Part shown: positions 1-64,000 of the stretch, one piece after another | Layout: each line of letters begins with the position of its first letter | Numbering within the stretch: the stretch's first letter is position 1 | Assembly (NCBI GenBank): GCA_027031495.1 | Contig: JALVQA010000004.1 | Coordinates: 56,070 to 120,069, forward strand | DNA length: 64,000 bases | Source of the DNA: Candidatus Moraniibacteriota bacterium | GTDB taxonomy: Bacteria; Patescibacteriota; Minisyncoccia; Moranbacterales; GCA-2747515 | Direction of reading: 5' to 3' | Program-made: the position numbers and the translations under genes | Notes under the pieces: generated by a model | Database searches by the model: none | Seen by the model: the letters and a program-made list of their open reading frames with translations, nothing else | What the model was told of the DNA's origin: nothing

Positions 1-1290
1 ATATCAAGCGTCACACTGATTGCGCCAAGACGTGCACCAAGCTGATTAACGGCAATTGCCGTATCATTGATGACCTTGATCCATGGATTAACACCGCCGG
101 ATGCACCTTGTACGCCACGAATCATTGCGCCGCGCGCCCGAATATTACCCAAATACACACCAACGCCACCGCCAAACTTTGAAATCTGCGCCATGTTTTC
201 GATGCCATGGTAAATTGCGCGCAGGTCATCATCAATATTGATTTTGAAACAACTGGAAAGCTGGTGGTAATTTGTGCGTGAATTAAGAAGTGTCGGCGTT
301 GGCAGTGAGATATGTTGCTTTGAGCAATGTTCATAAATTTTTAAAGCAAAGGCAAGACGGTTTTCTTTCTTTTCCGGGATCGCAAGAAACAACGCAACAG
401 ACATATACATCTCCTGTGGCAATTCTTCAACACAACCATTACGCTTGAGAAGATAACGCTTTGTCAGCGACAGAATAGTTGTATATTCATAAGCATGGTC
501 CGTATCAAAAGAAAGATGTTTCCCCGCTTCTAAAATATCATTCTCGGAATAATATTTATAGAAATCTTTGTAATAAAGACCATTTTTTATGTAGCGATCA
601 AAAAGTGCTTTGTACGCTTTTGGTGTGTACAAATCTTTTATATTTTTTACACCGCGATTATTCTTTGCTTGCTTGTAAAGATCGCCGAGCAGAATGCGTG
701 CAGCAACATGTTGCCACTGCGTATTATTAACTGTTACAAGGTCAATACACGTCTTTACCATGAGTTTGTTAATGTCAGACGTTTTGATACCTTCTACAAG
801 ATTCCGCTTAAACGCCTCTATAAACTCTTCAAATGTACATGCATCCTCATATCCCTCCGCACTACGATCAAAAACTTTTTTAATTTTTCTGATATCAAAT
901 TTCTCCTTTTTACCATCTGACTTTTGCACTTTCAAAGAACGCTTTTCAAATTGCTTTACCAGTCTTTCATGTTTCTCTTCACGACTTTCTGCACGTTTGT
1001 CACGATAAAGAATGTAAGCCTTTGCAACTTCGTATTCGTTAATTTTAACAAGATGGCGCTCAACACAGTCCTGTACATCCTCTACTGCAACTACCGGCAC
1101 ATGGTCATGTTGTGCGCGCTCACCAAGAGACTTTTCTATATCTACGACAATATCATCTGTCAGCGCCTTAATAAAAATACACTCCGATCCAACAGCATTG
1201 CACGCTTTGCGTATAGCATTTTCAATCCTTGTACGATCAAAATCGACAATTTCGCCGTTTCGCTTTTTAACCTTTATTATTGTGTTCATA
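1..1290 (-). CDS. Ribonucleotide reductase large (alpha) subunit, N-terminal part with ATP-cone; 3' end runs off the window
   Basis: I translated the reverse complement by hand. It starts at the ATG at 1288-1290 (MNTIIKVKKRNGEIVDFDRTRIENAIRKA, ATP-cone-like). It contains RNR motifs PTLLNSRT, QLSSCF, GGGVGV..IRARG and SGGVNPW..VNQLGARLGA. There is no stop before position 1, so the gene is absent from the ORF track, which only lists closed ORFs. Confidence 0.8.
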
Positions 1291-1395
1291 TTTTTATGCG
1301 CACACAAACAACGCATGTGTCAGATACTGGACACACCCCCTTCGTTATGTATGCATTATTTATTTTAAAATGTTACCTCTTTTTTATACTTAAAA

Positions 1396-1977
1396 TCACA
1401 AATATGCATTACGAAAGCGTTCCTCCACCACAGACCAGTTAATGTTGCCAATGAATGCATCTATGTAGTCGGCGCGCTTAAGTCCATATTCTGTAATAAA
1501 TGCATGTTCAAAAACATCCATTACAAGAAGTGGTTCTGCACCGGCAAGATGCCCCATGTCATGCTCATTGATCCACGCGTTAAACACTGTATCCGCCTCC
1601 TTGTCATAAGCAAGAACAACCCATCCAATACCACGCATAAGACCAACTGCACGAAAATCGTCTTCCCACTTTTCAAAAGAACCATATACTCGTGCAACAC
1701 TCTCTGTCAAAAGTGGAGCATTCTCACTTTTGACACCATCTTTTGAGAGATTGCCAAAGTAAAGCTCATGAAGACGCATACCATTCCACTCCCATCCAAA
1801 ACGACGTTTTAGTTCGGCAAATGCTGCCGTCCCTTTCTCTGTGTGCAATATTTGCTGCGCAAGAGCATTTGCATTCGCCACATAGCCGGCATAAAGCGTA
1901 AAGTGCATATGCAACAAGTCATCACTAAATCCGCTCATGCCAATGATGTGTGAAAAATCTTTCTCTTTATATGTCAT
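1396..1977 (-). CDS. Fe/Mn superoxide dismutase family protein
   Basis: The C-terminal LLVMDVFEHAFITEYGLKRADYIDAFIGNINW matches the SOD signature DVWEHAYY..RPDYI..FWNVVNW. A mid-sequence His and the Asp/His metal-ligand pair are present. The N-terminal HH motif is divergent (HMHF). Confidence 0.7.
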   Translation of the reverse strand: MTYKEKDFSHIIGMSGFSDDLLHMHFTLYAGYVANANALAQQILHTEKGTAAFAELKRRFGWEWNGMRLHELYFGNLSKDGVKSENAPLLTESVARVYGSFEKWEDDFRAVGLMRGIGWVVLAYDKEADTVFNAWINEHDMGHLAGAEPLLVMDVFEHAFITEYGLKRADYIDAFIGNINWSVVEERFRNAYL

Positions 1978-2019
1978 AACGTCATTATCTCTTCAAAATC
2001 CAATTATCTCGTATACATC

Positions 2020-2637
2020 CTAAATCTTGCCAACGAGGTCTACACCCGGCTTTAGAGCATCATCACCAGGTTTCCAGTTTGCAGGGCATACCATACCATC
2101 ATGCTCTCGCACAAACTGCGCCGCTTCAATCTTGCGCAAAAGTTCCTGCACATTGCGACCAATATCATTATTATGCACTTCATACGCTGCAAGTTTGCCA
2201 TCTGGATCAATGATAAATGTACCGCGAAGAGCAAGTCCTTCATCCTCAATATATACACCAAAATATCTCGCTATCTCACCCGTTGGATCAGCTGCCATCG
2301 GATATGTAACTTTACTAATTGCCGGTGATGTGTCGTGCCATGCCTTGTGCACAAACGCAGTGTCAGTGCTCACACTTACAATTTCCGTATTACGCTCTTG
2401 AAATGCTGTATAGTTTTCCGCCAACTCTTCCAGTTCCGTTGGACACACAAATGTGAAATCTGCTGGATAGAAAAAGAGTACTAACCACTTTCCTCTATAG
2501 TCGGAAATCTTTACATCTTCCTTAATTGTGTTTTTGTGAAAAACGGCAAAAGAAAGATCATGCACCTCTTCGCCAATTACCGGCAGACGATTAGCCATTG
2601 CGCCGCACTCGAAACATACATTTGTCAATTCCTCCAT
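2020..2637 (-). CDS. 2-Cys peroxiredoxin (AhpC/Tsa family)
   Basis: The FYPADFTFVCPTE active-site motif and a C-terminal resolving VCP are present, in the typical Prx length and layout. Confidence 0.9.
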   Translation of the reverse strand: MEELTNVCFECGAMANRLPVIGEEVHDLSFAVFHKNTIKEDVKISDYRGKWLVLFFYPADFTFVCPTELEELAENYTAFQERNTEIVSVSTDTAFVHKAWHDTSPAISKVTYPMAADPTGEIARYFGVYIEDEGLALRGTFIIDPDGKLAAYEVHNNDIGRNVQELLRKIEAAQFVREHDGMVCPANWKPGDDALKPGVDLVGKI

Positions 2638-2674
2638 ATTTTTGAAGTATTAATTAATAAGATCTAACACTTTC

Positions 2675-2703
2675 ATGATACAGTGGCGCTATCAGTGCGT
2701 CAA
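2675..2703 (-). promoter_or_regulatory. Sigma70-like promoter for the peroxiredoxin gene (minus strand)
   Basis: On the reverse strand a TTGACG -35 (2698-2703), a 17-nt spacer and a TATCAT -10 (2675-2680) lie about 35 nt upstream of the prx start. Confidence 0.45.
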
Positions 2704-2724
2704 GAACAACTTGTGTCACAAAAG

Positions 2725-2758
2725 ACAAAAAATACACAATATATTGTGTATTTTTTGT
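2725..2758. terminator. 34-bp perfect AT-rich palindrome ACAAAAAATACACAATATATTGTGTATTTTTTGT; bidirectional terminator and/or operator
   Basis: A perfect palindrome flanked by A6/T6 runs sits between the 3' end of the PBP gene and the prx promoter. Confidence 0.4.
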
Positions 2759-2803
2759 TTGACAGTTTATTTGACAGCATGCGAACTTTATCGCATTGCA
2801 ATT

Positions 2804-5122
2804 TTACTCAAAGTCACTGTCTTTGCATTTTTCTGTCGGCACAGGCCCAACGACAATTTTTCGATCTTTTTCTTCATACCACTTCTTTACACCCTTTTCC
2901 CATGATTTGTATTGTGGATCTTTCTCTGGTTTTTGTGGTGGATCACCCATAGGATCGCTTTTATCAACATAGTGAAGAATTGAGTGTGTATCAATAAATT
3001 TACGCCTTTTTACATCAACGTCATTGTTTTCACATGCATCTGATGCAAGGCACCATGTATTATCCTTTTTCGAAATACGACACACTTTTTTCTCATGCAA
3101 TTCCGGTACTTTACCATAAAGCAATGGACGCTCACTTTTTTCCTCTTCATTTTTGCCAGCACCACCTTCATCACTGGGATCAGGAAAGTGTTCGACCAGC
3201 GTATCTTTGAGGGCCTCCTCCATAAACGCATGCCATATCGGGGCAGCAACAACCGATCCGGCGGCGCCGACTCTCATTGCACGGTTATCGTTATTACCAA
3301 CCCACACACCAGCTGCAAGTGATGGTGTATATCCCATCGTCCATGCATCACGATAACCATTTGTTGTGCCAGTTTTTGCCGCTACCGATCGTTCGTCAAA
3401 ACGCAACGGATTATTTTGCCCAAATGCCGGTGCACGGTATTTATTCTTGGATAAGATATCACTCAACAGAGCAACATATTTTTCCTCAACAACGCGTTCA
3501 CCATCTCTGTCTCTAAATTCTTCCAGAACATTACCATCTTTGTCTTCAATACGCATAATACTTGTAAGATCCTTTCGTACACCACCGTTGGCAAGCGTTG
3601 CATATGCGTGTGTGTGATGAAGAAGCTGCACCTCACCACCGCCAAGCACCAACGAAAGGCCGTACCGCTTCGGTTCATCAAGACCTGTTAGACCAAGTTC
3701 TTTTCCCAGTTCTATAACCTCGTCAACACCAACAAGGTAAAGTGCCTTTACAGCCGGAATGTTAAGCGACATGCCAAGTGCCTTTTTAATTTTCACAGGG
3801 CCGCGAAATGTACCGTCATAATTCTGCGGCTCATATGCCTTATCACCACCATCAAACTTTGTCTTCACATCATAAAGAACAGTGTCCGGCACATATCCAC
3901 GACGAAACATTCCCAGAAAAACATATGGCTTAAATGATGAGCCCGGCTGACGGAAACGCAAGGCTACATTAACTTGACCATCAATATCCTTGTCAAAAAA
4001 ATCAGCTGATCCAACCATTGCAAGAAGTTGCCCTGTTTTTGGGTCTATCGCCACCAGTGCGGCGTTTTTCGCATTGTATCTCTTTCTGTTACGCTCAGCA
4101 CCATCGCGCACCACGCGCTCCGCCAGTTGCTGCAGATCCCAATCTAGCGTTGTAATGACACGCAAACCCATTTCCTTAACTTCATCCAATTTATACTGCC
4201 TTTCAAGATATTCGCGAATATACATCACAAAATGTGGCGCTTTGATCTTCTCCCTGTTTGGCACAACTTTTGCAAGAGTGTCAATTTTTTTTGCCTCATC
4301 CGCCTTTTCTTGTGTTATATAACCAAGTCGCGCCATCTGATCCAATGCATGTGCCTGTCGTTTGCGAAGACGCTCCAAGCGCTCCGGCCGTGTCCCGTAC
4401 GGTGAGTAGAATGATGGCTGTTGTGGTAGTGATGCAAGAAGCGCCGCCTCATCAAGCGTAAGATCTTTTGCGTGTTTGCCAAAAAATGTTCTCGCTGCTG
4501 CCTCAATGCCATACGCATTTGAACCATATGGAATAACATTCAGATAAAGCTCCAAGATCTCATCTTTTGTAAACTTCCGCTCCAACTCTAGCGAAAGAAT
4601 AATTTCTTTTAGCTTTCGCTCATATGAACGTTCACTTGTCAAAAGCGTATTCTTTATAAGTTGTTGCGTGATTGTAGAGCCACCACTACTTCGCCCAAAA
4701 TAGTGTGGAAATATCTGTGAGAGTGCCGCACGTATAATAGATTTTACTTTAATGCCGTGATGTTCATAAAAATCCTGATCTTCTAGCGCAATAGTCGCAT
4801 AACGTATAACCGTTGGCATTTCGTCAAAGTCTATAATTGTCCGCCGTTCTTCACCATAGATGTCATAAAGCAAAACCTTACCCGTACGATCATAAATTTT
4901 TGTTGACTCAGCAATTTCACGTGTACGCAACTGATCTGCTGGTGGCAAATCTTTTGCATAATACCAGAAAACACCGGCAGCGCTCAATATACCAACCGCA
5001 CCGAAGGACAACACACCAAAAAGCGCCCATTTTGCCATACGTTGCCCAAGCGTTTTTTTCTTTCTTTTGTTGCGCGACGCGCGTTGCACTCGTCGTCGCG
5101 TTACTACTTGTCGTGTACCCAT
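2804..5122 (-). CDS. Class A penicillin-binding protein (bifunctional transglycosylase/transpeptidase, PBP1A-like) with Lys/Glu-rich C-terminal tail
   Basis: There is an N-terminal TM segment, GT51 motifs (EDQDFYEHHG, GGSTITQQLIKN) and transpeptidase motifs SSFKP, SLN and KTGTT. About 150 aa of charged low-complexity sequence sits at the C-terminus. Confidence 0.9.
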   Translation of the reverse strand: MGTRQVVTRRRVQRASRNKRKKKTLGQRMAKWALFGVLSFGAVGILSAAGVFWYYAKDLPPADQLRTREIAESTKIYDRTGKVLLYDIYGEERRTIIDFDEMPTVIRYATIALEDQDFYEHHGIKVKSIIRAALSQIFPHYFGRSSGGSTITQQLIKNTLLTSERSYERKLKEIILSLELERKFTKDEILELYLNVIPYGSNAYGIEAAARTFFGKHAKDLTLDEAALLASLPQQPSFYSPYGTRPERLERLRKRQAHALDQMARLGYITQEKADEAKKIDTLAKVVPNREKIKAPHFVMYIREYLERQYKLDEVKEMGLRVITTLDWDLQQLAERVVRDGAERNRKRYNAKNAALVAIDPKTGQLLAMVGSADFFDKDIDGQVNVALRFRQPGSSFKPYVFLGMFRRGYVPDTVLYDVKTKFDGGDKAYEPQNYDGTFRGPVKIKKALGMSLNIPAVKALYLVGVDEVIELGKELGLTGLDEPKRYGLSLVLGGGEVQLLHHTHAYATLANGGVRKDLTSIMRIEDKDGNVLEEFRDRDGERVVEEKYVALLSDILSKNKYRAPAFGQNNPLRFDERSVAAKTGTTNGYRDAWTMGYTPSLAAGVWVGNNDNRAMRVGAAGSVVAAPIWHAFMEEALKDTLVEHFPDPSDEGGAGKNEEEKSERPLLYGKVPELHEKKVCRISKKDNTWCLASDACENNDVDVKRRKFIDTHSILHYVDKSDPMGDPPQKPEKDPQYKSWEKGVKKWYEEKDRKIVVGPVPTEKCKDSDFE

Positions 5123-5232
5123 ACAAAAAGTCTTATACCATACCAGTATACCGCAGAATATACAAAGTGACTATCAAATGCAAATTTTCGTGAATGAAAA
5201 ACAGCCCAAAAATTTCCTAATGAAAATAGACG

Positions 5233-6225
5233 TTAATCAAAAAGCATGTTGATGATTTCCGCCGATACATTGCGCGACACGCCTTCATATGGCTCATGAT
5301 GCATGCTTAACATTGGCGAATCATTTAGTTCTATTACCGTATAACCAACATCTTGAGGATTTTTTGTAATATCAGGTGTAAGAAAATCAATTCCAGCATA
5401 AGGAAGACCCGGTATCGCACGAATAATTTTTGTTGCCAAATCGCAAATGGCCGGATGCACCTTATCTGTGTAGTCAATGCTATCGCCACCAGTTGAGATA
5501 TTTGAGTTTTGGCGCAAAAAAATACGCTGACCTTTTGACGGAATACTATCCAATGTTAGAGATTTTGCTGCAAGAATTTTCAATATCTCATCGTCAACAA
5601 TAATGCGCACAATGGCCTTTTCGTGACCATCTCCACGACGTGGATCGCTGTTTTTCTCGTCAATAAGTTCACGAATTGTTGATACACCATCACCAATGAC
5701 ATTAGCCGGTACTCTATGAATAACGCCCAACGTTTTATCACGCGTTGCCAAAATGCGATACTCTTTGCCGACAGATTGCTCTTCTATTAAAAATGATGTG
5801 CCTTTTGTAGAAAATTTTTCTATGCAAGATCGTACTTCTTCATCCGTGCAAATATTGAGAAAAACATCCGTTCCCCAAGTACCTCCCGTCGGCTTGATAA
5901 CAAGCGGTTTTGGTAGCGTTTTACTATAAGCGATCGCCTCTTTAACCTCATCTTTGCAAAATGCCTGCCCGCGCGGTACACGAATACCACTTTTTTGCAA
6001 AAACTGTTTTGCAATATCCTTGTGTTTACAAATAAAATATGCATTGTAACTTAGTGACGGTAGTCTCTGCCCAATGATTGTCGCCACACGACCTTCATGC
6101 TCAATAATCAGGTGACTCCGCTTTGACTGTGGAAACATCTTACGCACAGCATAGCCGCGTCTTTGTGCCTCACGCGCAAGGAAATAATTACTTAAGTGAT
6201 TAAAATCGGACCTCGTAAAGTTCAT
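5233..6225 (-). CDS. ATP-grasp ligase, cyanophycin-synthetase-like ATP-grasp domain only (no Mur-ligase domain)
   Basis: VIGDGVSTIRELIDEKNSDPRRGDGHEKAIVRI and ...SNISTGGDSIDYTDKVHP...GLPYAGIDFL resemble the N-terminal ATP-grasp half of CphA. It is the last gene of a three-gene minus-strand cassette. Confidence 0.65.
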   Translation of the reverse strand: MNFTRSDFNHLSNYFLAREAQRRGYAVRKMFPQSKRSHLIIEHEGRVATIIGQRLPSLSYNAYFICKHKDIAKQFLQKSGIRVPRGQAFCKDEVKEAIAYSKTLPKPLVIKPTGGTWGTDVFLNICTDEEVRSCIEKFSTKGTSFLIEEQSVGKEYRILATRDKTLGVIHRVPANVIGDGVSTIRELIDEKNSDPRRGDGHEKAIVRIIVDDEILKILAAKSLTLDSIPSKGQRIFLRQNSNISTGGDSIDYTDKVHPAICDLATKIIRAIPGLPYAGIDFLTPDITKNPQDVGYTVIELNDSPMLSMHHEPYEGVSRNVSAEIINMLFD

Positions 6226-6258
6226 ATTTCGATATATTTAAGCTCAAGTTAAAGAATA

Positions 6259-7671
6259 CTACTTACTCACATCTACCAAAAATTTGCCAAGGTTGCGCTT
6301 GCCGATAATTGCAGGATACTGCAAATGCGAGCGATCCACAATGTTGACGCGCGCCGGAACGCGTACACCGTCCATAATAAAATACAGCTTCACAATTGGG
6401 CGAATTGTCACGCCACTGGATGACCACACAACAGAAACATCAACCAACCCCTCAATGGCAGAACCGTACTCCTTCATAAATACGCGCTCAGCAACAGCGC
6501 CATCACCTTTTTTTTCTATAGAAAATGCACTTAGATTAATTTTGTCAAATGCGTCAAGTGTCGATCCAAAACCAAGCTCGCGCGCAAGCTTACGGTCAAT
6601 AGACGTGGAATATGCGCCCGTGTCAATTTTTGCCTTCACTGTTACGCGCTTGTTGTCTTTACCGATAAACGTTACTTCTTCTACCGAGCCGATGACACGC
6701 TTTCCCGATGTTTGCTCAAGCACTTCCTCGATTTCACCACCAAAAAGATCTTTACCGACACGAACACCGCGTGCGACGCTCTTGATTTTAAGACCAGCAA
6801 CACGATCAAGACGCTCCTTGAGACCTGCCATATTCGCTACTTGAATAGATAGACCGGGACGTGCATTGAGTTCCAAAAATACCGGACCGCGGTCACGGTC
6901 AATAACGACATCGGCACCGAGAAAACCAAGCTTGCTCGCTTCCTGCGCCTTTACTGCCATTGTAAGGATGTCATCCCAATACGGAATTTTGATACCTGAT
7001 AGTGGCATGTGCGTATCCGGTGTACGTTCTATAATTTTTCGCTTTCCCTGCACAGCTGTCGTTGTTGTGCCTGTCGCCATGTCAATGCCAACACCAATAC
7101 CACCGAGTTGCAAATTTGCCTTGCCGCCTGATTTTTTTGTTGGCAAACGCAACATTGCCATAACAGGCACCTTGTTATACACAATGATGCGCACATCGGG
7201 AATACCGCGATAAGCATAAGGGCGAAAAAGTTTGAGAAGTGTTAGACGCTCCTCAAAAAAAGCAATATCTGATACACCGGAAAGTGAAAACATCCCCTCA
7301 ATAATGTTATGTACGTGTGTGTAAATATCGTGTGCCGTTACAACAGAGCCATCTGCTTTAACCCACGCATCTTTCATACCTTTCTTGCGCCCAAAGAGAA
7401 CGATAATACCGGCGCCACCAAAACCGCGATTCGGCTTAACAACAAAAGAATCCGGCAATTGCGACCAATCAAAGTTTTCTAGTTCTTCACGTGTACCAAT
7501 CTTCGCAATAAGTTCCGGCACAGCAACACCAGCTTTTTTGAGCACATTCTTACTCAAGATCTTATCATCAGAGATAGCACGTGCATTTTTAAGATTGAGC
7601 GGACGCACATAGTGAAGGTTTCGCGCATTCATGCCCAAAATCTTCTGTGATTTTCTCAACAGCGTAAACAT
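6259..7671 (-). CDS. RimK-like ATP-grasp ligase (alpha-L-glutamate-ligase-like) fused to a C-terminal retropepsin-like aspartic peptidase domain
   Basis: The N-terminal GMNARNLHYVRPLN...VVKPNRGFGGAGI..ELNARPGL is a RimK-related ATP-grasp. The C-terminal ~140 aa carry a KIDTGAYSTSID (DTGA) retropepsin-type motif, as in the RimK-associated peptidase family. Confidence 0.7.
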   Translation of the reverse strand: MFTLLRKSQKILGMNARNLHYVRPLNLKNARAISDDKILSKNVLKKAGVAVPELIAKIGTREELENFDWSQLPDSFVVKPNRGFGGAGIIVLFGRKKGMKDAWVKADGSVVTAHDIYTHVHNIIEGMFSLSGVSDIAFFEERLTLLKLFRPYAYRGIPDVRIIVYNKVPVMAMLRLPTKKSGGKANLQLGGIGVGIDMATGTTTTAVQGKRKIIERTPDTHMPLSGIKIPYWDDILTMAVKAQEASKLGFLGADVVIDRDRGPVFLELNARPGLSIQVANMAGLKERLDRVAGLKIKSVARGVRVGKDLFGGEIEEVLEQTSGKRVIGSVEEVTFIGKDNKRVTVKAKIDTGAYSTSIDRKLARELGFGSTLDAFDKINLSAFSIEKKGDGAVAERVFMKEYGSAIEGLVDVSVVWSSSGVTIRPIVKLYFIMDGVRVPARVNIVDRSHLQYPAIIGKRNLGKFLVDVSK

Positions 7672-7677
7672 GATTTC

Positions 7678-8370
7678 TTACTTTATATGTGCTAAAACAT
7701 CGCGGAAACGTATATATTCCGTCACACGTAGACCAGTCCAACGCCCCAAAAGAATGTTTGCGGGAATTGTCAAAAGGACTGCAAAAGGATGTAGAAAAAC
7801 AAAATTTTGAATCGTTTGCGATGAAAGAAGCGCATACCCACAAAGTGCTACGACAAGTGTTTCAACCGCAAGAAAAAGTGCGGTTTTTGTTCCTTTTTCA
7901 ATTTGCACAGCCACAAATTTCTCAGCGATGACAACAAGCACAATAAGCGGAAACACATACATAGTCGCAAAACCGGTGCGTTGCATGTACGCACCGAGAA
8001 TCAAAATACCAAGAACAGTAAATGATAAAAATGTCATTGTAATGGCCACACGTGGCAAATACAGTAAGCGGAAATGTTTCAAAATAACGCGCATCCCCAT
8101 GCCAATAGCAATAACGGCAATGTAAATCGCAATACCATAACGTAAATCATAAAACATGCTACCGATGTTGAAACTCTCATAGCGTGCATCAGAAATCATA
8201 AAAAAAACCAACGCAATGATGGATGGTGTATAGATGCCAAAGGCCTTTATACCAATCACTTGACGAAAGAATGCAACAAGCGTTGCGACAAGCGGAAACA
8301 TAAGAAGAATAAGAACGGTTTGATCTGGAATCCCCAAATTGACAACAATACTATTAATCCATGGACTCAT
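7678..8370 (-). CDS. Polytopic membrane protein (about 6-7 TM), first gene of the ATP-grasp cassette
   Basis: It has several long hydrophobic segments. It sits 6 bp upstream of the RimK-like gene on the same strand. No catalytic motif was recognised. Confidence 0.55.
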   Translation of the reverse strand: MSPWINSIVVNLGIPDQTVLILLMFPLVATLVAFFRQVIGIKAFGIYTPSIIALVFFMISDARYESFNIGSMFYDLRYGIAIYIAVIAIGMGMRVILKHFRLLYLPRVAITMTFLSFTVLGILILGAYMQRTGFATMYVFPLIVLVVIAEKFVAVQIEKGTKTALFLAVETLVVALCGYALLSSQTIQNFVFLHPFAVLLTIPANILLGRWTGLRVTEYIRFRDVLAHIK

Positions 8371-8426
8371 ACTATATGCATTAAGATATCACTTACCATC
8401 AGCATAGCAAAGTTTTGTGTAAAAAT

Positions 8427-8921
8427 CTATGCTACGCGATGCATAACACGACTTGCACTATGACAAAACGCAACCGCAAGCGCATCAGCCGCATCATCCG
8501 GTCGCGGCACAGCATCAAGGTGAAAAATCGTCTTTACCATCGCCTGCACCTGCGCTTTTTCAGCACGTCCATTGCCGGCAACAGCTTGTTTGACTTGTAG
8601 TGGCGTATACTCACCGATAGCAAGATGTGCACGCTCGGCACACAACAAAAGCACACCGCGTGCCTGTGCAACAGTAATAATTGTCTTTTGATTTTTAAAA
8701 TAAAATAATTGCTCGATACCCATCTCTGCAGGTGCGTACGTTGCAACAATCTGTTCAAAATCCCGTGCAATCTCTCCGAGGCGATCAGCATCACTCTTTG
8801 TGCTCTCAGTTTCAATACACCCGTGTGCAACGTGCTTAACACGACCACCACCGTAATCATCAATTATCGCCCACCCAACAATTGCCGTACCAGGATCAAT
8901 GCCCAAAATCCGCACACTCAT
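8427..8921 (-). CDS. ruvC: Holliday junction resolvase RuvC
   Basis: The N-terminal ILGIDPGTAIVGWAII and the length fit RuvC. It sits directly downstream of yebC, the classic arrangement. Confidence 0.9.
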   Translation of the reverse strand: MSVRILGIDPGTAIVGWAIIDDYGGGRVKHVAHGCIETESTKSDADRLGEIARDFEQIVATYAPAEMGIEQLFYFKNQKTIITVAQARGVLLLCAERAHLAIGEYTPLQVKQAVAGNGRAEKAQVQAMVKTIFHLDAVPRPDDAADALAVAFCHSASRVMHRVA

Positions 8922-9640
8922 TATGATGCAACGTTACTATAGATCTCTTGCACATCGTCACACCCCTCTATTGCAGAGTAAAGTGCGTCATATGACACCT
9001 TCTCATCATCACGCAATGTGATAGTCTGCGTCGGTATATATACGATACTCACGTCATCTACGGCAACGCCGTGTTCCTCAAGATGCGCGCGCACTGCGTG
9101 CACATCCTTGACAGCTGTCGTAATAACAATGGCATCATCACCTTTTCTCTCGACATCTTCCGCACCGGCATCAATTGCCAAAAGCTCTACCGCATCAGGA
9201 TCATCAGTTCGCACAACGATGCGTCCAACATGTTTAAATTGAAACGCAACACCACCACCGGAAACAAACTTGCCACCATTTTTCTTGAGTGTTGTTTTAA
9301 CTTCTGTGAGCGCCCGATTCGTATTGTCGGTTGCACATACGATAATAAATGCGCTACCACTCGGACCCATTGCTTCATACACAACTTCCTCAATACGTGT
9401 CCCGCCATCAATTTCGCCTGTTCCACGCTTAATTGCACGCTCTATATTATCCTTTGGCATATTAACTGATCGCGCTTTCTCAATCGCCATCTTAAGCGCC
9501 GCATTCATTTCCGGATCGCCACCGCCTTGTTGCGCAGCAAGTGTAATATTTTTTGCAACTACCGTGAAAATCTTTGCACGTTTTGCATCGGTTGCCGCCT
9601 TCTTGTGTTTAATACTTGACCACTTATTATGTCCTGACAT
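8921..9640 (-). CDS. yebC: YebC/PmpR family DNA-binding regulator
   Basis: The N-terminal MSGHNKWSSIKHKKA...AK.ITLAAQQGGGDPEMNAALKMAIEKA is the YebC signature. Confidence 0.9.
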   Translation of the reverse strand: MSGHNKWSSIKHKKAATDAKRAKIFTVVAKNITLAAQQGGGDPEMNAALKMAIEKARSVNMPKDNIERAIKRGTGEIDGGTRIEEVVYEAMGPSGSAFIIVCATDNTNRALTEVKTTLKKNGGKFVSGGGVAFQFKHVGRIVVRTDDPDAVELLAIDAGAEDVERKGDDAIVITTAVKDVHAVRAHLEEHGVAVDDVSIVYIPTQTITLRDDEKVSYDALYSAIEGCDDVQEIYSNVAS

Positions 9641-10166
9641 AGTTTTGCTTCTTATATCATTATGTTCGTATCGTGCATCATCGCTTCGTCAAAGATATTG
9701 AACGCAAAACACCTGCCATGCGGCAGGTGCGTGTATTCACATTCTGTGTGTAGAAAGGGATTTGAGCAAGTACGCAGTGTTAGGCCACCGCATACTGCGG
9801 ACCTTGCGAGCCAAAGACCGATATTTGCTGTGCGCACATTTCTGTGCAGACAGCAAACGAGGAGAGAGATTTTTCGGTCATTTGCACTATCATCAAGGTC
9901 CGTGCTCAGAACTGCGTGCCACAATACAAAAATTAATTGCACCGTTTGCAGCAGGACCCCCTTTCTACACGCAAAACACGAACACATCCACCAACTCTAC
10001 ATCAAGGAACACCACATCCACCAACAGTGTAGCATGTTTTACACACTCTGTCCAATTATTGCGTATAAGCCCATTAGGCTCCATGTATGAATATGTAATA
10101 CTAAATAAACAGAGTAGTTCTACAAGAAATATATGTATTGTTAAATTCCTTTGTACATAACTAATA

Positions 10167-10214
10167 ACAAAAAAATTGGAAGGAGGGGTAGTGGTGTTAC
10201 ACCACCCCTCCGCC
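10167..10214 (-). terminator. Intrinsic terminator downstream of the 10220..10645 gene
   Basis: A GGAGGGGT..GTGGTGT/ACACCACCCCTCC hairpin is followed on the minus strand by TTCCAATTTTTTTGTT. Confidence 0.5.
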
Positions 10215-10219
10215 GAGAA

Positions 10220-10645
10220 TTAATTTTCTTCCTCTTGATCCCCTGGCACATGCCAGTAGATCTCAAGTCTGTCTTCCTCCTCCCCAAGACCACCTTCGCA
10301 GAGTCCTTCTACCCTTTTTGTCCTTAAGTAGATTTTACGACCTGTATTTTTCACCACAAAAACTCCTTCTTTGCAGTCATTTTGACTATAAGCTCTTGGT
10401 GGATATGTATCCACCTGCGCTCCATCTTCTTCTCTTATTATTACAATTGACGGATCCAGCCTATGATACCAGAAGTAATCTCCTGGCTCCAAAAAAAAGC
10501 TTCGGAGAGCATCTTTTTTTTCGTTTAGCCTCTTCCTGAGGCCTCTTTCGTATTCATGCTTCCATGCTATTATATTGTTTAACTCTCTGTTTCTAACAGA
10601 GAGTACAACAATAATAACAACAACAAGAAGAAGAATAATGCTCAT
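10220..10645 (-). CDS. Hypothetical protein with N-terminal membrane anchor
   Basis: It has a hydrophobic N-terminus (IILLLVVVIIVVL), a terminator downstream and no recognisable domain. Confidence 0.45.
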   Translation of the reverse strand: MSIILLLVVVIIVVLSVRNRELNNIIAWKHEYERGLRKRLNEKKDALRSFFLEPGDYFWYHRLDPSIVIIREEDGAQVDTYPPRAYSQNDCKEGVFVVKNTGRKIYLRTKRVEGLCEGGLGEEEDRLEIYWHVPGDQEEEN

Positions 10646-11470
10646 TGTTTTCCCTCCTTAAGGGACTTGGCCACCAGATCGGTGGCGTTGAAAAAAAATG
10701 TCACTCGCTGTTACGAGCGACGCCATTACAAGAATTTACACACCATTCTTACAACAGCGTCGCTCACAAAAAAGTGCTGCATCTATATTGTACAGCGCCC
10801 TTTGTATAATTACCTACCTGCAGAAAGCATTTCTACAGGCCATGGGTGGTTAGACCATCACCTGCAGCAGAAACTTTCTGCAAGAAAGTTCTGGGCGTCG
10901 TCATGCCGTTCGTGCGGGTATCACGTTGGACCCACTCACACTACTAGGGCGCAGTGCGTGATATCACATTAGATATCATCTCTTTCACTCTTCGTTGAGA
11001 GACACCGCTCATGCGACTTTTTACATGTTCATAAAATGAATATTTTCCCGTGCGTTTCTCCTCTCTCTCCTCATTGTCTCTGCCTAAGAGACTGTGAGAA
11101 AGGCATAGAACGCACACATCTTATGACCATTGCTTCAACTAAGGTACTGCTCATGTAAAGAACATTCTGACTGTATTTGCAGTCAGTACGCTGCGCATAC
11201 TCTTGCGCAAATACTGACAACAAAAAGCAGTACATCTCTTGAGAGTATGTACTGCTGCATTCGTCAGTTGGCGGTAGTATATACTCTCTCCTCTGTCCGT
11301 AAGCATCGATTGCCTAAAATCGTTTGCGCTACGTCCGTGATGGTGCAACTATAGCATATATAAAAAATATTGTCAAGTACTTACTCCTACATTCTCATCC
11401 CAATCTTAATTCCTCCACAAAAAAGACATCCCTTGATATAATTGCAGATCTCTATACCTAACAGTTAACC

Positions 11471-12474
11471 ATGGACAGGGATATCTCACACACATATTAC
11501 ACCATCTCATCGTACAGTGATAGTAGCACTGTTGCGTGCCGGTGTTTCCCAAAAGGATATTGCCGCACAACTCGGCAAAACGCCGAGTGCCATCTCTCAA
11601 AAAAAGATTAAGCGCAACAATGATGCTGACGGTGTCTACAGAAAGCGTACCGCTCAGGAAAGAACGACACGTCGCAGAGTTACTGTCAATCAGCGCTTTC
11701 GTGAACTAGCTCATGATCCGTGGCTCCGTGCATATATGGAACGAAAGCTCAAGATGCGCTGGTCACCGGAGCAGATAAGTGGACGATTGCGACTGCAGTA
11801 TGGCAGTACTCTGGGAAAAGATAGTATATATGCTACGTCTACACTCACCACACGGACTTGGTACAATATCTGCGGTGCAAGAAAGGATCTTTTCGCAGGC
11901 GTTGCGGTACGCGCATCCGTGAAAAAGTGCGTGAACAAGCCAAAATCAGGCGCATTGACACGCAACCAACCATTGTTGAGGCCCGAGAGAGAATCGGTGG
12001 CTGTGAGGGTGATACAATCATTGGAAAATATATGACAAAGCGACTCGTCACAAATGTTGATCGCAAGAGCGGCTACGGCATGATTGATAAGTTGTCAGTT
12101 ATCACGAGAGAAACGATGTTTGCTACGCTGGAGAAGCGCTTTGGTACGGATTGCTAGAAAGAGAAAGTATACGTATACGTACAAAAACGGTGCGGAATTG
12201 GGCAAGGAAGATGCGTGGCTGGAAGAAAAAATCAAGATGGATATCTACAGAGCGTACCCCTACCACTCCTAGGAGCGTGTGTGTAACGAGCTTAGTACGG
12301 GAGTTCTTTCCAAAAGGTACAGACTTTGCTGGAATGTCGGAGAACGAGGTGCGGCGAATAGAGTGCCTGCTCAACAACCGACCTCGCAAGAGACTTGGTT
12401 ACAGAACACCACGGGAAGTCTTTTTTGAGAAAAAAATGTGCATTTTTTTGATTAAGATTTGGGAGAGAATTTAA
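11471..12474 (+). mobile_element. IS30-family transposase gene, degraded (at least 2 frameshifts)
   Basis: Three consecutive ORFs in different frames carry IS30 hallmarks. These are an HTH region (LLRAGVSQKDIAAQLGKTPSAISQKKIKRNN, WSPEQISGRL), a GGCEGDTIIG..LVTNVDRKSGY segment corresponding to GHWEGD, and a C-terminal FFPKGTDFAGMSENEVRRIECLLNNRPRKRLGYRTPREVF. Confidence 0.75.
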
Positions 12475-12716
12475 GAGTTTTGACAATCTCTCACAGTACA
12501 TGGATACTTATGTCAACTCCCAATTTGCCAGTGACACATGGGGCGAGGTTAACTATGTTGGCCAACACTTAAAGGAAAAGGCCTATATCCGGGAGTCCAT
12601 CAATGACTAGATCAAAGCACACGGCGGCAAGCACTATCTTCTCAAGGAATAGCACCATCAAAAAACATCGACATATAGGTGTTTTTTTGATGATGTAGCC
12701 TCCCGGAGGAAATGCC

Positions 12717-12960
12717 TTATTCTTTTGAACTATTCCCCATGCGCATGAGAAAGCATGTCAGCAAGCGCACAGGCACGCCTGCCACACCCAGTGCAAGCGC
12801 CTCTTCTTTGATTGCAGTCATGCGCGGTGCCATGTCAATGTGCACCCATGGCACATTCTCGTGCACAAATTGTTTGAGAAACGCCGCAGTTGTAATCGTT
12901 CCAGCATAGCGGTCCTGTCCCGGCGTAGTGGTATTGGCAATATCCGCCACATCGCTCCTG
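12717..12960 (-). pseudogene. Fragment (C-terminal ~75 aa) of an M17 leucyl aminopeptidase
   Basis: FRSDVADIANTTTPGQDRYAGTITTAAFLKQF..PWVHIDMA...GVAGVPVRLLTCFL aligns with the PepA C-terminus (NFADMANIGG..GGAITAGCFLSRF..WAHLDIAG..GATGRPVALLAQFL). The catalytic upstream part is absent. Confidence 0.5.
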
Positions 12961-13069
12961 AATTGCATCGTATTCTCCACCACCGGCACGAGTGTGACGA
13001 TACTCTTCTTGAGTTTGAGTTTTGCTGCTGCAAACAGTGTGTTCACAACCGCAACGCCACAACGCATCG

Positions 13070-13221
13070 CGAACATTGCGCGCAAGAAGCATGCCATAGG
13101 GACCGTAGTCATACACCGCCGCAAAGCCGCCGTAGATTTCGCTGTATGGAAAAACAAAACCCCGTCGCTTGGCAAACGCCGTGAGCGCATCCATTTTCTG
13201 TTCATCCATAAGATGCGCCAA
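13070..13221 (-). pseudogene. Fragment (N-terminal ~50 aa) of a class II glycyl-tRNA synthetase
   Basis: MDALTAFAKRRGFVFPYSEIYGGFAAVYDYGPYGMLLARNV matches the GlyRS N-terminus (KRRFFYDQAFAIYGG..GLYDFGP.G..LKNNI). Similarity is lost after about 50 aa. Confidence 0.5.
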
Positions 13222-13224
13222 AGG

Positions 13225-16071
13225 TTAGTAGACTATGAGATGTACATCTCTTTGCATCTTATTGCCAGCACGATCATGTGCCCAAACTCGCAAGATATGT
13301 TTTCCACGATTTATGCCTAAAGGAATAGTAAAAAACTTCTTCTTTGTCTTAACCTTTCTCCCGTTATCAATCTGATAACGATAATGCTTTATTCTAATAT
13401 CATCTTTTGCGTCCCACCAGATTTTATCACCAGGCTTTTTATGTAAGCGCCTTGGCAAATCAATAAAAACTGGGTCCTCTGTATCTACAATGACAGTATA
13501 CCTTTTTTTCTTAATACGATTGCCCTGAACATCATAAAAGCGTACTTCATATCTAAATTTTCCATCTTTCTTTACTTTAGCATTGAGCCTCCATTTGCCA
13601 TTTTTTCTAATTTCAGCTTTATCAACTGTTCGATTCTTATAACGAAGTTTGACCATTCCATTATATAGATTTTTTGTTGATCCTCTCAGTGAGAATGAGT
13701 GTCTATCAACATAAATCTTTTTACTGTTGATGTCTGTCCAGGGATCACTTTTTGAATCTCTTACTTTATCAACATCTGCATCAATCAAATTTAAAACGTA
13801 CTTATTTACGGCACTACACTGACTGTCTGAAAAAGGCACTTTTGATAAACCATTGTATCTTCGCATCATGACAGAATAAAGCACATTTGCAACTTCTCCG
13901 CGTGTCATTGATTTATTAGGGCAAAACTTTCCATCAGAACAAGGTTTCATCCACCCATTATTCACCATATAATATATATATGCGTGAGCCCAATGATCAT
14001 TAGGGACATCAGAAAAGGTATTGGTGGGGCCGCTGTTGGTTGGTGTGCATTTAGCATATCCGTATGCAAATGCACGCCCAATCAATGTTGCTAGTTGAGC
14101 TCGTGATATTAGAGCTTCAGGACAATACTTCTTTGGCCTCACAGAGCACCCTACCGTAATTTTTCTTGAGGCCAAGGCCTCAACAGCACCAAAGTAGGGC
14201 TGGCCAAAATGCACATCACTAAATGTGCCTACACCATTATAGTTTGTGTCGAAACCAAGGCTACGCGCAATTAACACAGCTGCCTGTCCCCTTGAAATTT
14301 TTTTATCGATACCAAATATAGCATCCCAGACGTTGCCAGTACCGTGTTGCACACCATTTGAAATATGGTGTGCCGATAAGAGCTGGGTAGCTTTCCAGTA
14401 TAAATTATTACGAGGAGTATCATCATAAATGAAAGAAGAGATAGGGATGCTCATATTGAGAAGCTGTTGTTGGACATGTAGAACTTCTACATCTCGTGGA
14501 TTCACACCCTGATGAATTGACAATGACGCTACAATACCAGCTACTTGTCCAATCATCATTACAATAGGCTGCAATCGCGTCGCTCCGTTTGCCAATCGTG
14601 TTACCCCGATATTCTTTTCTGCCGCAATCAGACCATTTATAGATTTTGGGATAAGTGCGCCTAGAGGCACCTGAAATGGACCTACAGCATCAGAAATATC
14701 ATCAGTAGTTTCGCCCAAATACGTTTCAAGATCACTATTTGCTCCACAGTTATGAAGATCTGTTACATAATCACCTACTGCAATCGAATTTACAGAGTTT
14801 CTCACAATACCGGCAGTTCCTGTGCGTTTGATATCTTTCGCTTTTAATGTTTCAATAGGAATTATGCGTGCACTCTCGCGGACATATGCCATAGGTGGCA
14901 TATGTTTTTCTAACCGATCTGGTATATCATTGCAGTTATTTTCCTCAATATTATAGGCAGTATCAAAACCTTCTTCTTTAGCCAAAGACCAATCAAGACC
15001 AAGTGTGTTCTGCCAATAGTAAAGTTGTTGTAATGTTTTCTTTTTTGCTTTACATAACGTATTAAAACGTTTCACTCTGTCATTTAAGAAGCTAGCATCT
15101 GCAGGATAGTCATTTTTTAGGTTGATAATCGTTTTTGTAATATTCGTACCATCTGACGCATGATAATCACCTGAACCAAGAGAGTCGGGCACTCCACGAT
15201 ACGCAAAAAATGGCTTTGGCCCATCAAGTCGCCAACTATACGCGCAGCCCGCTGCACTAGAACCTTCTTGACCAAAGAAACAGTTGTAGTAGTTTGTCCA
15301 TGTTGTTAAAGCAGCATCTGCTCCCGCAGAGTCATCACCAAAAAGCCATACCTTATCATTTTCATCTAAAATTAGGTCGGCAGGAACACCACCACTATAT
15401 TTTCGAACAACGGCTGTATAGGTAATATCCTGAATACATGCGTTTTCTTCTACATTAGAACTAAGGTTATTGGCAATTCTATAAGGTGATCCTGATAACA
15501 TTATGACATCCCCGTATTCTGTCGCATCAATTGTTACCGGCGCCTTCACAGTTTTTTTAACACCATCCTTGTTCTCAATAATTATCCCTGTTACTGTGTT
15601 ATTAGAAACTATTACAGATTTAACAGAATGTCGTTCGATAAGAGTGATGCGTGATTCCCGCTCAATCATGCTACGTAAAATCTTTTGTCCCACAAATGGC
15701 TCAAAGCAATACGTGGAGTCATTCCAATAGCATGTGCCAACAGACTTCCCTAGTCTTGCATAATAGTTTATAACTTGGTCAATAAATTCTTTATAAATAC
15801 CAGCATGTCGATCACGTGGACGAGAGTAGGCAGTATCATCCATGTTAGGTACTCCTGCACATGTCATCTGACCACCAATACAATCCGTTTCTTCAATCAA
15901 AACAACATTCTGCCCCATGCGTGCAGCTTGAATTGCTGCCGATATACCACCTGCACCCGCACCAACAACAATAACATCTGTCTCTATTGCAGCGAGCGCT
16001 TCTGATGTCATCACTAAAAAAAACAATATTACAAAAAAAAGTTTTGACATATTTTGTTTCAAATTTATCAA
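13225..16071 (-). CDS. Secreted FAD-dependent oxidoreductase with three SLH (S-layer homology) repeats and a C-terminal beta-rich domain
   Basis: There is a signal peptide and the Rossmann motif DVIVVGAGAGGISAAIQAARMG. SLH-like repeats are TFSDVHFGQPYFGAVEALA..ISRAQLATLI and TFSDVPNDHWAHAYIYYMVNNGWM..MTRGEVANVL. The protein is 948 aa. Confidence 0.7.
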   Translation of the reverse strand: MINLKQNMSKLFFVILFFLVMTSEALAAIETDVIVVGAGAGGISAAIQAARMGQNVVLIEETDCIGGQMTCAGVPNMDDTAYSRPRDRHAGIYKEFIDQVINYYARLGKSVGTCYWNDSTYCFEPFVGQKILRSMIERESRITLIERHSVKSVIVSNNTVTGIIIENKDGVKKTVKAPVTIDATEYGDVIMLSGSPYRIANNLSSNVEENACIQDITYTAVVRKYSGGVPADLILDENDKVWLFGDDSAGADAALTTWTNYYNCFFGQEGSSAAGCAYSWRLDGPKPFFAYRGVPDSLGSGDYHASDGTNITKTIINLKNDYPADASFLNDRVKRFNTLCKAKKKTLQQLYYWQNTLGLDWSLAKEEGFDTAYNIEENNCNDIPDRLEKHMPPMAYVRESARIIPIETLKAKDIKRTGTAGIVRNSVNSIAVGDYVTDLHNCGANSDLETYLGETTDDISDAVGPFQVPLGALIPKSINGLIAAEKNIGVTRLANGATRLQPIVMMIGQVAGIVASLSIHQGVNPRDVEVLHVQQQLLNMSIPISSFIYDDTPRNNLYWKATQLLSAHHISNGVQHGTGNVWDAIFGIDKKISRGQAAVLIARSLGFDTNYNGVGTFSDVHFGQPYFGAVEALASRKITVGCSVRPKKYCPEALISRAQLATLIGRAFAYGYAKCTPTNSGPTNTFSDVPNDHWAHAYIYYMVNNGWMKPCSDGKFCPNKSMTRGEVANVLYSVMMRRYNGLSKVPFSDSQCSAVNKYVLNLIDADVDKVRDSKSDPWTDINSKKIYVDRHSFSLRGSTKNLYNGMVKLRYKNRTVDKAEIRKNGKWRLNAKVKKDGKFRYEVRFYDVQGNRIKKKRYTVIVDTEDPVFIDLPRRLHKKPGDKIWWDAKDDIRIKHYRYQIDNGRKVKTKKKFFTIPLGINRGKHILRVWAHDRAGNKMQRDVHLIVY

Positions 16072-16149
16072 CTATGAATCTAGATAGATTTAACAATCCT
16101 CTCTCTTTGTCGGTGTCTTCTTTTGGGGCTCTCTTAGTAGTATACCACG

Positions 16150-16915
16150 CATTGTTACCCTGAAGACTGAAGATTATCCTTCTGTGAAAGCAAACATTGT
16201 AGAGAAACTGAAAATAGGATTGAATCCTGATGAAATCAGTGGAATGATGAATAGAGAACGGCACGACATTATTGCATCAAAAACAACCATCTATCGATGG
16301 TTGTACAGTGCACGTAGACAGCAATATTGTTGGTATCTGTATACACAAGCGGTATGAGAAGAAGAAACGAAGAAAGAAGACCAAGAATGTCATGATTCTC
16401 AATCGGACAAGCATCTAGAAGCGACACCGTGGCGCAATGCGTCGGACACGCTATGAACACTGAGAGGTGGATGCCATTGTATCACTACAAGGAAATCGAG
16501 GGTCACTGTACGCTGCATAGGAACGCATAACACGGTTTGTGCGGATTTTCAAGTGTACTTCTCTGCGTGCACGCGAATATATCCAAAAACACCGTGCCGC
16601 CACAACACAGTGCAACGTTTTGTTCATGACATTCGATAACGGGATTGAAAACAAACAGCATCAGGAGCGCGATGTTCCAACTTTCTTCTGTGACCCCTAT
16701 GCTTCGTGGCAGAAAGGAAGTGTAGAGAATGTGAACAAATTAATCAGACAATATACTCCCAAGTGAATAGAAATTGCCAGAGTGCCGGTAGCATATATTC
16801 AGTTGGTGAGAGAGCATATTAACAGCAAGTCACGGAAAATTCTGAATTACAAAACCGCCTATGAGGCGGCGGTGGAGCATGGTGTATTGAAAAGTGAGAA
16901 GTGCTCTAATTGAGG
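16150..16915 (+). mobile_element. Second IS30-family transposase remnant (N-terminal HTH missing, frameshifted)
   Basis: LNPDEISGMMNRERHDIIASKTTIYRWLY corresponds to WSPEQISG..ETIYR.IY. The segment FDNGIENKQHQERDVPTFFCDPYASWQKGSVENVNKLIRQYTPK matches the IS30 C-terminus. The tail NSKSRKILNYKTAYEAAVEHGV lies in another frame. Confidence 0.65.
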
Positions 16916-17018
16916 GTGAAATTTAGGTTAGTATACGGCGACGCATTATATAATTATAATGCATTTTTGTCAATTGATTTGATTTTTTCTTTTTGCCATC
17001 TTTTTTTATGATTAAACA

Positions 17019-19693
17019 TCATCTGCGTTGCATTTTTAGCGCGTCTTTCACAGACTGCTCATTTAAACCTGTAAGAGAAAGCGCAATGACAGCCGGATGA
17101 ATAGAAACGTCTGCTAAGTGTGTACGATCAATGACATACATTTCATCATACGTATTCACTTTTTCACTTCGCATATACACCGCAATCATTTGCACCGTAT
17201 GCGCAAAAAGTGCATTAAACCACGCCATGGCACGTCTATACCATGTATCGTGCACAGATGTTGCGCGTGGCGCTGGCGCATCTTTGCTGTACATATTGCT
17301 TTGTTTGGTATGTGTGCCAAATTCATTTTCCCACGCGCGCGCACTGATAGCACGCGCACGTTCATCACCACTACCGCCGCTATCTACCTGCGTTTGTTTT
17401 ACTTCTTTTTCTGCAACATGCGGCACATCCCAGACCCATCCACCACCGTCAGCATGCGCGCGTTTGCGATATACCGCATCATCTGGAACTGTTTTATATC
17501 CACTCGGCGGCGTGTATTTTTTACTGTATGCAATTGTTCCATCTGGCCTACGCACCGCGACATAGCCACCTCTATTCGGTAGCGTGATCGCACTGTATTT
17601 TGTATAAATCTTTTTCTCTTTACCTGGTGCAAGAACAATTTTTTTGTGCAACGGATGATTAACACTTTTATTTTTTGTGCTTCCCGTTACAATGCTCCAT
17701 CCACGCAAATTAACACTCTTTTTACTTTTATTTTTAATAACGACGTACTCCGTGCCAGTATCTTTGCCACGTGGATTTGGTGCGATGGCGACAATTTTGA
17801 TTTTTCTGTGTGGATATCGGTGCACATCTACAGAGAATTGCCGCATCACCTCTTCGCTTGCATCTTTGACGCGTACTTGTACCGTATAGTGTCCTTGTGC
17901 ATCATATGTGTGCGTTGTACTAGCTTTATAACTTCTGTGTCCATCACCAAAATCCCATCTGTACGAAAGTGCTTCCCCATCGAGATCATGTGCACGTACT
18001 GCAAAGTGTGCTGTGACATCTTTATAGATCTCGTCATCATACTCCAGTACATCAATAATCGGCAACATATTAAAGATATTGCGTGCACCGGGCGTGAGCG
18101 TTTTACTCCATCTGTAGACACCGCTTCTTTCATAATTCAGTGATACGTCCTCAGGTGCACTGCGTGTGTAGTGCAGGTGATCAACAACAACATACTCATC
18201 ACCGCGTGACGCCCACAGCGTAACACTATCACCATTGTTATTAAGCGCAAAACCAAAAGTCGGACGTCGTAACAGCAAAAATCCCTGCGGTGGCACTGCT
18301 ACGGAAGCAGGAAACGTATATCGTCCCGTTATGCTTTTATCACCAAGCACCCACCCGTGAAGATTTACACTTTTTGTATTCGGATTGTACAGTTCAATAT
18401 ATTCATTTATACTTTCGTCACCAGACGGGTTTGGTAAAATCTCATTGATGCGAATCTTCTCGCCCGCATAAGGCACTACGCACGGTTCTGTGCGAAAAAG
18501 TTGATGCGTACACTTCTTTGCTAGAGATGTATCACTGCGCGTGTGTGCAACATATGTATCGTTAGAAGGATTTTGACGATTTTTCCGTAAAAGGCAGCAT
18601 CCTTGTGGCCATGACCCCACGCTACAATATCACGCAGAACACGTTGATTATCAAGGAGAATAATTGCATTATTATCAGCAAATGACTTTTTGCGCACAAA
18701 ATCTGCCTTCCCTCTGTATGCACCATCCGCACGCGCAATTACAATCATGCCATGTGCCGGCAGGCGCACAGGTCCATCACCACACTCTTTTGTACCAAAC
18801 GTGCATATATTCTCACTTGTGCCGAATAGTGTGTCATCACATGTTTTAATTATCTTTGTCGCCGTTCGTCGTCGCACGTGCCATCCGGTAATGTCAACAG
18901 TGTGATCTGTCGTATTTTTAATGATAAGCGCATCATCTTTGTCGTGTATGGCAACAGCTGCAATAATGATATCGGACGATGATTTTTTGTAAAGACGCTT
19001 TTTGTAAGCATTGAGATCACATGTCTCTTTATTACTATCTTTGCCGTCATCATCACGCTTGTGCACCTCTTTTTCCGCTGCATCTGCACTTTCGTTTTTA
19101 TCACCTTTAAGCACACTTTGTGTGCTTGCAAAGTTATTTTCTTTCCCACTTTCTGACGAATCCTGACTGTATTTATTATTCTCCTTTGTGTTATTTTTTA
19201 TGTCGCCACCCTCTTGCCGCTTGTCATCTTCCTCCGCAGGTGTGTTATTGTTATCGCGTACAGTGTGTCCTTGCGTAGTATTATCATCAGAAGCATCACT
19301 CTCCCCATTTTCTTGCGTATGCTGTACGTTACCGCCCTCACTATTCCCGTCTGCTGTATCTACACTTTTTTCTCGCTGTACCTCTTCTTCTCTATTTACA
19401 TTATTGTCATCACCTTCATCTGCACTAGCGTCTATGTTGTCGCTTTCACTGTTATTTTCTGTAGCACTCCTCCTGCTGTATGCATTATCCCCTTCACTTT
19501 CGCTACTCACATTCTCCATAACGACACTTTCATATCCTTGATGTGTATCTATGTCTTCTTCTGCGTAAATTATACCGCCACTGTAAAATATCGCCCATGA
19601 AAAAATACTCACGCCCCATGCCGTGAGTATTCTAAAAAGAAAAAACATACGTCTCTCAACGCGCTCACGCCACCCCATCTTCTTTACCCTCAT
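17019..19693 (-). CDS. Large surface protein with three lamin-tail domains (LTD) and a PKD domain, interrupted by a frameshift near 18585-18600 in an A5 run
   Basis: There is an N-terminal signal/TM segment and an acidic low-complexity region. The first LTD is HDKDDALIIKNTTDHTVDITGW; after the frameshift come a second LTD (INEILPNPSGDESINEYIELYNPNTKSVNLHGW), a PKD domain (YRWDFGDGHRSYKASTTHTYDAQGHYTVQV) and a third LTD (PNPRGKDTGTEYVVIKNKSKKSVNLRGW). The two ORFs overlap in different frames at 18521-18620, and the start was chosen at an internal Met to avoid the upstream gene. Confidence 0.65.
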
Positions 19694-20288
19694 TTCTATC
19701 ATTACGGTTATCATCAGGAAGATTTTCCTCCGATTCATTATATGTCTTCCTCTGCATTTCCACAAGCATTGCTTTTACTGCATAAGGATCCGGTACGCTA
19801 CGAAAGAGGAAGCGTGTATGCTCTGCAGCGGTCTGCACTTCAACATCACCATAATTTAAAAGTGTCGGAATAATGCCACGTACATTACTTGTAATATCTT
19901 GAATTGTGTGAAAATACAATTCGCTTACCTGACGCGAAAAGAGACCTTTTTGTTCAATATTAACAACACGACGATTTGTTACAATCCATACATCAAGCCA
20001 ATAATCAATCCATGTTATAAAACCATAAAACCACAAGAAAACCACAAGAAAACTATCAACAAGGAGAATGAGTGGCATAATATGCTCAACACCAAGCGAT
20101 GATTCAAATAACCCAACAAAAAGTGTTCCCGCAAGCATTGTAAGAGCAACAAACGTTATAAGCACGTAATGCATCACAATATCAAACCAGTGTCGATGAA
20201 TTACTGAAAGAATAATCTCATCGTCGCGTTGCCCACGAAAGTGATAATGTGAAAAATCTTCTATACTATGTCCTACTTTCTTCGTCAT
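19665..20288 (-). CDS. Bacterial PH-domain (bPH_2/YdbT-like) membrane protein
   Basis: Two TM helices are followed by a PH-like region (WIVTNRRVVNIEQKGLFSRQVSELYFHTIQDI), the typical DUF304 architecture. Confidence 0.55.
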   Translation of the reverse strand: MTKKVGHSIEDFSHYHFRGQRDDEIILSVIHRHWFDIVMHYVLITFVALTMLAGTLFVGLFESSLGVEHIMPLILLVDSFLVVFLWFYGFITWIDYWLDVWIVTNRRVVNIEQKGLFSRQVSELYFHTIQDITSNVRGIIPTLLNYGDVEVQTAAEHTRFLFRSVPDPYAVKAMLVEMQRKTYNESEENLPDDNRNDRNEGKEDGVA

Positions 20289-20290
20289 AA

Positions 20291-20533
20291 TTAGAATGTT
20301 TTAAATGTTTCCGTACGTTCACGACCAATATTAAACATGGCGTATATATTGTCGCGTACTACAATGAAAAGTATAAATTGTGCAAGAACAAGGATTATTG
20401 TTGTAAAAACAAAAACTATTATTGCATGGTGAGCAAGTTTTTTATTGATTGTATACGTATGCAAATGATAAACAATCACCCATGTGAGGATGCCATACAC
20501 AACAAGACTTATAAGAAAAATAATATCAACCAT
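20291..20533 (-). CDS. Small hypothetical membrane protein (80 aa)
   Basis: It has two hydrophobic helices and sits between ruvB and the bPH gene on the same strand. Confidence 0.35.
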   Translation of the reverse strand: MVDIIFLISLVVYGILTWVIVYHLHTYTINKKLAHHAIIVFVFTTIILVLAQFILFIVVRDNIYAMFNIGRERTETFKTF

Positions 20534-20543
20534 AAAAAATAAG

Positions 20544-21605
20544 TTACATACCTAGGGCGCTGCGCATTTTTTCATAACGCGCCGGGATATTTATATTAAG
20601 ATGTTTAAATGCTGCCTCAAGGGCCACGCGACCACGCGGTGTACGCATAATAAAACCATGTTGAATGAGATACGGCTCATACACTTCTTCTATAGTATAC
20701 ACTTCCTCGCCAAGTGATGCAGCAAGTGTCTTTACACCAACAGGACCACCATGAAACACGGTAATGATTTTCTCAAGAAGTTGACGATCCATTGCTTCAA
20801 GGCCACTTTCATCAATGTCCAATAATTTCAATGCATCACACACAACTGTATGCGTCACCTCACTAAGATCGTGCGCTTGTGCATAGTCACGTACACGTCG
20901 CACGAGACGATTTGCAACACGTGGTGTCTGACGTGAACGGTGTGCAATCTCCTGCGCAGCATCATCGTGAATCACAATATCAAGAAGACGTGCACTACGC
21001 AAAACAATTTGCTTGATATCGTTTGGTGTATAAAACTCCAGTCGGTATGTGCTTCCAAAGCGATTGCGCAAAGGATTTGACAGTGCACCAATTTGTGTCG
21101 TTGCACCAATGAGGGTAAATTTTGGCAAGTCAAGTTGAAGCGTACGTGCACTTGGTCCCTTTCCAACGATAATATCAATCACACCATCTTCCATTGCCGG
21201 ATACAATACTTCCTCCACTGTCTTACGCAAGCGATGAATCTCATCAATAAAGAGTATATCGCCATCAGAAAGATTTGTCAGAATAGATCCAAGATCGCCA
21301 ACGCGTTCTATTGCTGGTCCACTTGTTACAGTAATACCAACACCCATTTCTTTCGCTATAATATGCGAAAGCGTTGTTTTACCAAGTCCAGCACTCCCGT
21401 AAAACAAGATATGATCAATTGGTTCGCCACGCTTGCGTGCCGCGTTGATCACAATTGACAAATTACGCTTTATCGCATCTTGACCAACATATTCAGTAAG
21501 TGTTTCTGGACGCAGGGCGCGATCAAATATTTTCTCATCACGCAAAAGAACAGTACTGATATCATGTTTGTATTCTTCCTTTTTTTGCGCTGTTTTAATA
21601 ACCAT
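20544..21605 (-). CDS. ruvB: Holliday junction branch-migration helicase RuvB
   Basis: LRPETLTEYVGQD...LFYGSAGLGKTTLSHIIAKEMG...DILFIDEIHRL is the AAA+ RuvB signature. Confidence 0.95.
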   Translation of the reverse strand: MVIKTAQKKEEYKHDISTVLLRDEKIFDRALRPETLTEYVGQDAIKRNLSIVINAARKRGEPIDHILFYGSAGLGKTTLSHIIAKEMGVGITVTSGPAIERVGDLGSILTNLSDGDILFIDEIHRLRKTVEEVLYPAMEDGVIDIIVGKGPSARTLQLDLPKFTLIGATTQIGALSNPLRNRFGSTYRLEFYTPNDIKQIVLRSARLLDIVIHDDAAQEIAHRSRQTPRVANRLVRRVRDYAQAHDLSEVTHTVVCDALKLLDIDESGLEAMDRQLLEKIITVFHGGPVGVKTLAASLGEEVYTIEEVYEPYLIQHGFIMRTPRGRVALEAAFKHLNINIPARYEKMRSALGM

Positions 21606-21640
21606 AAATCATTAGGTCACGTGTGTTTATATCTAGATAC

Positions 21641-21669
21641 TTGACAATTTTATAAACACGTGTTAGTAT
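21641..21669 (+). promoter_or_regulatory. Strong sigma70-type promoter (TTGACA-17-TAGTAT) driving a noncoding transcript
   Basis: A TTGACA (21641-21646), a 17-nt spacer and a TAGTAT (21664-21669) lie divergent from ruvB, with no CDS downstream. Confidence 0.5.
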
Positions 21670-21743
21670 CACACGTTGCACTCCTCGCAGAGATGTAGAG
21701 GGATGCAGATATGTAATGATGTACATTACAACACCTTTAAAGC

Positions 21744-21927
21744 ACTGAGTGTTCTGTAGACTCATGGGTAGTTCTATCTTTTCTACTCATGGCCGGATGA
21801 AGTGCCAAGATCGGGCAGGATGGTTATCGCACACTGTTTGTGATATACTGTGCTTCACCTCGACACTTCATCTTTCATCCGAGACCACAGATCCCGGACA
21901 CGTCTACAGAACTCTCAGTGTTTTTTT
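21744..21927 (+). ncRNA. Candidate structured sRNA (6S-RNA-like size and closing stem); identity unverified
   Basis: A 19-nt arm CACTGAGTGTTCTGTAGAC (21744-21762) pairs with GTCTACAGAACTCTCAGTG (21902-21920) with one mismatch and is followed by T7. The arms enclose about 180 nt with further internal helices (GGATGAAGTG/CACTTCATCC). The promoter lies about 65 nt upstream. Confidence 0.35.
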
Positions 21928-21992
21928 ACAAAAAACACTCTTCATAATCAGTGTACCACATTTTTATAAAGCACATTTATCTTGCATTAAAA

Positions 21993-22346
21993 TTACCGCA
22001 TTTCCGTAACAACCTTTGACACAACAGTACCGCCACACAGCGCATTGATGTAATTAATAATACCATTTCGTTGCATCCATACTTCTTGCGCCCACAAAGC
22101 ATTTTCCACAGATAATACAATTACTGATCCTGTATACTTATACGCACGTACTGCCTGAGTACCACGACGTCCATATTCCGCACGAATATAGCGATCACAA
22201 AGATAAAGAACCGTCTTTTCATCAACACAACATCCACCATTAGAATGTTTATACGCTTTTGGTACTTTCGCATTAGTTGGACACTTTAGCGCATTTTTTT
22301 TATCTTTATAACGATCAAGAACTGCTGATAATCGCTTCATACACAA
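21993..22346 (-). CDS. DUF721/DciA-like small protein downstream of dnaN
   Basis: It sits in the dnaA-dnaN-(DUF721) position. The C-terminal LSVENALWAQEVWMQRNGIINYINALCGG resembles DUF721. The assignment is weak. Confidence 0.45.
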   Translation of the reverse strand: MCMKRLSAVLDRYKDKKNALKCPTNAKVPKAYKHSNGGCCVDEKTVLYLCDRYIRAEYGRRGTQAVRAYKYTGSVIVLSVENALWAQEVWMQRNGIINYINALCGGTVVSKVVTEMR

Positions 22347-22360
22347 AAAATATATTTACA

Positions 22361-23500
22361 CTATTTGCGAATTGGCATAACAAGATAGAGAAATCGCTCA
22401 TCATCATCACTTTTTGCAACCGGTGTAATAACAACCGGTGATGCCGCACCCGAAAATGCAATACGTACTTTTTCACTACCGCAACGACTTATGCCATCAA
22501 GTACATAACGCGTATTGAGATAGATTTCTTGTACTTCGCCATGCGCTTCAACCTGCAGTGTTGTCACATTTTCTCCACGATCCTGCGACATTGCACTAAT
22601 TACACATGTGCTTTCATCAGGATTTATCGTCACTTTCATATCACTCGTTGTATTATTTGCAAAGGCATCAGCAAGTCGCAGTACGCGCTCACATTCCGCA
22701 CGCGACACAATGATGTGCGTTGCCGTCTCTTGCGGAATAATCTGCTGATAGTCAGGATATGTTCCAGAGATAAGACGCGAAACAATTGTCACGCCATCAA
22801 CTTCAAAAAAGATCTGACCATCACTTATATGCATCATTATCATTTTTGTCGCACTATCAGAAAGAATATATAAAATTTCAGCAATAGCACTCGCCGGGAC
22901 AATAATGGAATCAATGTCTTTTTGTATAGCTGCAGCTTCAATCGGTGCCACACTTTCACTAAGACGGAAACCATCTGTTGCAGCTACACGCATAGTATTA
23001 TCAGTAAAAACTATATTCACACCGGTTAATTCAGGGCGCGCTTCCGTTTTTGCAACACTTATCATCACACGTGACAACACAGAGCGAAATACATCTGACT
23101 GCACTGTTACTTCACCATAGATATTTTCCTTTTGCGGTATCGGTGGAAAATCAACTGGATTATACCCCTTTATTACTGCACGTGACGATCCACTTTCTAC
23201 AGCAATGTCAGTGTCAGATACCTGAGACACAGTTACCTGTGCACCATTGTCAAGTGATGCAATAAAACTATTGAGAAGTTGTGGTGGAATAACAACACTG
23301 CCAACTTCTTCAATTTTGCCACTAATTTCAATACGCACACCCATATCAAGGTTTGTAGCAGCACACGCAAGTATATTATTTTCTGTTGAGATAATGACAT
23401 TTTGTATAATCGGCAACAGCGATTGCTTTGCAAGAGCTTTTGTACTGTAGCGTAGTGCCCGATCAAGGTGTTCTTTTGTGCATGTAAATCGTAAAGCCAT
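22361..23500 (-). CDS. dnaN: DNA polymerase III beta sliding clamp
   Basis: MALRFTCTKEHLDRALRYSTKALAKQSLLPIIQNVII is DnaN-like. The start was moved to the internal Met at 23500 because the track ORF begins in the AT-rich upstream region. The gene follows dnaA. Confidence 0.9.
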   Translation of the reverse strand: MALRFTCTKEHLDRALRYSTKALAKQSLLPIIQNVIISTENNILACAATNLDMGVRIEISGKIEEVGSVVIPPQLLNSFIASLDNGAQVTVSQVSDTDIAVESGSSRAVIKGYNPVDFPPIPQKENIYGEVTVQSDVFRSVLSRVMISVAKTEARPELTGVNIVFTDNTMRVAATDGFRLSESVAPIEAAAIQKDIDSIIVPASAIAEILYILSDSATKMIMMHISDGQIFFEVDGVTIVSRLISGTYPDYQQIIPQETATHIIVSRAECERVLRLADAFANNTTSDMKVTINPDESTCVISAMSQDRGENVTTLQVEAHGEVQEIYLNTRYVLDGISRCGSEKVRIAFSGAASPVVITPVAKSDDDERFLYLVMPIRK

Positions 23501-23732
23501 AATAGTTATTACAATTAAATCAAATATATTTAGTTTATTATTATTAGCGCTGTGGAAAGTGTGGAAAAGTGCGATAAATGTAGTTATTATGCACACACTT
23601 TTCTGTGTATTATTAATGAATAAATGCATGTTTTTGTGTGCAAGACTGTAGATGTGGGATATCCACTTTTATGTGCACAGAGTATAACACAGTTTTATAC
23701 ACATGCACATGCGTACTTATGCACAATTTTAT
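23501..23732. promoter_or_regulatory. dnaA-dnaN intergenic DnaA-box cluster (oriC part)
   Basis: The AT-rich spacer carries TGTGGAAAG (23551), TGTGGAAAA (23560) and an overlapping inverted TGTGGGATA/TATCCAC (23653-23666). Confidence 0.5.
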
Positions 23733-25175
23733 TCACAGAGTGTGTAATTTTCGTTTCAATGTGTCAATGGTATCCTTTAGTGCCGCATCAGCAATAAGTT
23801 CTTTTTCAATTTTACGACACGCATGTATCACTGTTGTGTGATCACGTCCACCGCAGTGTGCGCCAATTTCAGGGTATGAATATGTAAGTTCCTCACGCAA
23901 AAGAAACATGGCAATTTGACGCGGGCGGACAATTGTTTTTTTGCGCACCTTTCCGATAATGTCGTCAGGTGTAATATTGAAATGTTGTGCGACAATATCA
24001 ATAACAGAAGAAGCGCTTCGTGCCGGACGACGATTCACGATTGTTGGTGCAAGAATTTCCTCCACAACAGCGCGCGAAGGGATTTTTTGCTGAAAAGTGC
24101 AGATAGCGACAACTTTATTGAGTGCGCCTTCCAGTTCACGAATATTACTTGCCACATTACGTGCAATGTAGCGTGCCGCATCTTCCGGAAGAATAATATC
24201 TTTTTCATCTGCTTTTTTTTGAAGAATTGCCACACGCGTTTCAAAGTCTGGTTGTGAGATATCAGCAATCATGCCACCTTCAAAGCGGGAACGCAAGCGA
24301 TCTTCCAGTGTTGCAATTGCATGCGGTGGTCTATCACTTGAGATGATAATCTGTTTATTTTTTTGGTAGAGAAAGTTGAAAATGTGAAAAAATTCATCTT
24401 GCGTTTTTTCTTTACCGGCAAGAAACTGAACGTCATCAATAATGAGGAGATCAATTGTTTGATAAAACTTTTTAAAATCTGATATTGTATTGTTATGTAT
24501 AGAATCTATAAGCTCGCTAGTAAAACGCTCTGATGATGTGTAGAGAACGCGCTTTGTTGGATCAGCACTAACAACAGCATTACCAATCGATTGAAGGATG
24601 TGTGTTTTACCAAGACCAACATCACCATAGATAAATAGCGGGTTGTATACTGTGCCAAGCGATTCACTTACAGTGCGACATGCGGCATGAGCGAGTTCAT
24701 TATGTTGCCCAACGACAAAATTACTGAACGTATAGCGAGGGTTGAGACATGTATTATAGGGCGGTGTTGTTTTTGCTGTTGGTTTTTGCTGAATATTTTT
24801 AGCCTGTTGAATTGGTTGTTTTTGCTGCTGTATACTTCGCTGTGGCGCTTTTTTGAGAATTGTGCTGATTGTTGAATTTCCTGTTCGTTTCTGCGTGACA
24901 GCGTCGATAGATTGTGGCGCACGTTGGGGTTGTGGCGAAAGAGTGCAATGGATACGTGTAATACTTTTGTCATGATTGCGCAGCGCTTGTAAAACAATGT
25001 CAGAGCATTTTTTCTCAATCCACTCCTTCGCAAATCCATTCGGTGTAGTGATAGTGGCGCACCCATCGTCGATTGATTGAATTGATGTGTTTTTAAACCA
25101 TGTAATAAAATTTGCACGAGAAATGGAGAGTTCTATTTCACCGAGTGCCGCCGCCCATAATTGTTGAAAATCCAT
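23733..25175 (-). CDS. dnaA: Chromosomal replication initiator DnaA
   Basis: It has the Walker A NPLFIYGDVGLGKTHIL, an AAA+ core, and a C-terminal DnaA-box-binding domain (RKKTIVRPRQIAMFLLREELTYSYPEIG). Confidence 0.95.
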   Translation of the reverse strand: MDFQQLWAAALGEIELSISRANFITWFKNTSIQSIDDGCATITTPNGFAKEWIEKKCSDIVLQALRNHDKSITRIHCTLSPQPQRAPQSIDAVTQKRTGNSTISTILKKAPQRSIQQQKQPIQQAKNIQQKPTAKTTPPYNTCLNPRYTFSNFVVGQHNELAHAACRTVSESLGTVYNPLFIYGDVGLGKTHILQSIGNAVVSADPTKRVLYTSSERFTSELIDSIHNNTISDFKKFYQTIDLLIIDDVQFLAGKEKTQDEFFHIFNFLYQKNKQIIISSDRPPHAIATLEDRLRSRFEGGMIADISQPDFETRVAILQKKADEKDIILPEDAARYIARNVASNIRELEGALNKVVAICTFQQKIPSRAVVEEILAPTIVNRRPARSASSVIDIVAQHFNITPDDIIGKVRKKTIVRPRQIAMFLLREELTYSYPEIGAHCGGRDHTTVIHACRKIEKELIADAALKDTIDTLKRKLHTL

Positions 25176-25404
25176 AGGAAGTAACTCTTTATTTTACGTA
25201 TAGATGATGACATGTTTAGTATAACACGGATAAGCGTTATACATGTGGATAAGTTGATAAATCTGTGGATAAGTTGTGTAAAATGTGTATATTTTGCACT
25301 TTACTCAGGATAAATAGTAAAAAAAGATGCAAGTTATCCACAGAAATAAATAAAAACACTGTGGAAAACAGTGTTTTTATAATTATTGCAATGATATATT
25401 TTAT
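25176..25404. promoter_or_regulatory. DnaA-box cluster upstream of dnaA (oriC / dnaA promoter region)
   Basis: In 229 bp of AT-rich DNA there are TGTGGATAA at 25244 and 25264, TTATCCACA at 25334 and TGTGGAAAA at 25370. Confidence 0.6.
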
Positions 25405-27162
25405 TTACTCAAGTGACTTTTCAACAACTTCTTCTGTGTAGATTTTCAGAACATCACCTTTCTTTATGCGCGTGTGCGTTGTGCAAACAAGACCACACTC
25501 CTTATTTGTTTCAACTTCTTGCACGGCAACTTTGCCTTGCTGTAAACTTTCTATAATACCGTCGCCAATATTTGCGTCATCGCGCGTAATCGTTACATGT
25601 GCGTCCTTTACAACGCGTCCTTTCTTTACGATGCCACCGATAATCATCTTTTCTTTCTCTGTGCGAAATATATCAAGAACTTCGAGTTCGCCTATATCTG
25701 TGCGGATGACTTCTTCCGGAATATGCTCAAGAAGTGTTTTTTTGATATCATCAACCAGTTCGTAGATGATAGAAAAGGTTTTAATAGTAACACCCCTATC
25801 TTCTGCAAGACGTTTTGCGACTGCAGTGACGGTAACATTGAAGCCGTAAATAATAGCATTAGTACTTTCTGCAAGTTTTACATCGGACTCTGTAATATCA
25901 CCAACATGAAGTGCAATATAGTGAATGGCAATTTTCTTTTGTGGAATTGTTGCACAAATTTGTTCTATAGCTTCAAGTGTTCCTTGCACGTCAGCTTTAA
26001 TGATAATCGGTAAATTTTTCTCATTATCATCTACGTTCTTGAGTGATGCGTCTTCCGCAATCTGTTGTGCTTTAAGTCGCGCTATTTGTTTACCACTCAT
26101 TACCTGAATGATGTCATTAACTTGTGGTGCATCGTTGAGGCCGTAAATAGTAACTGCTGCGCTCGGAGGAGCTTTCTCTATACTACGTCCTGTGAAGTCT
26201 TCAATGCGTCGTATGCGTCCATATGTTTTACCTGCACGTATATCCTGACCAACTTTTAGAACGCCGGTCTTTACAACGGCGGTTGCAACAGCACCTTTTT
26301 TCGAATCTACATGTGATTCAAGTACAACGGCAAGGCCGTCACGTGTATCATCTGCGCGAAAATCTTCAACTTCGGCGAGTAAGAGGATATTATCCAAAAG
26401 TTCGCCAATACCAATATTGTTTTTTGCACTAATCTCATTCGCAAGCACCTTGCCGCCCCACTCCTCAATAAGAATGCCATGTTCCGCGAGTTCTTGTTTA
26501 ACTTTTGCGACGTTTGCGCCCGGTGCGTCAATTTTGTTAATAGCGACGATCGTTGGGATGTTTTTTTCTTTGATGTAGTCAATAACCTCCTTTGTTTGCG
26601 GCTTGACGCCGTCGTCAGCAGCGACAATAAGAATGGCAATGTCGGCAATAGATGCGCCACGTTCACGCATGGCGGCAAATGCTGCATGTCCCGGTGTGTC
26701 AATAAACGTAATTGTTTTGCCACGCTTTTTAACTTGGTATGCACTGATGTGCTGCGTAATACCGCCAGCTTCCGTTTCAGCGACAGACGATTTGCGAATA
26801 GTATCAAGAAGCGTTGTTTTGCCATGATCAACGTGACCAAGAATTGTAACAATTGGTGGGCGTGGGCGCAAATTTTTGCCACTTTCACGCTCTTTTTCGC
26901 AAATTGTAAGTAAATCTTCAAGTGTAATAATGTCATCATCACTGACAGAAATGTCCGGTTTTACCGTAAAGCCGAGATCCTCCGCGATGATGCTAGCGGT
27001 TTCATAATCAATCTCCTCATTAATCGTGGCCATAATGCCGTTTTTCATGAGTTCTTCGATAACGCGTGTCACCGGCATAGCAAGAATTTCAGCAAATCGC
27101 TTAACGGTGATAACGGCTGGTAGCGCAACTGTATTGCGTTCTTCTTTTTTAACTTCTTTCAT
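25405..27162 (-). CDS. infB: Translation initiation factor IF-2
   Basis: The G-domain motif [27 protein letters not shown] is present with the usual C-terminal domains. The protein is 585 aa. Confidence 0.95.
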
Positions 27163-27209
27163 ATAGAGTAAGTGTTTATGATTTGTGATTTTATAATTCC
27201 AAAAGCGGT

Positions 27210-27716
27210 TTATGAGACGTGTAATTCTTCTTTGAGGGCGTTACGAACAGCACGTTCCTCTTCTTCTGACAACTTGTAAGGTGATGCTGCATTTACAATA
27301 GGTTTTGCGTAAATGCGCGTTCCTTCGCGTGTATGAAGTGATGAAACAACAATGCCATTATTATTTCCGTCAAGAAATGCAATGGCAAAACTCTGATTAC
27401 CGCCAAGATCTTTGAATGGATTATATCGCACAATGCTCTTGCGCCAGATACTTTTTGTAAGCGTATTGCGTATAGAAGCAATTTCCGCACGAATTTTTTC
27501 AATATCGCTACCAAGTATATCAATTTCCTTGCCATGCATCATAATAATATCTTCAAGTGATGCTGCACGCGCACCACGTGTAAGGTATGCTATTGTCGCG
27601 CTAAGTTGTCTATAGCGCACAAAGAGAAAAATGAGAAATACTACAAGCACAATAACAGCGCATGCAAGCGCGATAATAATACCAGCAGAATGATGGAGTA
27701 TGAACGATATCGCCAT
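27210..27716 (-). CDS. DUF4446-like membrane-anchored protein
   Basis: An N-terminal TM helix is followed by IVRYNPFKDLGGNQSFAIAFLDGNNNGIVVSSLHTREGTRIY. Confidence 0.5.
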   Translation of the reverse strand: MAISFILHHSAGIIIALACAVIVLVVFLIFLFVRYRQLSATIAYLTRGARAASLEDIIMMHGKEIDILGSDIEKIRAEIASIRNTLTKSIWRKSIVRYNPFKDLGGNQSFAIAFLDGNNNGIVVSSLHTREGTRIYAKPIVNAASPYKLSEEEERAVRNALKEELHVS

Positions 27717-27923
27717 AGGATGTGATGATTGTGATTACATCTTATTTTTTACGCTAACACTATTTTGCGTTGCTGTAAACTATGATTATATAGTAAAAAT
27801 TGCCTGGTTATGATAGGTGAAGCGTAAATAAATGTTGTATTATAGAATTTGTGCCCGATCTTGCTTTTTTATGCAAATAGTGTAGGATGTATTTGTACTA
27901 AAGGATTTGGTCTTTTGATGTAT

Positions 27924-27995
<72 letters not shown>

Positions 27996-28045
27996 CATGA
28001 TTCTTTATTGAAGTATGTGCCTGTTGCACATAGTTTCATGATAAT

Positions 28046-28342
28046 TTGTTTTGTATGAAAAAATACACTGTTACTGTTGTTATCCACGAAACAGACGCTA
28101 TTGTGACACTTGTTGACAAAAAACAAAATGTTATAGCAATTAGTGATGCTATTGCGGTACGTGAAGTATCAAAACATCTCTTGTCGATAATTGAAAAACT
28201 TTGCGCTGATGCACATATAGAGTGTAGTGCTATTGGCGATATAAAAATTGTAACTCCTCTCAGTGAAACTGCGATCACGTACCGTGCCGTGCGCACCATT
28301 AAGTCTGCGTTTTTATTTGCACGAGATGCGCTTAAAAGTTGA
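28046..28342 (+). CDS. Hypothetical protein (98 aa)
   Basis: The ORF lies upstream of rplS on the same strand. It is preferred over the antisense 146-aa ORF, whose composition is poor. No motif was recognised. Confidence 0.3.
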   Translation: MFCMKKYTVTVVIHETDAIVTLVDKKQNVIAISDAIAVREVSKHLLSIIEKLCADAHIECSAIGDIKIVTPLSETAITYRAVRTIKSAFLFARDALKS

Positions 28343-28440
28343 CGTTTTTTGCATTTTGCGTTAGGATGAAGTAGTTTTACTGGTGAGTAGAATGTATTTT
28401 TTATTCGCAAGAGATTTCTTATTTTTTTAAAGATGGGGCT

Positions 28441-29094
28441 ATGCACAAAGAACTTATTGCATTTAATAAGACGCAACGTACACGTGCACAGGATTTTCGT
28501 GCCGGTGATGTTGTGCGTGTGTTTCGCAAGATTGTAGAGGGAAGTAAAGAACGTATCCAGGTTTTTGAGGGGATGATTGTTGTTACGCGTGGCGGACAGA
28601 GTTCATCACAAATGATTACGGTGCGTAAGGTATCAAATGGTGTGGGTGTTGAGATTATTGTGCCTGTGCAATCACCACAAATTGAAAAGATTGAGCTTGT
28701 AAAGCGTGCAAAAGTACGTCGTGCGAATATTGGTTATATTCGTACAAAGCCGTCAAAGAAATTACGTTTCAAATTTACTGACGCACAGGATCTGGAAAAG
28801 AAAAAAGAGGAAAATGTAGAGGAGAATGCTGATAAGGCAAGTGATGATGCAGATAATCTGACGAAGATCGAGGGTATTGGACCAAAAATTGCACAGACAC
28901 TTGCAGATGCCGGCATCAAAACATTTGCCACACTTGCTGAAGCTGATGTTGCAAAGATTGCGGATATTATCAAGGATGTGCGTGGCAATCATGATCCACA
29001 GACATGGCCACAGCAAGCGGCGCTTGCACGTGATGGTAAGTGGGACGAGCTTTCACAGTGGCAGGATGAGTTAAAAGGCGGAAAGGAGTCATAG
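28441..29094 (+). CDS. rplS: Ribosomal protein L19 fused to a C-terminal helix-hairpin-helix (HhH) domain
   Basis: The N-terminal 115 aa are L19 (RAQDFRAGDVVRVFRKIVEG..RIQVFEGMIVV). After an acidic linker comes IEGIGPKIAQTLADAGIKTFATLAEADVAKIADII, an HhH motif. Confidence 0.85.
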   Translation: MHKELIAFNKTQRTRAQDFRAGDVVRVFRKIVEGSKERIQVFEGMIVVTRGGQSSSQMITVRKVSNGVGVEIIVPVQSPQIEKIELVKRAKVRRANIGYIRTKPSKKLRFKFTDAQDLEKKKEENVEENADKASDDADNLTKIEGIGPKIAQTLADAGIKTFATLAEADVAKIADIIKDVRGNHDPQTWPQQAALARDGKWDELSQWQDELKGGKES

Positions 29095-29165
29095 ACGTGC
29101 AATATTTTTCACGGCTCCTGCGTACTTTTGTAGGTAGAGAAAAGTGCGCAGGGGTCGTGAGAGAG

Positions 29166-29250
29166 GCCGTGGTGCTGGAATTGGTAGACAGGCCAGGTTG
29201 AGGGCCTGGTGTCCGCTTAGGGCGTGAGGGTTCAAGTCCCTCCCACGGCA
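29166..29250 (+). tRNA. tRNA-Leu (anticodon GAG), long variable arm
   Basis: The acceptor is GCCGTGG/CCACGGC, the anticodon stem CCAGG/CCTGG with loop TTGAGGG, and the T-arm GAGGG-TTCAAGT-CCCTC. Confidence 0.85.
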
Positions 29251-29323
29251 CACAAAGTGTTTTTGCGCTTTTTCCGTTATGGTGTATACTGAGGTTGTTG
29301 CGCAATTTTACAGTTTTGTTTAG

Positions 29324-29397
29324 GGGTGATTAGCTCAGTTGGTTAGAGCACTTCTCTTACAAAGAAGGGGTCAGTGGTTCGAGTCCACTATCACCCA
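29324..29397 (+). tRNA. tRNA-Val (anticodon UAC)
   Basis: The acceptor is GGGTGAT/ATCACCC, the anticodon stem CTTCT/AGAAG with loop CTTACAA, and the T-arm AGTGG-TTCGAGT-CCACT. Confidence 0.85.
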
Positions 29398-29445
29398 CAC
29401 AGGAAGGATTGCGTATTTATTGATACGACTGATCTGATACTGTGT

Positions 29446-29517
29446 GCCGGGGTAGCTCAGTGGTAGAGCAAAGGACTGAAAATCCTTGTGTCGGCAGTTC
29501 AATTCTGCCTCCCGGCA
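29446..29517 (+). tRNA. tRNA-Phe (anticodon GAA)
   Basis: The acceptor is GCCGGGG/TCCCGGC, the anticodon stem AAGGA/TCCTT with loop CTGAAAA, and the T-arm GGCAG-TTCAATT-CTGCC. Confidence 0.85.
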
Positions 29518-29589
29518 CAGTCGCGGAACATGGAGTGCTGTCATGGAATGGGTAATTGGTCGTTCCGTGTACTCCATGTTTTGTTTTAG

Positions 29590-29662
29590 GGGACCGTAGC
29601 TCAGGGGTTAGAGCAGTCGGCTCATAACCGATTGGTCGCAGGTTCGAAACCTGCCGGTCCCA
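29590..29662 (+). tRNA. tRNA with CAU anticodon (elongator Met or Ile-lysidine type; not initiator-like)
   Basis: The acceptor is GGGACCG/CGGTCCC and the anticodon loop CTCATAA. The anticodon stem lacks the 3 G-C pairs of an initiator, and positions 1:72 are paired. Confidence 0.8.
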
Positions 29663-29715
29663 CAAATTTAACACTTGATTTATTTTGCGTTTTCGCATAG
29701 AATAAACTGTGTGAT

Positions 29716-29787
29716 GCGAGTGTCGTATAATGGCTATTATGCCACCTTGCCATGGTGGAGACGGCGGTTCGATTCCGCTCACTCGCT
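29716..29787 (+). tRNA. tRNA-Gly (anticodon GCC)
   Basis: The acceptor is GCGAGTG/CACTCGC, the anticodon stem CCACC/GGTGG with loop TTGCCAT, and the T-arm GGCGG-TTCGATT-CCGCT. Confidence 0.85.
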
Positions 29788-29851
29788 CAAGAAGCAAAAG
29801 GCGCTATGAACGTGTTCTAGCGCCTTTTGCTCATGTTGTTATACTGGTTAT

Positions 29852-31099
29852 ATGGCGATACTTCACGAGAAAATAAGAAAGATGCTAAAAATGCCAATTC
29901 ATTGGTTTGTGTGGAGTGGCGTCATTTTGTTTTCCTCCTACGCAATTTTGTTGCTGTTGCTTACATACCTATACAACACCCTTGCCATAGAGCAGAATAT
30001 CAATGATATTATTGCCGATAATAATGCAACAACACTTTTTCTTTATCAAAAAAAGATGACGGCACGCAACGGTGTTAATACAGGCAATCTTTTACCAACA
30101 GCGCCATTGCCAAAGATTGACACGGCACGCATGAAACGACAAGGATGTGTTACGGACGGTCTTTTGTCTGGCTATGGCGATGAAGAGAAAAACGTTGAAC
30201 TTATCAATCGTTTGCCATGTTATTATTTGCATCGTGCTGTGGAGACATGGCTTGAGGCACCTAACTGGTACAAAATCAATCGTATTAGGAGTTATATTGT
30301 GCGAAAACCGATTCTTTATGGCATGTTCATCGCGGAAGCAGTCAACACGAAGGAACACTATATCAACACACAAACAGGCAAAAGGTTTCGCTTTAAAAAA
30401 ATGTGTAAGCCGGGTACAAATGGACGGTGGGGCAAAAATACGTGTGTACCTGATTTTGATAGACGGGAGTATCGTGCCTATATAACACAGATTATGAAAG
30501 AAGCGATTGATAATGATATACAAGTATTTCTGATAGGGCAAGTACAAATACAAGATGCGCGGCGTGTAGAACAATCTGATATTGAGGATGTTCTCGCTGC
30601 TGTGCGTAAATATGCAGCGCAAAAAGGTGTTGATATTGCGATTGGCGCACAAACAAATGATGCGACAGATAAAGATTACTTGCGACTTTTTGACTTTATT
30701 GAAGGCGGTGTCGGCCTACATCCTGATGGCAGTATTGAAGATGGACCATGTTTTTCGCGTTATCTCAGAGAACATAACTGGTGTTGGGCTCTTTTATGGC
30801 ATGAAAAATATACAAAAAAAGCACGTAATGTTTTCGTGCACCTTGATTGGAGTGGTATGCATGATGATGATATGATGACGTTTGTCTCAATGGATCGCGA
30901 CATGCGTGCGTATGTGCTCAAGAAACTGTATACATTTTATACTAGACAGGATATAGGATTTCTTTTGCCGGTCTTTACAGCGTTGCCACATGAGCATGAT
31001 GGTTGTTATGGCAATAGAAAGCGCTACTATAGTGCGGATAATGCGTACTCATGCAAAGATGAGGACGTTATAAAAAGTATATTGACAAATTATAAATAA
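29852..31099 (+). CDS. Hypothetical membrane-anchored protein (415 aa)
   Basis: There is an N-terminal TM segment (WFVWSGVILFSSYAILLLLLTYL). Several Cys/Trp-rich segments are present, with no recognisable catalytic motif. Confidence 0.45.
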   Translation: MAILHEKIRKMLKMPIHWFVWSGVILFSSYAILLLLLTYLYNTLAIEQNINDIIADNNATTLFLYQKKMTARNGVNTGNLLPTAPLPKIDTARMKRQGCVTDGLLSGYGDEEKNVELINRLPCYYLHRAVETWLEAPNWYKINRIRSYIVRKPILYGMFIAEAVNTKEHYINTQTGKRFRFKKMCKPGTNGRWGKNTCVPDFDRREYRAYITQIMKEAIDNDIQVFLIGQVQIQDARRVEQSDIEDVLAAVRKYAAQKGVDIAIGAQTNDATDKDYLRLFDFIEGGVGLHPDGSIEDGPCFSRYLREHNWCWALLWHEKYTKKARNVFVHLDWSGMHDDDMMTFVSMDRDMRAYVLKKLYTFYTRQDIGFLLPVFTALPHEHDGCYGNRKRYYSADNAYSCKDEDVIKSILTNYK

Positions 31100-31246
31100 T
31101 GTGATATATTATGTTGTCGCGTGGATATATGCAAAAATATACCACAAATGACCGCTCGTATACACAATGTTTCCACAGAGTTATCCACAGTTTGTGCAGT
31201 GGAATAATATTCTGTATATGCGCGCTAAGTACATAATATTCATTTT

Positions 31247-31747
31247 ATGAATATTTTTACAAGTGCATTTGCAGCGACAGTTATTGCTTTTTCCGGTGCA
31301 AATGCCTATAGTGGTGAGATGTGTTTCAATCAACAGACACAGGATCATCGTGCTGTACATGTAACAACAACGACGCAAGAGATGGTAGAGGAAGTTGCGC
31401 GTCAGAAAATACTCAACCGATGGAAAAAAAGGCAAAAAGGCGCTTGGCGACATCTTCCGAAAGGTGATTTTGTAATCAACGCATCCGCATATACTGCGGC
31501 GGCTGATGAATGCGGTAAAAGTGATGGTATTACGGCAAGTGGCGTGAAAGTAAAGGAAGGGCGAACACTTGCATGTCCACCGCAGTACCCATTTGGTACA
31601 CGTATTCATATTGATGGTATGGGTACGTATACGTGCGAAGATCGCGGTGGTGCAATTAAAGGCAATCGATTTGATATTTACATGAAAACAAAGCGACAAG
31701 CATTTGCGTTTGGACGGCGTCATTTGACGGCTCATGTTGTCAACTAG
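31247..31747 (+). CDS. Secreted 3D-domain protein (MltA/RlpA-like double-psi beta-barrel; cell-wall associated)
   Basis: There is a signal peptide. The C-terminal GDFVINASAYTAAADECGKSDGITASGVKVKEGRTLACPPQYPFGTRIHIDGMGTYTCEDRGGAIKGNRFDIYM fits the 3D-domain pattern. Confidence 0.6.
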   Translation: MNIFTSAFAATVIAFSGANAYSGEMCFNQQTQDHRAVHVTTTTQEMVEEVARQKILNRWKKRQKGAWRHLPKGDFVINASAYTAAADECGKSDGITASGVKVKEGRTLACPPQYPFGTRIHIDGMGTYTCEDRGGAIKGNRFDIYMKTKRQAFAFGRRHLTAHVVN

Positions 31748-31769
31748 TGAATGTGTAGTCATGTGTATA

Positions 31770-31812
31770 AAAACCCCGGACATGTTTATGTGCCGGGGCT
31801 TTATGTTGTGTT
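31770..31812. terminator. Bidirectional intrinsic terminator between convergent genes
   Basis: A CCCCGGACATgtttATGTGCCGGGG hairpin is flanked by AAAA upstream and CTTTATGTT downstream. Confidence 0.5.
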
Positions 31813-31814
31813 TC

Positions 31815-32303
31815 TTATAGAACGAAAGACAAAACTAGTATCACGCAATAAAACATGCATGATGCAAAAAGCGCATACAGTGCTGCTGGTAATGGTTTTT
31901 TGGCATGATTGCCGCTAAGAATATTGTCATCCATTAGCATGAGAGTGCGCATAACAGCGTAAATATAGATACCTGTTGTGAATATAAGTGTAATAGTGGT
32001 AGGTAATAAAATTGATAGAAAAGTATGCGCAGCAATGAGCGCGTTTTCTATTGTCAATGAAGCAAGTATTGCAGTTACAAATGCCAACGTTACAAGTATA
32101 CTTGGTAAAATTACCGATTTTTTCAGCATGTTTTTTGTAGCTGTGGCAAGTAGCGCAAGGATATTGCTCATTGCCATGAGGATAAGTGTGGTTGTAACAG
32201 CGGTTGATCTCTCTGCGTTTGACAGCGCAGTATGTGCTATAGCTGCAATAGGCAAAAGCGTGATAAAAACGATCGTTGTTAAGGTAGATGCAATTTTTTG
32301 CAT
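31815..32303 (-). CDS. Hypothetical polytopic membrane protein (162 aa)
   Basis: It has 4-5 hydrophobic helices and Ala/Leu/Thr-rich composition. Confidence 0.45.
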   Translation of the reverse strand: MQKIASTLTTIVFITLLPIAAIAHTALSNAERSTAVTTTLILMAMSNILALLATATKNMLKKSVILPSILVTLAFVTAILASLTIENALIAAHTFLSILLPTTITLIFTTGIYIYAVMRTLMLMDDNILSGNHAKKPLPAALYALFASCMFYCVILVLSFVL

Positions 32304-32380
32304 GTTTCTCTCCTATTGGTTTTGACACACTGCAACCGTACCATATGATAGTTTAGATGTCCACATTTTGTATTCAGCAA

Positions 32381-32992
32381 TCATTGAATAAGGTGTCGTA
32401 TTCCAATTTGTGGCGAGTGCTCATAAATGATAGTGTAATTTCGCGTGCTACTTTTATTTCTGCACCACGATGCGAGCATTGGTGTTTTGTAGGTATCGCG
32501 CGGATCAAAGACGGCATCCTTTGGTAAAAGTGATGCAAGTGCGTCGTGAAAGTGAAAGAGAACATGTGTGTTGTATTTGTTTTTTACGATCTCAAAAAAC
32601 TTTGTACCAAACTTGTTATATATGCGCCTATAACAATTATCCTTTTGGATTTCAAATGTGTGCATAAATGGCACAACGAAGACATGTGGCTCTGCGAAGT
32701 GCGCGCACATTTTTTCAACAATGCCATCAACAAGACCGCGCCAACCAGCATGAATAATGCCATACATTCTTTTGTTATAAAAGCATATAGTTGCACAGTC
32801 AGCTGTTTTGATACCGAGCGCGAATGCGTTTGTGTTTTCTGTAAAAATGCCATCACAGCTATGCAGATCTTCTTTGCCGGTTTTTATCTCAACAATTCTG
32901 CTTGAATGTGTTTGTTGCGGCAGAATAACGTTATCAAGAAATAATTTATCTCTTTGTGACGGTAGATCAAATACTTTTATTTGATAGTACAT
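32381..32992 (-). CDS. pgeF: PgeF/YfiH family (DUF152) purine-nucleoside-phosphorylase/laccase-like protein
   Basis: SSRIVEI..CDGIFTENTNAFALGIKTADCATICFYNKRMYGIIHAGWRGLVDGI carries the conserved His-Cys-His triad motifs. The start was set at the internal Met because the ORF extension reads through a palindrome. Confidence 0.75.
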   Translation of the reverse strand: MYYQIKVFDLPSQRDKLFLDNVILPQQTHSSRIVEIKTGKEDLHSCDGIFTENTNAFALGIKTADCATICFYNKRMYGIIHAGWRGLVDGIVEKMCAHFAEPHVFVVPFMHTFEIQKDNCYRRIYNKFGTKFFEIVKNKYNTHVLFHFHDALASLLPKDAVFDPRDTYKTPMLASWCRNKSSTRNYTIIYEHSPQIGIRHLIQ

Positions 32993-33076
32993 TTTTGCAA
33001 TAATAGCAATGTAGTAGGTGTTAGGCAAATTGTTTGCGTTGTATAGTGTTGTACAGCGAAGTGATATATGATATAT

Positions 33077-33097
33077 TATGCAAGTAACTTGCATAAT
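33077..33097. promoter_or_regulatory. Perfect 21-bp palindrome TTATGCAAGTAACTTGCATAA; likely Zur/Fur-family operator
   Basis: The palindrome sits in the divergent pgeF/zur promoter region immediately upstream of the Fur-family gene and the znuABC operon. Both artefactual ORF extensions begin MQVTCI because they read through the palindrome. Confidence 0.55.
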
Positions 33098-33104
33098 GAA
33101 TGTT

Positions 33105-33446
33105 ATGAGAACAAATATGTATGCACGTGCGATTCTTAAACTTCTGGAAACGCATCATCTTCTAAGTATCGCCGATATTAGTAAAAGAATTCCTGATGCC
33201 GATTACAGTACAATCTACAGGAATATCAAGAACCTCATGAAAACTGGTAAGGTACGGAGTGTTGTTTTAGATAAAAATAAGGTAATGTACGAAACTAACA
33301 GTACAAACAACAGCCATTGGCACTTTTATTGCGATTATTGCGGTGCTGTTGAGCGTATTGATATAACATCGGAGAGCATGTTTCCCCTTGTTCCCTATGT
33401 TGTAAAAGATGTTCTTCTCAGGGGCGTTTGCAATAAACATTCTTAA
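33105..33446 (+). CDS. zur: Fur-family metalloregulator, probably Zur
   Basis: There is a DNA-binding helix region (LSIADISKRIPDADYSTIYRNIKNLMKTGKV), and the C-terminal H.HFYCDYCG metal site is present. It is adjacent to znuABC. Confidence 0.75.
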   Translation: MRTNMYARAILKLLETHHLLSIADISKRIPDADYSTIYRNIKNLMKTGKVRSVVLDKNKVMYETNSTNNSHWHFYCDYCGAVERIDITSESMFPLVPYVVKDVLLRGVCNKHS

Positions 33447-33458
33447 AATCTGATTCCT

Positions 33459-34394
33459 ATGAAAAAGACCATTTTTCTTTTAATTATTGCCTTCTTTGCT
33501 ATTGGTATTATCATCTTTTTGTTTGAAAAAAGTGTGCACAACAATAGTTTAAGCGCTTCACATGGTACATTTAAAGTTGCAACAACAATTTTTCCACTTT
33601 ATGACATTGTGAAAAATGTTGCAGGTGATGACCTTGATGTTGTCCTTCTTTTGCCATCTGGTGCATCGCCACATACATTTGAGCCGCTACCGAGTACGTT
33701 AAAGGAATTAAGTGGCTCTGCACTTCTCTTTGCTATCGGCCATGGTCTCGATGACTGGTCGCAGAACATGGCAAAGTCTGCAAATGTGCCGATTGTGACG
33801 GTTGATAAAGGCATAGCATTGCGCAAAAGTGGTGAAGAAGAACATGGAGAGCATGAAAATGAGCATGGTGAGCACAATCACGGCGCCATTGATCCGCATT
33901 ATTGGCTTTCTCTGACAAATGCGGCGCAAATTGCACATACAATAGCGGAAGAATTGGCGCACCTTGATAGTGAACATGCATCTTTTTATATGAAACGCGC
34001 AGATCTTTACGGAAAAAATCTTCTTCGGATGAGGGATGCGTTTCGTGAGCGCTTGCAATCACTACCGAACCGCAATATTATTGCGCTTCATGATGCATGG
34101 GGTTACTTTGCCGATGAGTTTGGATTGAATGTTGTTGGAACATTTGAGAGTGCCGCTGGTACACAGCCGTCACCACGTGATATAGAGATGCTTGCTAAAA
34201 AAGTAAAGGAGTATAATGTGTCCATACTTTTTAGTGAACCGCAGTTATCAACAGATGCTATCACTTCTTTTGCACGAGATCATAATCTTACGATTGCCAT
34301 TTTCGACCCATTGGGTGGCATAGACGGACGCATGCACTATACCGATCTTATGCGGTATAATATTAACAACGTCATAAACGCGCTAAAAAAGTAG
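33459..34394 (+). CDS. znuA: Zinc ABC transporter substrate-binding protein ZnuA with His-rich loop
   Basis: There is a signal peptide, and the ZnuA/TroA fold motifs are present (PSGASPHTFEP, DPHYWLS). The His/Glu-rich loop is EEHGEHENEHGEHNHG. Confidence 0.85.
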   Translation: MKKTIFLLIIAFFAIGIIIFLFEKSVHNNSLSASHGTFKVATTIFPLYDIVKNVAGDDLDVVLLLPSGASPHTFEPLPSTLKELSGSALLFAIGHGLDDWSQNMAKSANVPIVTVDKGIALRKSGEEEHGEHENEHGEHNHGAIDPHYWLSLTNAAQIAHTIAEELAHLDSEHASFYMKRADLYGKNLLRMRDAFRERLQSLPNRNIIALHDAWGYFADEFGLNVVGTFESAAGTQPSPRDIEMLAKKVKEYNVSILFSEPQLSTDAITSFARDHNLTIAIFDPLGGIDGRMHYTDLMRYNINNVINALKK

Positions 34395-34397
34395 ACC

Positions 34398-35114
34398 ATG
34401 CACACAACAAAAATTATTGAGGTAAAAGATGTTTCTTTTGCTTACAGGGATAGTGACTATGTTTTGCGCAATATCTCATTTGGTGTTGAAAAAGGTGCGT
34501 TGGTTATGCTTATCGGGCCAAATGGATCAGGAAAAACAACGCTGCTTAAGATTCTTCTCGGTCTCCTTAGACCAACACAGGGAACTGTTCTATTATTTGG
34601 CGAAAAACCTAGTGAAGTGCGGTATAAAATTGGTTATGTGCCGCAAAAACTTGATTTTGATCGCACGTTTCCTATCACTGTTAGAGAGTTTCTTCGTTTT
34701 TCCGATAGAAAGGCAACGGAAGCAGCGATTGATAGCGTTTTGGAGAGTATTGGTGCTGACAAATTCAAGGATAAACTTCTTGGCGCACTTTCCGGTGGAC
34801 AGTTGCAGCGCGTGCTTATCGCGCGCGCACTTCTCAGTAAGCCGGCAATCCTCTTTCTCGATGAGCCGGTAAGCGGTGTTGATATTGGTGGTGAACAAAA
34901 CTTTTACGAATTGATAAAAAAAGTTAAAGAGCGTTACAAGGTGACGATTGTGATGGTGTCGCACGAGATCACAGTCGTAAATACAATGGCAACACATGTA
35001 ATTTGTATCAATAAAAGGATGTTGTGCAGTGGCAATCCTAAAAGCGCTCTCTCAGCAAAGACTATTGAAGCGCTTTATGGCACAGATGTTTCACTTCATA
35101 AACATAAATGCTAG
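34398..35114 (+). CDS. znuC: Zinc ABC transporter ATP-binding protein
   Basis: It has the Walker A GPNGSGKTTLLK, the ABC signature LSGGQLQR and the Walker B ILFLDEP. Confidence 0.9.
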   Translation: MHTTKIIEVKDVSFAYRDSDYVLRNISFGVEKGALVMLIGPNGSGKTTLLKILLGLLRPTQGTVLLFGEKPSEVRYKIGYVPQKLDFDRTFPITVREFLRFSDRKATEAAIDSVLESIGADKFKDKLLGALSGGQLQRVLIARALLSKPAILFLDEPVSGVDIGGEQNFYELIKKVKERYKVTIVMVSHEITVVNTMATHVICINKRMLCSGNPKSALSAKTIEALYGTDVSLHKHKC

Positions 35115-35117
35115 GTT

Positions 35118-35939
35118 ATGACAAATTTAATACACATGGAATTTATGCAGAGAGCGTTTCTCGCCGGTATGATGCTCGCGCCACTTCTTGCTACACTTGG
35201 ATCCTTTATGACGCTACGCAAAATGTCCTTTTTCGCTGATGGCATAGCACATGCCTCACTGCTTGGTATTGCGCTTGCGCTTATTTGCGGTGCCACGCCA
35301 TTTCTTGGCGCTATTATTGTTGGCGTTGTGTTTGGACTTGTTGTATTCTTCCTTGAGCGCTATGCGCGGCTTGCGTCAGACGCTGTTGTTGGCGTCATTT
35401 TTACAGCTGGTATGGCTCTTGGCATCATACTAATCTCACTTCAGCCCGGCTATCAGCCTGATCTTATCAGTTTTCTCTTTGGTAATATTCTTTCTATTAC
35501 ATGGGCGAATATATGGACGATTTTTGGCGTGTCAGTTACTATCCTTCTCACGATATTTGTGTTCTTTCGCCATTTTATCCTTATTGCTCTTAATGATGAT
35601 ATGGCATGGACATCGGGCGTAAACACAAAACGCCTTGATGCCCTCTTCTACATCATGCTCTCATTAACGGTTGTTCTTGGTGTTAAATTGCTCGGTGTTG
35701 TTCTTGTGAGCGCCCTTTTGATTATTCCGTCAATAACTGCAAAAATTGTGGCGCACTCTTTCTACACATATGTGTCTTTTGCAAGTATGTGCGCTTTTGT
35801 AGCTTTTGTTGTCGGTCTTATTGGATCATACTACCTTGATTTGCCATCTGGTGCATCAATTGTTATGGTGGCTGTTGGCATCTTTGTTATGACATTTTTT
35901 GGTAAGGTGATTATCTCAGGCAAGCGAGTTGCTGTGTAA
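35118..35939 (+). CDS. znuB: Zinc ABC transporter permease
   Basis: It is an ABC-3 family permease with 8 predicted TM helices, in operon position. Confidence 0.9.
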   Translation: MTNLIHMEFMQRAFLAGMMLAPLLATLGSFMTLRKMSFFADGIAHASLLGIALALICGATPFLGAIIVGVVFGLVVFFLERYARLASDAVVGVIFTAGMALGIILISLQPGYQPDLISFLFGNILSITWANIWTIFGVSVTILLTIFVFFRHFILIALNDDMAWTSGVNTKRLDALFYIMLSLTVVLGVKLLGVVLVSALLIIPSITAKIVAHSFYTYVSFASMCAFVAFVVGLIGSYYLDLPSGASIVMVAVGIFVMTFFGKVIISGKRVAV

Positions 35940-35965
35940 ATTATTTATATTTTCTATAGACCTCA

Positions 35966-35996
35966 AAACACCACTGCGCGTAGCGGTGTTTTGATA
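35966..35996 (+). terminator. Intrinsic terminator after znuB
   Basis: An ACACC..GGTGT hairpin is followed by TTTTGATATTTTG. Confidence 0.45.
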
Positions 35997-36368
35997 TTTT
36001 GTGTCTTCTTATACAGCATTCGTCGCGTTCATATGTGCCACTACTCAGAGCTTTTCCCCGGGCTGCAGCTTGTGCGAGGATACTCTGTTGTTTAAGTTAC
36101 AAATTCATTAATTTGGTATGAGTTTGACAGTTAAACACTTGCTTATGTCTATGTATTTATATTATTTCCTTGCAACTTGAACCAAAAATTGTTATGCATA
36201 AATTACAAATGTTTTAGCGTTGTATTTATTGTTTAAGATTGTAAACTTTTAATGTTAGTTTTTAGCATTTACTAATATTAAAGTTAAGAAATATATTTAT
36301 CATATAAATATTATCGTTGTTATAGTAAAAGGCTCCTGGCACAATAGTTCTGCGCCAGGAGCTTATAG

Positions 36369-36785
36369 TTATGCTGCCATGAATAACATCGCCATGTTCA
36401 TGGCTAGCATTAATGTTATTTTTTTTATTTGGTTCTGATTTTCTTCTTCTTCCATGCAGCTTAACATTATTTCTAGTGCCTTTTTCACTATGTACACTGA
36501 AAAAGGCATGCCTAAAATTTCCATTAACGACAATCCATCATTTGGTAATGCGAAGCCAAATGATGTGATGATTGCCGCAAACGTGTAGACGAACACGTCA
36601 AATGGAAATATTTTATTGTATTTAAAAAATAACAATCTGTACCCAAGGCCGATGGCTGCAAGTGCCATGCTCAAAAAGAGCATGCCATCTTTTACACCAC
36701 GGGTCGCTTCACAGTAGCCCATTTTGTGGGCTACAACTGCCGCCACCGGTACGCTAAAGATGACGTACGCTGTCGTTAGTTTCAT
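36369..36785 (-). CDS. Hypothetical membrane protein (138 aa) inside the repeat-flanked 1-kb segment next to tRNA-Leu
   Basis: It has 3-4 hydrophobic helices. The upstream region is very AT-rich. Confidence 0.4.
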   Translation of the reverse strand: MKLTTAYVIFSVPVAAVVAHKMGYCEATRGVKDGMLFLSMALAAIGLGYRLLFFKYNKIFPFDVFVYTFAAIITSFGFALPNDGLSLMEILGMPFSVYIVKKALEIMLSCMEEEENQNQIKKITLMLAMNMAMLFMAA

Positions 36786-37043
36786 TGTCGTTTTCTCCGC
36801 TCGTTACCCACGAGTAAGGGCCACGCATTGCGCGTGGATAATCTAAAAAAGAACCATTATTATTCTACAGTATATTTGCTATAAAGTCAAATATATACTA
36901 CAGAAAAACATACATTTTCCAGTTTGCAAGATAGAGATGGTATGTCAAGTTATCGTGCTGTCTTTGTGCTTTTTATGGCAACATAAACACGCCAAGTAGT
37001 TGGCGTGTTTTCTTTCTCACAGCAGTATTCGCTGCGTTCATAT

Positions 37044-37128
37044 GTGCCGCGGGCGGGACTTGAACCCGCACGATATTGCTATCATTGGATTTTGAGTCCA
37101 ACGTGTCTACCAATTCCACCACCGCGGC
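37044..37128 (-). tRNA. tRNA-Leu (anticodon CAA), long variable arm
   Basis: Reverse-complement fold: the acceptor is GCCGCGG/CCGCGGC, the anticodon stem TTGGA/TCCAA with loop CTCAAAA, and the T-arm GCGGG-TTCAAGT-CCCGC. Confidence 0.85.
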
Positions 37129-37151
37129 GTACTCCATTTACAAGAATGATG

Positions 37152-37222
37152 AGGTCGCGCCCGGAATTGAACCGGGGTACAGGGTTTTGCAGACCCTTGC
37201 CTAACCACTCGGCCACGCGACC
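37152..37222 (-). tRNA. tRNA-Cys (anticodon GCA)
   Basis: Reverse-complement fold: the acceptor is GGTCGCG/CGCGACC, the anticodon stem AGGGT/ACCCT with loop CTGCAAA, and the T-arm CCCGG-TTCAATT-CCGGG. Confidence 0.85.
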
Positions 37223-37267
37223 ATATATCAATTAACTTCTTTAGAGTACCAAAAGGTCTCGTTTCCG

Positions 37268-37870
37268 TCAATTTAAAGCGTGTTTTGTGTCATTTTTGAT
37301 TTTTTTGAGGAGCGCTGGGATGCGTGCAAAATCGGCAATGAGTGTCTCGCGGAGGGAGCCGTTGTAGAGCGCTGCCGCCGGATGATAAAGTGCATAAAAA
37401 ACATATGTACCACAACCATCAATTGTGCGTCTAAATGCCTTACCGTGATCCTCTGATATCTTTCGTCCCGGTACAAAACGCTCCAGTGCATGGCGTCCAA
37501 GAGGAATAATAAGTGTTGGCTTAATGATATTGATTTGTTCTTGAAGCCATGGCCAGCAGTCTGCTACTTCCTGCGGGAGAGGATCGCGATTGTTTGGCGG
37601 ACGGTATTTAACAACGTTCGTGATGTAGACATCACTGCGCTTAATATTGATGCTTGCGAGCATTTCATCAAGAAATTTTCCCGCAGCGCCAACAAATGGC
37701 ACGCCTTTAAGATCTTCTTGTTTTCCCGGCGCCTCCCCAATAAACATAACATCAGCATCAGCATTGCCAGCACCGTAAACGGCTTGCGTTGCTGTTTTGC
37801 GCAGTTGACAGGGGCAAAGCGCTTCCATTACTTTGTTGATATGATCAAGTTTTTCTTGCTTTGTTTGCAT
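37268..37870 (-). CDS. Family 4 uracil-DNA glycosylase (4Fe-4S type)
   Basis: [53 protein letters not shown] is the UDG4 signature with Cys ligands. Confidence 0.85.
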
Positions 37871-37904
37871 GACTCAGTAAAAAAACCAGTAAAAAGTGCG
37901 ACTT

Positions 37905-38879
37905 TTAGACGATGCACCATGTATTGTCCGTCTTTTTAATTGTACCACTAATTTCAAAGCCACTCGCAAGTGTGTGACCGCCCCCGCCAAGAAGTCTTGC
38001 AATACGAGATGTGTCAATGCCACTGCCCTTTTCTGTGCGAATACTTCCCTTTACAATGCCGTCTTTAAGTTGAATGAGGACAAGTGCAAATGGTGTGTGT
38101 GGCACACTGCACAAAAGTGATGCAACTTCTTTCAACTCTTCTTTTAATTCCTCCTGTGGAATGTTTTTTGTGGCGATGTGACGCCCTGTAATGACAGATG
38201 CTATTGCGCCAGATGGAGAGAGGCGTTTTGCGTTTTTTAGTGCAATGCCCCAGAGTTGTAGTGTATCTAGGCGCTTTGTAAGAAATGACTCTCTTATAAT
38301 GCGTGAAAGAGGAATATGTGCATCAAGAAGATGTGCCATAACATCAAGAACGTGTGCTGACGTATTTGGGTTATGAAAGAGGCGTGTATCACCAAGGATA
38401 CCGATGGCAAGCGCGTTCGCCTCTTTTTGTGTTGGTGTATGTGCAATGTATTCGAAAAAATCATGGAGAATTTCACATGTACTTGATGCTGCCGGATTTG
38501 TAATGAGAAGGTCGGGATGTATATTCGTGTGAGGATGATGATCGATGCCAACTGTGATATGATCACTTTTCGGTAAGTGTTTTATTATCTTGTCGAAGCC
38601 ACGGTCAATGTTATCGCTGCCAATGATGACATCAAATTGCGCGAAATTACTGATATCGCATGTCTGTATGATGTTGTATGATGGTAAAAAAGTATCAAAA
38701 GTATTTGGAAATGCATCGGTGCACGTAAGTGTTACAGGAATATTATGCGTGTGCAGATAGCTATAAAGTGTGACACATGCACCAATGGTGTCAGGATCGG
38801 GGCGTGAGTGAGCAACAAGGAGAACATTTCTTGCATGCGTGAGTATGTATTGAAGTGATGCGTATTTGTGGTTTATCAT
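37905..38879 (-). CDS. DHH/DHHA1 phosphoesterase (NrnA-like oligoribonuclease/pAp phosphatase)
   Basis: The motifs VLLVAHSRPDPDTIGA..., DHH (VGIDHHPH) and the C-terminal GGGH (LLGGGGHTLASG) are present. Confidence 0.8.
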   Translation of the reverse strand: MINHKYASLQYILTHARNVLLVAHSRPDPDTIGACVTLYSYLHTHNIPVTLTCTDAFPNTFDTFLPSYNIIQTCDISNFAQFDVIIGSDNIDRGFDKIIKHLPKSDHITVGIDHHPHTNIHPDLLITNPAASSTCEILHDFFEYIAHTPTQKEANALAIGILGDTRLFHNPNTSAHVLDVMAHLLDAHIPLSRIIRESFLTKRLDTLQLWGIALKNAKRLSPSGAIASVITGRHIATKNIPQEELKEELKEVASLLCSVPHTPFALVLIQLKDGIVKGSIRTEKGSGIDTSRIARLLGGGGHTLASGFEISGTIKKTDNTWCIV

Positions 38880-39211
38880 AAATTAAGATCGTGGAAAATC
38901 TTTTCAATTTTGTCTGCACGTTCTTCTGTATCGTCATAAACAAATGAAATTTTCGGCATTTTTCGTAGATTTAGTTTCTGCGAAAGCGTTTTCTTTATGA
39001 GTCCTTGCTCGTGCTCTAGTGTTTTGATAGCATAGCGTGCTTCAGATGCCGGAAAAACACTTACAAAAACAGTTGATTGATAGAGATCATTTGTTGTGTA
39101 CACGCGCGATATTGTAAGAAAAACATTTGATTTGAGGTGTAATTTGCGCGCGATAATATCGGAGACAATCTGTTTGATAAGTGTATTAATTTTAAGAACG
39201 CGATTTGTCAT
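38876..39211 (-). CDS. rbfA: Ribosome-binding factor A
   Basis: It has RbfA length and pattern (RVLKINTLIKQIVSDII...SRVYTTNDLYQSTVFVSV). Confidence 0.8.
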   Translation of the reverse strand: MTNRVLKINTLIKQIVSDIIARKLHLKSNVFLTISRVYTTNDLYQSTVFVSVFPASEARYAIKTLEHEQGLIKKTLSQKLNLRKMPKISFVYDDTEERADKIEKIFHDLNL

Positions 39212-39272
39212 AAATGCACAGTATTATAAATCAACCTGAGAGTATAGCATGTTTATAAAAGAAATCAACTGT

Positions 39273-39344
39273 TGATGTGATGTGTCCCCAGACTGAGTCG
39301 AACAGTCATCTAGAACTTAGGAGGTTCTCGTTCTATCCATTGAA
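39273..39344 (-). tRNA. tRNA-Arg (anticodon CCU)
   Basis: Reverse-complement fold: the acceptor is GTCCCCA/TGGGGAC, the anticodon stem AGAAC/GTTCT with loop CTCCTAA, and the T-arm GACTG-TTCGACT-CAGTC. Confidence 0.8.
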
Positions 39345-39492
39345 CTATGGGGACATGAGGAGATACCTTTCTTAATAGAGTATATGCAAAAAGTAAATTT
39401 GACAAACAAAAACGTTTACATATCATTACTATGTAATAGTATATTGTATTTGTCAAGTATATAACAGTGTGATGATGTATGATAAGTGAATA

Positions 39493-40366
39493 ATGTTCCA
39501 CGTGGAACATTGCATACGCATAAAAAGACTTCCTCTTTCTAGCAATAAATATCAATTTTATATGGAAATGTAATTTTCTCTGTGATAGTGTATTTATTAT
39601 ATATTTAGTTTTCTATTTGATCTATTGGCACGATATTACTCCTGCAGCATCTTTTGCGATTACCTATCATGTAAAATTATTAATCTGTATTTCTTAGGCG
39701 CTTTGTATATTGCATATTTAATATATTGGGTCGCTTAATATGTTCCACGTGGAACAATTACGTTGAGTGTGTTACTTTTTAAACAATAAAATGTTCCACG
39801 TGGAACATTATTAAAGTAGTAAATTATTATTCGTATAAAAAGTTACTTTACTAAGATTTTTTATTTTTGGGCGTGTAAATAATGCTGAACAAAAATATTT
39901 TTTATTTCTAAATGGTTCAGAACATACCGGCATACACTCTATTATATAGACGTCTTTATATCTTTTGTGACAAAAAAAGAAAATTGTTCCACGTGGAACA
40001 ATATGCAAGTATTTTTGCATTTTTACGAACCAAATAATAAAGATGGTAATAAGCAACTGCTTTTTTGCGCTGAACATTTTTTATAGGACGCTGTTACTAC
40101 TTTTTAATCAATTATGTTCCACGTGGAACATAATGTCACACGCTTTTTACTTTATGTAAATTTTTGTAGAAAAACTATATTCTTTTGTTATGCTAGATGA
40201 TTCGGTTTTTGTTGATTTGTATAGTGTTGTAATTCTTTTTTTTAAGTAATAATGTTCCACGTGGAACATTTTACTGTTAAAAAAATAAGAATAAAATTTC
40301 TTTTATGTATTCATATTTTTTTGTTTATTTTTTAAAAAAAAGCTTCCCATTGTTCCACGTGGAACA
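39493..40366. repeat. Array of seven identical parS-like 16-bp palindromes TGTTCCACGTGGAACA in a 0.9-kb AT-rich intergenic region
   Basis: Exact copies start at 39493, 39741, 39792, 39985, 40115, 40253 and 40351. Each extends to a 20-bp palindrome A(T/A)TGTTCCACGTGGAACA(A/T)T. Flanking sequence is otherwise unrelated, and the track shows no convincing ORF in 39345-40786. Confidence 0.7.
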
Positions 40367-40786
40367 ATGGGAAATTAATTGTTCTTTGCTTTTCTTTATT
40401 TAGTTAATTTTGATCATGTGCCAACAGAAGGAGAAATGCAGCATATTTCTTAAAACATAGAATATTATTGTTTATCATATAATATCATATATATTGTAGT
40501 ACCTCCATCTTTGTGTATGATAACATCATACATTTACATATGATGTTATACGCTCAAATAGCTCCACTTTGTCATACGTTATATGATTATTGATGCATTG
40601 TGAGATGTGTGCCAAGCCAATAATTTGACATTGTTTCATTTATATTCTATAAATTATTGACTTTATACATAATGTATGCTAATATATTGGTAGGAATAGA
40701 AAAAATGGGTGATTCTCTGTGTAAGGCGTATAAGCGCAACACGGAGTCACCCGTTTTTTAGTCTGATATTCTACTATTACATTGCG

Positions 40787-41668
40787 ATGCGCATTATGCA
40801 AAAAGAAAAACAAAAAAGAAAAATTTATATATTCCGTGATGGTGGCAAGGCATTTGCTTTTATGTACATGCTCTTTCTGCTGTTTTTTGTTGGCGTGTCT
40901 ATCTCGTATGGTAGTGAAGACATTACGGCGCAAAAGATCCTTTCTCTCATTAACAAAGAGCGTATGCAGAGAGGGCTGACACCATTAAGAATGAATGCAA
41001 AATTGCGTGTAGCCGCTGAAAACAAAGTGCGCGATATGGTGCGTCGTAAGTATTTTTCGCATAACGATCCTGATGGTAATGCGCCATGGAAATGGATACG
41101 AAATGCTGGTTACAATTATGCTTTTGCCGGTGAAAATCTTGCAATTGGCTTTACAGATAGCAAAAAACAACATGATGCATGGATGAAAAGTGCGCTTCAC
41201 CGGCGTAATATTCTCAATGCGCAATACAGGGATACCGGTATTGCCACTACGATCGGTACTATTCGTGGCACGCGAGAGCTTGTTGTTGTGCAGTTTTTTG
41301 GTAGGCGTGTTGGTGATGTTGCATCATTTCTTCCAGAAAGTGGTCGGTCTGTGCCGGAGCGTTCGGTGCGCACGCTCTCTCCGCGTGTAAATGGTGCATT
41401 TGCGGAGCGCTTTGGTGTCAGCAATGATGGGCATATATTTAACATGCAAATACGTGACTTCTTCACTGCTGTCGTCAGTAAGGTCAATGCTATGCTTGAT
41501 AACGTAGATACTGTTTTAAGCACCGCACTATCATCAAGGAGCGTGTTAATGCACTATAGCGCGCTAGCTCTTGTTATCATACAGAGTATTGTAAGTTTTG
41601 CTGTGGTTATAAGTATCTTTATTCGCGCACGACGCCGTGCTATTGATCTGGATAGTACCATGTTGTAG
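40787..41668 (+). CDS. CAP/SCP/PR-1 family protein (YkwD-like) with signal peptide and C-terminal TM anchor
   Basis: LINKERMQRGLTPLRMNAKLRVAAENKVRDM..YFSHNDPDG..GENLAIGFTDSKKQHDAWMKSALHRRNILN is a CAP-domain signature. The start is uncertain (40787 or 40862). Confidence 0.65.
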   Translation: MRIMQKEKQKRKIYIFRDGGKAFAFMYMLFLLFFVGVSISYGSEDITAQKILSLINKERMQRGLTPLRMNAKLRVAAENKVRDMVRRKYFSHNDPDGNAPWKWIRNAGYNYAFAGENLAIGFTDSKKQHDAWMKSALHRRNILNAQYRDTGIATTIGTIRGTRELVVVQFFGRRVGDVASFLPESGRSVPERSVRTLSPRVNGAFAERFGVSNDGHIFNMQIRDFFTAVVSKVNAMLDNVDTVLSTALSSRSVLMHYSALALVIIQSIVSFAVVISIFIRARRRAIDLDSTML

Positions 41669-41716
41669 AATCAAAGCACTATTGTGGTAATGTTTTTGTC
41701 TTTAATCTAAAAAAGA

Positions 41717-43033
41717 ATGGATCATTTTGTCGTACATGGTGGAAAGAAACTGTCTGGCTCAATTGCCGTTAACACATCAAAAAATGCAGCTGTTGCACTT
41801 GTTATGGGCGCACTCATTAATCGCGGTAAAACAACATTGCGCAATGTGCCACGTATTGAAGAGGTTGAGCGTCTCATAGAGGTTTTGAAGAGTATTGGTG
41901 TAAAGATAACACGTGAGGGGCGAGATGTATGCATTATTCCGCCAAAGAGGATAAGTTTAAAAAATATTGATCGCGTTGCTGCAATGCGGACGCGGAGTAT
42001 TATCTTTTTGTTACCAGTTCTTGCGCGCTTTTTAAAAAAATACAAAATTCCACAATCCGGTGGTTGCCGTCTCGGTGCGCGCAGTGTTGCGCCACATGCG
42101 TACGCGCTGGAATCTTTTGGTATTGATGTTGTGGCGACGCGAACGGATTTTAGCGTGCACGCGCGACTCAGTCTGCCACAACGTACGGTTGTACTCTATG
42201 AATCTGGTGATACGGTAACGGAAAATGTGCTTTTTGCTGCCGCTCAGATACCGGGGCGTACGGAGATACACATGGCAAGTGCCAATTACATGGTGCAAGA
42301 TGTTTGTTTTTTCTTGCAAAAACTCGGTGTGAAGATAACTGGTATTGGAACGACACGCCTTGTTGTTGAAGGATGCGCCGATATTAATCGTGATGTTACT
42401 TACGAAGTAAGCGAGGACCCTATTGAGGCGATGCTATTTATTGCAACGGCAATAACAACGCGCTCAAAACTGACAATTACACGTTGCCCAATTGATTTTT
42501 TGGAGCTTGAATTGGAAAAATTACGTCGCATGGGCCTCATTTTTGACGTGAGCAATACTTACAAAGCACGCAATGGCAAGACGCGTCTTGTTGATATTAC
42601 CATATATCCGTCACATCTAAAGGCACTTCGTGAAAAGATCTATGGACGGCCATTTCCCGGCATTAACATTGATAATGTGCCATTCTTTGCACCAATTGCC
42701 GCTGTTGCGCAAGGGCGTACACTCATACATGACTGGGTTTATGAGAATCGCTCTATTTATTTTACGGAGCTGTCACGGCTCGGTGTCAGTGTAACCCTTC
42801 TTGATCCACATCGTGTCTATATTGAGGGACCAACAAAACTTATGCCGGCAGAGATGATGTCGCCACCAGCACTGCGTCCTGCTGCCATTATTCTTGTGGC
42901 GATGCTTGGCGCAAAAGGAACATCAATGTTGCGCAACGTCTATCAAATTAATCGTGGGTACGAGAATCTTACGGAGCGCTTACGCTCAATTGGCGCCGGT
43001 GTTGAACTTGTCAACGATACGTGCAGTGTGTAA
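41717..43033 (+). CDS. murA: UDP-N-acetylglucosamine 1-carboxyvinyltransferase MurA
   Basis: It is EPT-family: GGKKLSGSIAVNTSKNAAVALVMGALINRGKTTLRNVPRIEEV with an overall two-domain pattern. The protein is 438 aa. Confidence 0.85.
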   Translation: MDHFVVHGGKKLSGSIAVNTSKNAAVALVMGALINRGKTTLRNVPRIEEVERLIEVLKSIGVKITREGRDVCIIPPKRISLKNIDRVAAMRTRSIIFLLPVLARFLKKYKIPQSGGCRLGARSVAPHAYALESFGIDVVATRTDFSVHARLSLPQRTVVLYESGDTVTENVLFAAAQIPGRTEIHMASANYMVQDVCFFLQKLGVKITGIGTTRLVVEGCADINRDVTYEVSEDPIEAMLFIATAITTRSKLTITRCPIDFLELELEKLRRMGLIFDVSNTYKARNGKTRLVDITIYPSHLKALREKIYGRPFPGINIDNVPFFAPIAAVAQGRTLIHDWVYENRSIYFTELSRLGVSVTLLDPHRVYIEGPTKLMPAEMMSPPALRPAAIILVAMLGAKGTSMLRNVYQINRGYENLTERLRSIGAGVELVNDTCSV

Positions 43034-43088
43034 GGGTATGCTATAATACTATACAATCCGTATTTTCTTAATTTGTATAGAGTGGAGC

Positions 43089-44102
43089 ATGTCTTTTTTT
43101 ACAACGAAAATCGGTATTGATCTTGGTACGGCGAATACGCTTGTTTTTGTGCCGGGTAAGGGTATTGTTGCAAACGAACCGTCGGTTGTTGCAATATCAA
43201 TTGTGGAAAATAGTGTCATTGCCGTTGGTAATGAAGCAAAAGAAATGCTTGGTCGCACGCCGGATCAAATTATGACAAGCCGTCCATTGCGTGATGGTGC
43301 AATTGCTGATTATCGCATAACAGAGGCAATGTTGCGCTATTTTATAGGCAAGGTTGTGAAAAAATACCAGCCATTTCGTGCTGAAGTTCTCGTTTCCATT
43401 CCTGCCGGCATCACATCAACGGAGCGTCGCGCTGTCATTGATGCTGCCATAAAGGCTGGCGCAAAGCGCGCATACGTTGTCAAGGAGCCAATTCTTGCCG
43501 CGCTTGGCGCGAATATTCCCATTCATGGACCGCAGGGGAATATGATTATTGATATTGGCGGTGGCACAACGGAAATCGCAATTTTATCGCTTGGTGGCAT
43601 TGTGGCTGCGACAAGTGCGCGCGTCGGTGGCGATCGCTTTGATCAAGCAATCATTGACTATATCAAGCGCAATCACAGTTTTGCCATTGGTGAGCGCACT
43701 GCCGAAGAAATTAAGAAAAAAATTGGTTCCGCAATCCTTTTTGCTAAAGAAGAAATAATGGAGGTACGTGGACGCGATTTAACGGGTGGTCTGCCGCGTA
43801 CAATTAAAATCACATCTACGGAAGTGACGGAAGCATTGCAGGATGAATTACGTGAAGTTATTAATGCTATCCGTAAGGTGCTGCAAGAAACACCACCGGA
43901 GTTGGCGGCAGATATTATGGATAAAGGCATGATTCTTTCCGGCGGTGGCGCGCTTTTACGTAATCTTGATCGCCTCATCACAAAAACGATTGGCGTGCCG
44001 TGTTTTATTGCAGAAGACCCACAGCTTTGTGTGGCGCGCGGCACAAGTATGGTGCTTGAGCATCTTGATGTTTACAAACGTTCTCTACTTGTTGATAAAT
44101 AA
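43089..44102 (+). CDS. mreB: Rod-shape determining actin homolog MreB
   Basis: IGIDLGTANTLVFVPGKGIVANEPSVVAI, DIGGGTTEIAILSLGGIV and the other actin-fold phosphate motifs are present. Confidence 0.95.
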   Translation: MSFFTTKIGIDLGTANTLVFVPGKGIVANEPSVVAISIVENSVIAVGNEAKEMLGRTPDQIMTSRPLRDGAIADYRITEAMLRYFIGKVVKKYQPFRAEVLVSIPAGITSTERRAVIDAAIKAGAKRAYVVKEPILAALGANIPIHGPQGNMIIDIGGGTTEIAILSLGGIVAATSARVGGDRFDQAIIDYIKRNHSFAIGERTAEEIKKKIGSAILFAKEEIMEVRGRDLTGGLPRTIKITSTEVTEALQDELREVINAIRKVLQETPPELAADIMDKGMILSGGGALLRNLDRLITKTIGVPCFIAEDPQLCVARGTSMVLEHLDVYKRSLLVDK

Positions 44103-45384
44103 GTCTAGTGTTTTTTCTATCGTCTTTTTCATTCTGTATGCTCGCAAGTAACACAAGGAGCCAAAAAATAAGCGCAAGATCATTTTTCCAGTAGGGCGTG
44201 TCAACAAGCCCATGTATCATAATGATGCCAAGTGCACACATAGCACCGAGTACAATGATATCATCTTTTGCGTATTTTTTCTTTTGTACAATGCAAATGT
44301 ACTTTTTACCTATGAGCAATACGACAAGTATAAAGCCACAGAGGCCGATTATGCCAGTCTGAAGCCAAAAAGCAAGAAAGAGATTGTGTGGTTGTGGAAC
44401 TGCCCATTCCGGATAAGGTGGGTAGTTTTTTTGATATGCAAGGTAGACAAATTGAAAATTACCTGGTCCAACACCAAAAAGCGGGTGATCCGCAATAATG
44501 TCAGTGGCAACATGCCAGATTACATATCGTGATGCGAGAGAAGAGTGGTGTGAATATGTAAAGAAGTCTTGTATGCGTGGTGTGCGCCAAAGTGTAGCAA
44601 GTACAAGGGAAAATATTAGGGAAAGTGCGAGCATGCTACCGGTAAACATACGCCATGACCGATAGTATGATGCGAAAAAAAGCACAAGGCCACCACTTGC
44701 CGCGATAATGCCGCCAAGGGAGCGTGTGAGTACAAGTACGATGCCGGTAAGTATAAGTGCAAAGACGATAAATATATACGTTTTCCTTGAGTGATGATAA
44801 TGTCGTACCAATATATAATCGGTAAACATGAGTGGAATAATCGGTGCCAGTGACATGGCAAGGTGATTAGGGGAGAGGTAGAACGCGCGCAAACGGTGGT
44901 CATAGGTAAAAATATCTAAAAAAGCATAAATAATTGCTGCAGTAGCGACAAAGGCACCACCGACGATTAGCGCACGGAAGATGTGTATGCGCGAGATGAT
45001 TGCGTGCCGCAGCGCATAGTGCACGCAGAGCAAAAACACAAACGGCACCACAAACCACCCCTTCACAATTCCAAGTCCGGTGTGCCACGCGCCGCCGGCG
45101 GCTGTAGAGAGAAATGTGCCTATAGTCATGAGCGTCCACGCTATAAGCACAATCCGCAGCGGCGTGTTATCTCGCAAAAAGTGCTGAAAGCACCTGCGCG
45201 CGCCACTCTTTGTTTTTGTGCCCCAAGCGTGCCACAGTGTTATACCGACGATTATTAACACCAATACCTCCAATACATTTGTTGGTATGTCAAAAATGGA
45301 AAATCGTATCAGATATAGTGGTGATGCAAGAATTGTGAGCGGAATTAGTGTGCGAAGGGTAATTTTTGTAAAATGATGTAGCAT
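44005..45384 (-). CDS. O-antigen ligase / Wzy_C-family polytopic membrane protein
   Basis: It has 10 or more TM helices and a periplasmic loop with QPHNLFLAFWLQTGIIGL. Its 3' end overlaps the mreB 3' end by 98 bp (convergent), so the true stop may be earlier. Confidence 0.6.
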   Translation of the reverse strand: MLHHFTKITLRTLIPLTILASPLYLIRFSIFDIPTNVLEVLVLIIVGITLWHAWGTKTKSGARRCFQHFLRDNTPLRIVLIAWTLMTIGTFLSTAAGGAWHTGLGIVKGWFVVPFVFLLCVHYALRHAIISRIHIFRALIVGGAFVATAAIIYAFLDIFTYDHRLRAFYLSPNHLAMSLAPIIPLMFTDYILVRHYHHSRKTYIFIVFALILTGIVLVLTRSLGGIIAASGGLVLFFASYYRSWRMFTGSMLALSLIFSLVLATLWRTPRIQDFFTYSHHSSLASRYVIWHVATDIIADHPLFGVGPGNFQFVYLAYQKNYPPYPEWAVPQPHNLFLAFWLQTGIIGLCGFILVVLLIGKKYICIVQKKKYAKDDIIVLGAMCALGIIMIHGLVDTPYWKNDLALIFWLLVLLASIQNEKDDRKNTRLIYQQVENVCKHQDAQAPYLCRAPHKAVGLLQ

Positions 45385-46200
45385 TTATTGTAGCGGACTT
45401 TTAATATTTTTTAGCTTTGGATTTGTTATTTTGGCGTATATTTGTGTCGTGCGGATATTTGTGTGTCCCAGAAGCTCTTGAACATAGCGCATATCGGTGC
45501 CATTTTCAAGGAGGTGAGTAGCAAAAGAATGTCGCAGAGAATGAAAAGTGGCAGGTTTTTTAATCTGTGCTTTTATCAGGCTCTTGCGAAACATTTTTTG
45601 CAATGAAGTGGTTGTCAGTTTATCGCCACGATTAGAACCGAAGACAAAATCGTTCGCATTTTTCCCGGCAATAATATTCCGCAAGTCATTTTGCAGCCTC
45701 TCGGGTAGTACTGAGATCCTGTCTTTCTTTCCCTTTGCCTCTTTGATATGCACTATCAGTTCATCAATATCCAAATCGACCACACGCAAGTTAATGACTT
45801 CGCTAACACGCAATCCACAGGCATAGCCGAGTGAAATCATAAGGCGGTATTTTACATTATCAGTTGCGTTGATAATTTTTTCAATTTCTTCTCGCGACAA
45901 AACAACTGGCAATTTCTTATTTCTTTTGGCAAATTTTAAATCAATCTTCTGTGGATCTTTCAAAACTTCCGCATATAAAAATTTTACGGCATTGAGTGCA
46001 AGGTTGATGGTTTGTGGAGATTGCTTGCGTTTATGCTTATCAAGCAAAAATTCCTCAATAGCTTTTCGCTTATCTTTGATTCTGTTTTTCTTAGAAAAGG
46101 TGATATAATCTTTAATGTAAAGCAAATAGGCTTTACGCGTTTTAGGGGAGTAGTTGCGCAGTCGCAACAGCCGGTCGGTTTTCTCTAAAATTTTATCCAT
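45385..46200 (-). CDS. Tyrosine site-specific recombinase (XerC/XerD-like integrase)
   Basis: The C-terminal catalytic motifs are HSLRHSFATHLLENGTDMRYVQELLGHTNIRTTQIYAKI (R..H..R..Y). The N-terminal core-binding domain is present. Confidence 0.85.
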   Translation of the reverse strand: MDKILEKTDRLLRLRNYSPKTRKAYLLYIKDYITFSKKNRIKDKRKAIEEFLLDKHKRKQSPQTINLALNAVKFLYAEVLKDPQKIDLKFAKRNKKLPVVLSREEIEKIINATDNVKYRLMISLGYACGLRVSEVINLRVVDLDIDELIVHIKEAKGKKDRISVLPERLQNDLRNIIAGKNANDFVFGSNRGDKLTTTSLQKMFRKSLIKAQIKKPATFHSLRHSFATHLLENGTDMRYVQELLGHTNIRTTQIYAKITNPKLKNIKSPLQ

Positions 46201-46349
46201 ACAGGAATTGTAGCAAAAGTTTGTATAACATACAATCTTTTGCTACAATTCAGACGTAGAGTGTAGATAAAAACCAGTTATATTCAATTACGAGCCAGCC
46301 AGCCATACAAAGCATTACATTTATATAATTTAATCAAATATCAATTCTT

Positions 46350-46757
46350 ATGAGTGAATTTAATCATGTTGCAAAAAATCTTCAAGAAGAAAAGAAAGTA
46401 GTTTTTACTGCCCAATCTTGCAAGAACTTCCATCAAAGAATGTTAATCTGTAAGCACGCCTTTGAACAAGGTGTTATTCCCATAAACCCTTTTAATGTAT
46501 TCGGTTATTATCTCTATGAATTAGTTGAAAGAGACTTAGTTAGAAATGGAAATAATAACCTCATGAAAAGATGTGATGAATTATGGGTTTATGGAGAAAT
46601 TAGTGATGGAGTTCTTGCTGAAATTCAAATGTTTAAAAAATTAGGCAAACCTATAAGATTTTTTGACATTTCAAAATTACCTAAAGAAGTCAAAGAGATT
46701 TCTAAACACGAATTGATATTTGAAGATGAAGTAAGAGAATTTGCTGATTCTATCTAA
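46350..46757 (+). CDS. Hypothetical cytoplasmic protein (135 aa) bracketed by a 13-bp perfect inverted repeat
   Basis: It is AT-rich. TTACGAGCCAGCC (46288-46300) upstream pairs with GGCTGGCTCGTAA (46760-46772) immediately after the stop. Confidence 0.45.
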   Translation: MSEFNHVAKNLQEEKKVVFTAQSCKNFHQRMLICKHAFEQGVIPINPFNVFGYYLYELVERDLVRNGNNNLMKRCDELWVYGEISDGVLAEIQMFKKLGKPIRFFDISKLPKEVKEISKHELIFEDEVREFADSI

Positions 46758-46944
46758 CGGGCTGGCTCGTAACTCTGAAATTTTCCTTCGGAACGTTGCA
46801 CTAAATTTCAGCCATTCGGGGAATATAACAAGGGATATGAGGTTACGAAGTCTTGCAGACTTCTTCACCCAAATTGCTATCGCAACTTCAGATATTCAGA
46901 AACGTTATATGAAATAAAATTTTAATTTTAACCACATTCAAAAA

Positions 46945-47289
46945 ATGAAAAAAATAAATCTGATTGTAATTTCAAAGATAATAGCATCCATTATTCTAAT
47001 ATGTCAGTTCATCCCTTCTACTTGGTGGACAATATTTGTTATGTGGGCATACTCTGACTTAGCAAATTTACTATCTTTCCCATTGGAATACCTTTTATTG
47101 ATTGGTATGTATTTAATGCCACTATCTTTTTCTATCTTTTCTATTTTATATTCTAAACATTTCTACTCTGATAATAACTATAAAAAATATATAAGTAGAT
47201 TGTTATTTGTTTTCAATTTGTTATTACTCATTTTTATGATTCACTTTTTCATTTCAGCAGGGATTGGAATGTATCCGGCATTTGACTAA
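46945..47289 (+). CDS. Hypothetical small membrane protein (114 aa)
   Basis: It has 3-4 hydrophobic helices and sits in the AT-rich islet next to the recombinase. Confidence 0.4.
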   Translation: MKKINLIVISKIIASIILICQFIPSTWWTIFVMWAYSDLANLLSFPLEYLLLIGMYLMPLSFSIFSILYSKHFYSDNNYKKYISRLLFVFNLLLLIFMIHFFISAGIGMYPAFD

Positions 47290-47836
47290 AGCTAACGAAA
47301 ATTAAAAATTTACGTCATATAACAGCGTGTATCCGGTTCGGCAGATTTGACGCAATTAGGTTCAAAAGGAATGTCAAATCAGCCTCTCCCAAATTTCGCA
47401 AAAAACAATTAGATTTTGGTCTAGGATACTTTAGCACCTAAACCATGCTAAAATGGTTAGCTACTCTTGTGCCTATGATTGATATTGGTCGCGTTGGTGG
47501 ACGCATTGAACATGACGAAGAGTCAGAGATTGTCTTATGAGGGAAATTCGCGAAGAGATTGTGTGATACTAAAAAACAGCGCCACCATCTTAAATCAGTA
47601 CAGGAGAAAGAGGATACAGATGTAGAAGATTATATCTTTGCTACAGAATTGTCCGAGGACGTTGATGAATTAAGTTTACACGAAGGACGCGCTATGCGGT
47701 TCTTTGCGCTCGGGGAGCTATTAGTTTTGGATATTGTGCGCCACACTATAGGAGTGTCATTATCAACTTCTTAAACCATAGACATGGTGATAAATAGTGT
47801 GGGCTTTTAGCTTTAGGCGCTATTTGTTCTGAGGGA

Positions 47837-49108
47837 TTAATCACTTCCCTTTGCGTAGGTGCTTGCGGCAAGGATGATGAGGAGAAGGGGGAGCGTGTGA
47901 ACGCTAAAGAGCATGGTGTCAAAGAGTCCGTGCGTGCTGAGAATGACAAGACTTGTGGCGCCGGCGAGACCGTGAGCGCGTGGATGGTAGCGCAGGAAGC
48001 GCGCAATGGCGGTGAGAATAAGCGCAATCCAGATGAGTGCTGTGAAGATGCCTGTTTCTGCAGCAATGTCCAGGTAGAGGTTGTGTGCGTAGTACGGGTC
48101 GCGGTAGTCAGCCTGCGGATTGACGGTGAGGGGATAGTTACCAAGACCGACGCCGAGAAGCGGATGGTCTATGATGATGTTGGCGGCATCCCGCCAAATG
48201 AGAACGCGCTGGGTGATGGAGGAGTCCGGGTTGCTGATGATGGAAAAGGCGCGTGCGCCAAGAGGTGTGCTAAAGAGAAGAATGCCAACAACACCAAGTG
48301 TGCCAAGTGTAGTGAGGAAGAGTTTGCGCACAGAGATGGTGCGCGCTCGGATAAGGAGCGTTGCAACTGCAAAGAGTGCGCCAACAAAGAGTGCGACGTA
48401 GGCGCCACGTGTGAACGTGGTGAGTGTGGCGCCGATGAGAAGCGCACTGCCAATGAGCCACAGTAGACGTTTCTTGCGTGTGTGTGCAGTGACGGCGGCA
48501 GCCAGCGCGAATGGTACAAGCATCTCAAAGAAGAACGCGGCCACGTGCGGATCTGGGAAGAAGCCGACGGCGCGCAGGTAGTCTGTGCCGGCGATGTTGA
48601 CGTAGGCGCTGGAGTACGTCGCGACCGTGTGCGCAAACGTCTGCCCGAGGAAGAGTGGTGCGATAAGCGCTCCCCAGAAGTGCATAACGGCATCTGCACC
48701 AACAATAAACTGCGCCGCCCATAGGGTGAGTGCGATGGCGGCAGCGGCGATGCCACCAAGAAGTGCCGTGCGCAGCAGCTGTGCCGCTGCTGCCCACGAG
48801 CGTACCGTGCCGGTAATGACAAAAAACAGCACAAAGAAATTCAGAAGAAATATGAATTTTCGTATAAACCATGTGTAGTCGTGTGCATTGAAAGATGAAA
48901 GAAGTGTGCTTGCGAGAAAGGCGGCAATGAGCAGTGGGATAGATGAGCGTGTAAAAGAAAGTGTACTGGTGACGGTAATGTGTATAAGAAAGGCAAAAAA
49001 GGCAAATGTGATAAGAATGCGAATGAGCGCAATATCAAAACCGCTCAATGGCGAAAGAGCTATCTGAAATGGAATAATAAATGCTAAGAGTGTGAGAAAT
49101 TTCTGCAT
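47837..49108 (-). CDS. O-antigen ligase (WaaL/Wzy_C family) encoded in a strikingly GC-rich segment
   Basis: TFTRGAYVALFVGALF and HAHNLYLDIAAETGI are Wzy_C signatures. Local GC is roughly 55-65% against about 40% for the flanks, hence the many spurious overlapping ORFs on both strands. Confidence 0.7.
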   Translation of the reverse strand: MQKFLTLLAFIIPFQIALSPLSGFDIALIRILITFAFFAFLIHITVTSTLSFTRSSIPLLIAAFLASTLLSSFNAHDYTWFIRKFIFLLNFFVLFFVITGTVRSWAAAAQLLRTALLGGIAAAAIALTLWAAQFIVGADAVMHFWGALIAPLFLGQTFAHTVATYSSAYVNIAGTDYLRAVGFFPDPHVAAFFFEMLVPFALAAAVTAHTRKKRLLWLIGSALLIGATLTTFTRGAYVALFVGALFAVATLLIRARTISVRKLFLTTLGTLGVVGILLFSTPLGARAFSIISNPDSSITQRVLIWRDAANIIIDHPLLGVGLGNYPLTVNPQADYRDPYYAHNLYLDIAAETGIFTALIWIALILTAIARFLRYHPRAHGLAGATSLVILSTHGLFDTMLFSVHTLPLLLIILAASTYAKGSD

Positions 49109-49143
49109 GATAATACAAACGGCTTCTTTTCAGAGTAGCATGT

Positions 49144-50019
49144 TTAGCGCCATCGTCGCCAGAGTGCGCGCATAATACGCTGTGCTGTTGCGTAAAGAAT
49201 AGTATGGTGCGTACGAAAATAGAGGTCTTGCCCAGTATCGTAATGACGTTTTTGTTCTGTAAAACTTGCAAAACTCTGACCACTTTTATGAATGACTGTT
49301 ACGCGTGGATCAAAAATAATCTTTCTCTTTTGTTTTTTAAGGCGTGTGCAGAGATCAGTGTCTTCAAAATAGAGAAAGTAGCGCTCATCAAAACTGCCAA
49401 TTGACATAAAATCATGTACCCGTACGAACATTGCCGCGCCACTAACCCAGTCAACGGATGTTGGCGTTGATGGCAATTTTCTTTTGAGAATTTTTTCGCG
49501 CAAAATACGCAAGAGTGTCGGTTTTTTGCCGGCGCAGTAAGGATCGTATACACCGTGTTCATCTACGAGTTGTGGTGCAACAACGGCAACAGACCTGTCG
49601 ACAAAGTGTGTAAAGAGTGGCGCAACTGTTTGTATAAGAAATGCATCGGGGTTAAGAATTGCATGAATGTGAACATATTTCTCTGCAGAATATTTTTGTG
49701 CAATGGTTGCAATAGCACGATTGTGACCGGCGCCAAAGCCGCGATTTTTTTGTGCAATGATAGTAAGTGGCAGTGTAGTTTTCAGAGAGAGGTTTTCATG
49801 TGAGTGATTGACGACAATTATCTCTGCGAGATGTGGAATGTAGTGTTCCGCACGTGCAACGCACTCTTTTATGATTTTTGCGGTGTTAAAATTGACGATA
49901 CTCGCCGTTACGATGAAGCGTTGCTCTTTAGCAGTGGGAGATGTAGTGTTTGCGCGCGTTGCGGAAATCTTTGAATGCGCGACGGACGTGTGGTGCAAGT
50001 TTTTTGTCGGATGGGGCAT
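49144..50019 (-). CDS. Family 2 glycosyltransferase
   Basis: FIVTASIVNFNTAKIIKECV...IIVVNHSHENLS...NRGFGAGHNRA is a GT2 fold (DxD context). The listed start overlaps the upstream gene by 92 bp, so the true start is probably a later non-ATG codon. Confidence 0.75.
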   Translation of the reverse strand: MPHPTKNLHHTSVAHSKISATRANTTSPTAKEQRFIVTASIVNFNTAKIIKECVARAEHYIPHLAEIIVVNHSHENLSLKTTLPLTIIAQKNRGFGAGHNRAIATIAQKYSAEKYVHIHAILNPDAFLIQTVAPLFTHFVDRSVAVVAPQLVDEHGVYDPYCAGKKPTLLRILREKILKRKLPSTPTSVDWVSGAAMFVRVHDFMSIGSFDERYFLYFEDTDLCTRLKKQKRKIIFDPRVTVIHKSGQSFASFTEQKRHYDTGQDLYFRTHHTILYATAQRIMRALWRRWR

Positions 50020-50812
50020 AGTAACCTTTTAGTATGCGAAGAGGGATAATAATTTTGTAGAGTATTTTATGATACCACGATGCGTGTGCCGTAAAAAAGA
50101 GAAGTGCGCTCAAGACGAGCCAATATACTTTGAGCGGTCTATTGTGCGGCGCCTCACTTACCTCATAGTGAAGTGCTCTTGCGCGGGGCACAACGCCGAC
50201 GACAAAGTGTTTTTTGCGTGCACAGTATGAAAAATCAGCATCTTCGTAGTAGAGAAAGTATGATTCATTGAGTAGGCCGATTTCCTTAAACACATCTTTG
50301 TGAATACTTACAACACATCCGGTTGCACTCTCTGTCGGTATGACGGTTGTTGTGTGTGTGGTGTGTGGGGTGGTTGTGGTATGCATGATGCGCATAGCGT
50401 GCCAGTTAACTGTCGCACCGGCATACCAAATCTTACCAGATGGCTCTGTGATAATTGGACATAAAACTGACGGTTTTGCACATTTTTCGCCGGCACGTAC
50501 AAGGCGCGCAATAGTTGTTGTTTCAATGATTGCATCGCTATTGATGAGGATGACGTAATCAGCGCCACGTTCAAGGGCAAAGCGAATGCCAACGTTATTG
50601 CCGGCTGCAAAGCCGATATTTTTTGAATTTCTTATAAACTCAGCATGCTGAAATCGCTCTCGTGCTTCTTCGAGAGAGCCGTCTGTAGATGCGTTATCTA
50701 CAACAACTACGTGAAAGTCACCATTGTACTGCGTGCGAAAAACGGCGTTAAGACATGCATCAAGAGTCTCACCGCTATTATAGTTGAGAATAACCGCGTA
50801 AACTTTTGGCAT
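49928..50812 (-). CDS. Family 2 glycosyltransferase
   Basis: YAVILNYNSGETLDACLNAV..VVVVDNASTDGS...NIGFAAGNNVGIRFALERGADYVILINSDA is the canonical GT2 N-terminal pattern. Confidence 0.85.
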   Translation of the reverse strand: MPKVYAVILNYNSGETLDACLNAVFRTQYNGDFHVVVVDNASTDGSLEEARERFQHAEFIRNSKNIGFAAGNNVGIRFALERGADYVILINSDAIIETTTIARLVRAGEKCAKPSVLCPIITEPSGKIWYAGATVNWHAMRIMHTTTTPHTTHTTTVIPTESATGCVVSIHKDVFKEIGLLNESYFLYYEDADFSYCARKKHFVVGVVPRARALHYEVSEAPHNRPLKVYWLVLSALLFFTAHASWYHKILYKIIIPLRILKGYYAPSDKKLAPHVRRAFKDFRNARKHYISHC

Positions 50813-50847
50813 ACGCTTTTTTTATTATGCTTTTTATGTTTTGTTTT

Positions 50848-52284
50848 TTACGCGATATCTTTTTTTGAAAAAAAGATTGCGCGAATTTCTTCCATACTAA
50901 TTGCACGTGTAAACCAGAGTGCAACAGCGTATACAGCTATTGAGAGTGCGATAACCGTAAAGATATTGAGTGACATTGTAAAAAAGAGTGTCAATGCCAT
51001 GATACCACTTGCGCCAATAATATGTAATAGCTGTGGGATACGAGGCATGTATCTGATGTGTCGTGCGACAAGAAACATGCTTAGTGCTACAACAAGACCT
51101 TCTGTTGCAAATGACATGCCTGCTGCGGCAATGTAAGAGAAGTGGGGAATGAGGAGCCAGTTGCCCGTGACGTTAAAAAATGCACAAACGGCAAGTGCAC
51201 TCATGAGGTACTTTTGGAGATTGCCAACAAGGAGAAGTGTTGTAAAGAACTGTCCAAGAAAAATGAAAAGAAGCGCGCCGGCGAGAATGCGGAGAACGGT
51301 TGCCGATGCCTCGTAATTAAAATCAGGGCCACCGACGATACGCATAATATCTTCCGCGCGAAACAAAATGCCTGTGACGATGGGAAGGATGATAGCAGAA
51401 AAGACCTTTAGTGTTTTATTCGCAAAATGCGTAAATTGTACACGATTCTGTGTAAGCGTGCGTGAGAGAATAGGAAGCATGAGGCCCATGACCATGGCAG
51501 GGAAGAATATAAGGTTTTCCATGATTTTATATGCCGCACCATAAATACCAACTGCAATGTCATTTTGAAGAAAAGAGAGAAGAATCATGTCAACCTTAAA
51601 GTAAAAGAACGTAATAATGGCGGCGATACCCATCGGAAGAGATTGTGCAAGAAATGTGCGCCAGTACGTCGGATCCCATACGAGGCGGAGTTTTACATAG
51701 CGACGGACGAGAAATGTGATAATGAGAAAGTTAAATCCCATTGCCGCAACAACGCCGGCAACAAGCCATATGAAACCGGCGTCAAAATACATTACGCCGG
51801 CAATCCATGCGACCTGAAGAACCTTGCCAAAAAACTCTGTAATGACAACGAGGTCCATGCGCAGATGTTTTTGAAAAACGCTATTGAGGAGGCCATAACT
51901 GGAAGAAAAAAGAAAGGCAACACCAATAAGAATAATGGCAAAACGTACATCATGCGTATACGGTAAAAACGGCACTACCGTCGCAGCAATAGCAAAAACG
52001 AAAAAAGAGATAATAATGCGCAGTGTGAAAATGCGTTCGATTGTTTCTTGTTCTTCCTCTACTGGTTGTCTGCCGATATCGCGTGCAGTGATATGATAGA
52101 GACCGAAGTCAGCAAATGCGACAAGAAGAGCGAAGAAGGCGAGGACTGTTGCGTATGCACCAAAACCGGCCGTACCAAGATAGCGTGTTACAAGACCAAT
52201 GCCAACGAGTGCAAGTGCCGTTGACGCGACTTTCATTACAACGTTGACAATAACGTTGTAAGCAAGTTGTTTGCCGAGTGCCAT
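50848..52284 (-). CDS. Polysaccharide flippase (Wzx / MOP superfamily)
   Basis: It has about 14 TM helices. The N-terminal KQLAYNVIVNVVMKVASTALALVGIGLVTRYLGTAGFGAY is typical of Wzx. Confidence 0.85.
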   Translation of the reverse strand: MALGKQLAYNVIVNVVMKVASTALALVGIGLVTRYLGTAGFGAYATVLAFFALLVAFADFGLYHITARDIGRQPVEEEQETIERIFTLRIIISFFVFAIAATVVPFLPYTHDVRFAIILIGVAFLFSSSYGLLNSVFQKHLRMDLVVITEFFGKVLQVAWIAGVMYFDAGFIWLVAGVVAAMGFNFLIITFLVRRYVKLRLVWDPTYWRTFLAQSLPMGIAAIITFFYFKVDMILLSFLQNDIAVGIYGAAYKIMENLIFFPAMVMGLMLPILSRTLTQNRVQFTHFANKTLKVFSAIILPIVTGILFRAEDIMRIVGGPDFNYEASATVLRILAGALLFIFLGQFFTTLLLVGNLQKYLMSALAVCAFFNVTGNWLLIPHFSYIAAAGMSFATEGLVVALSMFLVARHIRYMPRIPQLLHIIGASGIMALTLFFTMSLNIFTVIALSIAVYAVALWFTRAISMEEIRAIFFSKKDIA

Positions 52285-52296
52285 ATATTTTGCAAT

Positions 52297-53061
52297 TTAT
52301 GATGCTTTCACCGACTTTTTCGTATGGGTAAGATAGTATTGTTGTACGATCATAAAGAGTGTTGACACAAACCAGTAGAGAGCAAGACCGCCAGGGAAAG
52401 TGAAACCAATAAGAAGCGTCATCACAGGCGCTATGTAGACCATTTGTTTCGTCATAATTTCTGCAAAGTCTTGTATAGCCGGTGCATCGGCGTCTTTTGA
52501 TGGTGTTTTTTTCTCGGCTGATGTGTCTTTTGAGCGCTGTGCCATCATCATTTTCATCTGAAGATACTGTCCAGCCGCTGCAAGAACTGCAAGAAGTGGA
52601 CTTGGTGTGTGTAAGTCAATGATGCCAAGGAGTGTTGGCGTCATTGTTCCCGGATTGTGTATAAAAGGATAGAGGCGTGCGCTATCAACAATCACTTCTG
52701 CGCCCTTCATGCCAAAGAGAATGCGGTAAAAGGCGATAAAGACAATCATTTGAATAATGAGAGGAAGGCAGCCGGAAACAGGGGTTGTGTTGTGTTTTTT
52801 ATAAAGCGCAAGAATCTCTTTTGTTTGCTTTTCTTTGTCATCCTTGTGCTCTTTCTGAATTTTCTTGATTTTTGGTTGCAATTCCTGCATTTTTTTCTGA
52901 CTCTCAATTTGTTTCTTTGAGAGATGAAGCATTGCGAGTTTGATAAGAATGGTTGCAACAATAATTGCAATACCAAAATCATGTGGCGGGATAAATTCGT
53001 AAGCAGCAATGAGAATGTTATAGAGTGGATTAACAACAAATGTATTAAAGAGAGAACCCAT
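52297..53061 (-). CDS. yidC: Membrane protein insertase YidC (short form)
   Basis: FGIAIIVATILIKLAMLHLSKKQ..QPKIKKIQ...GCLPLIIQMIVFIAFY is YidC/Oxa1-like. It is downstream of rnpA, the conserved order. Confidence 0.9.
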   Translation of the reverse strand: MGSLFNTFVVNPLYNILIAAYEFIPPHDFGIAIIVATILIKLAMLHLSKKQIESQKKMQELQPKIKKIQKEHKDDKEKQTKEILALYKKHNTTPVSGCLPLIIQMIVFIAFYRILFGMKGAEVIVDSARLYPFIHNPGTMTPTLLGIIDLHTPSPLLAVLAAAGQYLQMKMMMAQRSKDTSAEKKTPSKDADAPAIQDFAEIMTKQMVYIAPVMTLLIGFTFPGGLALYWFVSTLFMIVQQYYLTHTKKSVKAS

Positions 53062-53136
53062 AGTAATTAGTTACAGTAAATAAGAGATATTAAGCATGTA
53101 TGTATATTACATGACATACATTACAAGTATACACCA

Positions 53137-53487
53137 TCATCTTTTCTTTGCGCGTACATGTGCCTTTGCTATCGTTTTTGCAAGATCAGTGCAAAGTGCA
53201 TCATAGCTAACATTGTTAAGTGTTGTTTTTGGCGTAATAACAATGTGCATAGGTATATGCATCGTATGCATAATGCTCTCAAGAGCACCGTAAATGCGTC
53301 GGCGCAGTCTATTGCGCCTAACGATTGTGCGTGCATGCTTTTTGGGTATAGCACAGCCACAACGCACCTCCTTTATATCTTGTGCAATGAGCACGCGTGC
53401 ACACACAAAAGCGCCGCACGCAGAGGTGCCACGCTTCCATACGGCGTCAAATTGCTTTGTTGAGAGACGATGTTGTCGTGGTAACAT
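53137..53487 (-). CDS. rnpA: RNase P protein component
   Basis: MLPRQHRLSTKQFDAVWKRG and RNRLRRRIY are the RnpA motifs. The start was set at the internal Met 14 nt after the rpmH stop. Confidence 0.85.
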   Translation of the reverse strand: MLPRQHRLSTKQFDAVWKRGTSACGAFVCARVLIAQDIKEVRCGCAIPKKHARTIVRRNRLRRRIYGALESIMHTMHIPMHIVITPKTTLNNVSYDALCTDLAKTIAKAHVRAKKR

Positions 53488-53500
53488 TTTGACGATGATG

Positions 53501-53641
53501 CTATACAGCAAGTCTCTTGCGCCCCTTCTGACGGCGACGCTTAATAACTGCGCGACCTGCGGCAGTTTTCATGCGCGAAAGAAAGCCATGCACACGCTTT
53601 CTCTTTCGTACTTTCGGTTGGTATGTTCGCTTTGTAGACAT
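53501..53641 (-). CDS. rpmH: Ribosomal protein L34
   Basis: Hand translation gives the 46-aa [46 protein letters not shown]. The gene is not in the ORF track because it is under 60 aa. Confidence 0.9.
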
Positions 53642-53762
53642 GTCTTTTCGGAAATAATATCTAATCAAAATACCCTAGAAGTGTAGCAGAAAAGGCGGTA
53701 ACTTGTCAAATGCTTATGGGTATGTTATTGAGATTATTGAAGAAGTGGTGTACATTTGATGT

Positions 53763-55220
53763 ATGTACGAAAAGGTTCCGCAAAATGTAAAAGATGTTAT
53801 CAAAACGCTTACCACTGCCGGGCATGAGGCGTTTGTTGTTGGTGGATGTGTGCGTGATATGGTTATTGGTCGTCAGCCAAAGGATTGGGACATTACAACA
53901 AATGCGCGTCCGGAAGAGGTACAGACACTTTTCTCGGATAGTTTTTATGAGAATGATTTTGGTACCGTTGGTGTAAAGGTTACACCGTTTTTGCCGCATG
54001 GAAAAGAAGGGCGCGAACATGATGTTATAGAAGTAACGACATATCGTATAGAGACAACGTACAGTGACAAGCGACGGCCTGATGATGTGGTGTTTGTAGA
54101 CACGATTGAGGAGGATTTGGCGCGTCGTGATTTTACGATAAATGCGATGGCGCTCGGTGAAGACGATGTGCTCCGTGATCCCTTTGGTGGTAGAGAGGAT
54201 ATTCGGCGCAAAAGTATTCGCGCTGTTGGTGATCCGCAACGGCGTTTTGAGGAAGATGCATTGCGCATGATGCGTGCTGTGCGTTTTTGCGCCGAGATTG
54301 GTTTTGATATTGAACAGCGTACAAGGGATGCAATTGTTGCACATGCTGATAGTATTAAGGACATTGCCATTGAGCGTATACGTGATGAATTTTCGCGTAT
54401 TGTGATGAGTTCACATCCGCGACAGGGCATACAATTACTTTCTGACATGCATTTGCTCAAGCACTTCATGCCGGAATTGGAAGAGGGGATTGGTGTGGAG
54501 CAAAATCACCATCATATTTATACCGTGTGGGAGCATAATTTACGTGCTTTGGCGATGTGTCCAAGTGCAAAGCTTTCCGTACGACTTGCCGCACTTTTGC
54601 ATGATGTTGGTAAACCACGTTCAAAGCGCGGTGTTGGTCGCAATTGTACATTCTATAATCATGAATATATTGGTGAGCGCATGGCGCGTAAGATTCTTTC
54701 ACGTATGCGTTACCCTAAAAAAGTTATTGATCATACGGCGCTTCTTGTACGTAATCATATGTTTTACTATAGTGTCGGTGAAGTAACGGAAAGTGCAGTG
54801 CGTCGTGTTATTGCGAAAGTCGGCAAGGAAAATATCAAAGATTTAATTGACGTGCGCATTGGTGATCGTTTGGGTAGTGGCAGTGCGAAGGCAAAACCGT
54901 ATAAACTGCGTCACTTTGAATACATGGTTGAGAAGGTGTCACATGATGCTGTCAATGTCAAAATGCTCAAAATCAACGGCGATATTATGATTAAAGAAAT
55001 GGGCTTTACCCCGGGACCAAAGATTGGTGCGATTCTTGAAACACTTCTTGCAGAAGTTATTGACGATGCATCAAAAAATACGTTACCATACCTGAGGAAG
55101 CGTGCAATGGAGCTTAATGAGGAAGATCTTGATACGCTACGCGCGCGTGCGCGAGAGCGCATTGCGTTGCAACGCAAGGAAGATGAAGCGGCACTCAAAA
55201 AGCGTTACTGGGTAAAGTAA
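53763..55220 (+). CDS. cca: tRNA nucleotidyltransferase (CCA-adding enzyme) / poly(A) polymerase family with HD domain
   Basis: There is a PolB-type nucleotidyltransferase head (FVVGGCVRD..DWDITT), an HD domain (HH..GK) and a C-terminal tRNA-binding region. Confidence 0.9.
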   Translation: MYEKVPQNVKDVIKTLTTAGHEAFVVGGCVRDMVIGRQPKDWDITTNARPEEVQTLFSDSFYENDFGTVGVKVTPFLPHGKEGREHDVIEVTTYRIETTYSDKRRPDDVVFVDTIEEDLARRDFTINAMALGEDDVLRDPFGGREDIRRKSIRAVGDPQRRFEEDALRMMRAVRFCAEIGFDIEQRTRDAIVAHADSIKDIAIERIRDEFSRIVMSSHPRQGIQLLSDMHLLKHFMPELEEGIGVEQNHHHIYTVWEHNLRALAMCPSAKLSVRLAALLHDVGKPRSKRGVGRNCTFYNHEYIGERMARKILSRMRYPKKVIDHTALLVRNHMFYYSVGEVTESAVRRVIAKVGKENIKDLIDVRIGDRLGSGSAKAKPYKLRHFEYMVEKVSHDAVNVKMLKINGDIMIKEMGFTPGPKIGAILETLLAEVIDDASKNTLPYLRKRAMELNEEDLDTLRARARERIALQRKEDEAALKKRYWVK

Positions 55221-55226
55221 AAAGAT

Positions 55227-55532
55227 ATGCGTTTTACAATACGATTACGAGATAACGTAACTGTTGCATTGCGTCGTGCCGGGTACGCTTTTCAAAAGCA
55301 TGTTGGTAGTGGCGAGATGGCTTTTGTGCGGCCATTAGGGCAGGGCGACTTTCCGCGTTTCCATATCTATGCAAAAGAGAAGGGCTTCAATGAATGTGTT
55401 ATAAACATTCATCTTGATGCGCGACGAGAGACGTACGGTAAGCAGGCAATGCATGGTGGTGAGTACAGCGATGATGGCGCACTTGGGCCGGAGGTGGATC
55501 GTTTGAAAAAACTCTTTGATGTGGTAGAGTAG
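55227..55532 (+). CDS. Hypothetical protein (101 aa)
   Basis: It sits 6 bp after cca on the same strand. No motif was recognised. Confidence 0.35.
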   Translation: MRFTIRLRDNVTVALRRAGYAFQKHVGSGEMAFVRPLGQGDFPRFHIYAKEKGFNECVINIHLDARRETYGKQAMHGGEYSDDGALGPEVDRLKKLFDVVE

Positions 55533-55565
55533 AAGAGAGCTTATTGACGCTAGGAAATTGAATAT

Positions 55566-55646
55566 GCCGAGGTGGTGAAATGGTAGACACGCCAGTCTTA
55601 GGAACTGGTGCCTTCGGGCGTGGAGGTTCGAGTCCTCTCCTCGGCA
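55566..55646 (+). tRNA. tRNA-Leu (anticodon UAG), long variable arm
   Basis: The acceptor is GCCGAGG/CCTCGGC, the anticodon stem CCAGT/ACTGG with loop CTTAGGA, and the T-arm GGAGG-TTCGAGT-CCTCT. Confidence 0.85.
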
Positions 55647-55818
55647 CAGAAATGTATCATGATTACATAAAGAAGGTTTTGCGACCTTCTTTTTTATTGA
55701 TTCTGCATATTTCCTTACGCAAACTTGTGCTTTTAATTTTGTAAGTTGTTTTTTGTGTCATTTAACGGTAGAATGAACAGTAAGGATAATGTGTTGATTT
55801 TAGAAATAAAAATAAAAT

Positions 55819-57348
55819 ATGCTTACTCTATTGCAAAATTTGCTCAAAGTCGTTCTCGCACTTATTGTATTGGTTGCTGCGTATTTTGGCGTGCAACTTG
55901 GTATAGATGATCATCTTTCCAATCAAAATCCAACAACTGCAATTAATGTTAATGTGAGTGACACTGTTGGAGCTGGGGGGAATGGTACTACTCCTGCAAC
56001 ACCGTCACCACCAGCAGGAAATGCTGGTGGCAGTCATTCAGCTGACACATCATTAACTGCTAATAATGGTAATAGCAGTAACAGTAGCGATACAACTGAT
56101 AGTGCGACTAGTGATACAGCTGGCATAGGTAGTATTGGCATAGGTGGTGTTTCACGTGTTGTTATTGGTGATTCTGACGATGATAGCACTGTAGGGAATC
56201 AGTACGTTGATAATAGCGATCATGCAACACCAGAAGTTTTTACTGGTAGTAAGATGATGGTTGGCGGTAATGATGGTACTGTGCGCTACAGTGGCGTTTC
56301 GGCACAGGAGGCTGCGGCAAGTGGTTTTGTTAATGGTGTTTCCAAAAAGAGCATTTGGGATGAGCGGCTTGTACGTCATGTTGCGTCTGCGTACGATGTT
56401 TTTCGCTGGATGAATAAAGTGCAAAACGGCGCTCAAATTAAAGGTGGTGGTTTTGATAGTTGGGAGAATCGTCCAAAAGCAAATGACCCTCTACCGGATC
56501 CGGGTGGATGGACAATGGAGCCATTGGCATATGAGTGGATGATTGATTTTTGTAATCGTGCAAAAGTGGATTGTTGGCTGACGGTACCGGCAGCAACAGC
56601 GGATGATCCGACATTTCCGGAAAAATTTGCAACTCTTGTGAAAAATCAACTTGATCCATCTTTGCATGTATGGGTGGAGTGGGCAAATGAGGCATGGAAT
56701 AGTGGTAACTATGCTGGTGGATGGATTGATGAGAACAAAGGCGGTGACCGTCCCGGGTACACGGCATGCGCAGCGGCGCAGCTGTGGGCCGGCTTTGACA
56801 AGGTTTATGGCAAGGACGATAAACGTGTCGTGCGTGTGTTGGCATGGCAGGCCGGTAATCCTGGCTCTGGGCGCACGCTGTTTGAAAGACTTAATGATCC
56901 ATCATGTAATCCGACAGGTGCAAAGCCGGATGTCTATGCAATTGCGCCATACGTACCAGGTAATCCGGCTGATGCGTCAACATACAATTATGAAAAAATG
57001 AGTGGCGAGCTACATAGTTATGTGGAGGCGGCAATCAGGGAGAATAAGGCGTTGGCTGATGAGCATGGCATTCCACTCGTTACATATGAAGGCGGGCAAC
57101 AATTTTTTGGTAGCCCCGGTGTTGCAACTCTTAATCGCAGTCAAGACATGTATGATTTCTACATCGACTACATGAACACACTTGCGAAAAACGGCATCAG
57201 GTTATTTATGCAATATGTTGGCGTGCCGGAGGAGTATGCAGAAACGGCAGCATATGGTGATTCTGAGGATATTGACAACCCAATGGCATCGCCAAAGTAT
57301 AGAGCGATTATTAATTGGCGTAAGGCGAACGGTATTGCACGCCCATGA
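55819..57348 (+). CDS. Membrane-anchored secreted protein with Ser/Thr/Gly-rich linker and a TIM-barrel glycoside-hydrolase-like domain
   Basis: There is an N-terminal TM segment and about 100 aa of STGN-rich linker. HVWVEWANEAWNSGNY resembles the catalytic-acid strand of clan GH-A hydrolases. The gene is moderately GC-rich. Confidence 0.45.
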   Translation: MLTLLQNLLKVVLALIVLVAAYFGVQLGIDDHLSNQNPTTAINVNVSDTVGAGGNGTTPATPSPPAGNAGGSHSADTSLTANNGNSSNSSDTTDSATSDTAGIGSIGIGGVSRVVIGDSDDDSTVGNQYVDNSDHATPEVFTGSKMMVGGNDGTVRYSGVSAQEAAASGFVNGVSKKSIWDERLVRHVASAYDVFRWMNKVQNGAQIKGGGFDSWENRPKANDPLPDPGGWTMEPLAYEWMIDFCNRAKVDCWLTVPAATADDPTFPEKFATLVKNQLDPSLHVWVEWANEAWNSGNYAGGWIDENKGGDRPGYTACAAAQLWAGFDKVYGKDDKRVVRVLAWQAGNPGSGRTLFERLNDPSCNPTGAKPDVYAIAPYVPGNPADASTYNYEKMSGELHSYVEAAIRENKALADEHGIPLVTYEGGQQFFGSPGVATLNRSQDMYDFYIDYMNTLAKNGIRLFMQYVGVPEEYAETAAYGDSEDIDNPMASPKYRAIINWRKANGIARP

Positions 57349-57500
57349 TCACCCTAACTTAAGGGGAGCACGCCAAGCAGTTAGCATATTCCTCTCCTTG
57401 CTTTGCTACGGAGAGAGTGGGATTCCCTTCCGGGCCGGGGAGTGCGATGGTCCGCGTGTCGCAAGCTTCACGCGCATCGCCCTCCCTTCGAATCCCACCT

Positions 57501-57548
57501 CACAAAAAAGCCAAAGCCCAACAACATCCCATTCAAGGGATGTTGTTG
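57501..57548 (-). terminator. Intrinsic terminator after tRNA-Ser
   Basis: On the minus strand a CAACAACATCCC-ttgaat-GGGATGTTGTTG hairpin is followed by GGCTTTGGCTTTTTTGTG. Confidence 0.45.
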
Positions 57549-57559
57549 ACCTCTGCGTG

Positions 57560-57648
57560 CGGAGAGGGTGGGATTCGAACCCACGGACCCGCGGGTGCAG
57601 GTCAACTGATTTCGAATCAGTCCCGTTCAACCACTCCGGCACCTCTCC
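57560..57648 (-). tRNA. tRNA-Ser (anticodon CGA), long variable arm
   Basis: Reverse-complement fold: the acceptor is GGAGAGG/CCTCTCC, the anticodon stem ACTGA/TCAGT with loop TTCGAAA, and the T-arm GTGGG-TTCGAAT-CCCAC. Confidence 0.8.
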
Positions 57649-57802
57649 ATAAGAACATACATAACCCATTTTAAACGATTTAGCAAAAAATGTCATTTTT
57701 ACTAATTTTTTGCTGTATTTAGTGTATTGTGTGATCAGATATGTATGCTGAAAGATGCAATTATGGTATACTTACGAGTAGTATAAAGAAAAATCAGATG
57801 AT

Positions 57803-59197
57803 ATGAAAAAGAAATCTCGTTCATTTATTGTTCTTGCAATGATTTTGCTTATTGGTAGCATTCTTTCCGGCTGTGGCGGAGAGAAAAAGTCTCCAATGTA
57901 TGATACAAATTTGGAGATCTGGGGCGTTTTTGATGATTCCGGCGATTATGGTACGATTCTTTCAGCATACCAACAACTAAATCCATTTATAACGAGTGTT
58001 ACATATCGCAAATTTCCGATAGAGGACTATGAGCGTGAGCTTTTGGATGCTTTGGCCGCCGGTAATGGTCCTGATATTTTTATGATTCAAAATTCATGGC
58101 TTCCTGATTATCTTAATAAGATTATACCGGCACCACAAGAATTTATAAATGAAAAGAAATTGCGTGAAACATTTGTAGATGTTGTCGCTGATGATTTTCT
58201 TGTTGATGGCAAGGTTTATGGTGTTCCTTTGTCTGTTGATTCTCTTGCTCTATACTATAATAAAGATTTTTTTAATGCCGCAGGGATCACGCATCCACCG
58301 AAAACATGGGAAGAATTTAGTAGTGATGTGGAAAAGATGACGCAGATTGATCAATTTGGTAATATTGTGCGTGCTGGGGCTGCGATCGGCACAGGTAAAA
58401 ACATAAATCGGAGTGCTGATATTATTACACTCCTCTTCTTGCAGAGTGGTATTGAAATGGTCAGCGAAAGTGAAAAAGAGGCAAACTTTCTTCGTTATGT
58501 GAAGAAGGGTGACGAATATGTTAATGCAGCGGAAAATGCTCTCAAATTCTATACAAATTTTGCATCACCGTCACGCTCTGTCTATACGTGGAATCGACGA
58601 CAACATTATTCACTCGATGCGTTTACAGAAGGAACAGTTGGCATGATGTTTAATTACTCGTGGCATTACAATACAATCAGGCGGAAAAATGAAAAGTTGC
58701 GTTTTGGTGTCGCACCTGTGCCGCAGCTTGATGAAAGTGCGCCACGAAATGTTGCGAACTACTGGGCTTTTGTTGTTTCTAAAAATAAGAAAGCATTTAC
58801 AAGTTCTGGTCGTCAATTACCGGAAAATGTACGCAGACATGAGGCGTGGGAGTTCTTGAAGTACTTAACAATGCGCAATGGTTCTTCTTTTAAGATTGTA
58901 CATGCTCTATCGAAAAAGGCAAAAAAGATGCCACTTTCCATTGATCCTGCAAAAGAGTATCTTGCGCTTACGCACAAACCGGCGGCGCGCCGTGATATTA
59001 TAGAGGAGCAGAAAGATGATCCCGTACTCGGCATTTTTGCGCGCGGTAATCTAATTGCGCGGAGTTGGCATCGCAAAAATGCTGATGCTGTCGATAAGAT
59101 TTTTGTTGATATGATTGAAAATGTAAATCTCGGCAAACAGACGATTGCACAAGCCCTTGAAACGGCACAATCGCGTATTACACAGTTATTGAGATAG
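57803..59197 (+). CDS. ABC transporter extracellular solute-binding lipoprotein (family 1, sugar/oligosaccharide type)
   Basis: There is a lipoprotein signal (LSGCGG), and the protein is 464 aa with the SBP_bac_1 pattern. No permease or ATPase follows within the window. Confidence 0.7.
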   Translation: MKKKSRSFIVLAMILLIGSILSGCGGEKKSPMYDTNLEIWGVFDDSGDYGTILSAYQQLNPFITSVTYRKFPIEDYERELLDALAAGNGPDIFMIQNSWLPDYLNKIIPAPQEFINEKKLRETFVDVVADDFLVDGKVYGVPLSVDSLALYYNKDFFNAAGITHPPKTWEEFSSDVEKMTQIDQFGNIVRAGAAIGTGKNINRSADIITLLFLQSGIEMVSESEKEANFLRYVKKGDEYVNAAENALKFYTNFASPSRSVYTWNRRQHYSLDAFTEGTVGMMFNYSWHYNTIRRKNEKLRFGVAPVPQLDESAPRNVANYWAFVVSKNKKAFTSSGRQLPENVRRHEAWEFLKYLTMRNGSSFKIVHALSKKAKKMPLSIDPAKEYLALTHKPAARRDIIEEQKDDPVLGIFARGNLIARSWHRKNADAVDKIFVDMIENVNLGKQTIAQALETAQSRITQLLR

Positions 59198-59240
59198 TTG
59201 CCGTGTAAAAGTGTGAAAATGTCTCAAAATATCTTGTTTA

Positions 59241-60356
59241 TTGTTAAGTATGAATAAATTGTTTGCATTTCTTGTTTCTGGTTTTATGACCATTGCCGTA
59301 GTAGCAGGGTTCTTTAACAGTGTGGCGTATGCCGAAAATTACAATGTGCAGAGTATTATCGGTACATATAAGACTGCGAGCAGTGTTTGCGCTGACGAAT
59401 CAAAAGTTGGTCATCTTGTACCATGCTCGCGACATTGTGATAATCCTGCGACGCCAAATGATGAAACAGAACCATGCAGTGTATGTCATATCATTGTTCT
59501 TGGGCATAATATCGTGCAATACATTCTCTACATAGCCGTTTTTGTTGCACTTGCCGTTATTACATTTGCTGGTGTAATGTACATTGTTTCAGCAGGTGAC
59601 CAAGGTATGATTACGACGGCAAAAGCTGCCCTAAAATATGCGCTCTTTGGTATGGTTTTTATACTTGCGGCATGGGTGATTATTAATACACTTATTACGG
59701 TCCTTTTGAAGCCAAACAAAGCAGGTGGTTCTCTGAAAGGTGGATGGAGTCAGTATTATTGTGAGAGTACTGACACCGGCGCTGGCACAAATCCTGACAC
59801 CGGCGCTGGCACAAATCCTGACACCGGCGCTGGCACAAATCCTGACACCGGCGCTGGCACAAATCCTGATAATAAAAAGCGCCCGGATAGTTGGATACCA
59901 AACCCGGATTCACATAGTGGAGTGATGTATTGCGCTGTTAAGCCATTTGCGAAAAATCCTGATCTTTTTATAGAGATGAACCGACATGAGTGTTACACAG
60001 ATGAGAATCATTGTCGAAATAAATTTAACAGTGTGGAGAATATGGAGAATAATGTCATGTGCATGAAATTTGATGCCAATACACCAAAGGTTAGACCTTA
60101 CAACTCATACAAAGTTTATCTCGATTTCATGGTAAAAGATAGTAAAGGTAGGGATGTGCGTATTTACGTTAACAAATACTATCCGCCATCAGATGATCCA
60201 TTAAATCCACGAAAGCGGTGTTTAGATGGAGTAGAAAAAGAATATGGGGACGCGTTAGATCAATATGGTGACAAAGGCAATCTTACTATCTGTGAGGGTT
60301 CGCTGTGGGCACCAAATGCAGATACTCAAAGGGATGCACAAAATACAACAAGATAG
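59241..60356 (+). CDS. Large member of the pilin-like family: signal peptide, VirB2/TrbC-like two-helix pilin domain, 4x DTGAGTNP repeat, Cys-rich ~190-aa C-terminal domain
   Basis: The pilin-like core is VQYILYIAVFVALAVITFAGVMYIVSAGDQGMITTAKAALKYALFGMVFILAAWVI. It is followed by a tandem repeat and a C-terminal domain with 8 Cys. Confidence 0.6.
   Translation: MLSMNKLFAFLVSGFMTIAVVAGFFNSVAYAENYNVQSIIGTYKTASSVCADESKVGHLVPCSRHCDNPATPNDETEPCSVCHIIVLGHNIVQYILYIAVFVALAVITFAGVMYIVSAGDQGMITTAKAALKYALFGMVFILAAWVIINTLITVLLKPNKAGGSLKGGWSQYYCESTDTGAGTNPDTGAGTNPDTGAGTNPDTGAGTNPDNKKRPDSWIPNPDSHSGVMYCAVKPFAKNPDLFIEMNRHECYTDENHCRNKFNSVENMENNVMCMKFDANTPKVRPYNSYKVYLDFMVKDSKGRDVRIYVNKYYPPSDDPLNPRKRCLDGVEKEYGDALDQYGDKGNLTICEGSLWAPNADTQRDAQNTTR
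59772..59867 (+). repeat. Perfect 4x 24-bp tandem repeat (GACACCGGCGCTGGCACAAATCCT) in-frame within the CDS
   Basis: The four copies are identical at the nucleotide level and encode (DTGAGTNP)x4. Confidence 0.9.
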
Positions 60357-60451
60357 AGTTGTGCTTTGTGCAAACGGTGTAGTAGTTGTTATAGTTTGTT
60401 TATGTGAGATTGTATGATAAGAAATACTGATCTTTTTAAATAAAAATTTCT

Positions 60452-61042
60452 ATGAAAAAAATACTTTTTACTGTCATGTTATGTCTGTTGGCTCTGCCAG
60501 CTACTAGTGCGATGGCGCAAAAAATTGGCGCAGAGTACGAAAACCCTTTAAAATTTAATACGGCTGATAAATTGATTACGAGTTTTCTTGATGCTATGCA
60601 GTTAACGATTGGCACACTGGCGGTTGTTTTCATTGTTATTGGCGGTATTTTATATATCACATCTGCCGGCGATCAGAATCGCATGACTGCGGCAAAGGGT
60701 GCATTTACTGCTGCAATCATTGGTCTCGCCATCGCTATCGCTGCACCAAGTTTTTTGCGTGAGATTTACAAGATCCTTAATGCAAAGGATGTGCCGGGAA
60801 GTGTTGCCAAATCGCCAACCATTGCTCAAATTGTGACAAATGTGCTGGAGTTTCTCCTTGGTATTGCTGGCACTATTGCTCTCATTGCACTTATTATTGG
60901 CGGTATCATGTATCTTGCTGCTGGTGGTGATGAAAGTCGTCTGGATGCCGGCAAGAAGATATTTACCAATGCGATTATTGGTATTGTTATTATCATGATA
61001 TCGCTCGTTATTGTGCAAACCATTGGCGAATTCTTTGCATAG
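60452..61042 (+). CDS. Secreted protein with two tandem VirB2/TrbC-like pilin domains
   Basis: There is a signal peptide. Domain 1 is TLAVVFIVIGGILYITSAGDQNRMTAAKGAFTAAIIGLAIAIA and domain 2 is TIALIALIIGGIMYLAAGGDESRLDAGKKIFTNAIIGIVIIMISLVIV. Confidence 0.6.
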   Translation: MKKILFTVMLCLLALPATSAMAQKIGAEYENPLKFNTADKLITSFLDAMQLTIGTLAVVFIVIGGILYITSAGDQNRMTAAKGAFTAAIIGLAIAIAAPSFLREIYKILNAKDVPGSVAKSPTIAQIVTNVLEFLLGIAGTIALIALIIGGIMYLAAGGDESRLDAGKKIFTNAIIGIVIIMISLVIVQTIGEFFA

Positions 61043-61054
61043 GTAAGAGGCAGT

Positions 61055-61342
61055 ATGAGTAATCTTTTTCTTTTTCCTATTGCGCATGCCGGTGTTGTTG
61101 CAGATGCAACGCCTATATCCGTTGTACTTGCACGCATGCTTGATGATGTATTGACAATTGCTGGAACAATATGTATACTAGCAATAGTGATCTCTGGTAT
61201 TTTATATTTAGTTTCTGCAAAGACGGGAGATGAACGCCTGCAGGGTGTTGCAAAGAAAGGTTTTGCAGCGTCGGTTGTCGGCGCTGTTATGATTGTCGGG
61301 TCATTGGTTCTTATGCGCACGATTGCACACTTTTTACAGTAA
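61055..61342 (+). CDS. VirB2/TrbC-like pilin-fold protein (95 aa)
   Basis: TICILAIVISGILYLVSAKTGDERLQGVAKKGFAASVVGAVMIVGSLVLM. Confidence 0.55.
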   Translation: MSNLFLFPIAHAGVVADATPISVVLARMLDDVLTIAGTICILAIVISGILYLVSAKTGDERLQGVAKKGFAASVVGAVMIVGSLVLMRTIAHFLQ

Positions 61343-61425
61343 TGTGCTGTTGAGAATCGCTGTATGTGTGATGTATGCGGGAATGTTATTAGATAATAAG
61401 GAGTAATTCTTTACGTAACATAATT

Positions 61426-61803
61426 ATGAAAAATATGTCATTTATTAAAAGTGGTGTTGCTGCAAGTATTGTGAGTGTGTTCTCATTGACAGCGCAGAGC
61501 ACACATGCTCAGCTTCTTAGCCCTGATGTGCTGAAAGATGAGACAGGCCTTCCTCTCAACAACATCATTGACATCCTTACACATATCATGCAGTGGATGC
61601 TGGCACTAGTATCTGTATTGGCGGTGATTAGTTTTGTTATTTCTGGTATCCTCTACCTTACTGCTGGCGGTGATGAAGATCAACTTGGCCGTGCACGACG
61701 CGCTTTTGTTGGGGCTATTTTTGGTGTTATTGTATCTCTGGTTGGCCTTATTGTTATTCAGGCAGTGCAGAAAGTTCTCTCTGGTGAGGGTACAGTATTT
61801 TAA
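61426..61803 (+). CDS. VirB2/TrbC-like pilin-fold protein (125 aa)
   Basis: A signal peptide is followed by MQWMLALVSVLAVISFVISGILYLTAGGDEDQLGRARRAFVGAIFGVIVSLVGLIVI. Confidence 0.6.
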   Translation: MKNMSFIKSGVAASIVSVFSLTAQSTHAQLLSPDVLKDETGLPLNNIIDILTHIMQWMLALVSVLAVISFVISGILYLTAGGDEDQLGRARRAFVGAIFGVIVSLVGLIVIQAVQKVLSGEGTVF

Positions 61804-61945
61804 TTTGTCGCATAAACAAATCATGTTATAATGGAAGTGTGTGTTGATATGGTTTTCTGTCAAGAGGTGAACAAAGATATAAATAAAAAAATAATATTCT
61901 CATTATGAATGAGATAAATATGCAAAAGAAAGGAGGTGGAAACAT

Positions 61946-62320
61946 ATGAAAAAGGCTATCTATAGTGCTGTAACATCGCTACTTGCTTTGCCTGCGCTTG
62001 TACGTGCTGGTGATGCTGGCGCTGGTGCTGGCGCTGGAAAATATATACCTGACGTTGACCTTCCAGAGGGCGATGGTACCGGTGTTCTTGGTATTGCAAG
62101 AAAGATCATGAAGTGGCTGCTGACACTTGTTGGTATTATCGCTATTATCGCGTTTGTTATTGCTGGTATTCTATACTTGACGGCAGCAGGTGACGAAGAC
62201 CAGATTGGAAGAGCGAAGAAGGCAATGATTAACTCTATCATCGGTGTGATTGTTGCATTGCTCGGTCTTATCGTTCTTAAGGCTGTTGACAATATGCTTA
62301 GAGCGAAAGATGAATGGTAA
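61946..62320 (+). CDS. VirB2/TrbC-like pilin-fold protein (124 aa) with (GA)n segment
   Basis: There is a signal peptide and a GDAGAGAGAGK segment encoded by a GCTGGY microsatellite. It is followed by MKWLLTLVGIIAIIAFVIAGILYLTAAGDEDQIGRAKKAMINSIIGVIVALLGLIVL. Confidence 0.6.
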   Translation: MKKAIYSAVTSLLALPALVRAGDAGAGAGAGKYIPDVDLPEGDGTGVLGIARKIMKWLLTLVGIIAIIAFVIAGILYLTAAGDEDQIGRAKKAMINSIIGVIVALLGLIVLKAVDNMLRAKDEW

Positions 62321-62417
62321 ATCTCCTCGTTGCAACGAGAGAAAACAAGTGAGGGTTCCCCCTTGCTTGTTTTTTTTGTGGTACGATGTATACTATAAGG
62401 TAGTATAATATTTTTTT

Positions 62418-62831
62418 ATGTATAAAATTAAAATGAAAATTCTTGCAACAATTCTTATGATGATTGCACTTCCCGCATCAGTATATGCTTTTGATGCAGG
62501 TGATGTTGCAAGTGCAGTCGGTGATGCGGTCGGTAATTTTAATATGGGAATTGGTTATGCTGGCATTAAAACCTTTGGCTTTAAGCCAACGACAATTACG
62601 GGTGTTGTCACCGCTACTATGAAATGGCTTATCGGCATCGTCGGCTCGGTCGCAATTATCATGTTTGTTGTTGCCGGTATTATGTATATGACATCGGCTG
62701 GCGATGAAACACAGGCGGAAAATGCAAAAAAAACGGCACGTTACGCGCTTTATGGCACAATTGTTGCACTTGGCAGTATGGTTGTTCTTCAAGCAATCTC
62801 CGTGATGCTAAAAGGGTCACCGGATTTTTAA
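62418..62831 (+). CDS. VirB2/TrbC-like pilin-fold protein (137 aa)
   Basis: A signal peptide is followed by MKWLIGIVGSVAIIMFVVAGIMYMTSAGDETQAENAKKTARYALYGTIVALGSMVVL. Confidence 0.6.
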   Translation: MYKIKMKILATILMMIALPASVYAFDAGDVASAVGDAVGNFNMGIGYAGIKTFGFKPTTITGVVTATMKWLIGIVGSVAIIMFVVAGIMYMTSAGDETQAENAKKTARYALYGTIVALGSMVVLQAISVMLKGSPDF

Positions 62832-62855
62832 TTTTTTACGTTTTAATTTTTAATT

Positions 62856-63248
62856 ATGCGTATCGTTAGAAATATATTTTTCGCTAGTTTATTATCTCTT
62901 GTGTTCATTCATGCAGCTTTTGGCTTTGAATGTCCTCAAGGCGATGGCTTAAAAATGAAAAAGATCGCTGGTGTGTGCGTGCAGGATTCTGGTCTTTCCG
63001 AACAGAAGATAGAGGTTATTTTAGTCACTGTTTCAAGCTGGCTTGCGTTTATGTTCGGCTCTGTTGCGATTGTTGTTCTGCTTGTCTGTGGCTTTCAATA
63101 CCTTCTTGCTGCCGGTGATGACACGCAGGCAGAGAATGCGAAGCGGTGCATAAAGTGGTCTGTTGTCGGGATTCTTGTTGCCGGCCTTGCATTTACAATT
63201 ACAAAGACGATTGCGTGGCTCGTTATGGGACTTCCGCCACTGTTTTAG
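62856..63248 (+). CDS. VirB2/TrbC-like pilin-fold protein (130 aa)
   Basis: A signal peptide is followed by SSWLAFMFGSVAIVVLLVCGFQYLLAAGDDTQAENAKRCIKWSVVGILVAGLAFTI. Confidence 0.6.
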   Translation: MRIVRNIFFASLLSLVFIHAAFGFECPQGDGLKMKKIAGVCVQDSGLSEQKIEVILVTVSSWLAFMFGSVAIVVLLVCGFQYLLAAGDDTQAENAKRCIKWSVVGILVAGLAFTITKTIAWLVMGLPPLF

Positions 63249-63282
63249 TGTTGGATTATTTTTGTATCATAAATAGATATAT

Positions 63283-63733
63283 GATGAGATACCTTTCTTT
63301 AATAGCACTTCTTTTCTCTTTTCTCTCCGTGTTTTTTGTTTATAACATGTCCTATACGTATGCGCTTAGTGGTAAAGGTGAAGCAGAATGTCTCGCGCAG
63401 GGCGGCAAAGTTGTCGGTACGCTTTGTTTGCCAACAAAACAAAAAACTGACCTTCCCGACAAGAAGATTCCTGCCATTTTAGCAAAAATTTCAGATTGGA
63501 TTGCCTATGTTTTTGGTTCTCTTGCCATCATTACATTTATTATCTGTGGCTTTCAATACCTTCTTGCTGCCGGTGATGACACGCAGGCGGAGAATGCGAA
63601 GCGCTGTATGAAGTGGGCCATAATTGGTGTTGCTACTGCAGGATCTGCAATGGTAGTTATGAGAGTTTTAGAAAGTCTCATAAATGCGTCATGGTCTCCG
63701 TTTTCGTGGTCTATGGTGCTCCCGGGATTATAA
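63283..63733 (+). CDS. VirB2/TrbC-like pilin-fold protein (150 aa), close paralog of the preceding gene
   Basis: The start was set at the internal MMRYLSLIALLF to avoid overlap. The core ISDWIAYVFGSLAIITFIICGFQYLLAAGDDTQAENAKRCMKWAIIGVATAG shares about 55 bp of near-identical DNA with the 62856 gene. Confidence 0.55.
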
Positions 63734-63752
63734 AGTTAATAGCAAAGAAGCA

Positions 63753-64000
63753 ATGAAATATTTTATTTTTTCACTAGTACTTATTGCACTTTCTTATGCA
63801 CTAACAGCTAGTGCCCTTGATGCGAATTGTCTTGCAAAGGGTGGTGTCTTAAACGGATGGATGCAGGGCGTTCACTGTGCAAATGACGCGTCAGGTCTTG
63901 AAAATACAAAAATAAAAAATATTATCAATGCCATAATGCTATGGATTATTACGCTTGTTGGCATTCTTTCCATTATCGCATTTGCCATTGCCGGTATTTT
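63753..64000 (+). CDS. VirB2/TrbC-like pilin-fold protein, 5' part (runs off window)
   Basis: MKYFIFSLVLIALSYALTASA (signal) is followed by INAIMLWIITLVGILSIIAFAIAGI, the start of the shared hydrophobic core. Confidence 0.5.
   Translation, partial: MKYFIFSLVLIALSYALTASALDANCLAKGGVLNGWMQGVHCANDASGLENTKIKNIINAIMLWIITLVGILSIIAFAIAGI

Follow-up and report, generated by a model that had tools for sequence, protein, structure and literature searches.

A conserved neighbourhood of rlo-type genes was reportedly first predicted by Iyer et al. in 2009. The rloABC operon of Pseudomonas aeruginosa was named in 2025 (Lormand et al., mBio; PMC12239564), and models for RloA and RloB are already included in NCBIfam. 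Genetic work in P. aeruginosa, the sole source of these phenotypes, connects Rlo with hypo-osmotic tolerance, biofilm formation, cell shape, and antibiotic tolerance, and a P. aeruginosa rloA1-3 triple mutant is suppressed by deleting rloB or rloC (PMC12239564). The RimK-RimB and RimBK systems, described from Pseudomonas fluorescens and Desulfotalea psychrophila, couple an ATP-grasp ligase with a retropepsin-like endopeptidase that is cytoplasmic and specific for poly-alpha-glutamate; RimB cuts poly-Glu and stimulates RimK, and an active RimB-RimK hybrid protein exists (PMC11957791).

The locus described here lies in a 64-kb stretch of DNA, which was analysed as a whole and is called the window. 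Like rloABC, it encodes together a 7TM protein (PF14402), an ATP-grasp ligase (TIGR02291/PF14397), and a retropepsin (PF05618), and a classical Legionella rloABC operon aligns end to end with this core (BLASTP). The preliminary description had considered the cassette not to be a named pathway, which is wrong for the core, since rloABC consists of exactly these components (7TM protein, TIGR02291-type ligase, and retropepsin); its general reading holds, with ATP-grasp amidoligases acting independently of the ribosome, a dedicated peptidase, and a membrane partner. On sequence grounds, we incline to the view that the cassette is a streamlined CPR (Moranbacteria) variant of the Rlo system, working by the acidic-chain mechanism outlined below.

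Compared with rloABC, ligase and peptidase form one polypeptide here, in the order RloC-linker-RloA, and the gene order is B-(C::A) instead of A-B-C. The peptidase, secreted in Pseudomonas, has no signal peptide here and is predicted to be cytoplasmic, while the RloB homologue is devoid of the N-terminal, periplasmic, inactive transglutaminase domain, at the place of which other CPR lineages have PKD domains. At least one additional ATP-grasp ligase is present in a hypervariable slot, and instead of a proteobacterium, a CPR bacterium with a reduced genome is the host. The process may have a fundamentally different topology from that in Pseudomonas, where the peptidase is secreted and RloB has a periplasmic domain. 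The fusion of ligase and peptidase has a precedent in RimBK (PMC11957791), but the ligase of our locus is RloC-type, the domain order is reversed (peptidase C-terminal here, N-terminal in RimBK), and a 7TM partner is obligate. The editing of tubulin C-terminal tails (TTL/TTLL and MATCAP), likewise carried out by ATP-grasp “writers” and peptidase “erasers”, is a functional analogy only; a tubulin-like acceptor is not known, and the window contains no MATCAP gene.

Organization of the Locus

The features are listed in the order of transcription:

8427..9640 (9640..8921 and 8921..8427, overlapping), minus strand: yebC and ruvC, identified by Pfam; conserved flank upstream
8370..7678, minus strand: 7TM protein gene, 230 aa, from the ORF list
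7671..6259, minus strand: RloC-retropepsin fusion gene, 470 aa, from the ORF list
6742..7671, minus strand: ligase domain of the fusion (RloC-type ATP-grasp), aa 1-310 (PF14397, TIGR02291)
7609..7638, minus strand: N-terminal motif LGMNARNLHY of the ligase domain, sequence confirmed
6703..6741, minus strand: 13-aa acidic linker GGEIEEVLEQTSG between ligase and peptidase domains, sequence confirmed
6262..6702, minus strand: retropepsin-like (RloA/RimB-type) aspartic peptidase domain, aa 324-470 (PF05618)
5123..6258, minus strand: variable “ligase slot”, from the fusion-gene stop codon to the PBP start codon
6225..5233, minus strand: CphA-G/GshF-type ligase gene, 330 aa, from the ORF list
5122..2804, minus strand: class A PBP gene, 772 aa, with transglycosylase and transpeptidase domains (PF00912 and PF00905); conserved flank downstream

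The ORF coordinates bear out the three compact, co-directional genes of the preliminary description, with spacers of 6 bp between the 7TM and fusion genes (7672-7677) and of 33 bp between the fusion and the 330-aa ligase genes (6226-6258). All three are located on the minus strand, the sole detail that had been left unstated. The motifs quoted at that time, LGMNARNLHY, DTGA, and GDGVSTIRELIDEKNSDPRRGDGHEKAIVRI, were all found in the sequence, and the domain assignments were correct according to Pfam/NCBIfam profile searches and a PDB match, with all scores far beyond chance.

The 330-aa ligase gene is followed, after 110 bp, by the class A PBP gene. A terminator-like hairpin of 15 pairs is located 3' of the PBP gene (2758-2725), none was detected by a terminator search between the cassette genes and the PBP gene, and the latter is possibly co-transcribed with the cassette. 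We read the operon structure from the gene spacing and from this hairpin, as the promoter scan was uninformative, revealing 18 sites versus 17.9 in shuffled sequence and thus no excess. PADLOC returned no defence-system match.

Membrane Protein and Fusion Protein

The 230-aa protein matches PF14402 (7TM_transglut; 1.6e-26, 93.8 bits versus a cutoff of 25), residues 309-507 of Legionella RloB (BLASTP, 1e-17), and the NCBIfam RloB model at positions 311-506 alone, and seven TM helices agree with its AF2 model (pLDDT 89). It is the counterpart of the membrane half of RloB, the C-terminal 7TM part. This protein lacks the inactive transglutaminase domain that RloB has in the periplasm, and its homologues, with a length of 204-242 aa, display PF14402 only (all 120 among the matches listed). 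No recognisable transporter fold was found for it, which makes an export role a guess.

The ligase domain of the fusion protein was identified by PF14397 (ATPgrasp_ST; 2.9e-68, 230.5 bits versus a cutoff of 31.4) and by TIGR02291 (9e-88), with 294.3 bits being slightly below the equivalog cutoff of 314.2. It shares 40% identity with Legionella RloC over the full RloC length (BLASTP, 7e-73), and its nearest solved folds are ArgX/LysX, RimK, and PsnB. Among 91 homologues, K79, E267, and N269 are invariant, as are M14, N15, R17, and N18 of the LGMNARNLHY motif, which is common to Legionella RloC, too. This motif is modelled at a pLDDT below 50 and may represent a putative docking motif. A Halobacterium plasmid also carries a match to the ligase domain, in an unannotated stretch adjoining transposases.

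Homology to RloC stops just before the acidic linker and homology to RloA begins just after it. The linker is itself conserved, with G311, G312, E319, and G323 being invariant and E313, E315, E316, and S322 at least 90% conserved in the same 91 homologues, and has a low pLDDT at 315-322. Its use as an autoprocessing site is unlikely, because RloA requires at least eight consecutive Glu for cleavage (PMC12239564).

The peptidase domain was recognised by PF05618 (3.9e-9, 37 bits versus a cutoff of 27) and by the NCBIfam RloA1-3 models, and its further matches are the crystal structures of RloA (9g58 and 9g59, ~1e-6) and Legionella RloA (29% identity, 1e-6, BLASTP). Its DTGA motif is found at nt 6613-6624. 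K348, D350, R424, and R447 are invariant in the 91 homologues and align with K46, D48, R114, and R137 of RloA (9g58), for which roles in poly-Glu cleavage have been described (PMC12239564). The peptidase retains the catalytic Asp (D350, corresponding to RloA D48), together with the three conserved Lys/Arg residues coordinating poly-Glu in RloA. From these residues and from what distant homologues (29% identity) do in vitro, we infer a poly-Glu substrate. Neither a signal peptide nor a hydrophobic segment was found for the peptidase domain, and since it is fused to the C-terminus of a cytoplasmic ligase, it is predicted to be cytoplasmic.

Accessory Ligase

CphA-G/GshF-type enzymes extend a short peptide by a single amino acid, after activation of its C-terminal alpha-carboxylate. 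The 330-aa protein, assigned to subfamily “G1” of this type, matches the CphA model TIGR02068 at positions 204-471 (2.6e-80), the GshAB model at positions 433-753, covering the C-terminal ATP-grasp region only (2.5e-71), and the NAGGN synthetase model (7e-40); in the PDB, it matches 7lgm, a CphA1 G domain (5.8e-57), and 3ln7 (6e-49). Its alignment covers the complete G domain, with the G-omega insert, but the protein stands alone, without an N, M, or glutamate-cysteine ligase domain. As the N and M domains are missing, a cyanophycin-like polymer is not indicated.

The reference residues for this comparison were K261, H267, R309, R323, N394, D431, E450, G456, and R458 of TeCphA1, which have roles in G-domain catalysis and in positioning Asp (PMC9427784). 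K111, R157, R171, N242, D280, E299, and N301 of the 330-aa protein align with catalytic and substrate residues of CphA1, and the ATP, Mg, and acyl-phosphate residues among them (K111, R157, D280, E299, N301) are kept as in CphA1 and GshF. The catalytic residues are intact and invariant among homologues, pointing to a catalytically intact CphA-G/GshF-type ATP-grasp enzyme. H267, G456, and R458 of TeCphA1 are replaced by W117, M305, and S307, and the replaced positions match GshF; W117, the P-loop aromatic residue, and the pocket motif SPMLSMH are GshF-like, so that the amine pocket probably resembles that of GshF and not that of CphA1. The former label “CphA-like” is thus justified by score, but in the aromatic residue of its P-loop and in the motif of its nucleophile pocket the protein matches GshF rather than CphA1. 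Asp specificity, which R171 and N242 might have indicated, was rejected, because GshF, adding Gly, keeps both residues. The 330-aa ligase belongs to a distinct family that is widespread in Patescibacteria, some members being fused to a retropepsin domain.

Conservation of the Core and Variation of the Slot

In 78 of 80 related species genomes, the 7TM gene adjoins the fusion gene, the remaining two loci being interrupted by contig ends. An ATP-grasp gene comes next on the same strand in 73 of the 80 loci, with a median gap of 10 bp. Co-occurrence is thus conserved, and the functional linkage of the genes assumed in the preliminary description is supported by this adjacency and by fusions in other lineages. 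Fusions of the RloC-retropepsin protein with MATCAP, YdjC, or a second ATP-grasp are also found, the MATCAP fusion occurring in many 50%-identity clusters, and in another fusion (P0313) a CphA/GshF-type ligase is joined to a retropepsin domain. A CphA/GshF-type ligase adjoins 7TM and ATPgrasp_ST proteins in other CPR lineages with unrelated flanks as well, including Woesebacteria.

The third gene, by contrast, is not the fixed cassette member that it had been taken for: the four closest genomes have four different slot contents, and 57 gene contents were counted between the fusion gene and the PBP gene across the 80 loci. Homology to the three closest genomes (blastn) stops at window positions 6257-6260 and restarts at 5123 (L089), 4975 (L001), and 4903 (L090); the slot thus begins at the stop codon of the fusion gene and, in the closest genome, extends to the last base ahead of the start codon of the PBP gene. 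The position of the accessory ligase is therefore a swap slot next to a constant core. Other occupants are glycosyltransferases (GT4, GT2), a YdjC-like deacetylase, and GNAT; genes of the MATCAP carboxypeptidase family fill the slot in 8 of the 80 loci, and a Mur-ligase-like protein resembling the CphA M domain does so in three related loci. RimK-type, CphA-G/GshF-type, and other ligases are found there, too. Due to this replaceable slot, strains probably make products of different composition.

Concerning the flanks, yebC/ruvC synteny was seen in nearly all loci, in other Patescibacteria as well, and the PBP gene lies downstream in most Moranbacteria loci. The order yebC-ruvC-7TM-fusion-ligases-PBP1A is kept across Moranbacteria and in another Patescibacteria lineage (L083/L084). 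No PBP is encoded nearby in Woesebacteria (L085/L086) and one further Patescibacteria lineage (L081/L082), though the 7TM protein, the fusion, and a CphA/GshF-type ligase are kept. The PBP adjacency, previously taken as a hint at the cell envelope, therefore stands for Moranbacteria and one other lineage, but not for these two. As it is absent in some lineages, we infer an envelope link rather than observe it; the PBP is connected to the system by conserved synteny only and is a putative member.

Discussion

In the mechanism that we favour, the RloC domain would work on the cytoplasmic side of the inner membrane surface, where it would use ATP to add acidic residues, most likely Glu, onto an acceptor. 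The fused peptidase, presumably a homodimer, would cut or limit the acidic chains, as RimB does for RimK, and the accessory ligase would add a different residue to the peptide C-terminus, either priming or capping it. The 7TM protein would dock the enzymes and carry or export the product or relay it to the envelope. Synthesis and trimming at the membrane, as already proposed in the preliminary description, is plausible. A search of the 64-kb window for an acceptor found no rpsF, no acidic C-terminal tails, and no D/E runs of six or more, and the glycosyltransferases, the YdjC-like deacetylase, and GNAT of other slots hint at a sugar or glycoconjugate as a possible acceptor in place of a protein or free peptide.

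A different role would be that of an envelope or peptidoglycan-precursor modification module working with the adjacent PBP, whose ligases would attach amino acids to a precursor, lipid-linked or of the cell wall (for example as the branch of a stem peptide or as the peptide of a wall polymer), and whose 7TM protein would handle a lipid-linked intermediate. This would agree with a slot that abuts the PBP start codon with no terminator detected between the genes, with the gene order shared by Moranbacteria and L083/L084, with the GT4/GT2, YdjC, and Mur-ligase-like proteins of other slots, and with the cell-shape and ampicillin phenotypes of Pseudomonas rlo mutants. We consider it unlikely, however, as L085/L086 and L081/L082 keep core and ligase without a nearby PBP, the ligases all fall outside Ddl and Mur, the families acting on peptidoglycan precursors, the M domain of CphA is the closest relative of the Mur-like protein, and the poly-Glu-binding residues are retained without an obvious peptidoglycan substrate. 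The GshAB and NAGGN synthetase matches of the 330-aa ligase, its GshF-type P-loop aromatic residue and pocket motif (PM.xMH..PY.G.SR), and the osmotic phenotypes of Rlo would also suit a small cytoplasmic peptide metabolite, i.e., a di- or tripeptide osmolyte or thiol comparable to the product of GshF or to N-acetylglutaminylglutamine amide, with the 7TM protein as sensor or exporter. Such a product is distinctly unlikely, since a dipeptide product would hardly explain why the core ligase is fused to an endopeptidase that requires long acidic stretches, sister genomes swap the accessory ligase for RimK-family and other ones while keeping the core constant, and a glutamate-cysteine ligase, GNAT, or amidotransferase partner is absent from the window.

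Modification of the ribosome by a RimK/RimB-type system appears very improbable, despite the pairing of cytoplasmic retropepsin and ATP-grasp ligase that the locus shares with RimK-RimB and RimBK and despite RimK being among the nearest solved folds: with 48 bits for the fusion protein and 43 bits for the 330-aa protein, both miss the cutoff of the RimK model TIGR00768 (143.4 bits), the core ligase is of the RloC type (TIGR02291), the invariable 7TM partner has no role in S6 modification, and rpsF was not found in the window. A cyanophycin-like storage polymer, to which the best PDB and NCBIfam matches of the 330-aa protein (CphA1 G domains) and the CphA-M-like Mur ligase in three related slots might point, is hardly credible, because the N domain, the M domain, and cyanophycinase are all absent here, no M-like gene is present in the window, the CphA1 residues His267, Gly456, and Arg458 are replaced by GshF-like Trp, Met, and Ser, and the 330-aa ligase gene is absent from most sister genomes.

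Returning to the acidic-chain reading, additional peptide ligases and C-terminal peptidases are recruited to the core as neighbours or fusion partners, which argues that the product would be a peptide chain built on a carboxylate and not a sugar-only structure. A bolder version, which we put forward tentatively and hold to be possible but doubtful, is that the core and its base-precise swap slot form a strain-variable, ribosome-independent “ATP-grasp assembly line” for compositionally diverse acidic peptides or glycopeptides at the CPR envelope. If true, the locus would be for peptides what O-antigen and capsule loci are for polysaccharides and would experience diversifying selection, and the minimal form in the window would be the simplest handle on what Rlo systems make.

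The system is present in at least 577 species genomes, and its retention in so many species, near the replication origin and in genomes that are probably very small, suggests an important role. The CPR version indicates that both the transglutaminase domain and the secretion of the peptidase are dispensable, thereby narrowing the question of what RloB and RloC make, and the two-enzyme version of the window is a tractable start for in vitro reconstitution.

Gene layout and genomic context

The cassette lies directly downstream of ruvC and yebC (identified via Pfam), and the ORF listing places its genes as follows, with a class A PBP gene behind them:

8370..7678, minus strand: 7TM protein gene, 230 aa
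7671..6259, minus strand: RloC-retropepsin fusion gene, 470 aa
6225..5233, minus strand: stand-alone ligase gene, 330 aa
5122..2804: class A PBP gene, 110 bp after the 330-aa ligase gene

The preliminary description had given these three ORFs with their sizes, their spacers of 6 bp and then 33 bp, and several motifs, all of which were confirmed on the minus strand; LGMNARNLHY, DTGA and the acidic linker GGEIEEVLEQTSG were verified by re-reading the DNA. Its interpretation, synthesis and trimming of a peptide moiety at the membrane, is partly supported.

The closest homologues are labelled Candidatus Moranbacteria or Moraniibacteriota, members of the Parcubacteria group of the CPR. Three further genes of the window lie at these positions:

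25175..23733: dnaA, at the cumulative GC-skew minimum
23629..22361: dnaN, at the cumulative GC-skew minimum
21605..20544: ruvB

The cumulative GC skew reaches its minimum near 24 kb of the window, and since dnaA and dnaN coincide with it (~24000-26000), the replication origin is probably located there; at a distance of about 15 kb, the cassette is likely to be origin-proximal.

Several other features of the window were recorded. Three overlapping plus-strand ORFs at 11517-12474 (11517..12035, 11858..12157 and 12151..12474) presumably represent one IS30-family transposase with an N-terminal HTH and the C-terminal end '...NNRPRKRLGYRTPREVF', seemingly broken by frameshifts and thus probably a decayed insertion sequence. 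In a 948-aa protein (13225-16071, minus strand), an SLH domain and a Big_13 Ig-like domain accompany a complete FAD-dependent oxidoreductase domain (PF12831, 5e-79); the N-terminus is hydrophobic, a putative signal peptide, and the protein looks like an unusual cell-surface flavoenzyme. At 17019-19765 (minus strand), LTD and PKD domains are spread over two overlapping ORFs, 18521..19765 (414 aa) and 17019..18620 (533 aa); as the related genome L090 carries, at the equivalent position before yebC, a single 826-aa LTD-PKD-LTD protein, the copy in the window may be frameshifted or reflect a sequencing error. About 580 bp upstream of yebC, a 141-aa ORF (10220-10645, minus strand) without any Pfam match has a hydrophobic helix at its N-terminus and ends in an acidic stretch (...GDQEEEN). 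Five tRNA genes are clustered within ~620 bp at 29166-29787 (plus strand), and six more are found elsewhere in the window.

The conserved core

The 470-aa protein matched PF14397 (2.9e-68) and TIGR02291, 'alpha-L-glutamate ligase-like' (9e-88; 294 bits, slightly below the 314-bit cutoff), and its C-terminus matched PF05618, now named 'RimB-like', as well as the NCBIfam RloA1-3 models. For comparison, classical rloABC was taken from a Legionella adelaidensis plasmid and aligned by BLASTP. All 314 aa of its RloC align with fusion residues 3-310 (40% identity, 7e-73) and its RloA with residues 324-470 (29% identity, 1e-6), and on account of these segments we read the fusion as RloC joined by a 13-residue linker to an RloA that lacks the signal peptide. 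The profile of the fusion family also matched the RloA crystal structures 9g58 and 9g59, alignment to which pairs RloA K46, D48, R114 and R137 with fusion K348, D350, R424 and R447. In RloA, D48 is the catalytic Asp, and K46, R114 and R137 coordinate poly-glutamate according to modelling and mutagenesis (Lormand et al., PMC12239564). The four fusion residues are invariant in 91/91 homologues, together with K79, E267 and N269 of the ATP-grasp domain, and the acidic linker is nearly so. An AF2 model (pLDDT 82) displays two well-folded domains with a flexible linker between them; the N-terminal LGMNARNL motif is invariant, yet disordered in this model. Among solved folds, ArgX/LysX, RimK and PsnB come nearest to that of the ligase domain, and the substrates of all of them are peptide or protein carboxylates.

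A 38%-identical relative of the ligase domain was located in an unannotated stretch beside transposase genes of the Halobacterium sp. DL1 plasmid CP007061.1 (L091, 4001-4840). Possibly a pseudogene or a missed gene, this match shows that the predicted RloC-type ligase family extends to Archaea.

The 230-aa protein matched PF14402, '7TM_transglut' (1.6e-26), covers only positions 311-506 of the 508 in the NCBIfam RloB model, and shares 26% identity (1e-17, BLASTP) with residues 309-507 of Legionella adelaidensis RloB. Positions invariant among 82 homologues are found mainly in loops and the C-terminal tail, which the positive-inside rule would place on the cytoplasmic side.

The accessory ligase

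The 330-aa protein had been called CphA-like, and its top scores do fall on cyanophycin synthetase, namely positions 204-471 of the family model (2.6e-80) and the CphA1 G domain of PDB 7lgm (5.8e-57); the GshAB (2.5e-71) and NAGGN synthetase (7e-40) models were matched as well. With residue roles in TeCphA1 taken from PMC9427784, K261, R309, R323, N394, D431, E450 and N452 correspond to K111, R157, R171, N242, D280, E299 and N301, seven positions that are invariant or nearly so among 81 family members. The pocket itself departs from CphA: Trp, Met and Ser stand in place of TeCphA1 His267, Gly456 and Arg458, and these replacements, with the motif 'PM.xMH..PY.G.SR', are GshF-like in an alignment to 3ln7. 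Specificity for Asp was considered and rejected, since the equivalents of R171 and N242 are retained in GshF too and no such specificity can be deduced from them. The protein can safely be described as a predicted intact ATP-grasp enzyme of the CphA-G/GshF type. Such enzymes extend a short peptide by one amino acid, which is joined to its C-terminal alpha-carboxylate.

Neighbourhood survey and the variable slot

With one genome per species, at least 577 genomes encode a relative of the fusion protein, and 80 loci were analysed. The order yebC-ruvC-7TM-fusion was recovered by tblastn in 78 of them, the remaining two being cut by contig ends, and a class A PBP follows 1-6 kb downstream in most. 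A recognisable homologue of the 330-aa protein is present at only ~30 of the 80 loci, mostly at ~30% identity.

To describe the slot, the interval between the fusion and PBP genes, its ORFs were called and clustered for the same 80 loci. In 73/80, the fusion gene is followed by an ATP-grasp ligase gene on the same strand (median gap 10 bp). These ligases, occurring singly or up to three in tandem and sometimes fused, form at least nine subfamilies, G0-G8. Of these, G2 and G6 score above the cutoff for the RimK family, and G1, the type in the window, and G8 are CphA-G/GshF-like. Other occupants are GT4/GT2 glycosyltransferases, a YdjC-like protein, MATCAP-family carboxypeptidases, GNAT, a larger ATP-grasp and a Mur ligase nearest to the CphA M domain. 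Altogether 57 distinct gene contents were counted, the commonest being 'G1 only' (8 loci), as in the window.

The boundaries were mapped against the three closest genomes, which share 75-80% identity with the window in the fusion protein. Nucleotide homology runs from yebC to the fusion stop codon (window 6257-6260) and restarts at or just within the PBP gene (window 5123 in L089), and the flanking proteins are all 61-87% identical. The slot is therefore replaceable and sharply bounded.

Slot content in the window and at related loci
Window: one G1 ligase
L089: two RimK-type ligases and a 517-aa protein without assigned function
L090: one ATP-grasp ligase and MATCAP
L001: G0 ligase and YdjC

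The Mur-ligase-like gene was seen in three Moranbacteria loci (L010, L014, L080), with the M domain of cyanophycin synthetase as best match (5e-31); in L080 it stands straight after a CphA-G/GshF-type ligase, an arrangement resembling a split CphA without N domain.

Linkage of slot genes to the core

Conserved co-occurrence of the genes, expected from the preliminary description, was borne out by the 7TM-fusion pair at 78/80 loci and by CphA/GshF-type ligases that again lie beside the core families in other CPR lineages. There, PF14402 and PF14397 proteins adjoin distant relatives of the 330-aa ligase, which have 42-47% identity to it. One Patescibacteria lineage encodes yebC, ruvC, a PKD-PKD-7TM protein, the RloC-retropepsin fusion, a CphA/GshF-type ligase::retropepsin and glycosyltransferases, and a second has a comparable cluster with PBP1A at its end. 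Woesebacteria carry 7TM, ATPgrasp_ST, MATCAP and a CphA/GshF-type ligase between flanks (uvrC and mnmA) quite unlike those of the window; their retropepsin domain is degenerate (NTG, a large deletion, acidic linker gone), and the MATCAP gene is adjacent.

Among 50%-identity cluster representatives, we found 2,399 relatives, 442 of them at E <= 1e-30. MATCAP is fused to the RloC-type ligase in three of ten long hits scanned with Pfam, many more hits of ~790 aa having the same length and match pattern; further fusion partners are YdjC, a second ATP-grasp and a transglutaminase core. Such fusions link the slot genes to the core in function, and the third gene is indeed linked to it at family level.

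In Woesebacteria locus L085, two genes upstream of the 7TM-ligase cluster and with uvrC between, lies the gene for a 683-aa protein (155-2206) whose transglutaminase core (PF01841) appears normal; a direct fusion of such a core to an RloC-type ligase is seen in P0494. An association of transglutaminase with this ligase family thus recurs outside RloB.

Relation to Rlo and proposed working

The cassette had been considered not to be a named pathway. Its core is nevertheless of the Rlo kind, since an RloC-type ligase, a PF14402 7TM module and an RloA-type retropepsin are all encoded together, and databases already list the proteins under generic names, 'alpha-L-glutamate ligase-like protein', 'ATP-dependent zinc protease' and '7TM domain-containing protein'. 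Unlike in Rlo, however, the tests found no transglutaminase domain of RloB and no sign of secretion of the RloA-type peptidase, so we regard the system as a variant and not as an orthologous rloABC operon. In the literature searched, no paper described the RloC::RloA fusion, with its domains in the reverse order of RimBK, the bare 7TM partner or the hypervariable ligase slot, and the cassette matched no anti-phage defence family.

Several other products were weighed. A slot that abuts the PBP start codon, glyco-genes in some slots and the Pseudomonas phenotypes would suit an envelope or peptidoglycan-precursor module coupled to PBP1A, but two CPR lineages keep the system without a PBP, and we think this unlikely. 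The GshF/NAGGN likeness of the 330-aa ligase might suggest a small peptide metabolite, but this is quite doubtful, as an endopeptidase of the poly-Glu type is fused to the core ligase and the accessory ligase is swapped between genomes. RimK-type modification of S6 is improbable, given an obligate membrane partner and two ligases that both stay below the cutoff of the RimK family model. A cyanophycin-like polymer is highly improbable: the N domain and the M domain are missing, and the pocket resembles that of GshF.

We favour a system of the Rlo type that builds and trims acidic chains. Both RloA and RimB act as poly-alpha-Glu-specific endopeptidases (PMC12239564, PMC11957791); RimB also binds RimK and stimulates it, and the two are known as an active hybrid protein (PMC11957791). 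In a mutant lacking all three RloA peptidases, the defects are suppressed when rloB or rloC is deleted (PMC12239564), which points to a product of RloB and RloC that the peptidase has to clear. For the cassette, the alignments show the predicted catalytic residues to be intact in both ligases and the peptidase, and the operon-like linkage to be conserved. The RloC domain would add acidic residues, probably Glu, to a carboxylate acceptor at the cytoplasmic membrane face, the accessory ligase would prime or cap the chain with another residue, and the fused retropepsin, presumably a homodimer, would limit or release the chains, while the 7TM protein may dock the enzymes and hold, export or relay the product. 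Because Pseudomonas has its peptidase in the periplasm, whereas the one here is predicted to be cytoplasmic, the trimming step may differ between the two.

Follow-up and report, generated by a model that had tools for sequence, protein, structure and literature searches.

A lineage-specific 7.4-kb patch between yebC and an LTD-domain gene: two unrelated IS30-family relics, fragments of glyS and pepA, and an intact SLH-anchored flavoenzyme gene

Comparative analysis of the interval between yebC and an LTD/PKD-domain surface protein gene identified a lineage-specific patch of 7.4 kb (positions 9641 to 17018 of the window, i.e., the whole 64-kb stretch of DNA analyzed here) that is not a composite transposon. 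The patch contains two unrelated dead IS30-family elements (A and B), foreign-looking remnants of two housekeeping genes, and a single intact gene for a cell-surface flavoenzyme (Table 1), and it is the ordinary wear and tear of a small low-GC bacterial genome. The slot that it occupies is situated near oriC, at a distance of ~7 to 14 kb from dnaA. It is probably a variable surface-protein slot that has grown to 7.4 kb by separate events and not by one transposition.

Table 1. Features of the slot between yebC and the LTD/PKD-domain gene (window coordinates; residue numbers refer to the 948-aa protein)
Feature	Position	Strand	Description
yebC	8921-9640	-	Conserved left anchor of the slot; Pfam TACO1_YebC_N/Transcrip_reg; syntenic in L087, L088, L093, and L094
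ORF-poor stretch	9641-11369		GC 0.43; sole content is the 141-aa ORF below
141-aa ORF	10220-10645	-	Predicted membrane protein
IS30-family element A	11370-12486	+	Full length, 1,117 bp; left inverted repeat (IRL) 11370-11410, right inverted repeat (IRR) 12451-12486
Spacer	12487-12716		Between element A and the pepA tail
M17 leucyl-aminopeptidase (pepA) C-terminal stub	12717-13058	-	HMM-supported part 12717-12986; native stop codon
Class II glycyl-tRNA synthetase (glyS) N-terminal stub	13048-13221	-	~55 aa; out-of-frame joint with the M17 tail
Secreted PF12831 FAD-dependent oxidoreductase gene	13225-16071	-	Intact; 948 aa; TTG start
Oxidoreductase, putative signal peptide	residues 1-27	-	MINLKQNMSKLFFVILFFLVMTSEALA, cleaved before A (placed by eye); modeled helix 3-22
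Oxidoreductase, FAD domain	residues 32-537; 14461-15978	-	PF12831
Oxidoreductase, 3xSLH anchor	residues 546-738; 13858-14436	-	Pfam and structure match
Oxidoreductase, lysine-rich Big_13/Ig-like tail	residues 793-948; 13228-13695	-	Pfam
IS30-family element B	16140-16944	+	5'-truncated; left inverted repeat and N-terminal ~120 aa missing
Sigma-70-type promoter match	16945-16973	-	TTGACA-17-TATAAT; 12/12 match
LTD/PKD-domain surface protein gene	17019-18620	-	Conserved right anchor of the slot; Pfam LTD and PKD

The backbone ruvB–bPH–LTD–gap–yebC–ruvC–…–PBP is kept in four related metagenome contigs (L087, L088, L093, and L094), where the gap between the LTD gene and yebC measures 0.2 to 3.4 kb and holds small ORFs unrelated to the patch. 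The oxidoreductase, IS30, glyS, and pepA were found in none of these four gaps. Because the gaps are of this size and carry unrelated small genes, the whole 7.4 kb is lineage-specific and the oxidoreductase is non-syntenic. The original prediction of a lineage-specific addition is thereby borne out, and synteny of the oxidoreductase in relatives, set beforehand as the observation that would speak against it, was not seen in the four contigs. In L089, the LTD gene is followed by a gene for an 826-aa secreted protein, and the oxidoreductase is absent downstream of the LTD gene there too. The relatives' slots hold mostly secreted or small genes and, because the surface or secreted genes differ from one relative to the next, slot turnover is high. 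No comparable block is present in any of the 131 fetched loci, and no integrase, att-like repeat, or tRNA gene was found at the patch borders. The relatives have GC contents of 0.36 to 0.41, and because the nearest of them are only ~55 to 68% identical in conserved proteins, gain here and loss in the others are not strictly separable, which weighs against growth of the slot by successive additions.

Both anchors of the slot belong to the conserved backbone. Homologues of the LTD/PKD protein in the syntenic relatives are 35 to 43% identical, and a YebC search of genome contigs returned a best match of 52% identity (Anaerolineae), with CPR groups at 43 to 46%. The exact YebC protein is also present on an independent Logan contig. 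The independent Logan assembly of SRR13622960 is 100% identical to the window over positions 2729 to 16305, which excludes misassembly for element A, the stubs, the oxidoreductase, and the start of element B. Within the ORF-poor stretch next to yebC, a six-frame Pfam scan and an Rfam search (E≤1) found no recognizable domain or RNA, and no similarity to the relatives' slots was found. At the opposite border, the sigma-70-type promoter match lies just downstream of the LTD stop codon and just outside element B, is directed at element B and the oxidoreductase, and has an estimated chance expectation of ~0.007 for the 6.3-kb region in question.

Two frameshifted, nonidentical IS30-family remnants on the plus strand had been predicted in the region, and both were recovered by profile searches. 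The translation of positions 11478 to 12444 (plus strand) of element A matches the NCBIfam model NF033563 ("IS30 family transposase") at 1e-44 and 153 bits (cutoff, 80 bits), covering model positions 5 to 267 of 267; this translation is conceptual, stitched across three frameshifts and in-frame stops. It is 33 to 35% identical to annotated plasmid IS30 transposases over 95 to 98% of its length. Element A extends beyond its initially assigned coordinates (11471 to 12474) and carries terminal inverted repeats at 11370/11383-11410 and 12451-12478/12486, which align to each other with a score of 42 (shuffles: mean, 15; maximum, 30). An outward-facing TTGACA is found at both tips, and the left flank reads ATA/TTGTCAA. 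A target duplication amounts to at most TT/TT if the ends are placed at 11383 and 12478, and there is none with ends at 11370 and 12486; that no duplication is evident for A is a point against our preferred reading. The transposase is dead, with its three frameshifts and in-frame stops and with the second catalytic Asp replaced by Lys in an alignment to the E. coli IS30 transposase.

Positions 16184 to 16913 (plus strand) of element B score 6.6e-38 and 131 bits against the same model, and since the match covers model positions 46 to 267, the element is 5'-truncated. Element B is 31 to 33% identical to IS30 transposases (tblastn). Its coding sequence is broken by one frameshift and by stops at four in-frame positions, and the DDE residues can still be recognized. 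Its right end falls between 16914 and 16944 and is not precisely defined. An alternative genetic code in a donor, as the source of the in-frame TGA codons, was dropped because the element also carries TAG stops and a frameshift.

The two relics were originally read as the flanks of a composite-transposon-like acquisition, that is, two direct-orientation IS30 copies that delivered the oxidoreductase and the debris as one unit and later decayed. Two same-strand relics of the family do bracket 3.6 kb, the region is missing from syntenic relatives, and IS30-family composites with truncated passenger genes are known (Tn6330). A composite unit needs two same or interchangeable insertion sequences with matching outer inverted repeats usable by one transposase; A and B are neither. 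No DNA similarity between them is detectable by blastn or tblastx, and their best-matching protein segment (62 aa) has 27% identity, a divergence that far exceeds copy decay given that both still score 131 to 153 bits against the family model. The matching terminal repeats that had been looked for across both relics did not appear: element A is self-contained and owns both of its inverted repeats, and its IRL aligns to the reverse complement of the right end of B with a score of 22, below the 95th percentile of shuffles (24). The surviving right end of B thus resembles the repeats of A no more than expected by chance. In addition, no matching short repeat was seen flanking the whole unit (with the right end of B placed only to within 16914-16944), the interior is compositionally mixed (GC of 0.51 to 0.54 in the stubs and 0.39 in the oxidoreductase), and the break-points of the stubs lie away from the IS ends. 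The comparison of A with B already largely refutes the composite transposon, and we regard this origin as highly improbable. The two relics were also considered as halves of one element, or as a single element split by an assembly error; both ideas were rejected because A and B each cover the catalytic C-terminal region (model positions 46 to 267).

The identities proposed for the two gene fragments were confirmed by HMM matches. The GlyRS stub matches glyS models at positions 1 to 53 (of 454 to 565; 5e-14 to 5e-11), and the M17 stub matches PF00883 at positions 244 to 309 of 310 (6e-16) and NF002073 at positions 427 to 502 of 505; neither fragment includes a complete catalytic core. At ~13050 the head of glyS runs straight into the tail of pepA, so that the stubs abut each other and not the IS ends. 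The pepA tail, 230 nt away from element A, still has both its stop codon and a terminator hairpin. The A/T-rich hairpin (12654-12695) folds stably whichever strand is read (fold z-scores, -3.05 and -3.9); it resembles a terminator working in both directions, which the pepA tail would share. The intervening spacer may also hold the 3' tail of a plus-strand gene, with a translation ending in WGEVNYVGQHLKEKAYIRESIND, a stop, IKAHGGKHYLLKE, and a further stop, for which there was no Pfam match. On the other side, the glyS start lies 3 to 15 nt past the oxidoreductase stop, a spacing that resembles an operon junction and would be unusual for a joint made by random recombination. IS insertion into native genes does not account for the stubs. 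The original prediction had them as housekeeping genes truncated by insertion scars, which did not survive the observations that the breaks are away from the IS ends and that glyS and pepA are both missing here in the relatives.

The composition of the stubs suggests imported debris. Their GC contents are 0.54 (GlyRS) and 0.51 (M17), and both have a GC3 of 0.57 compared with 0.37±0.05 in window genes; a GC3 of at least 0.55 is reached by only 0.2 to 1% of same-sized native chunks. The step in GC at 13222 is sharp, from 0.35 to 0.52. Weighing against a foreign origin, this signal comes from 160 codons whose synonymous-codon likelihood is not strongly deviant (z of -0.16 and -1.34), and a word-limited search found no close homologue of either stub that would point to a donor (best matches, 71% for GlyRS and 54% for M17). 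Word-indexed searches with the stubs gave 10 and 3 matches, all of them short fragments, and did not find the genome's intact glyS or pepA. Neither glyS nor pepA has a further copy in the window.

The adjoining gene is, as predicted, an intact one for a 948-aa FAD-dependent oxidoreductase with a putative signal peptide, in which a Lys-containing n-region, a 15-residue hydrophobic core, and an ALA/A site can be read from the sequence. An exact look-up of the 948-aa form found no match; a public gene call starts 7 codons later, at the ATG at 16050, giving 941 aa. The PF12831 match scores 266.9 bits (cutoff, 27) over model positions 1 to 416 of 416, and the protein keeps GxGxxG, E60, and every one of the 54 columns that are invariant in an alignment of 50 sequences. 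The AlphaFold2 (AF2) model is confident over residues 30 to 740. More than 2,000 homologues share the FAD_oxidored plus SLH architecture, many of them from Patescibacteria; for none of them is a substrate known or a structure solved. Among 5.8 billion proteins there is no homologue more than 42% identical besides the protein itself, every cluster that was looked up is a singleton, and no gene context is conserved across two homologue neighborhoods (P0004 and P0010). The PDB contains no characterized close homologue by sequence or fold, only generic FAD folds at a TM of about 0.3, and the literature searched held nothing relevant on PF12831, on SLH plus FAD oxidoreductase, or on IS30 in CPR. 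No substrate is transferable to the enzyme by homology. It most likely uses bound FAD to oxidize or reduce a substrate located outside the cell or at its surface.

A check for foreign codon usage in the oxidoreductase gene came out the other way: its usage is native-like (z of -0.55), as is its GC3, with a GC of 0.39. The gene is accordingly either a long resident or derived from a similar genome. Such usage, together with the high turnover of the slot, whose surface or secreted genes vary between relatives, and the frequency of the family in Patescibacteria-like genomes, would also fit an oxidoreductase ancestral to the slot that the sampled relatives have lost or replaced, the IS elements and stubs alone having been added later. 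We consider this distinctly unlikely, as the gene is absent from the readable slots of L087, L088, L093, L094, and L089 (downstream of the LTD gene in the last), and, with no homologue closer than 42%, nothing points to vertical descent among the sampled relatives.

The prediction of three S-layer-homology repeats also held, through structure more than through profiles. Pfam detects repeat 3 clearly (34.6 bits) and repeat 2 below threshold (17.5 bits; E of 0.004), and it does not detect repeat 1. The modeled residues ~546 to 740 superpose on the three-repeat SLH domain of Bacillus anthracis Sap (3pyw) with a TM of 0.87 and an rmsd of 2.7 Å, which confirms the three repeats structurally, and in the model they form one predicted wall-binding module in tandem. 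SLH domains point to an SLH-binding secondary cell-wall polymer, and it is reasonable to expect such a polymer in this organism. Among the 20 ORFs of the 64-kb window scanned with Pfam there is no pyruvyl transferase of the CsaB type, and no second SLH protein occurs in the window. The window holds Wzy_C, GT2, and Wzx genes.

Collectively, these observations are consistent with a history of separate events in the slot. A secreted PF12831 flavoprotein gene, long resident or from a similar genome, would have been kept intact there by selection, its product tethered to the wall by the SLH module. Element B may have landed immediately downstream of the promoter located past the LTD gene, later losing its left third by deletion and accumulating stop codons. 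A piece of GC-richer foreign DNA would then have arrived downstream of the oxidoreductase, carrying element A together with sequence of glyS and pepA and perhaps the tail of a third gene; its redundant genes would have been trimmed by deletion to the junction of glyS head and pepA tail while the transposase of A decayed. The operon-like spacing of the oxidoreductase and glyS counts against this sequence of events and suggests prior neighbors. It would suit the arrival of the 7.4 kb, or of positions 11370 to 16944, as one already mosaic block from a low-GC bacterium, plasmid, or phage, entering by recombination or natural transformation, with the dead IS elements and stubs inherited as such from the donor. 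Such an arrival also agrees with the lack of the region in relatives and with the codon usage of element A, element B, and the stubs, which is off the native one (z of -1.0 to -3.2). It is nevertheless unlikely in view of the native-like codon usage and GC3 of the oxidoreductase, the sharp GC step beside it, the borders free of integrase, att-like repeat, and tRNA gene, and the lack of a similar block in the 131 fetched loci.

The value of these findings lies mainly in annotation and housekeeping: fragments of glyS and pepA are not countable as housekeeping genes or usable as phylogenetic markers for this genome, and each IS30 relic is best labeled a pseudogene of its own, distinct element. 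The locus would neatly illustrate how a variable slot of a reduced genome gains insertion sequences and foreign DNA and is then eroded by deletion. The wider potential lies in the intact secreted PF12831 plus SLH flavoprotein. It is quite improbable that the slot is a surface-protein cassette site, that this flavoprotein class matters for episymbiosis, and that the glyS::pepA junction is a fossil of inter-phylum uptake. If so, CPR-like ultrasmall bacteria would exchange secreted proteins at a slot beside an LTD-domain gene near oriC, SLH-tethered PF12831 flavoproteins would constitute a large uncharacterized class of extracellular redox enzymes of an episymbiotic lifestyle, and the GC-rich debris would record DNA uptake between phyla.

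Among known systems, the patch resembles Tn6330 (ISApl1-mcr-1-pap2-ISApl1) in that two same-orientation IS30-family sequences bracket a cargo gene and a truncated passenger gene. Tn6330 is built from two copies of one IS, whereas the flanking elements of the patch differ, their ends are unrelated, and the interior is compositionally nonuniform. Element A shares with the IS30 family (IS30 of E. coli, IS4351, and ISApl1) its size of 1.1 kb, the transposase model match, the ~30- to 40-bp terminal inverted repeats, and the outward -35-like hexamers at the tips. It departs from active members in its frameshifts, stops, lost catalytic Asp, and unclear 2- to 3-bp target duplication, as does element B in its stops and in the deletion of its left inverted repeat and 5' third, and both are only remote kin to characterized members. 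The oxidoreductase is similar to the fumarate reductase, flavocytochrome c3, and 3-ketosteroid dehydrogenase flavoproteins in its Rossmann-type FAD domain with GxGxxG and a conserved acidic residue, and Foldseek assigns it a probability of 1.0 against FrdA, SdhA, Fcc3, and KstD. The TM of about 0.2 to 0.45 and identity of 10 to 19% set it apart from these two-domain flavoproteins, as do a substrate domain without a close solved relative, a predicted extracellular location, and six or more conserved cysteines. Its anchor is similar to the Sap SLH domain (PDB 3PYW/6BT4) in sequence (E of 3e-9) as well as in fold, with divergent repeats 1 and 2 and the motif variants SRGQ, SRAQ, and TRGE in place of TRAE. 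The arrangement of signal peptide, catalytic domain, and SLH module is that of SLH-tethered exoenzymes, and, unlike Gram-positive SLH proteins, it pairs the anchor with a PF12831 flavoprotein in what appears to be a CPR/Patescibacteria-like host.

The 7.4-kb gap between yebC and the gene for an LTD/PKD-domain surface protein (9641-17018) is an ordinary variable region: it contains the dead remains of two unrelated IS30 elements, gene debris that is probably foreign, and a single intact gene. A Logan contig (run SRR13622960) is 100% identical to the window at 2729-16305, and the patch over this interval is not an assembly artifact. Relatives were found by searching metagenomes with the LTD/PKD protein (17019-18620) and then running tblastn locally; they show 55-68% identity in the RuvB, PBP, and ATP-grasp proteins and a common gene order (RuvB-bPH-LTD-[gap]-YebC-RuvC-7TM-ATPgrasp-ATPgrasp-PBP). 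After the LTD gene, their contigs carry ∼0.8 kb with one 185-aa G/R/Y-rich secreted ORF (L088), ∼0.8 kb with one 230-aa ORF (L087), ∼0.2 kb (L094), 3.4 kb in which a TrmB-like regulator accompanies small unrelated ORFs (L093), or genes for a membrane protein and for a secreted protein of 826 aa (L089). The oxidoreductase, IS30, glyS, and pepA are absent from this position in all five, and no DNA is common to the patch and the relatives. The slot is therefore variable, the glyS and pepA stubs are not former residents, which does not support the original prediction of insertion scars truncating housekeeping genes, and the oxidoreductase is not syntenic in relatives. The predicted acquired island holds as to its lineage-specific content; its extent and unity do not, as the region is larger and messier and includes a 1.7-kb ORF-poor stretch in which no recognizable domain or RNA was found.

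Features of the patch with their composition
Feature	Coordinates	Strand	Basis or size	GC	GC3
IS30-like broken frames, IS-A	11478-12444	+	ORF list and three-frame translation	0.46	
M17 C-terminal stub	12986->12717	-	last 66-76 positions of M17 leucyl-aminopeptidase models	0.51-0.54 (stubs)	0.57 (stubs)
GlyRS N-terminal stub	13221->∼13048	-	first 53 positions of three glycyl-tRNA-synthetase models	0.51-0.54 (stubs)	0.57 (stubs)
Secreted FAD-dependent oxidoreductase	13225-16071	-	948 aa, or 941 aa from ATG of public gene calls	0.39	0.30
IS30-like broken frames, IS-B	16184-16913	+	ORF list and three-frame translation	0.43	
43 window ORFs (mean ± SD)					0.37 ± 0.05

Each IS30 relic was stitched into one conceptual protein and scanned against NCBIfam. 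Both matched the IS30 family transposase model NF033563, IS-A at 1e-44 over model positions 5-267 of 267 and IS-B at 6.6e-38 with a match beginning only at position 46, so that IS-B is 5′ truncated; identities to annotated IS30 transposases in plasmids were 33-35% and 31-33%, respectively, over ∼95% of the query (tblastn). Alignment to the Escherichia coli IS30 transposase shows that IS-A kept two of the three DDE residues (the first Asp and Glu), the second Asp being changed to Lys, and that IS-B kept all three residues and lacks the N-terminal ∼120. With three frameshifts plus in-frame stops in IS-A and one frameshift plus four in-frame stops in IS-B, both are the broken plus-strand remnants that had been predicted. 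IS-A has a 28-nt inverted repeat (82% complementary, 11383-11410/12451-12478) and outward-facing TTGACA hexamers at both tips. Since the repeats reach 11370 and 12486 if small indels are allowed (alignment score of 42 versus a mean of 15 and a maximum of 30 in shuffles), IS-A is a whole IS of 1,117 bp. A palindrome with a 9-bp stem (ACAACCATCGATAGATGGTTGT) lies inside IS-B at 16283-16305; the Logan contig stops directly after it, at 16305, for which a repeat, population variation, or nothing more than coverage are possible reasons.

The two relics do not form the composite transposon that had been proposed. They were correctly expected not to be identical copies: we found no nucleotide or tblastx similarity between them, and their proteins share ∼27% identity in the best segment. 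The right end of IS-B, the surviving one, is no more like the inverted repeats of IS-A than chance, the interior is compositionally mixed, and no duplication is visible flanking the pair. A single element split in two was also considered and rejected because each relic contains the catalytic region.

The predicted GlyRS and M17 stubs are both matched by family models at the expected ends. By eye, the M17 likeness continues to ∼13058, and the glyS head therefore abuts the pepA tail, fused out of frame with no spacer. The tail retains its stop codon, beyond which lies an A/T-rich hairpin (12654-12695) stable on both strands (z of -3.05 and -3.9). Neither gene has a second copy within the 64-kb window, and word-limited searches for homologues of the stub sequences found neither a donor nor this genome's own glyS or pepA. 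GC steps sharply at 13222. The GC3 of the stubs is matched by only 0.2-1% of native chunks of equal length, and their codon likelihood is not extreme in a synonymous codon test.

Because the stub GC3 is rare, the IS pieces deviate in codon usage (z of -1.0 to -3.2), the oxidoreductase is window typical (z of -0.55), and the relatives have a GC of 0.36-0.41, the stubs, probably with IS-A, would be imported GC-richer DNA that deletions cut down to the glyS-head::pepA-tail joint, and the oxidoreductase would either have resided here for long or stem from a similar genome. A perfect TTGACA-17-TATAAT promoter match (16973->16945, minus strand), which overlaps a palindrome with a 10-bp stem (GCATTATATAATTATAATGC), separates the stop of the LTD gene from IS-B and would read the relic, directly downstream, in the antisense direction. 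IS-B probably inserted between this predicted promoter and its then target and would have lost its 5′ third afterwards; an extended -10-like element spotted by eye (TGGTATACT, ∼16133-16141) may now serve the oxidoreductase. This order of events, like the enzyme's chemistry, is what we infer.

Beside the patch lie two minus-strand LTD-domain ORFs (18521-19765 and 17019-18620) that share 100 nt but are read in different frames; as relatives have a single LTD/PKD gene of 626-815 aa there, the pair at 17019-19765 is possibly one gene that was split or suffered a frameshift. The window includes the replication origin (dnaA, 23733-25175; dnaN, 22361-23629; cumulative GC-skew minimum near 23 kb), with the patch 7-14 kb from dnaA, and five tRNA genes cluster at 29166-29788 within the origin region (22361-29800). 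A second acquired patch is probable at 44005-49108, which contains two Wzy_C (O-antigen-ligase-like) genes, a tyrosine recombinase (45385-46200), and an AT-rich run of small ORFs (46200-47837, GC of 0.32); the Wzy_C gene at 47837-49108 (GC of 0.54, GC3 of 0.585) has the most deviant codon usage of the window (z of -3.35). Overlapping minus-strand ORFs at 49928-50812 and 49144-50019 encode the N- and C-terminal halves of a family-2 glycosyltransferase and may be another split gene, in a Wzx/Wzy/GT2 surface-polysaccharide cluster. A 1.5-kb stretch at 39211-40709 is AT rich (GC of ∼0.30) and ORF poor, with a tRNA-Arg(CCT) at 39282-39354. Across the window, ORFs of at least 150 aa account for only 69% of the sequence, a figure that appears low given the small genome and is suggestive of more decayed or noncoding stretches.

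The oxidoreductase bears out the prediction of an intact 948-aa secreted flavoprotein with SLH domains and is an intact member of a very common, as yet uncharacterized, surface flavoprotein family. Its N terminus reads as a signal peptide, PF12831 spans residues 32-537 (267 bits), and SLH and then Big_13 domains follow. All 54 invariant columns of a 50-sequence family alignment are present, including GxGxxG and several cysteines. The FAD_oxidored+SLH architecture occurs in >2,000 database proteins, some homologues having dockerin or PG-binding modules in place of, or beside, SLH; named sources include Paceibacterota, Patescibacteria, and Microgenomates, as well as Acidobacteria and Deltaproteobacteria, and the closest nonself homologue is 42% identical. 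PDB sequence and fold searches and literature searches returned no function on record for the family. The AlphaFold2 model is confident over residues 30-740, and Foldseek against the PDB matched its catalytic part only to generic two-domain FAD folds (FrdA/SdhA, flavocytochrome c3, and KstD; TM of ∼0.2-0.45). SLH domains imply a pyruvylated wall polymer; within the 64-kb window, csaB-like genes and further SLH proteins are absent. Gene content and the nearest database hits would place the organism in the CPR/Patescibacteria. S-layers have been reported to be prevalent in Patescibacteria (bioRxiv 10.1101/2024.05.28.596244). Pfam finds the third SLH repeat clearly and the second weakly, with the first undetected. 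The modeled anchor nevertheless matches the SLH domain of Bacillus anthracis Sap, which has three repeats (Foldseek TM of 0.87), also in sequence-level matches, and the model thus confirms the predicted three repeats at the structural level.

Follow-up and report, generated by a model that had tools for sequence, protein, structure and literature searches.

Among described RNAs, those closest to the gene presented here are 6S RNA (SsrS; RF00013 and related families), the Ms1 RNA of Actinobacteria and several orphan RNAs of single bacterial lineages. 6S RNA folds as a rod, in which closing and apical stems flank a central bubble that is relatively unstructured and holds, on its 5′ side, the open strand used as template for pRNA; a hairpin in the 3′ bubble strand is known for the Firmicutes 6S-1 (PMC8876501). 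Ms1, a 6S-like RNA which binds the RNA polymerase core and is missed by sequence- and covariance-model-based 6S searches, measures about 300 nt and combines a central bubble with extra terminal hairpins (PMC9130861). The orphan RNAs (raiA, OLE and the Weinberg/Breaker motifs, all present in Rfam) are multi-stem structures defined by covariation, each in one bacterial lineage. A further likeness, checked against Rfam, is to Y RNA and YrlA, the partners of the Ro protein Rsr, in that a long stem pairs the two ends and is conserved in sequence in its inner part and variable in its upper part; such a conserved inner stem suggests a site for protein binding. Much of bacterial diversity belongs to the CPR/Patescibacteria, whose genomes are tiny and contain little non-coding DNA. 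No described lineage-specific RNA was found for this group in the literature, and searches on CPR 6S RNA and CPR structured RNAs yielded neither a 6S RNA of the CPR nor an account of the family reported below.

The gene lies on the + strand of the window (the whole 64-kb stretch of DNA analysed), inside the 387-nt gap between ruvB and a DciA-like gene; these two, together with dnaN and dnaA, are on the minus strand (Table 1). An initial annotation of this gap had described a near-consensus promoter (TTGACA-17-TAGTAT) that is directed away from ruvB into a region without CDS, a 19-bp helix with one mismatch that encloses about 140 nt, and a T7 end, and had proposed 6S RNA (SsrS) or another housekeeping-type sRNA, with SRP RNA also considered. 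All of these sequence features are recovered in the present analysis. The promoter is TG-extended and scores 10/12, and the exact TTGACA joined to an extended -10 occurs in only four promoters of the window. The 19-bp helix is the central part of a longer closing inverted repeat, the 23-nt arms of which (the two P1 strands of Table 1) are 91% complementary and 140 nt apart.

Table 1. Features of the RNA gene and its neighbours in the window (strand and remarks as far as given).
Feature	Position	Strand	Remarks
ruvB	20544-21605	-	
Promoter, -35 to extended -10	21641-21669	+	
-35 hexamer TTGACA	21641-21646	+	TTGACA at the same place in nearly all family members
Extended -10 TGtTAGTAT	21661-21669	+	17-nt spacer from the -35
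-10 hexamer TAGTAT	21664-21669	+	TG before it at 21661-21662
5′ leader	21676-21738	+	begins at the inferred start, ~7 nt past the -10
Leader local hairpins	~21676-21709 and 21712-21731		MFE fold
P1 5′ strand	21739-21761	+	P1a 21739-21752, 2x2 internal loop 21753-21754, P1b UGUAGAC 21755-21761
86-aa ORF	21749-22009		sole ORF across the RNA region
P2 hairpin	21764-21790	+	8-bp stem, 11-nt loop UUCUAUCUUUU at 21772-21782
P3 long arm	21795-21873	+	covariation-supported
P3a/P3a′	21795-21806 with 21862-21873	+	
P3 asymmetric internal loop	AAGAUC 21807-21812 opposite UC 21860-21861	+	conserved
P3b/c	21813-21824 with 21847-21859	+	
P3 tip extension	21826-21846	+	21 nt, window-specific; most members have a UUCG loop
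P4 hairpin	21876-21897	+	all 7 pairs with compensatory changes in the metagenome set (among the matches listed)
P1 3′ strand	21902-21924	+	closing-stem partner strand
A/T palindrome AGTGTTTTTT-TAC-AAAAAACACT	21917-21939		contains the T7
U7 tract	21921-21927	+	with P1 as stem, intrinsic-terminator-like 3′ end
DciA-like gene	21993-22346	-	
dnaN	22361-23629	-	
dnaA	23733-25175	-	

Oriented signals of the same kind recur throughout the family. Among the matches listed, 138 unique members carried both flanks and were scored on the RNA strand and in a control orientation; a promoter of at least 9/12 was present in 131 of these on the RNA strand vs 11 in the control, while promoters of at least 10/12 numbered 117 vs 0. 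The TG extension accompanied 113 of the 131 promoters at or above 9/12. Terminators were detected in 100 of the same 138 listed members on the RNA strand and in 37 in the control orientation, either as a U-run directly 3′ of P1 (34 members, the window included) or as a separate hairpin and U-tract up to 110 nt away (66 members). The terminator of the window was left unflagged by a simple terminator scan because the ‘loop’ enclosed by P1 amounts to 140 nt. Since its T7 is contained in an A/T palindrome, it resembles a bidirectional terminator common to the RNA and the convergent DciA-like gene. The leader between promoter and P1 varies in sequence and length (7-100 nt) in the relatives, and among the members listed the median distance from the end of the -10 to P1 is 43 nt (range 7-100). 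Together, these signals support positions 21641-21927 (+) as a putative non-coding transcription unit that stands alone and is served by a strong promoter and a terminator of its own, its transcript ends, abundance and processing being deduced from the DNA sequence.

The RuvB protein of the window points to Candidatus Moraniibacteriota (CPR/Patescibacteria), and 80 related loci were obtained. A search with the intergenic region (nhmmer) matched more than 30 of these 80 ruvB loci, always just upstream of ruvB and on the opposite strand, and the part conserved in the matches corresponds to about 21739-21927 of the window. The covariance model R1, built from 27 sequences (164 positions, 47 pairs), detected full-length copies in 50 of the 80 loci and two further copies cut by contig ends, all antisense to ruvB; in the window it found exactly one copy (21742-21921, 110.6 bits). 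For sampling independent of ruvB, metagenomes were scanned with a pattern from the conserved 3′ half of the RNA, which recovered 34 of the copies already known and gave no false positives. Among the matches listed, 120 metagenome loci were tested with R1 and with R2, a model of broader scope, and 114 of them were confirmed, with one copy each. The conservation in related genomes that had been proposed as a check on the gene is thus borne out: the RNA family occurs in Candidatus Moraniibacteriota and related Patescibacteria (CPR), where more than 160 loci in total show conservation with covariation. Copy number was counted per locus, in the ruvB-derived and pattern-derived loci.

Evidence for a selected RNA structure comes from two alignments, the helices having been derived from RNAalifold and explicit pair counts. 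In the seed alignment, a plain MAFFT alignment, 96.6% of the cells are paired, vs 39.5-46.9% when the structure is slid, and double changes occur in 26 of 42 pairs; none of 500 shuffles reached the observed values. The metagenome set, none of whose sequences had been used in building the model, has 93.7% of its cells paired vs 44.3-50.2% when slid, with 34 of 47 pairs showing double changes and 680 compensatory cells (0/500 shuffles reach this score); this set is drawn from the matches listed, and its alignment was fitted to the model and so somewhat favours the structure. A mutual-information scan of 127 unique sequences among the matches listed recovered all helices, added two pairs to P1 and one to P4, and gave no pseudoknot or other tertiary covariation. 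The family has about 50 covarying base pairs. The predicted transcript also folds more stably than its shuffles (MFE z-score -6.7). The opposite strand folds equally well (z = -7.1), so folding energy alone cannot assign the strand, both values lying near -7. The strand is assigned by the promoter and terminator statistics and by the pair counts: 179 G·U cells stand against 12 A·C cells in the structure pairs, which implies that the structure is selected on the + strand of the window, opposite to ruvB.

These observations bear directly on the readings in which no RNA gene exists and the element is a chance palindrome, a MITE-like repeat, a DNA element near the origin or a mis-called CDS. Each has some footing: the inverted repeat is long (arms of about 23 nt), the element lies about 1.5 kb from a local GC-skew minimum and beside dnaA-dnaN, and the 86-aa ORF overlaps it. 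Nevertheless, the strand-asymmetric G·U excess (179:12) and the oriented promoters and terminators require an RNA. A MITE or other mobile repeat was rejected, since the arm sequence is unique within the 64-kb window, the RNA occurs once per locus at a fixed position, and no copy was found in the viral contigs searched. The dnaA-dnaN-dciA arrangement is restricted to the window and its closest relative; as it is not conserved, it was set aside as a clue to function. Neither Pfam nor NCBIfam gave a family match for the ORF, and 73 of 104 relatives have its frame interrupted; moreover, all frames of the window RNA core contain stops and core lengths that are multiples of three are not favoured. 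The region accordingly stands as free of CDS, as first described, and the non-RNA readings are already refuted, with a negligible residual probability.

The helices are predicted to form a four-way junction, composed of the long closing stem P1, the hairpins P2 and P4 and the long arm P3, and the modelled fold is not a rod with an open bubble. The core measures 180 nt in the window and 164 nt in the consensus. The outer part of P1 (P1a) covaries heavily, while the inner part (P1b, CUGUAGAC/GUCUACAG) is nearly invariant in the main clade and covaries in distant members (U-A to C-G, G-C to A-U). P2, set off by linkers of 2 and 4 nt, has compensatory changes in 6-7 of its 8 pairs; one of the pairs is a G·U that did not vary in the initial alignment of 27 sequences. 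The main clade shows no variation in the P2 loop motif CUAUCUUUU, in place of which other clades have a GUAA tetraloop or A/U-rich loops. As an observation apart, this main-clade loop of 11 conserved, single-stranded nucleotides would be suitable as a base-pairing seed as well. The loop of P4 contains CUCCU in most main-clade members and AUCUU, similar to the P2 loop, in another subgroup. In P3 the family consensus has an internal loop of YAG... opposite CCUCGR and a tip of GGU-UUCG-RCU; the blocks GGUUUCGRCU and CCUCGR are the most conserved family-wide, reduced variants included, and at the P3 tip all sequences of the metagenome alignment keep a G·U pair (78/78, among the matches listed). 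Large insertions occur in the P2 loop (about 100-140 nt), in mid-P3 (11-86 nt) and at the P3 tip (21-86 nt).

Further, five ruvB loci of more remote lineages, including one labelled Kuenenbacteria, gave weak matches to R2. These are genuine reduced variants of about 113 nt: each carries its own TTGACA promoter, a terminator and a complementary P1, and all keep the P3 arm with GGUUUCGAC at its tip. P4 is essentially absent, and a common motif, ACGAC(A/G)AGCAUGGG, takes the place of P2; the bubble of these variants has 11 nt on one side and about 3-5 nt on the other. Since only P1 and P3 are retained in these variants, the universal core of the family would consist of P1 and P3, with P2, P4 and the large insertions probably peripheral.

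Comparison with known RNAs was carried out with Rfam 15 on the window copy, on its relative L021, on 20 whole loci (gathering threshold) and on 18 diverse members (E <= 10). Neither the window copy nor the approximately 40 relatives matched any family, whether curated thresholds were applied or E <= 10 was allowed under lax filters, and these runs returned only weak, non-recurrent matches to terminator-like hairpins in the flanks. The small and large bacterial SRP models were among those unmatched at E <= 10 by the window copy and relatives; in place of the SRP domain IV apex, where a GNRA-type tetraloop is flanked by a symmetric and an asymmetric loop, this family ends in a conserved GGU-UUCG-RCU or in a longer hairpin. 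ARAGORN detected no tRNA- or tmRNA-like feature in 21500-22100, where Rfam tmRNA and tRNA models gave no match either. RNase P RNA was rejected on size (the RNA is too small), on the lack of pseudoknot covariation, RNase P RNA having a P4 pseudoknot between CR-I and CR-V, and on the absence of an Rfam match. A riboswitch or other cis-acting 5′ leader is ruled out, as almost every one of the 49 ruvB-derived loci examined has a downstream gene that converges on the RNA, and as the terminator follows directly after the RNA. Unlike Y RNA and YrlA, the RNA has no tRNA-like module and no match to the Rfam models of either, and rsr was not found among the neighbour genes identified with Pfam. It thus appears to belong to none of 6S RNA, SRP RNA, RNase P RNA, tmRNA or the other Rfam families.

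The likeness to 6S RNA deserves closer attention, as it underlies the label first proposed. Both are stand-alone genes with their own sigma-70-type promoter; the core measures about 165-180 nt, where 6S RNA has about 160-200 nt; the 5′ and 3′ ends pair to close the molecule with a long and irregular stem; another long arm, likewise irregular, ends in a loop; and, as in the Firmicutes 6S-1 (PMC8876501), a hairpin is placed on the 3′ side of the centre. The RNA could accordingly be conceived as a highly divergent 6S-type RNA that would bind the primary-sigma holoenzyme, with P1 and P3 as the arms and the junction as the ‘bubble’; the literature searched holds no report of a CPR 6S RNA, and this niche may be unfilled. 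However, the 6S models were unmatched even at E <= 10 by the window copy and the other members compared (about 40 in all). The central bubble that the initial annotation proposed to look for is not what the covariation reveals: the 3′ central strand forms a 7-8-bp hairpin (P4), and the 5′ central strand is an 8-bp covarying hairpin with linkers of 2 and 4 nt, which leaves no open template. Little sequence is conserved in 6S RNAs, whereas long invariant blocks are present here, and members of only about 113 nt exist. The 5′ central-strand hairpin and these short members do not support membership in the 6S family, and a 6S-type function is considered quite unlikely. Of the earlier proposal, the housekeeping-type sRNA with its own promoter and terminator is supported, and the 6S (SsrS) or SRP identity is not. 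With Ms1, the RNA shares restriction to a lineage and conserved synteny with one flanking gene (PMC9130861), but it has no sequence or model similarity to Ms1, which is much longer and retains the bubble. Like the orphan RNAs, it is a multi-stem, covariation-defined RNA of one bacterial lineage; it does not match raiA, OLE or the Weinberg/Breaker motifs and is absent from the two motif catalogues checked for ruvB-linked motifs, and unlike many orphan RNAs it has a clear, nearly universal promoter and terminator of its own and occurs in CPR bacteria.

The reading preferred here, with a probability somewhat better than even (roughly 0.55), is that the locus is a complete gene for a structured RNA of an undescribed CPR family, which would act in trans through a protein. 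The RNA would be made stably and abundantly from its strong promoter on the + strand of the window, away from ruvB, and after a variable leader it would fold into the four-way junction. Its recognition surface would be formed by the parts that are base-paired and yet conserved in sequence, namely P1b, the P3 internal loop and the P3 tip, with P2, P4 and the lineage-specific insertions at the periphery. A protein partner is suggested by the pattern of conservation, since paired segments are conserved in sequence and not in pairing alone, since the G·U at the P3 tip does not vary, and since peripheral insertions are tolerated and the reduced form keeps only P1 and P3. We could not find this family described in the literature or in Rfam. 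The novelty lies at the level of the family, with an architecture unlike that of its nearest analogue, while the mechanism may prove conventional. Retention in more than 160 loci, together with a promoter of a type that ranks among the genome's strongest, the covarying pairs and the invariant blocks, points to a function that streamlined cells cannot spare. The family definition (alignment, structure, two covariance models and boundaries) can be used in RNA annotation, for searches of metatranscriptomes and to design a bait for the partner, and it corrects the tempting label of ‘6S RNA’ before this is propagated further.

The loops of P2 and P4 invite another explanation, in which the RNA would be a trans-acting base-pairing sRNA whose pyrimidine-rich loops pair with the purine-rich ribosome-binding regions of mRNAs. 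The single-stranded P2 loop is invariant in the main clade, the P4 loop GCUCCUAUG resembles an anti-Shine-Dalgarno sequence, and the complement AAAGATAG occurs seven times vs about two expected in the 64-kb window, which was the range covered by the search for P2-loop targets. The additional AAAGATAG sites, however, include the RNA's own gene and a cluster antisense to CDS, in AT-rich DNA. Both loop motifs are lineage-specific, other clades having lost them or carrying a GNRA-type tetraloop instead, and the reduced variant has neither loop, whereas the universally conserved parts are structured (P1b, P3 internal loop and P3 tip). So extensive a covariation-supported architecture is, in addition, unusual for seed-type sRNAs. 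This explanation is therefore regarded as unlikely. A stand-alone ligand-sensing or catalytic RNA, in which P1 would serve as a fold-dependent terminator, would agree with the multi-helix junction, with the conserved nucleotides in the junction and internal loop, and with the double use of P1 as terminator stem in the window and the other listed members with a U-run at P1 (34/138). Against it stand the lack of a co-oriented downstream gene, the dispensability of P2 and P4 in some lineages, the absence of tertiary covariation in the mutual-information scan and the absence of a match to any riboswitch or ribozyme family, which together render it highly improbable.

The genomic context of the protein-binding RNA favoured above is dominated by ruvB, which is the divergent upstream neighbour in 50 of 50 positive genome loci; of the RNA-first metagenome loci whose flank was long enough (84 among the matches listed), 79 show the same arrangement. 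The far-side neighbour is usually a PilB-type ATPase, and may also be TrmB or, in the window, dnaA-dnaN-dciA. In the reduced variants of distant lineages the linkage to ruvB persists while every other neighbour changes. With linkage this deep, the role of the RNA might be local or tied to ruvB instead of one in general housekeeping, exerted through occlusion or coupling of abutting or overlapping promoters or by the RNA acting directly on RuvB or recombination. In most members the sequence abutting the -35 of the RNA reads TGnTAnnnT on the other strand, a predicted extended -10 aimed at ruvB, such that the promoters of the RNA and of ruvB would stand back to back. Yet interplay between promoters neither needs nor explains selection on about 50 RNA base pairs; the back-to-back -10 is absent in the window and in its closest relative (L001); and four of the five loci with the reduced variant have a further gene separating the RNA from ruvB (in L056 and L064 it encodes an aminopeptidase, in L068 it is an ORF without Pfam match). 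Furthermore, five low-scoring members among the matches listed have no ruvB neighbour and retain PilB, promoter, fold and terminator. A local role is thus judged very unlikely, and the linkage would be explained most simply by an old promoter pair that is hard to separate. By analogy with 6S RNA, which mimics an open promoter, the RNA might be imagined as a partner or regulator of the RuvB machinery, for example a Holliday-junction mimic that titrates RuvAB. This would account for the adjacency to ruvB across at least two deeply diverged CPR groups, and a functional link would represent a new type of RNA involvement in recombination. The reduced variants, however, have lost two of the four arms, the five members lacking a ruvB neighbour count against it as well, and the linkage can be accounted for more simply by the abutting promoters; such a role is accordingly considered extremely improbable.

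Three finer structural proposals were also considered. A kink-turn at the P3 internal loop, with tandem G·A pairs, was not retained, since the pattern at positions 65/106 is that of a Watson-Crick pair (U-A 53, C-G 29, U·G 10, C·A 31). A tertiary contact in which AUCU of the P2 loop would pair with AGAU of the P3 internal loop lacked covariation support and was rejected, as the change of AGAU to AGAC is uncompensated and the P2 loop motif is missing from whole clades. A conserved box at the 5′ side (GUCGC...) might pair with P1a on its 3′ strand, but inspection by eye showed this to be inconsistent across clades; the box may instead mark the start of the transcript.

In most members of the RNA family, the strand opposite the RNA carries a TG(N)TAnnnT element (for example, TGTTACAAT and TGGTACACT) that abuts the -35 of the RNA promoter on its upstream side; the element occupies an equivalent place in the related loci L019, L023 and L008, and is absent from window positions 21625-21640. 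Judged by its sequence, TG(N)TAnnnT is a predicted extended -10 pointing to ruvB and, since it lies within a few bases of the RNA -35, the promoters of the RNA and ruvB would overlap back to back. A ruvB-directed extended -10 at this place would therefore leave ruvB with a very short leader. On the RNA side, most members, L019, L025 and L015 among them, have a box reading GTCGC(T/G) or (A/G)TCA at 5-8 nt 3' of the -10. This box coincides with the predicted transcription start and is kept across clades with differing P1 (closing stem) sequences; it could represent a conserved RNA 5' end, a promoter element of the discriminator type or a signal for processing.

Large, lineage-specific insertions occur at three places in the RNA: the loop of hairpin P2 (~100-140 nt; L002, L003, L004, L007, L017 and L146), the middle of the long arm P3 (54-86 nt; L044, L040, L125, L126, L118 and L161) and the P3 tip (76-86 nt; L016, L027 and L009). 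By eye, these insertions look like extra hairpins. More distant CPR lineages harbour a form of reduced size (~113 nt), in which P1 and P3 are the only helices and the position of P2 is taken by a motif common to the reduced members, ACGAC(A/G)AGCAUGGG. In two of these loci (L056 and L064), an aminopeptidase gene, from two different families (M18 and M17), lies between the RNA and ruvB.

In the window, AAAGATAG, which is complementary to the P2 loop, occurs three times within 70 nt, antisense to ORF 46945-47289 and inside an AT-rich stretch; this cluster is probably an effect of composition or codon repeats instead of a target site.

Coordinates of the features
Feature	Sequence	Position	Strand
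TG(N)TAnnnT element	L019	~2543-2560	opposite RNA
Start-site box counterpart (GTTGCAC)	window	21675-21681	
Reduced RNA	L055	1266-1392	-
Reduced RNA	L056	1232-1358	-
Reduced RNA	L064	1245-1365	-
Reduced RNA	L068	1625-1747	-
Reduced RNA	L073	2644-2766	-
AAAGATAG copies	window	47071-47139	-
Second promoter-to-terminator unit	window	11376-~11215	-
DnaA-box-like 9-mers	window	~31110-31215	+

A second compact promoter-to-terminator unit in the window is a candidate for another sRNA gene. Its promoter (TTGACA-17-TGcTATAGT) is followed by ~125 nt without an ORF, its 3' end comprises a hairpin (CAGTACAT...ATGTACTG) and U5, and its fold z-score is -4.2; an Rfam search of the unit returned no match, even at E <= 10.

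Immediately 3' of a strong promoter (31082-31110) and ~6 kb away from dnaA, DnaA-box-like 9-mers are clustered, with one exact TTATCCACA (31181-31189) accompanied by GTGGATATA, TATACCACA and TTATTCCAC (reverse strand); the cluster may mark a region of oriC type or one regulated by DnaA. Cumulative GC skew (profile of 19000-25000) reaches a local minimum at ~23200-23650, over the dnaN start and the dnaA-dnaN spacer, which fits a replication origin nearby. This minimum is ~1.5 kb distant from the main RNA gene.

Follow-up and report, generated by a model that had tools for sequence, protein, structure and literature searches.

The locus raises the question of why one intergenic region of a Patescibacterial chromosome should hold seven identical copies of a 16-bp palindrome, and whether together they could act as its centromere. 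The window, which is the whole 64-kb stretch of DNA that was analysed, contains seven exact copies of TGTTCCACGTGGAACA within 39494-40366 and is without any further exact copy. The copies lie at 39494-39509, 39741-39756, 39792-39807, 39985-40000, 40115-40130, 40253-40268 and 40351-40366, the last of these being the centre of a 30-bp perfect palindrome (40344-40373) with A and T runs flanking it. From start to start the distances between neighbouring copies are 247, 51, 193, 130, 138 and 98 bp, and the spacers are unrelated to each other and have a G+C content of 24%, compared to 42% for the window. A sequence-only reading of this DNA had described the array as irregularly spaced at 55-250 bp, which is close to the measured 51-247 bp, and had placed it at 39493-40366, of which the end is right and the start is one base early. 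It had also assigned the array to AT-rich intergenic DNA, which agrees both with the composition of the spacers and with the lack of any credible ORF in 39355-40795.

The claim that the palindrome occurs seven times here and nowhere else in the window is confirmed by a mismatch-tolerant scan and by shuffling. With up to 3 mismatches allowed, the 64 kb has one match outside the array, at 49297 inside a glycosyltransferase gene and with all 3 mismatches, and dinucleotide-preserving shuffles gave a mean of 0.23 matches at the same threshold with none of the 100 shuffles reaching 8. Even half-sites of the palindrome are found only twice in the window outside the array.

The palindrome itself is familiar from other bacteria. 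It fits the consensus tGTTNCACGTGNAACa, and in three species a parS proven by experiment agrees with it at 16 of 16 positions. In P. aeruginosa and P. putida ParB binds this very 16-mer (PMC4368675; PMC7022226, Table 1), and in B. bacteriovorus purified ParB bound it and slid off once CTP was added, as followed by biolayer interferometry (10.1101/2023.06.27.546657). The positions -1 to -3 beside the copies favour W, A and A and no preference is apparent beyond them, thus the effective site is approximately AAW-parS-WTT. A histogram of the 36-66 bp spacings between neighbouring sites gave no clear periodicity that would suggest helical phasing.

When metagenome contigs were scanned at the DNA level alone for pairs of exact sites separated by 20-50 bp, at least 120 loci were recovered. 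Among the 120 listed, a parA homologue is found in at least 53, directly beside the pair in those loci that were inspected, with a parB homologue in at least 34 and dnaA or dnaN in at least 7; the exact palindrome is therefore tightly linked to par operons and origins in unrelated lineages. The pair pattern is also matched by 19 viral contigs, the fetched stretches of which hold just 2-3 exact sites each. Between 5 and 10 sites are found in 11 of the 120 pair loci listed, and Myxococcus xanthus has 22. On this point the sequence-only reading has to be toned down, as it had called seven perfect sites in under 1 kb unusual and such arrays are commoner than that suggests.

The array is not itself the origin of replication. 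The genes dnaN and dnaA occupy 22361-25175 on the minus strand, with dnaA at 23733-25175, and clusters of DnaA boxes flank dnaA, one lying upstream of the gene at 25244-25368 with three perfect TTATCCACA boxes and one box with 1 mismatch, the other at the dnaA-dnaN junction (23560-23737) with five 1-mismatch boxes. The cumulative GC-skew reaches its minimum at 22-25 kb, and no DnaA box with up to 1 mismatch is present in or near the array, between 36841 and 42802. With the boxes and the turn in GC-skew at dnaA, and no boxes in the array, the possibility that the array is oriC is ruled out and it is placed 14 kb away, the first parS being 14.1 kb from the cluster of perfect boxes and the start of the array 14.3 kb from dnaA. 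The sequence-only reading had put the array about 14 kb from dnaA and had pointed to the GC-skew minimum as a check on its relation to oriC; the distance is right, and the minimum lies at dnaA and not at the array.

The neighbourhood of the array is that of a chromosome. On the left the slot is bounded by a tRNA-Arg(CCT) gene (39282-39354, minus strand) that is kept in all relatives, beyond which rbfA (38876-39211, minus strand), in an operon with genes for a DHH-family phosphoesterase and UDG, provides the left syntenic anchor. On the right it is bounded by a CAP-domain gene on the plus strand (40796-41668, the frame being open from a GTG at 40709 and gene callers using the ATG at 40796), which is followed by murA (41717-43033, plus strand), the right syntenic anchor that was used for finding relatives, and by mreB, likewise on the plus strand. 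Gene and tRNA calls thus agree with the earlier placing of the array between tRNA-Arg/rbfA and a CAP-domain gene. The intervening region (39355-40795) is non-coding and AT-rich on the basis of an ORF scan, spacer G+C and synteny with relatives. An 88-aa ORF on the minus strand (39811-40077) that is listed by gene callers was treated as spurious, as it has no Pfam match and spans parS copy 4.

The right bound of the array is formed by an element on the plus strand (40657-40760), in which a promoter-like TTGACT-17-TAATAT is followed by an A-tract/stem/U-tract hairpin upstream of the CAP gene. The hairpin is very stable, with 40686-40800 folding at -43.5 kcal/mol (z -6.2), and the element is conserved in the relative L087 (71% match to L087 6577-6646). 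An Rfam scan of the window gave tRNA families only.

The window includes housekeeping chromosomal genes, among them dnaA, dnaN, infB, murA, mreB and tRNAs. The nearest matches to its MurA carry the label Candidatus Moranbacteria or Parcubacteria, and type IV secretion pilins, lamin-tail-domain proteins and an L19-HhH fusion are gene content typical of Patescibacteria. The suggestion that the array resembles a 'plasmid-style' centromere is not supported, in view of this chromosomal context, the irregular spacing and the lack of an adjoining par operon, and a sopC-like repeat array of a plasmid or phage was rejected on the same housekeeping context, 51-247 bp spacing and missing par operon together with the unrelated spacers.

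Whether the array is conserved in related genomes had also been raised as a check, and it is clear that it is. Five genomes with 68-82% MurA identity were found, mainly by individual look-ups of MurA homologues; a contig scan with a MurA profile returned mostly Streptomyces, with L007 the sole member of the clade to come from it. In five of five the slot between tRNA-Arg/rbfA and CAP-murA-mreB is filled with an array of exact copies, the number of which ranges from 4 to 13. There are 4 in L007, which is a minimum given a scaffold gap, 5 in L087, 13 within 810 bp in L088 and 7 in each of L091 and L232, with no ORF in L007, L088 and L091, whereas L087 and L232 have the array inside a Wzy_C gene that is intact. 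The window together with L007, L087, L088 and L091 has 36 copies, every one of them perfect, as are another 7 of 7 in L232, and no degenerate copy with 1-3 mismatches was found in the arrays of the window and the five relatives. When the window region was compared by blastn to L007, L087, L088 and L091, the only matches beyond the sites were the tRNA and two short stretches of L087. Perfect 16-mers amid diverged spacers read as the signature of selection, or of homogenisation, acting on the 16-mer alone. No parS was found in more distant Patescibacterial murA loci.

The identity to a proven site, the proximity to oriC, the conserved slot and the linkage to parAB elsewhere together make the reading of the array as a ParB-loading centromere well supported. 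It is very probably the chromosomal centromere, and predicted ParB loading zone, of a Moranbacteria-like Patescibacteria bacterium, much as the sequence-only reading had predicted when it described a parS centromere or strong ParB nucleation zone close to the origin.

The centromere appears to have a history within a gene. The gene in the slot of L087 and L232 is an intact member of the Wzy_C (O-antigen-ligase-like) family, scoring 50 bits in Pfam against a cut-off of 31.7, and all 5 and all 7 of the respective parS copies are within its ORF. In L232 the seven sites share a single frame, are read V-P-R-G-T and form tandem units of 42 bp, in frame, within three loops, and in L087 four sites are read VPRGT and one FHVEQ. 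The two proteins have 35% identity (E 5e-72) and carry their parS-coded loops at homologous positions.

Nor is this limited to the two relatives. A search with the L232 protein gave 297 homologues, named as O-antigen ligase family proteins of Moranbacteria, Parcubacteria or Patescibacteria, and parS-encoded pentapeptides are found in 113 of the best 120 of these, in all three frames. The counts within the best 120 of the 297 are 305 for VPRGT, 211 for FHVE and 164 for CSTWN, with a median of 5.5 and a maximum of 17 motifs per protein, and none of the 120 MurA sequences used as controls contains one. The word index of the homologue search gives an advantage to proteins having VPRGT words in common with the L232 query; as this query is without the FHVE and CSTWN frames, such a bias cannot explain the occurrence of those two. 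None of the 680 motifs falls in a TM-like window, compared to 14% of all positions, the motifs being found in hydrophilic loops only, and the length of the protein rises with the number of motifs (r = 0.53).

None of the frames of the palindrome contains a stop codon, which is why parS can be accommodated in the loops of a polytopic membrane protein, and as the peptides encoded in the three frames are unrelated it is the DNA that is constrained and not the protein. The same arrangement is seen in L233 (Candidatus Moranbacteria), where 11 of 11 exact sites are inside the ORF, and in L234, whose ORF contains 9 exact sites together with 3 variants of parS that have one mismatch, there being no others in 22 kb in either case. 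The arrays of L176, L200, L201 and L222 (6-10 sites), which are among the densest from the DNA-only scan, are also wholly inside Wzy_C-family ORFs. In a literature library with few subscription journals, no paper was found that deals with parS of CPR bacteria, with these peptides or with this arrangement.

How the window came to have sites and no gene can be partly reconstructed. The slot is without an ORF in the window, L007, L088 and L091. For a coding remnant of Wzy_C in the window, tblastn queries with the proteins of L087 and L232 found parS-coded positions only, whether parS was masked or not, as did the HMM of the Wzy_C family on six-frame translations of the window, and the array is thus rejected as a recognisable pseudogene, there being no coding similarity beyond those positions. 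A possible vestige is a 25-nt match on the plus strand (39381-39405) to the first codons of the Wzy_C gene of L087 (tatATGCAAAAA..ATTTGACAA), with 88% identity by blastn and an E of 6e-4 in a small pairwise search, which is weak when taken alone. A MurA tree, which is a single-gene neighbour-joining tree with no support values, interleaves the gene-bearing genomes (L087, L232) with those that are ORF-less, and the gene-embedded form also occurs in far more distant Patescibacteria; the simplest history is therefore an ancestral array embedded in the gene. The reading frame would then have been lost at least twice, with the sites retained or even expanded. It seems probable that the ancestral array lay in frame in the hydrophilic loops of the Wzy_C protein and that the lineage of the window lost the frame and kept the sites.

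Loss of the gene could also be taken to mean that the array is no more than a decaying pseudogene remnant, with sites that once served the Wzy_C gene or its regulation, are now inert and have no centromere role. That the slot is occupied by a gene in L087 and L232 but not in the window would fit this, and the extreme AT-richness of the spacers is what might be found in decaying DNA. However, where the ORF is missing the four arrays still have 7, 4, 13 and 7 copies, all of them perfect and none degenerate, despite their dissimilar spacers, and drift would have degraded the 16-mers too. The differing peptides across three frames in the Wzy_C family further point to a constraint at the level of DNA, and an inert remnant is very unlikely.

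A retained centromere brings with it the matter of ParB and ParA. These were searched for with Pfam on ~45 ORFs, with phmmer using Spo0J and Soj queries, and with profile HMMs (--max) from 37 ParB and 48 ParA sequences. Neither was found by Pfam, phmmer or profile HMMs in the 64-kb window and 10 kb past each of its ends (~84 kb), nor by phmmer and profile HMMs with --max in the array loci of the relatives (~5 to 22 kb each). ParB is common in the phylum, as a profile of five Patescibacterial ParBs has at least 8000 homologues, with the best 120 matches all being of Nomurabacteria/Paceibacteria type. The five come from other Patescibacterial murA loci, in which a canonical parB with a GERRxR CTP-binding box is directly upstream of murA, in the place that the array and the CAP gene have in the window. 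No parS within 2 mismatches was found at these five parB loci (5-21 kb), where matches with 3-4 mismatches occur only more than 1 kb from parB. Thus, with the array loci being without ParB, no recovered Patescibacteria locus holds both a ParB gene and this parS.

Canonical ParBs carry an N-terminal peptide that activates ParA. The five Patescibacterial ParBs start right at the ParB-box region and so are without this peptide, and no parA was found beside any of the five parB genes. By analogy, the two features are hints of a ParA-less system such as that of S. pneumoniae. Some ParB-parS systems can do without ParA (PMC7022226).

It could be argued that the palindromes are merely parS-like and are bound by a protein other than ParB, for example a regulator of transcription or another nucleoid protein, given that ~84 kb around the array is without a ParB gene and that the Patescibacterial parB loci recovered are without a nearby parS. 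Another binding protein is highly improbable, as the 16-mer has 16/16 identity to a proven parS and exact pairs of it occur beside parAB in dozens of unrelated contigs. Nor is the distribution that of a regulator, the sites being found at a single locus and not upstream of many genes, with two half-sites elsewhere in the 64 kb.

The symmetry of the sites allows for a role in which no protein is bound at all. Among the seven copies, four have scores typical of a terminator-like hairpin, in the case of copy 7 on both strands, and extra private dyad symmetry of at least 4 bp is found in 10 of the 36 copies in the window, L007, L087, L088 and L091 compared to 1.7 in controls; in addition, the copies in relatives are in frame inside a gene, in the manner of Rickettsia palindromic elements. 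They might then be structural hairpins (terminators or insulators) or selfish REP/RPE-like palindromes. Neither role would need an exact 16-mer, yet the 16-mer is invariant and equal to parS, each genome has its copies at a single locus and not dispersed, and T-runs follow some copies only, so that hairpins have as slight a chance of being the explanation as another binding protein does.

Two independent short-read assemblies of the same organism (ENA and Logan) both break inside the array, with a contig that ends at window position 40232 and has 5 sites, and a contig that starts at 40224 and has 2. As continuity over 40224-40232 rests on the window's own assembly, seven copies could be a minimum. 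An assembly artefact, with repeats collapsed or chimerically joined, would be in keeping with breaks at 40232 or 40224 and contigs overlapping by 9 bp only, but it is extremely improbable, as the contig ends independently carry their 5 and 2 exact sites with unique spacers and five other genomes from other samples have arrays in the same slot.

As a centromere the array might work as follows. A ParB dimer would bind each parS, close as a CTP-dependent clamp and slide onto the flanking DNA. Seven perfect sites in 0.9 kb would raise the rate of loading, leading to a large ParB complex 14 kb from oriC, and this complex would organise and segregate the origin region, probably via recruitment of SMC condensin and possibly without ParA. 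In vitro, ParB-dependent condensation is stronger with more parS, and 5-7 copies were needed in a magnetic-tweezers assay (PMC8299390). The binding of ParB in this organism, the effect of dosage and the roles of SMC and ParA are what we infer by analogy with systems of this kind.

A further and more tentative idea is that the centromere and the polytopic membrane-protein gene are functionally coupled in Patescibacteria, which is rather unlikely. In one variant the 5-17 parS in a Wzy_C-family gene would tether the ParB-bound origin to the membrane via transertion, in which the protein is inserted into the membrane during its transcription and translation, and alternatively the occupancy of the sites by ParB might gate expression of the envelope gene. 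If coupling did occur it would be an undescribed mechanism of segregation or origin anchoring for very small, perhaps ParA-less, cells, and the ORF-less array of the window would be a natural 'uncoupled' variant.

The Candidate Phyla Radiation makes up a large share of bacterial diversity, and to our knowledge chromosome segregation is unstudied in it. The locus in the window points to a dedicated, very dense, stand-alone centromere, whilst its relatives suggest that the usual Patescibacterial solution is to place the centromere in the loops of one conserved membrane-protein gene. This is an extreme DNA-level signal overprinted on coding sequence, with three frames giving three unrelated peptides, and it raises the question of whether the link between centromere and membrane-protein gene is functional. 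The parS array may help to mark the origin region where a CPR genome is in fragments, and it would explain the short-read assembly breaks at the locus. The gene-embedded and naked arrays, which have from 4 to 17 sites, offer a natural series for relating parS copy number to the loading of ParB.

In comparison with known systems, the array is like those of P. aeruginosa, with parS1-4 as four oriC-proximal sites, and B. bacteriovorus, with two sites, in that the same 16-bp sequence is found near the origin in multiple copies. It differs in having seven perfect sites in 0.9 kb and in having no parAB operon within at least 34-49 kb. In P. aeruginosa, ParB at the four parS sites gives a 50-kb ChIP peak (PMC7022226), and Streptococcus pneumoniae has an orphan ParB-parS system with four parS sites and no ParA (PMC7022226). 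The system of the window may resemble the latter in being ParA-less, although its number and density of sites are far higher.

The parS sites of Myxococcus xanthus are clustered near the origin, over more than 10 kb near parAB. This bacterium has 22 of them, with a consensus that ends in G, and its ParABS is essential (PMC7022226, Table 1). The window shares with it the large number of parS, but has approximately one site per 125 bp and stands alone. The sopC of F consists of 12 tandem 43-bp repeats beside sopAB on the plasmid. It is similar in having many ParB-type sites in ~1 kb, but it is regular and of another sequence, whereas the array of the window is chromosomal and irregular, has unrelated spacers and carries the chromosomal consensus.

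For a palindrome in coding sequence, as in the relatives of the window, there is the parS within spo0J of Bacillus subtilis, which is an intragenic parS, and there are the Rickettsia palindromic elements, which are in-frame palindromic insertions. The relatives differ from an intragenic parS of this sort in having 5-17 perfect copies in one conserved Wzy_C-family gene, in three frames and in loops only. Origin-proximal clusters of parS, centromeres with many sites such as that of M. xanthus and recurrent dense arrays in metagenomes are already known; what sets this case apart is the embedding of the centromere, throughout the family, in a single membrane-protein gene, of which the array in the window would be a gene-less derivative.

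Between 5 and 17 perfect parS copies lie in frame within a Patescibacteria gene for a Wzy_C-family (O-antigen-ligase-like) membrane protein. The gene was found in the relatives L087 (5184-6563) and L232 (approximately 7332-8891), in the loci L233 (10001-12058) and L234 (10001-11653), and also in the metagenome loci L176, L200, L201 and L222. All three reading frames of the palindrome are used, giving the peptides VPRGT, FHVE and CSTWN, which are confined to the hydrophilic loops of the protein, and these motifs are present in 113 of the 120 best Wzy_C-family homologues. Some of the embedded sites are arranged in duplicated modules, with L234 having a unit of ~100 bp that contains three sites and is itself present three times.

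A further property of the sites is a dyad symmetry that extends beyond the palindrome, by up to 15 bp per side, and is private to single copies, the flanks being unlike from one copy to the next. Amongst the 36 parS copies of the clade (the window and its relatives L007, L087, L088 and L091) the symmetry extends by at least 4 bp at 10 sites, compared with 1.7 (maximum 6) when the right flanks are permuted; for paired sites of unrelated metagenome loci 17 of 180 are extended, compared with 2.6 in the control. Copies of this kind include those at 40344-40373 in the window, 5897 in L087, and 8283 and 8364 in L088. It is possible that the extra symmetry results from hairpin-templated symmetrisation, from a function as a terminator or from the mode in which new copies arise.

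In two independent short-read assemblies of the window's organism the array is interrupted beside a T-run, with two contigs ending at window position 40232 (L001 and L002) and others starting at 40224 (L003) and 40484 (L004). Contigs of relatives (L089, L090 and L092) likewise begin within their own arrays, and it seems that metagenome-assembled CPR genomes tend to break at parS arrays. Immediately upstream of the CAP-domain gene is a promoter-like element, TTGACT-17-TAATAT, followed by a very stable hairpin with A and U tracts at its sides (window 40657-40760), the fold of 40686-40800 having an energy of -43.5 kcal/mol (z -6.2). The layout is kept in L087 (6577-6690), and the hairpin could be a leader attenuator or, where there is an upstream gene, its terminator.

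The dnaA gene of the window is flanked by bipartite DnaA-box clusters, three perfect boxes upstream (25244-25368) and five with one mismatch at the dnaA-dnaN junction (23560-23737), which likely mark oriC. The metagenome contig L194, with a DnaA close to that of the window (E 7e-142), has five exact parS sites within 255 bp (13583-13837), at the end of the fetched stretch and only ~270 bp upstream of dnaA, and therefore beside or inside oriC.

Within the window a DUF4446 gene (27210-27716) immediately precedes infB (25405-27162), whilst rbfA adjoins the array 11.7 kb away, compared with the order DUF4446-infB-rbfA in the locus L026 (11624-14026). A fusion of ribosomal protein L19 to a C-terminal helix-hairpin-helix domain (28441-29094, 217 aa) is conserved in the contig L001 and in the relative L232. 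Two large ORFs, 29852-31099 (415 aa) and 55819-57348 (509 aa), have no Pfam match; judged by gene order and size only, the position of the 415-aa protein is apparently conserved in L087 (798-2039), L088 (1268-2491), L091 (2824-4158) and L232 (2857-3963).

L007 and a further contig, L008, have Patescibacteria-type murA synteny, yet their record titles name MAGs of 'Pseudobdellovibrionaceae' or 'Bdellovibrionales', and several more such contigs are filed under 'Saccharibacteria'. Mistakes of binning or labelling in the public records probably account for these names.

In five other Patescibacteria parB is divergent from and immediately upstream of murA (L023 7511-8572, L026 1559-2599, L027 1098-2087, L031 8544-9545, L048 2726-3724), with neither parA nor a parS-like site close to it in these five loci. 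Their ParBs share 65-85% mutual identity and begin directly with the ParB-box region, lacking the ParA-activating peptide that is usual at the N-terminus of ParB.
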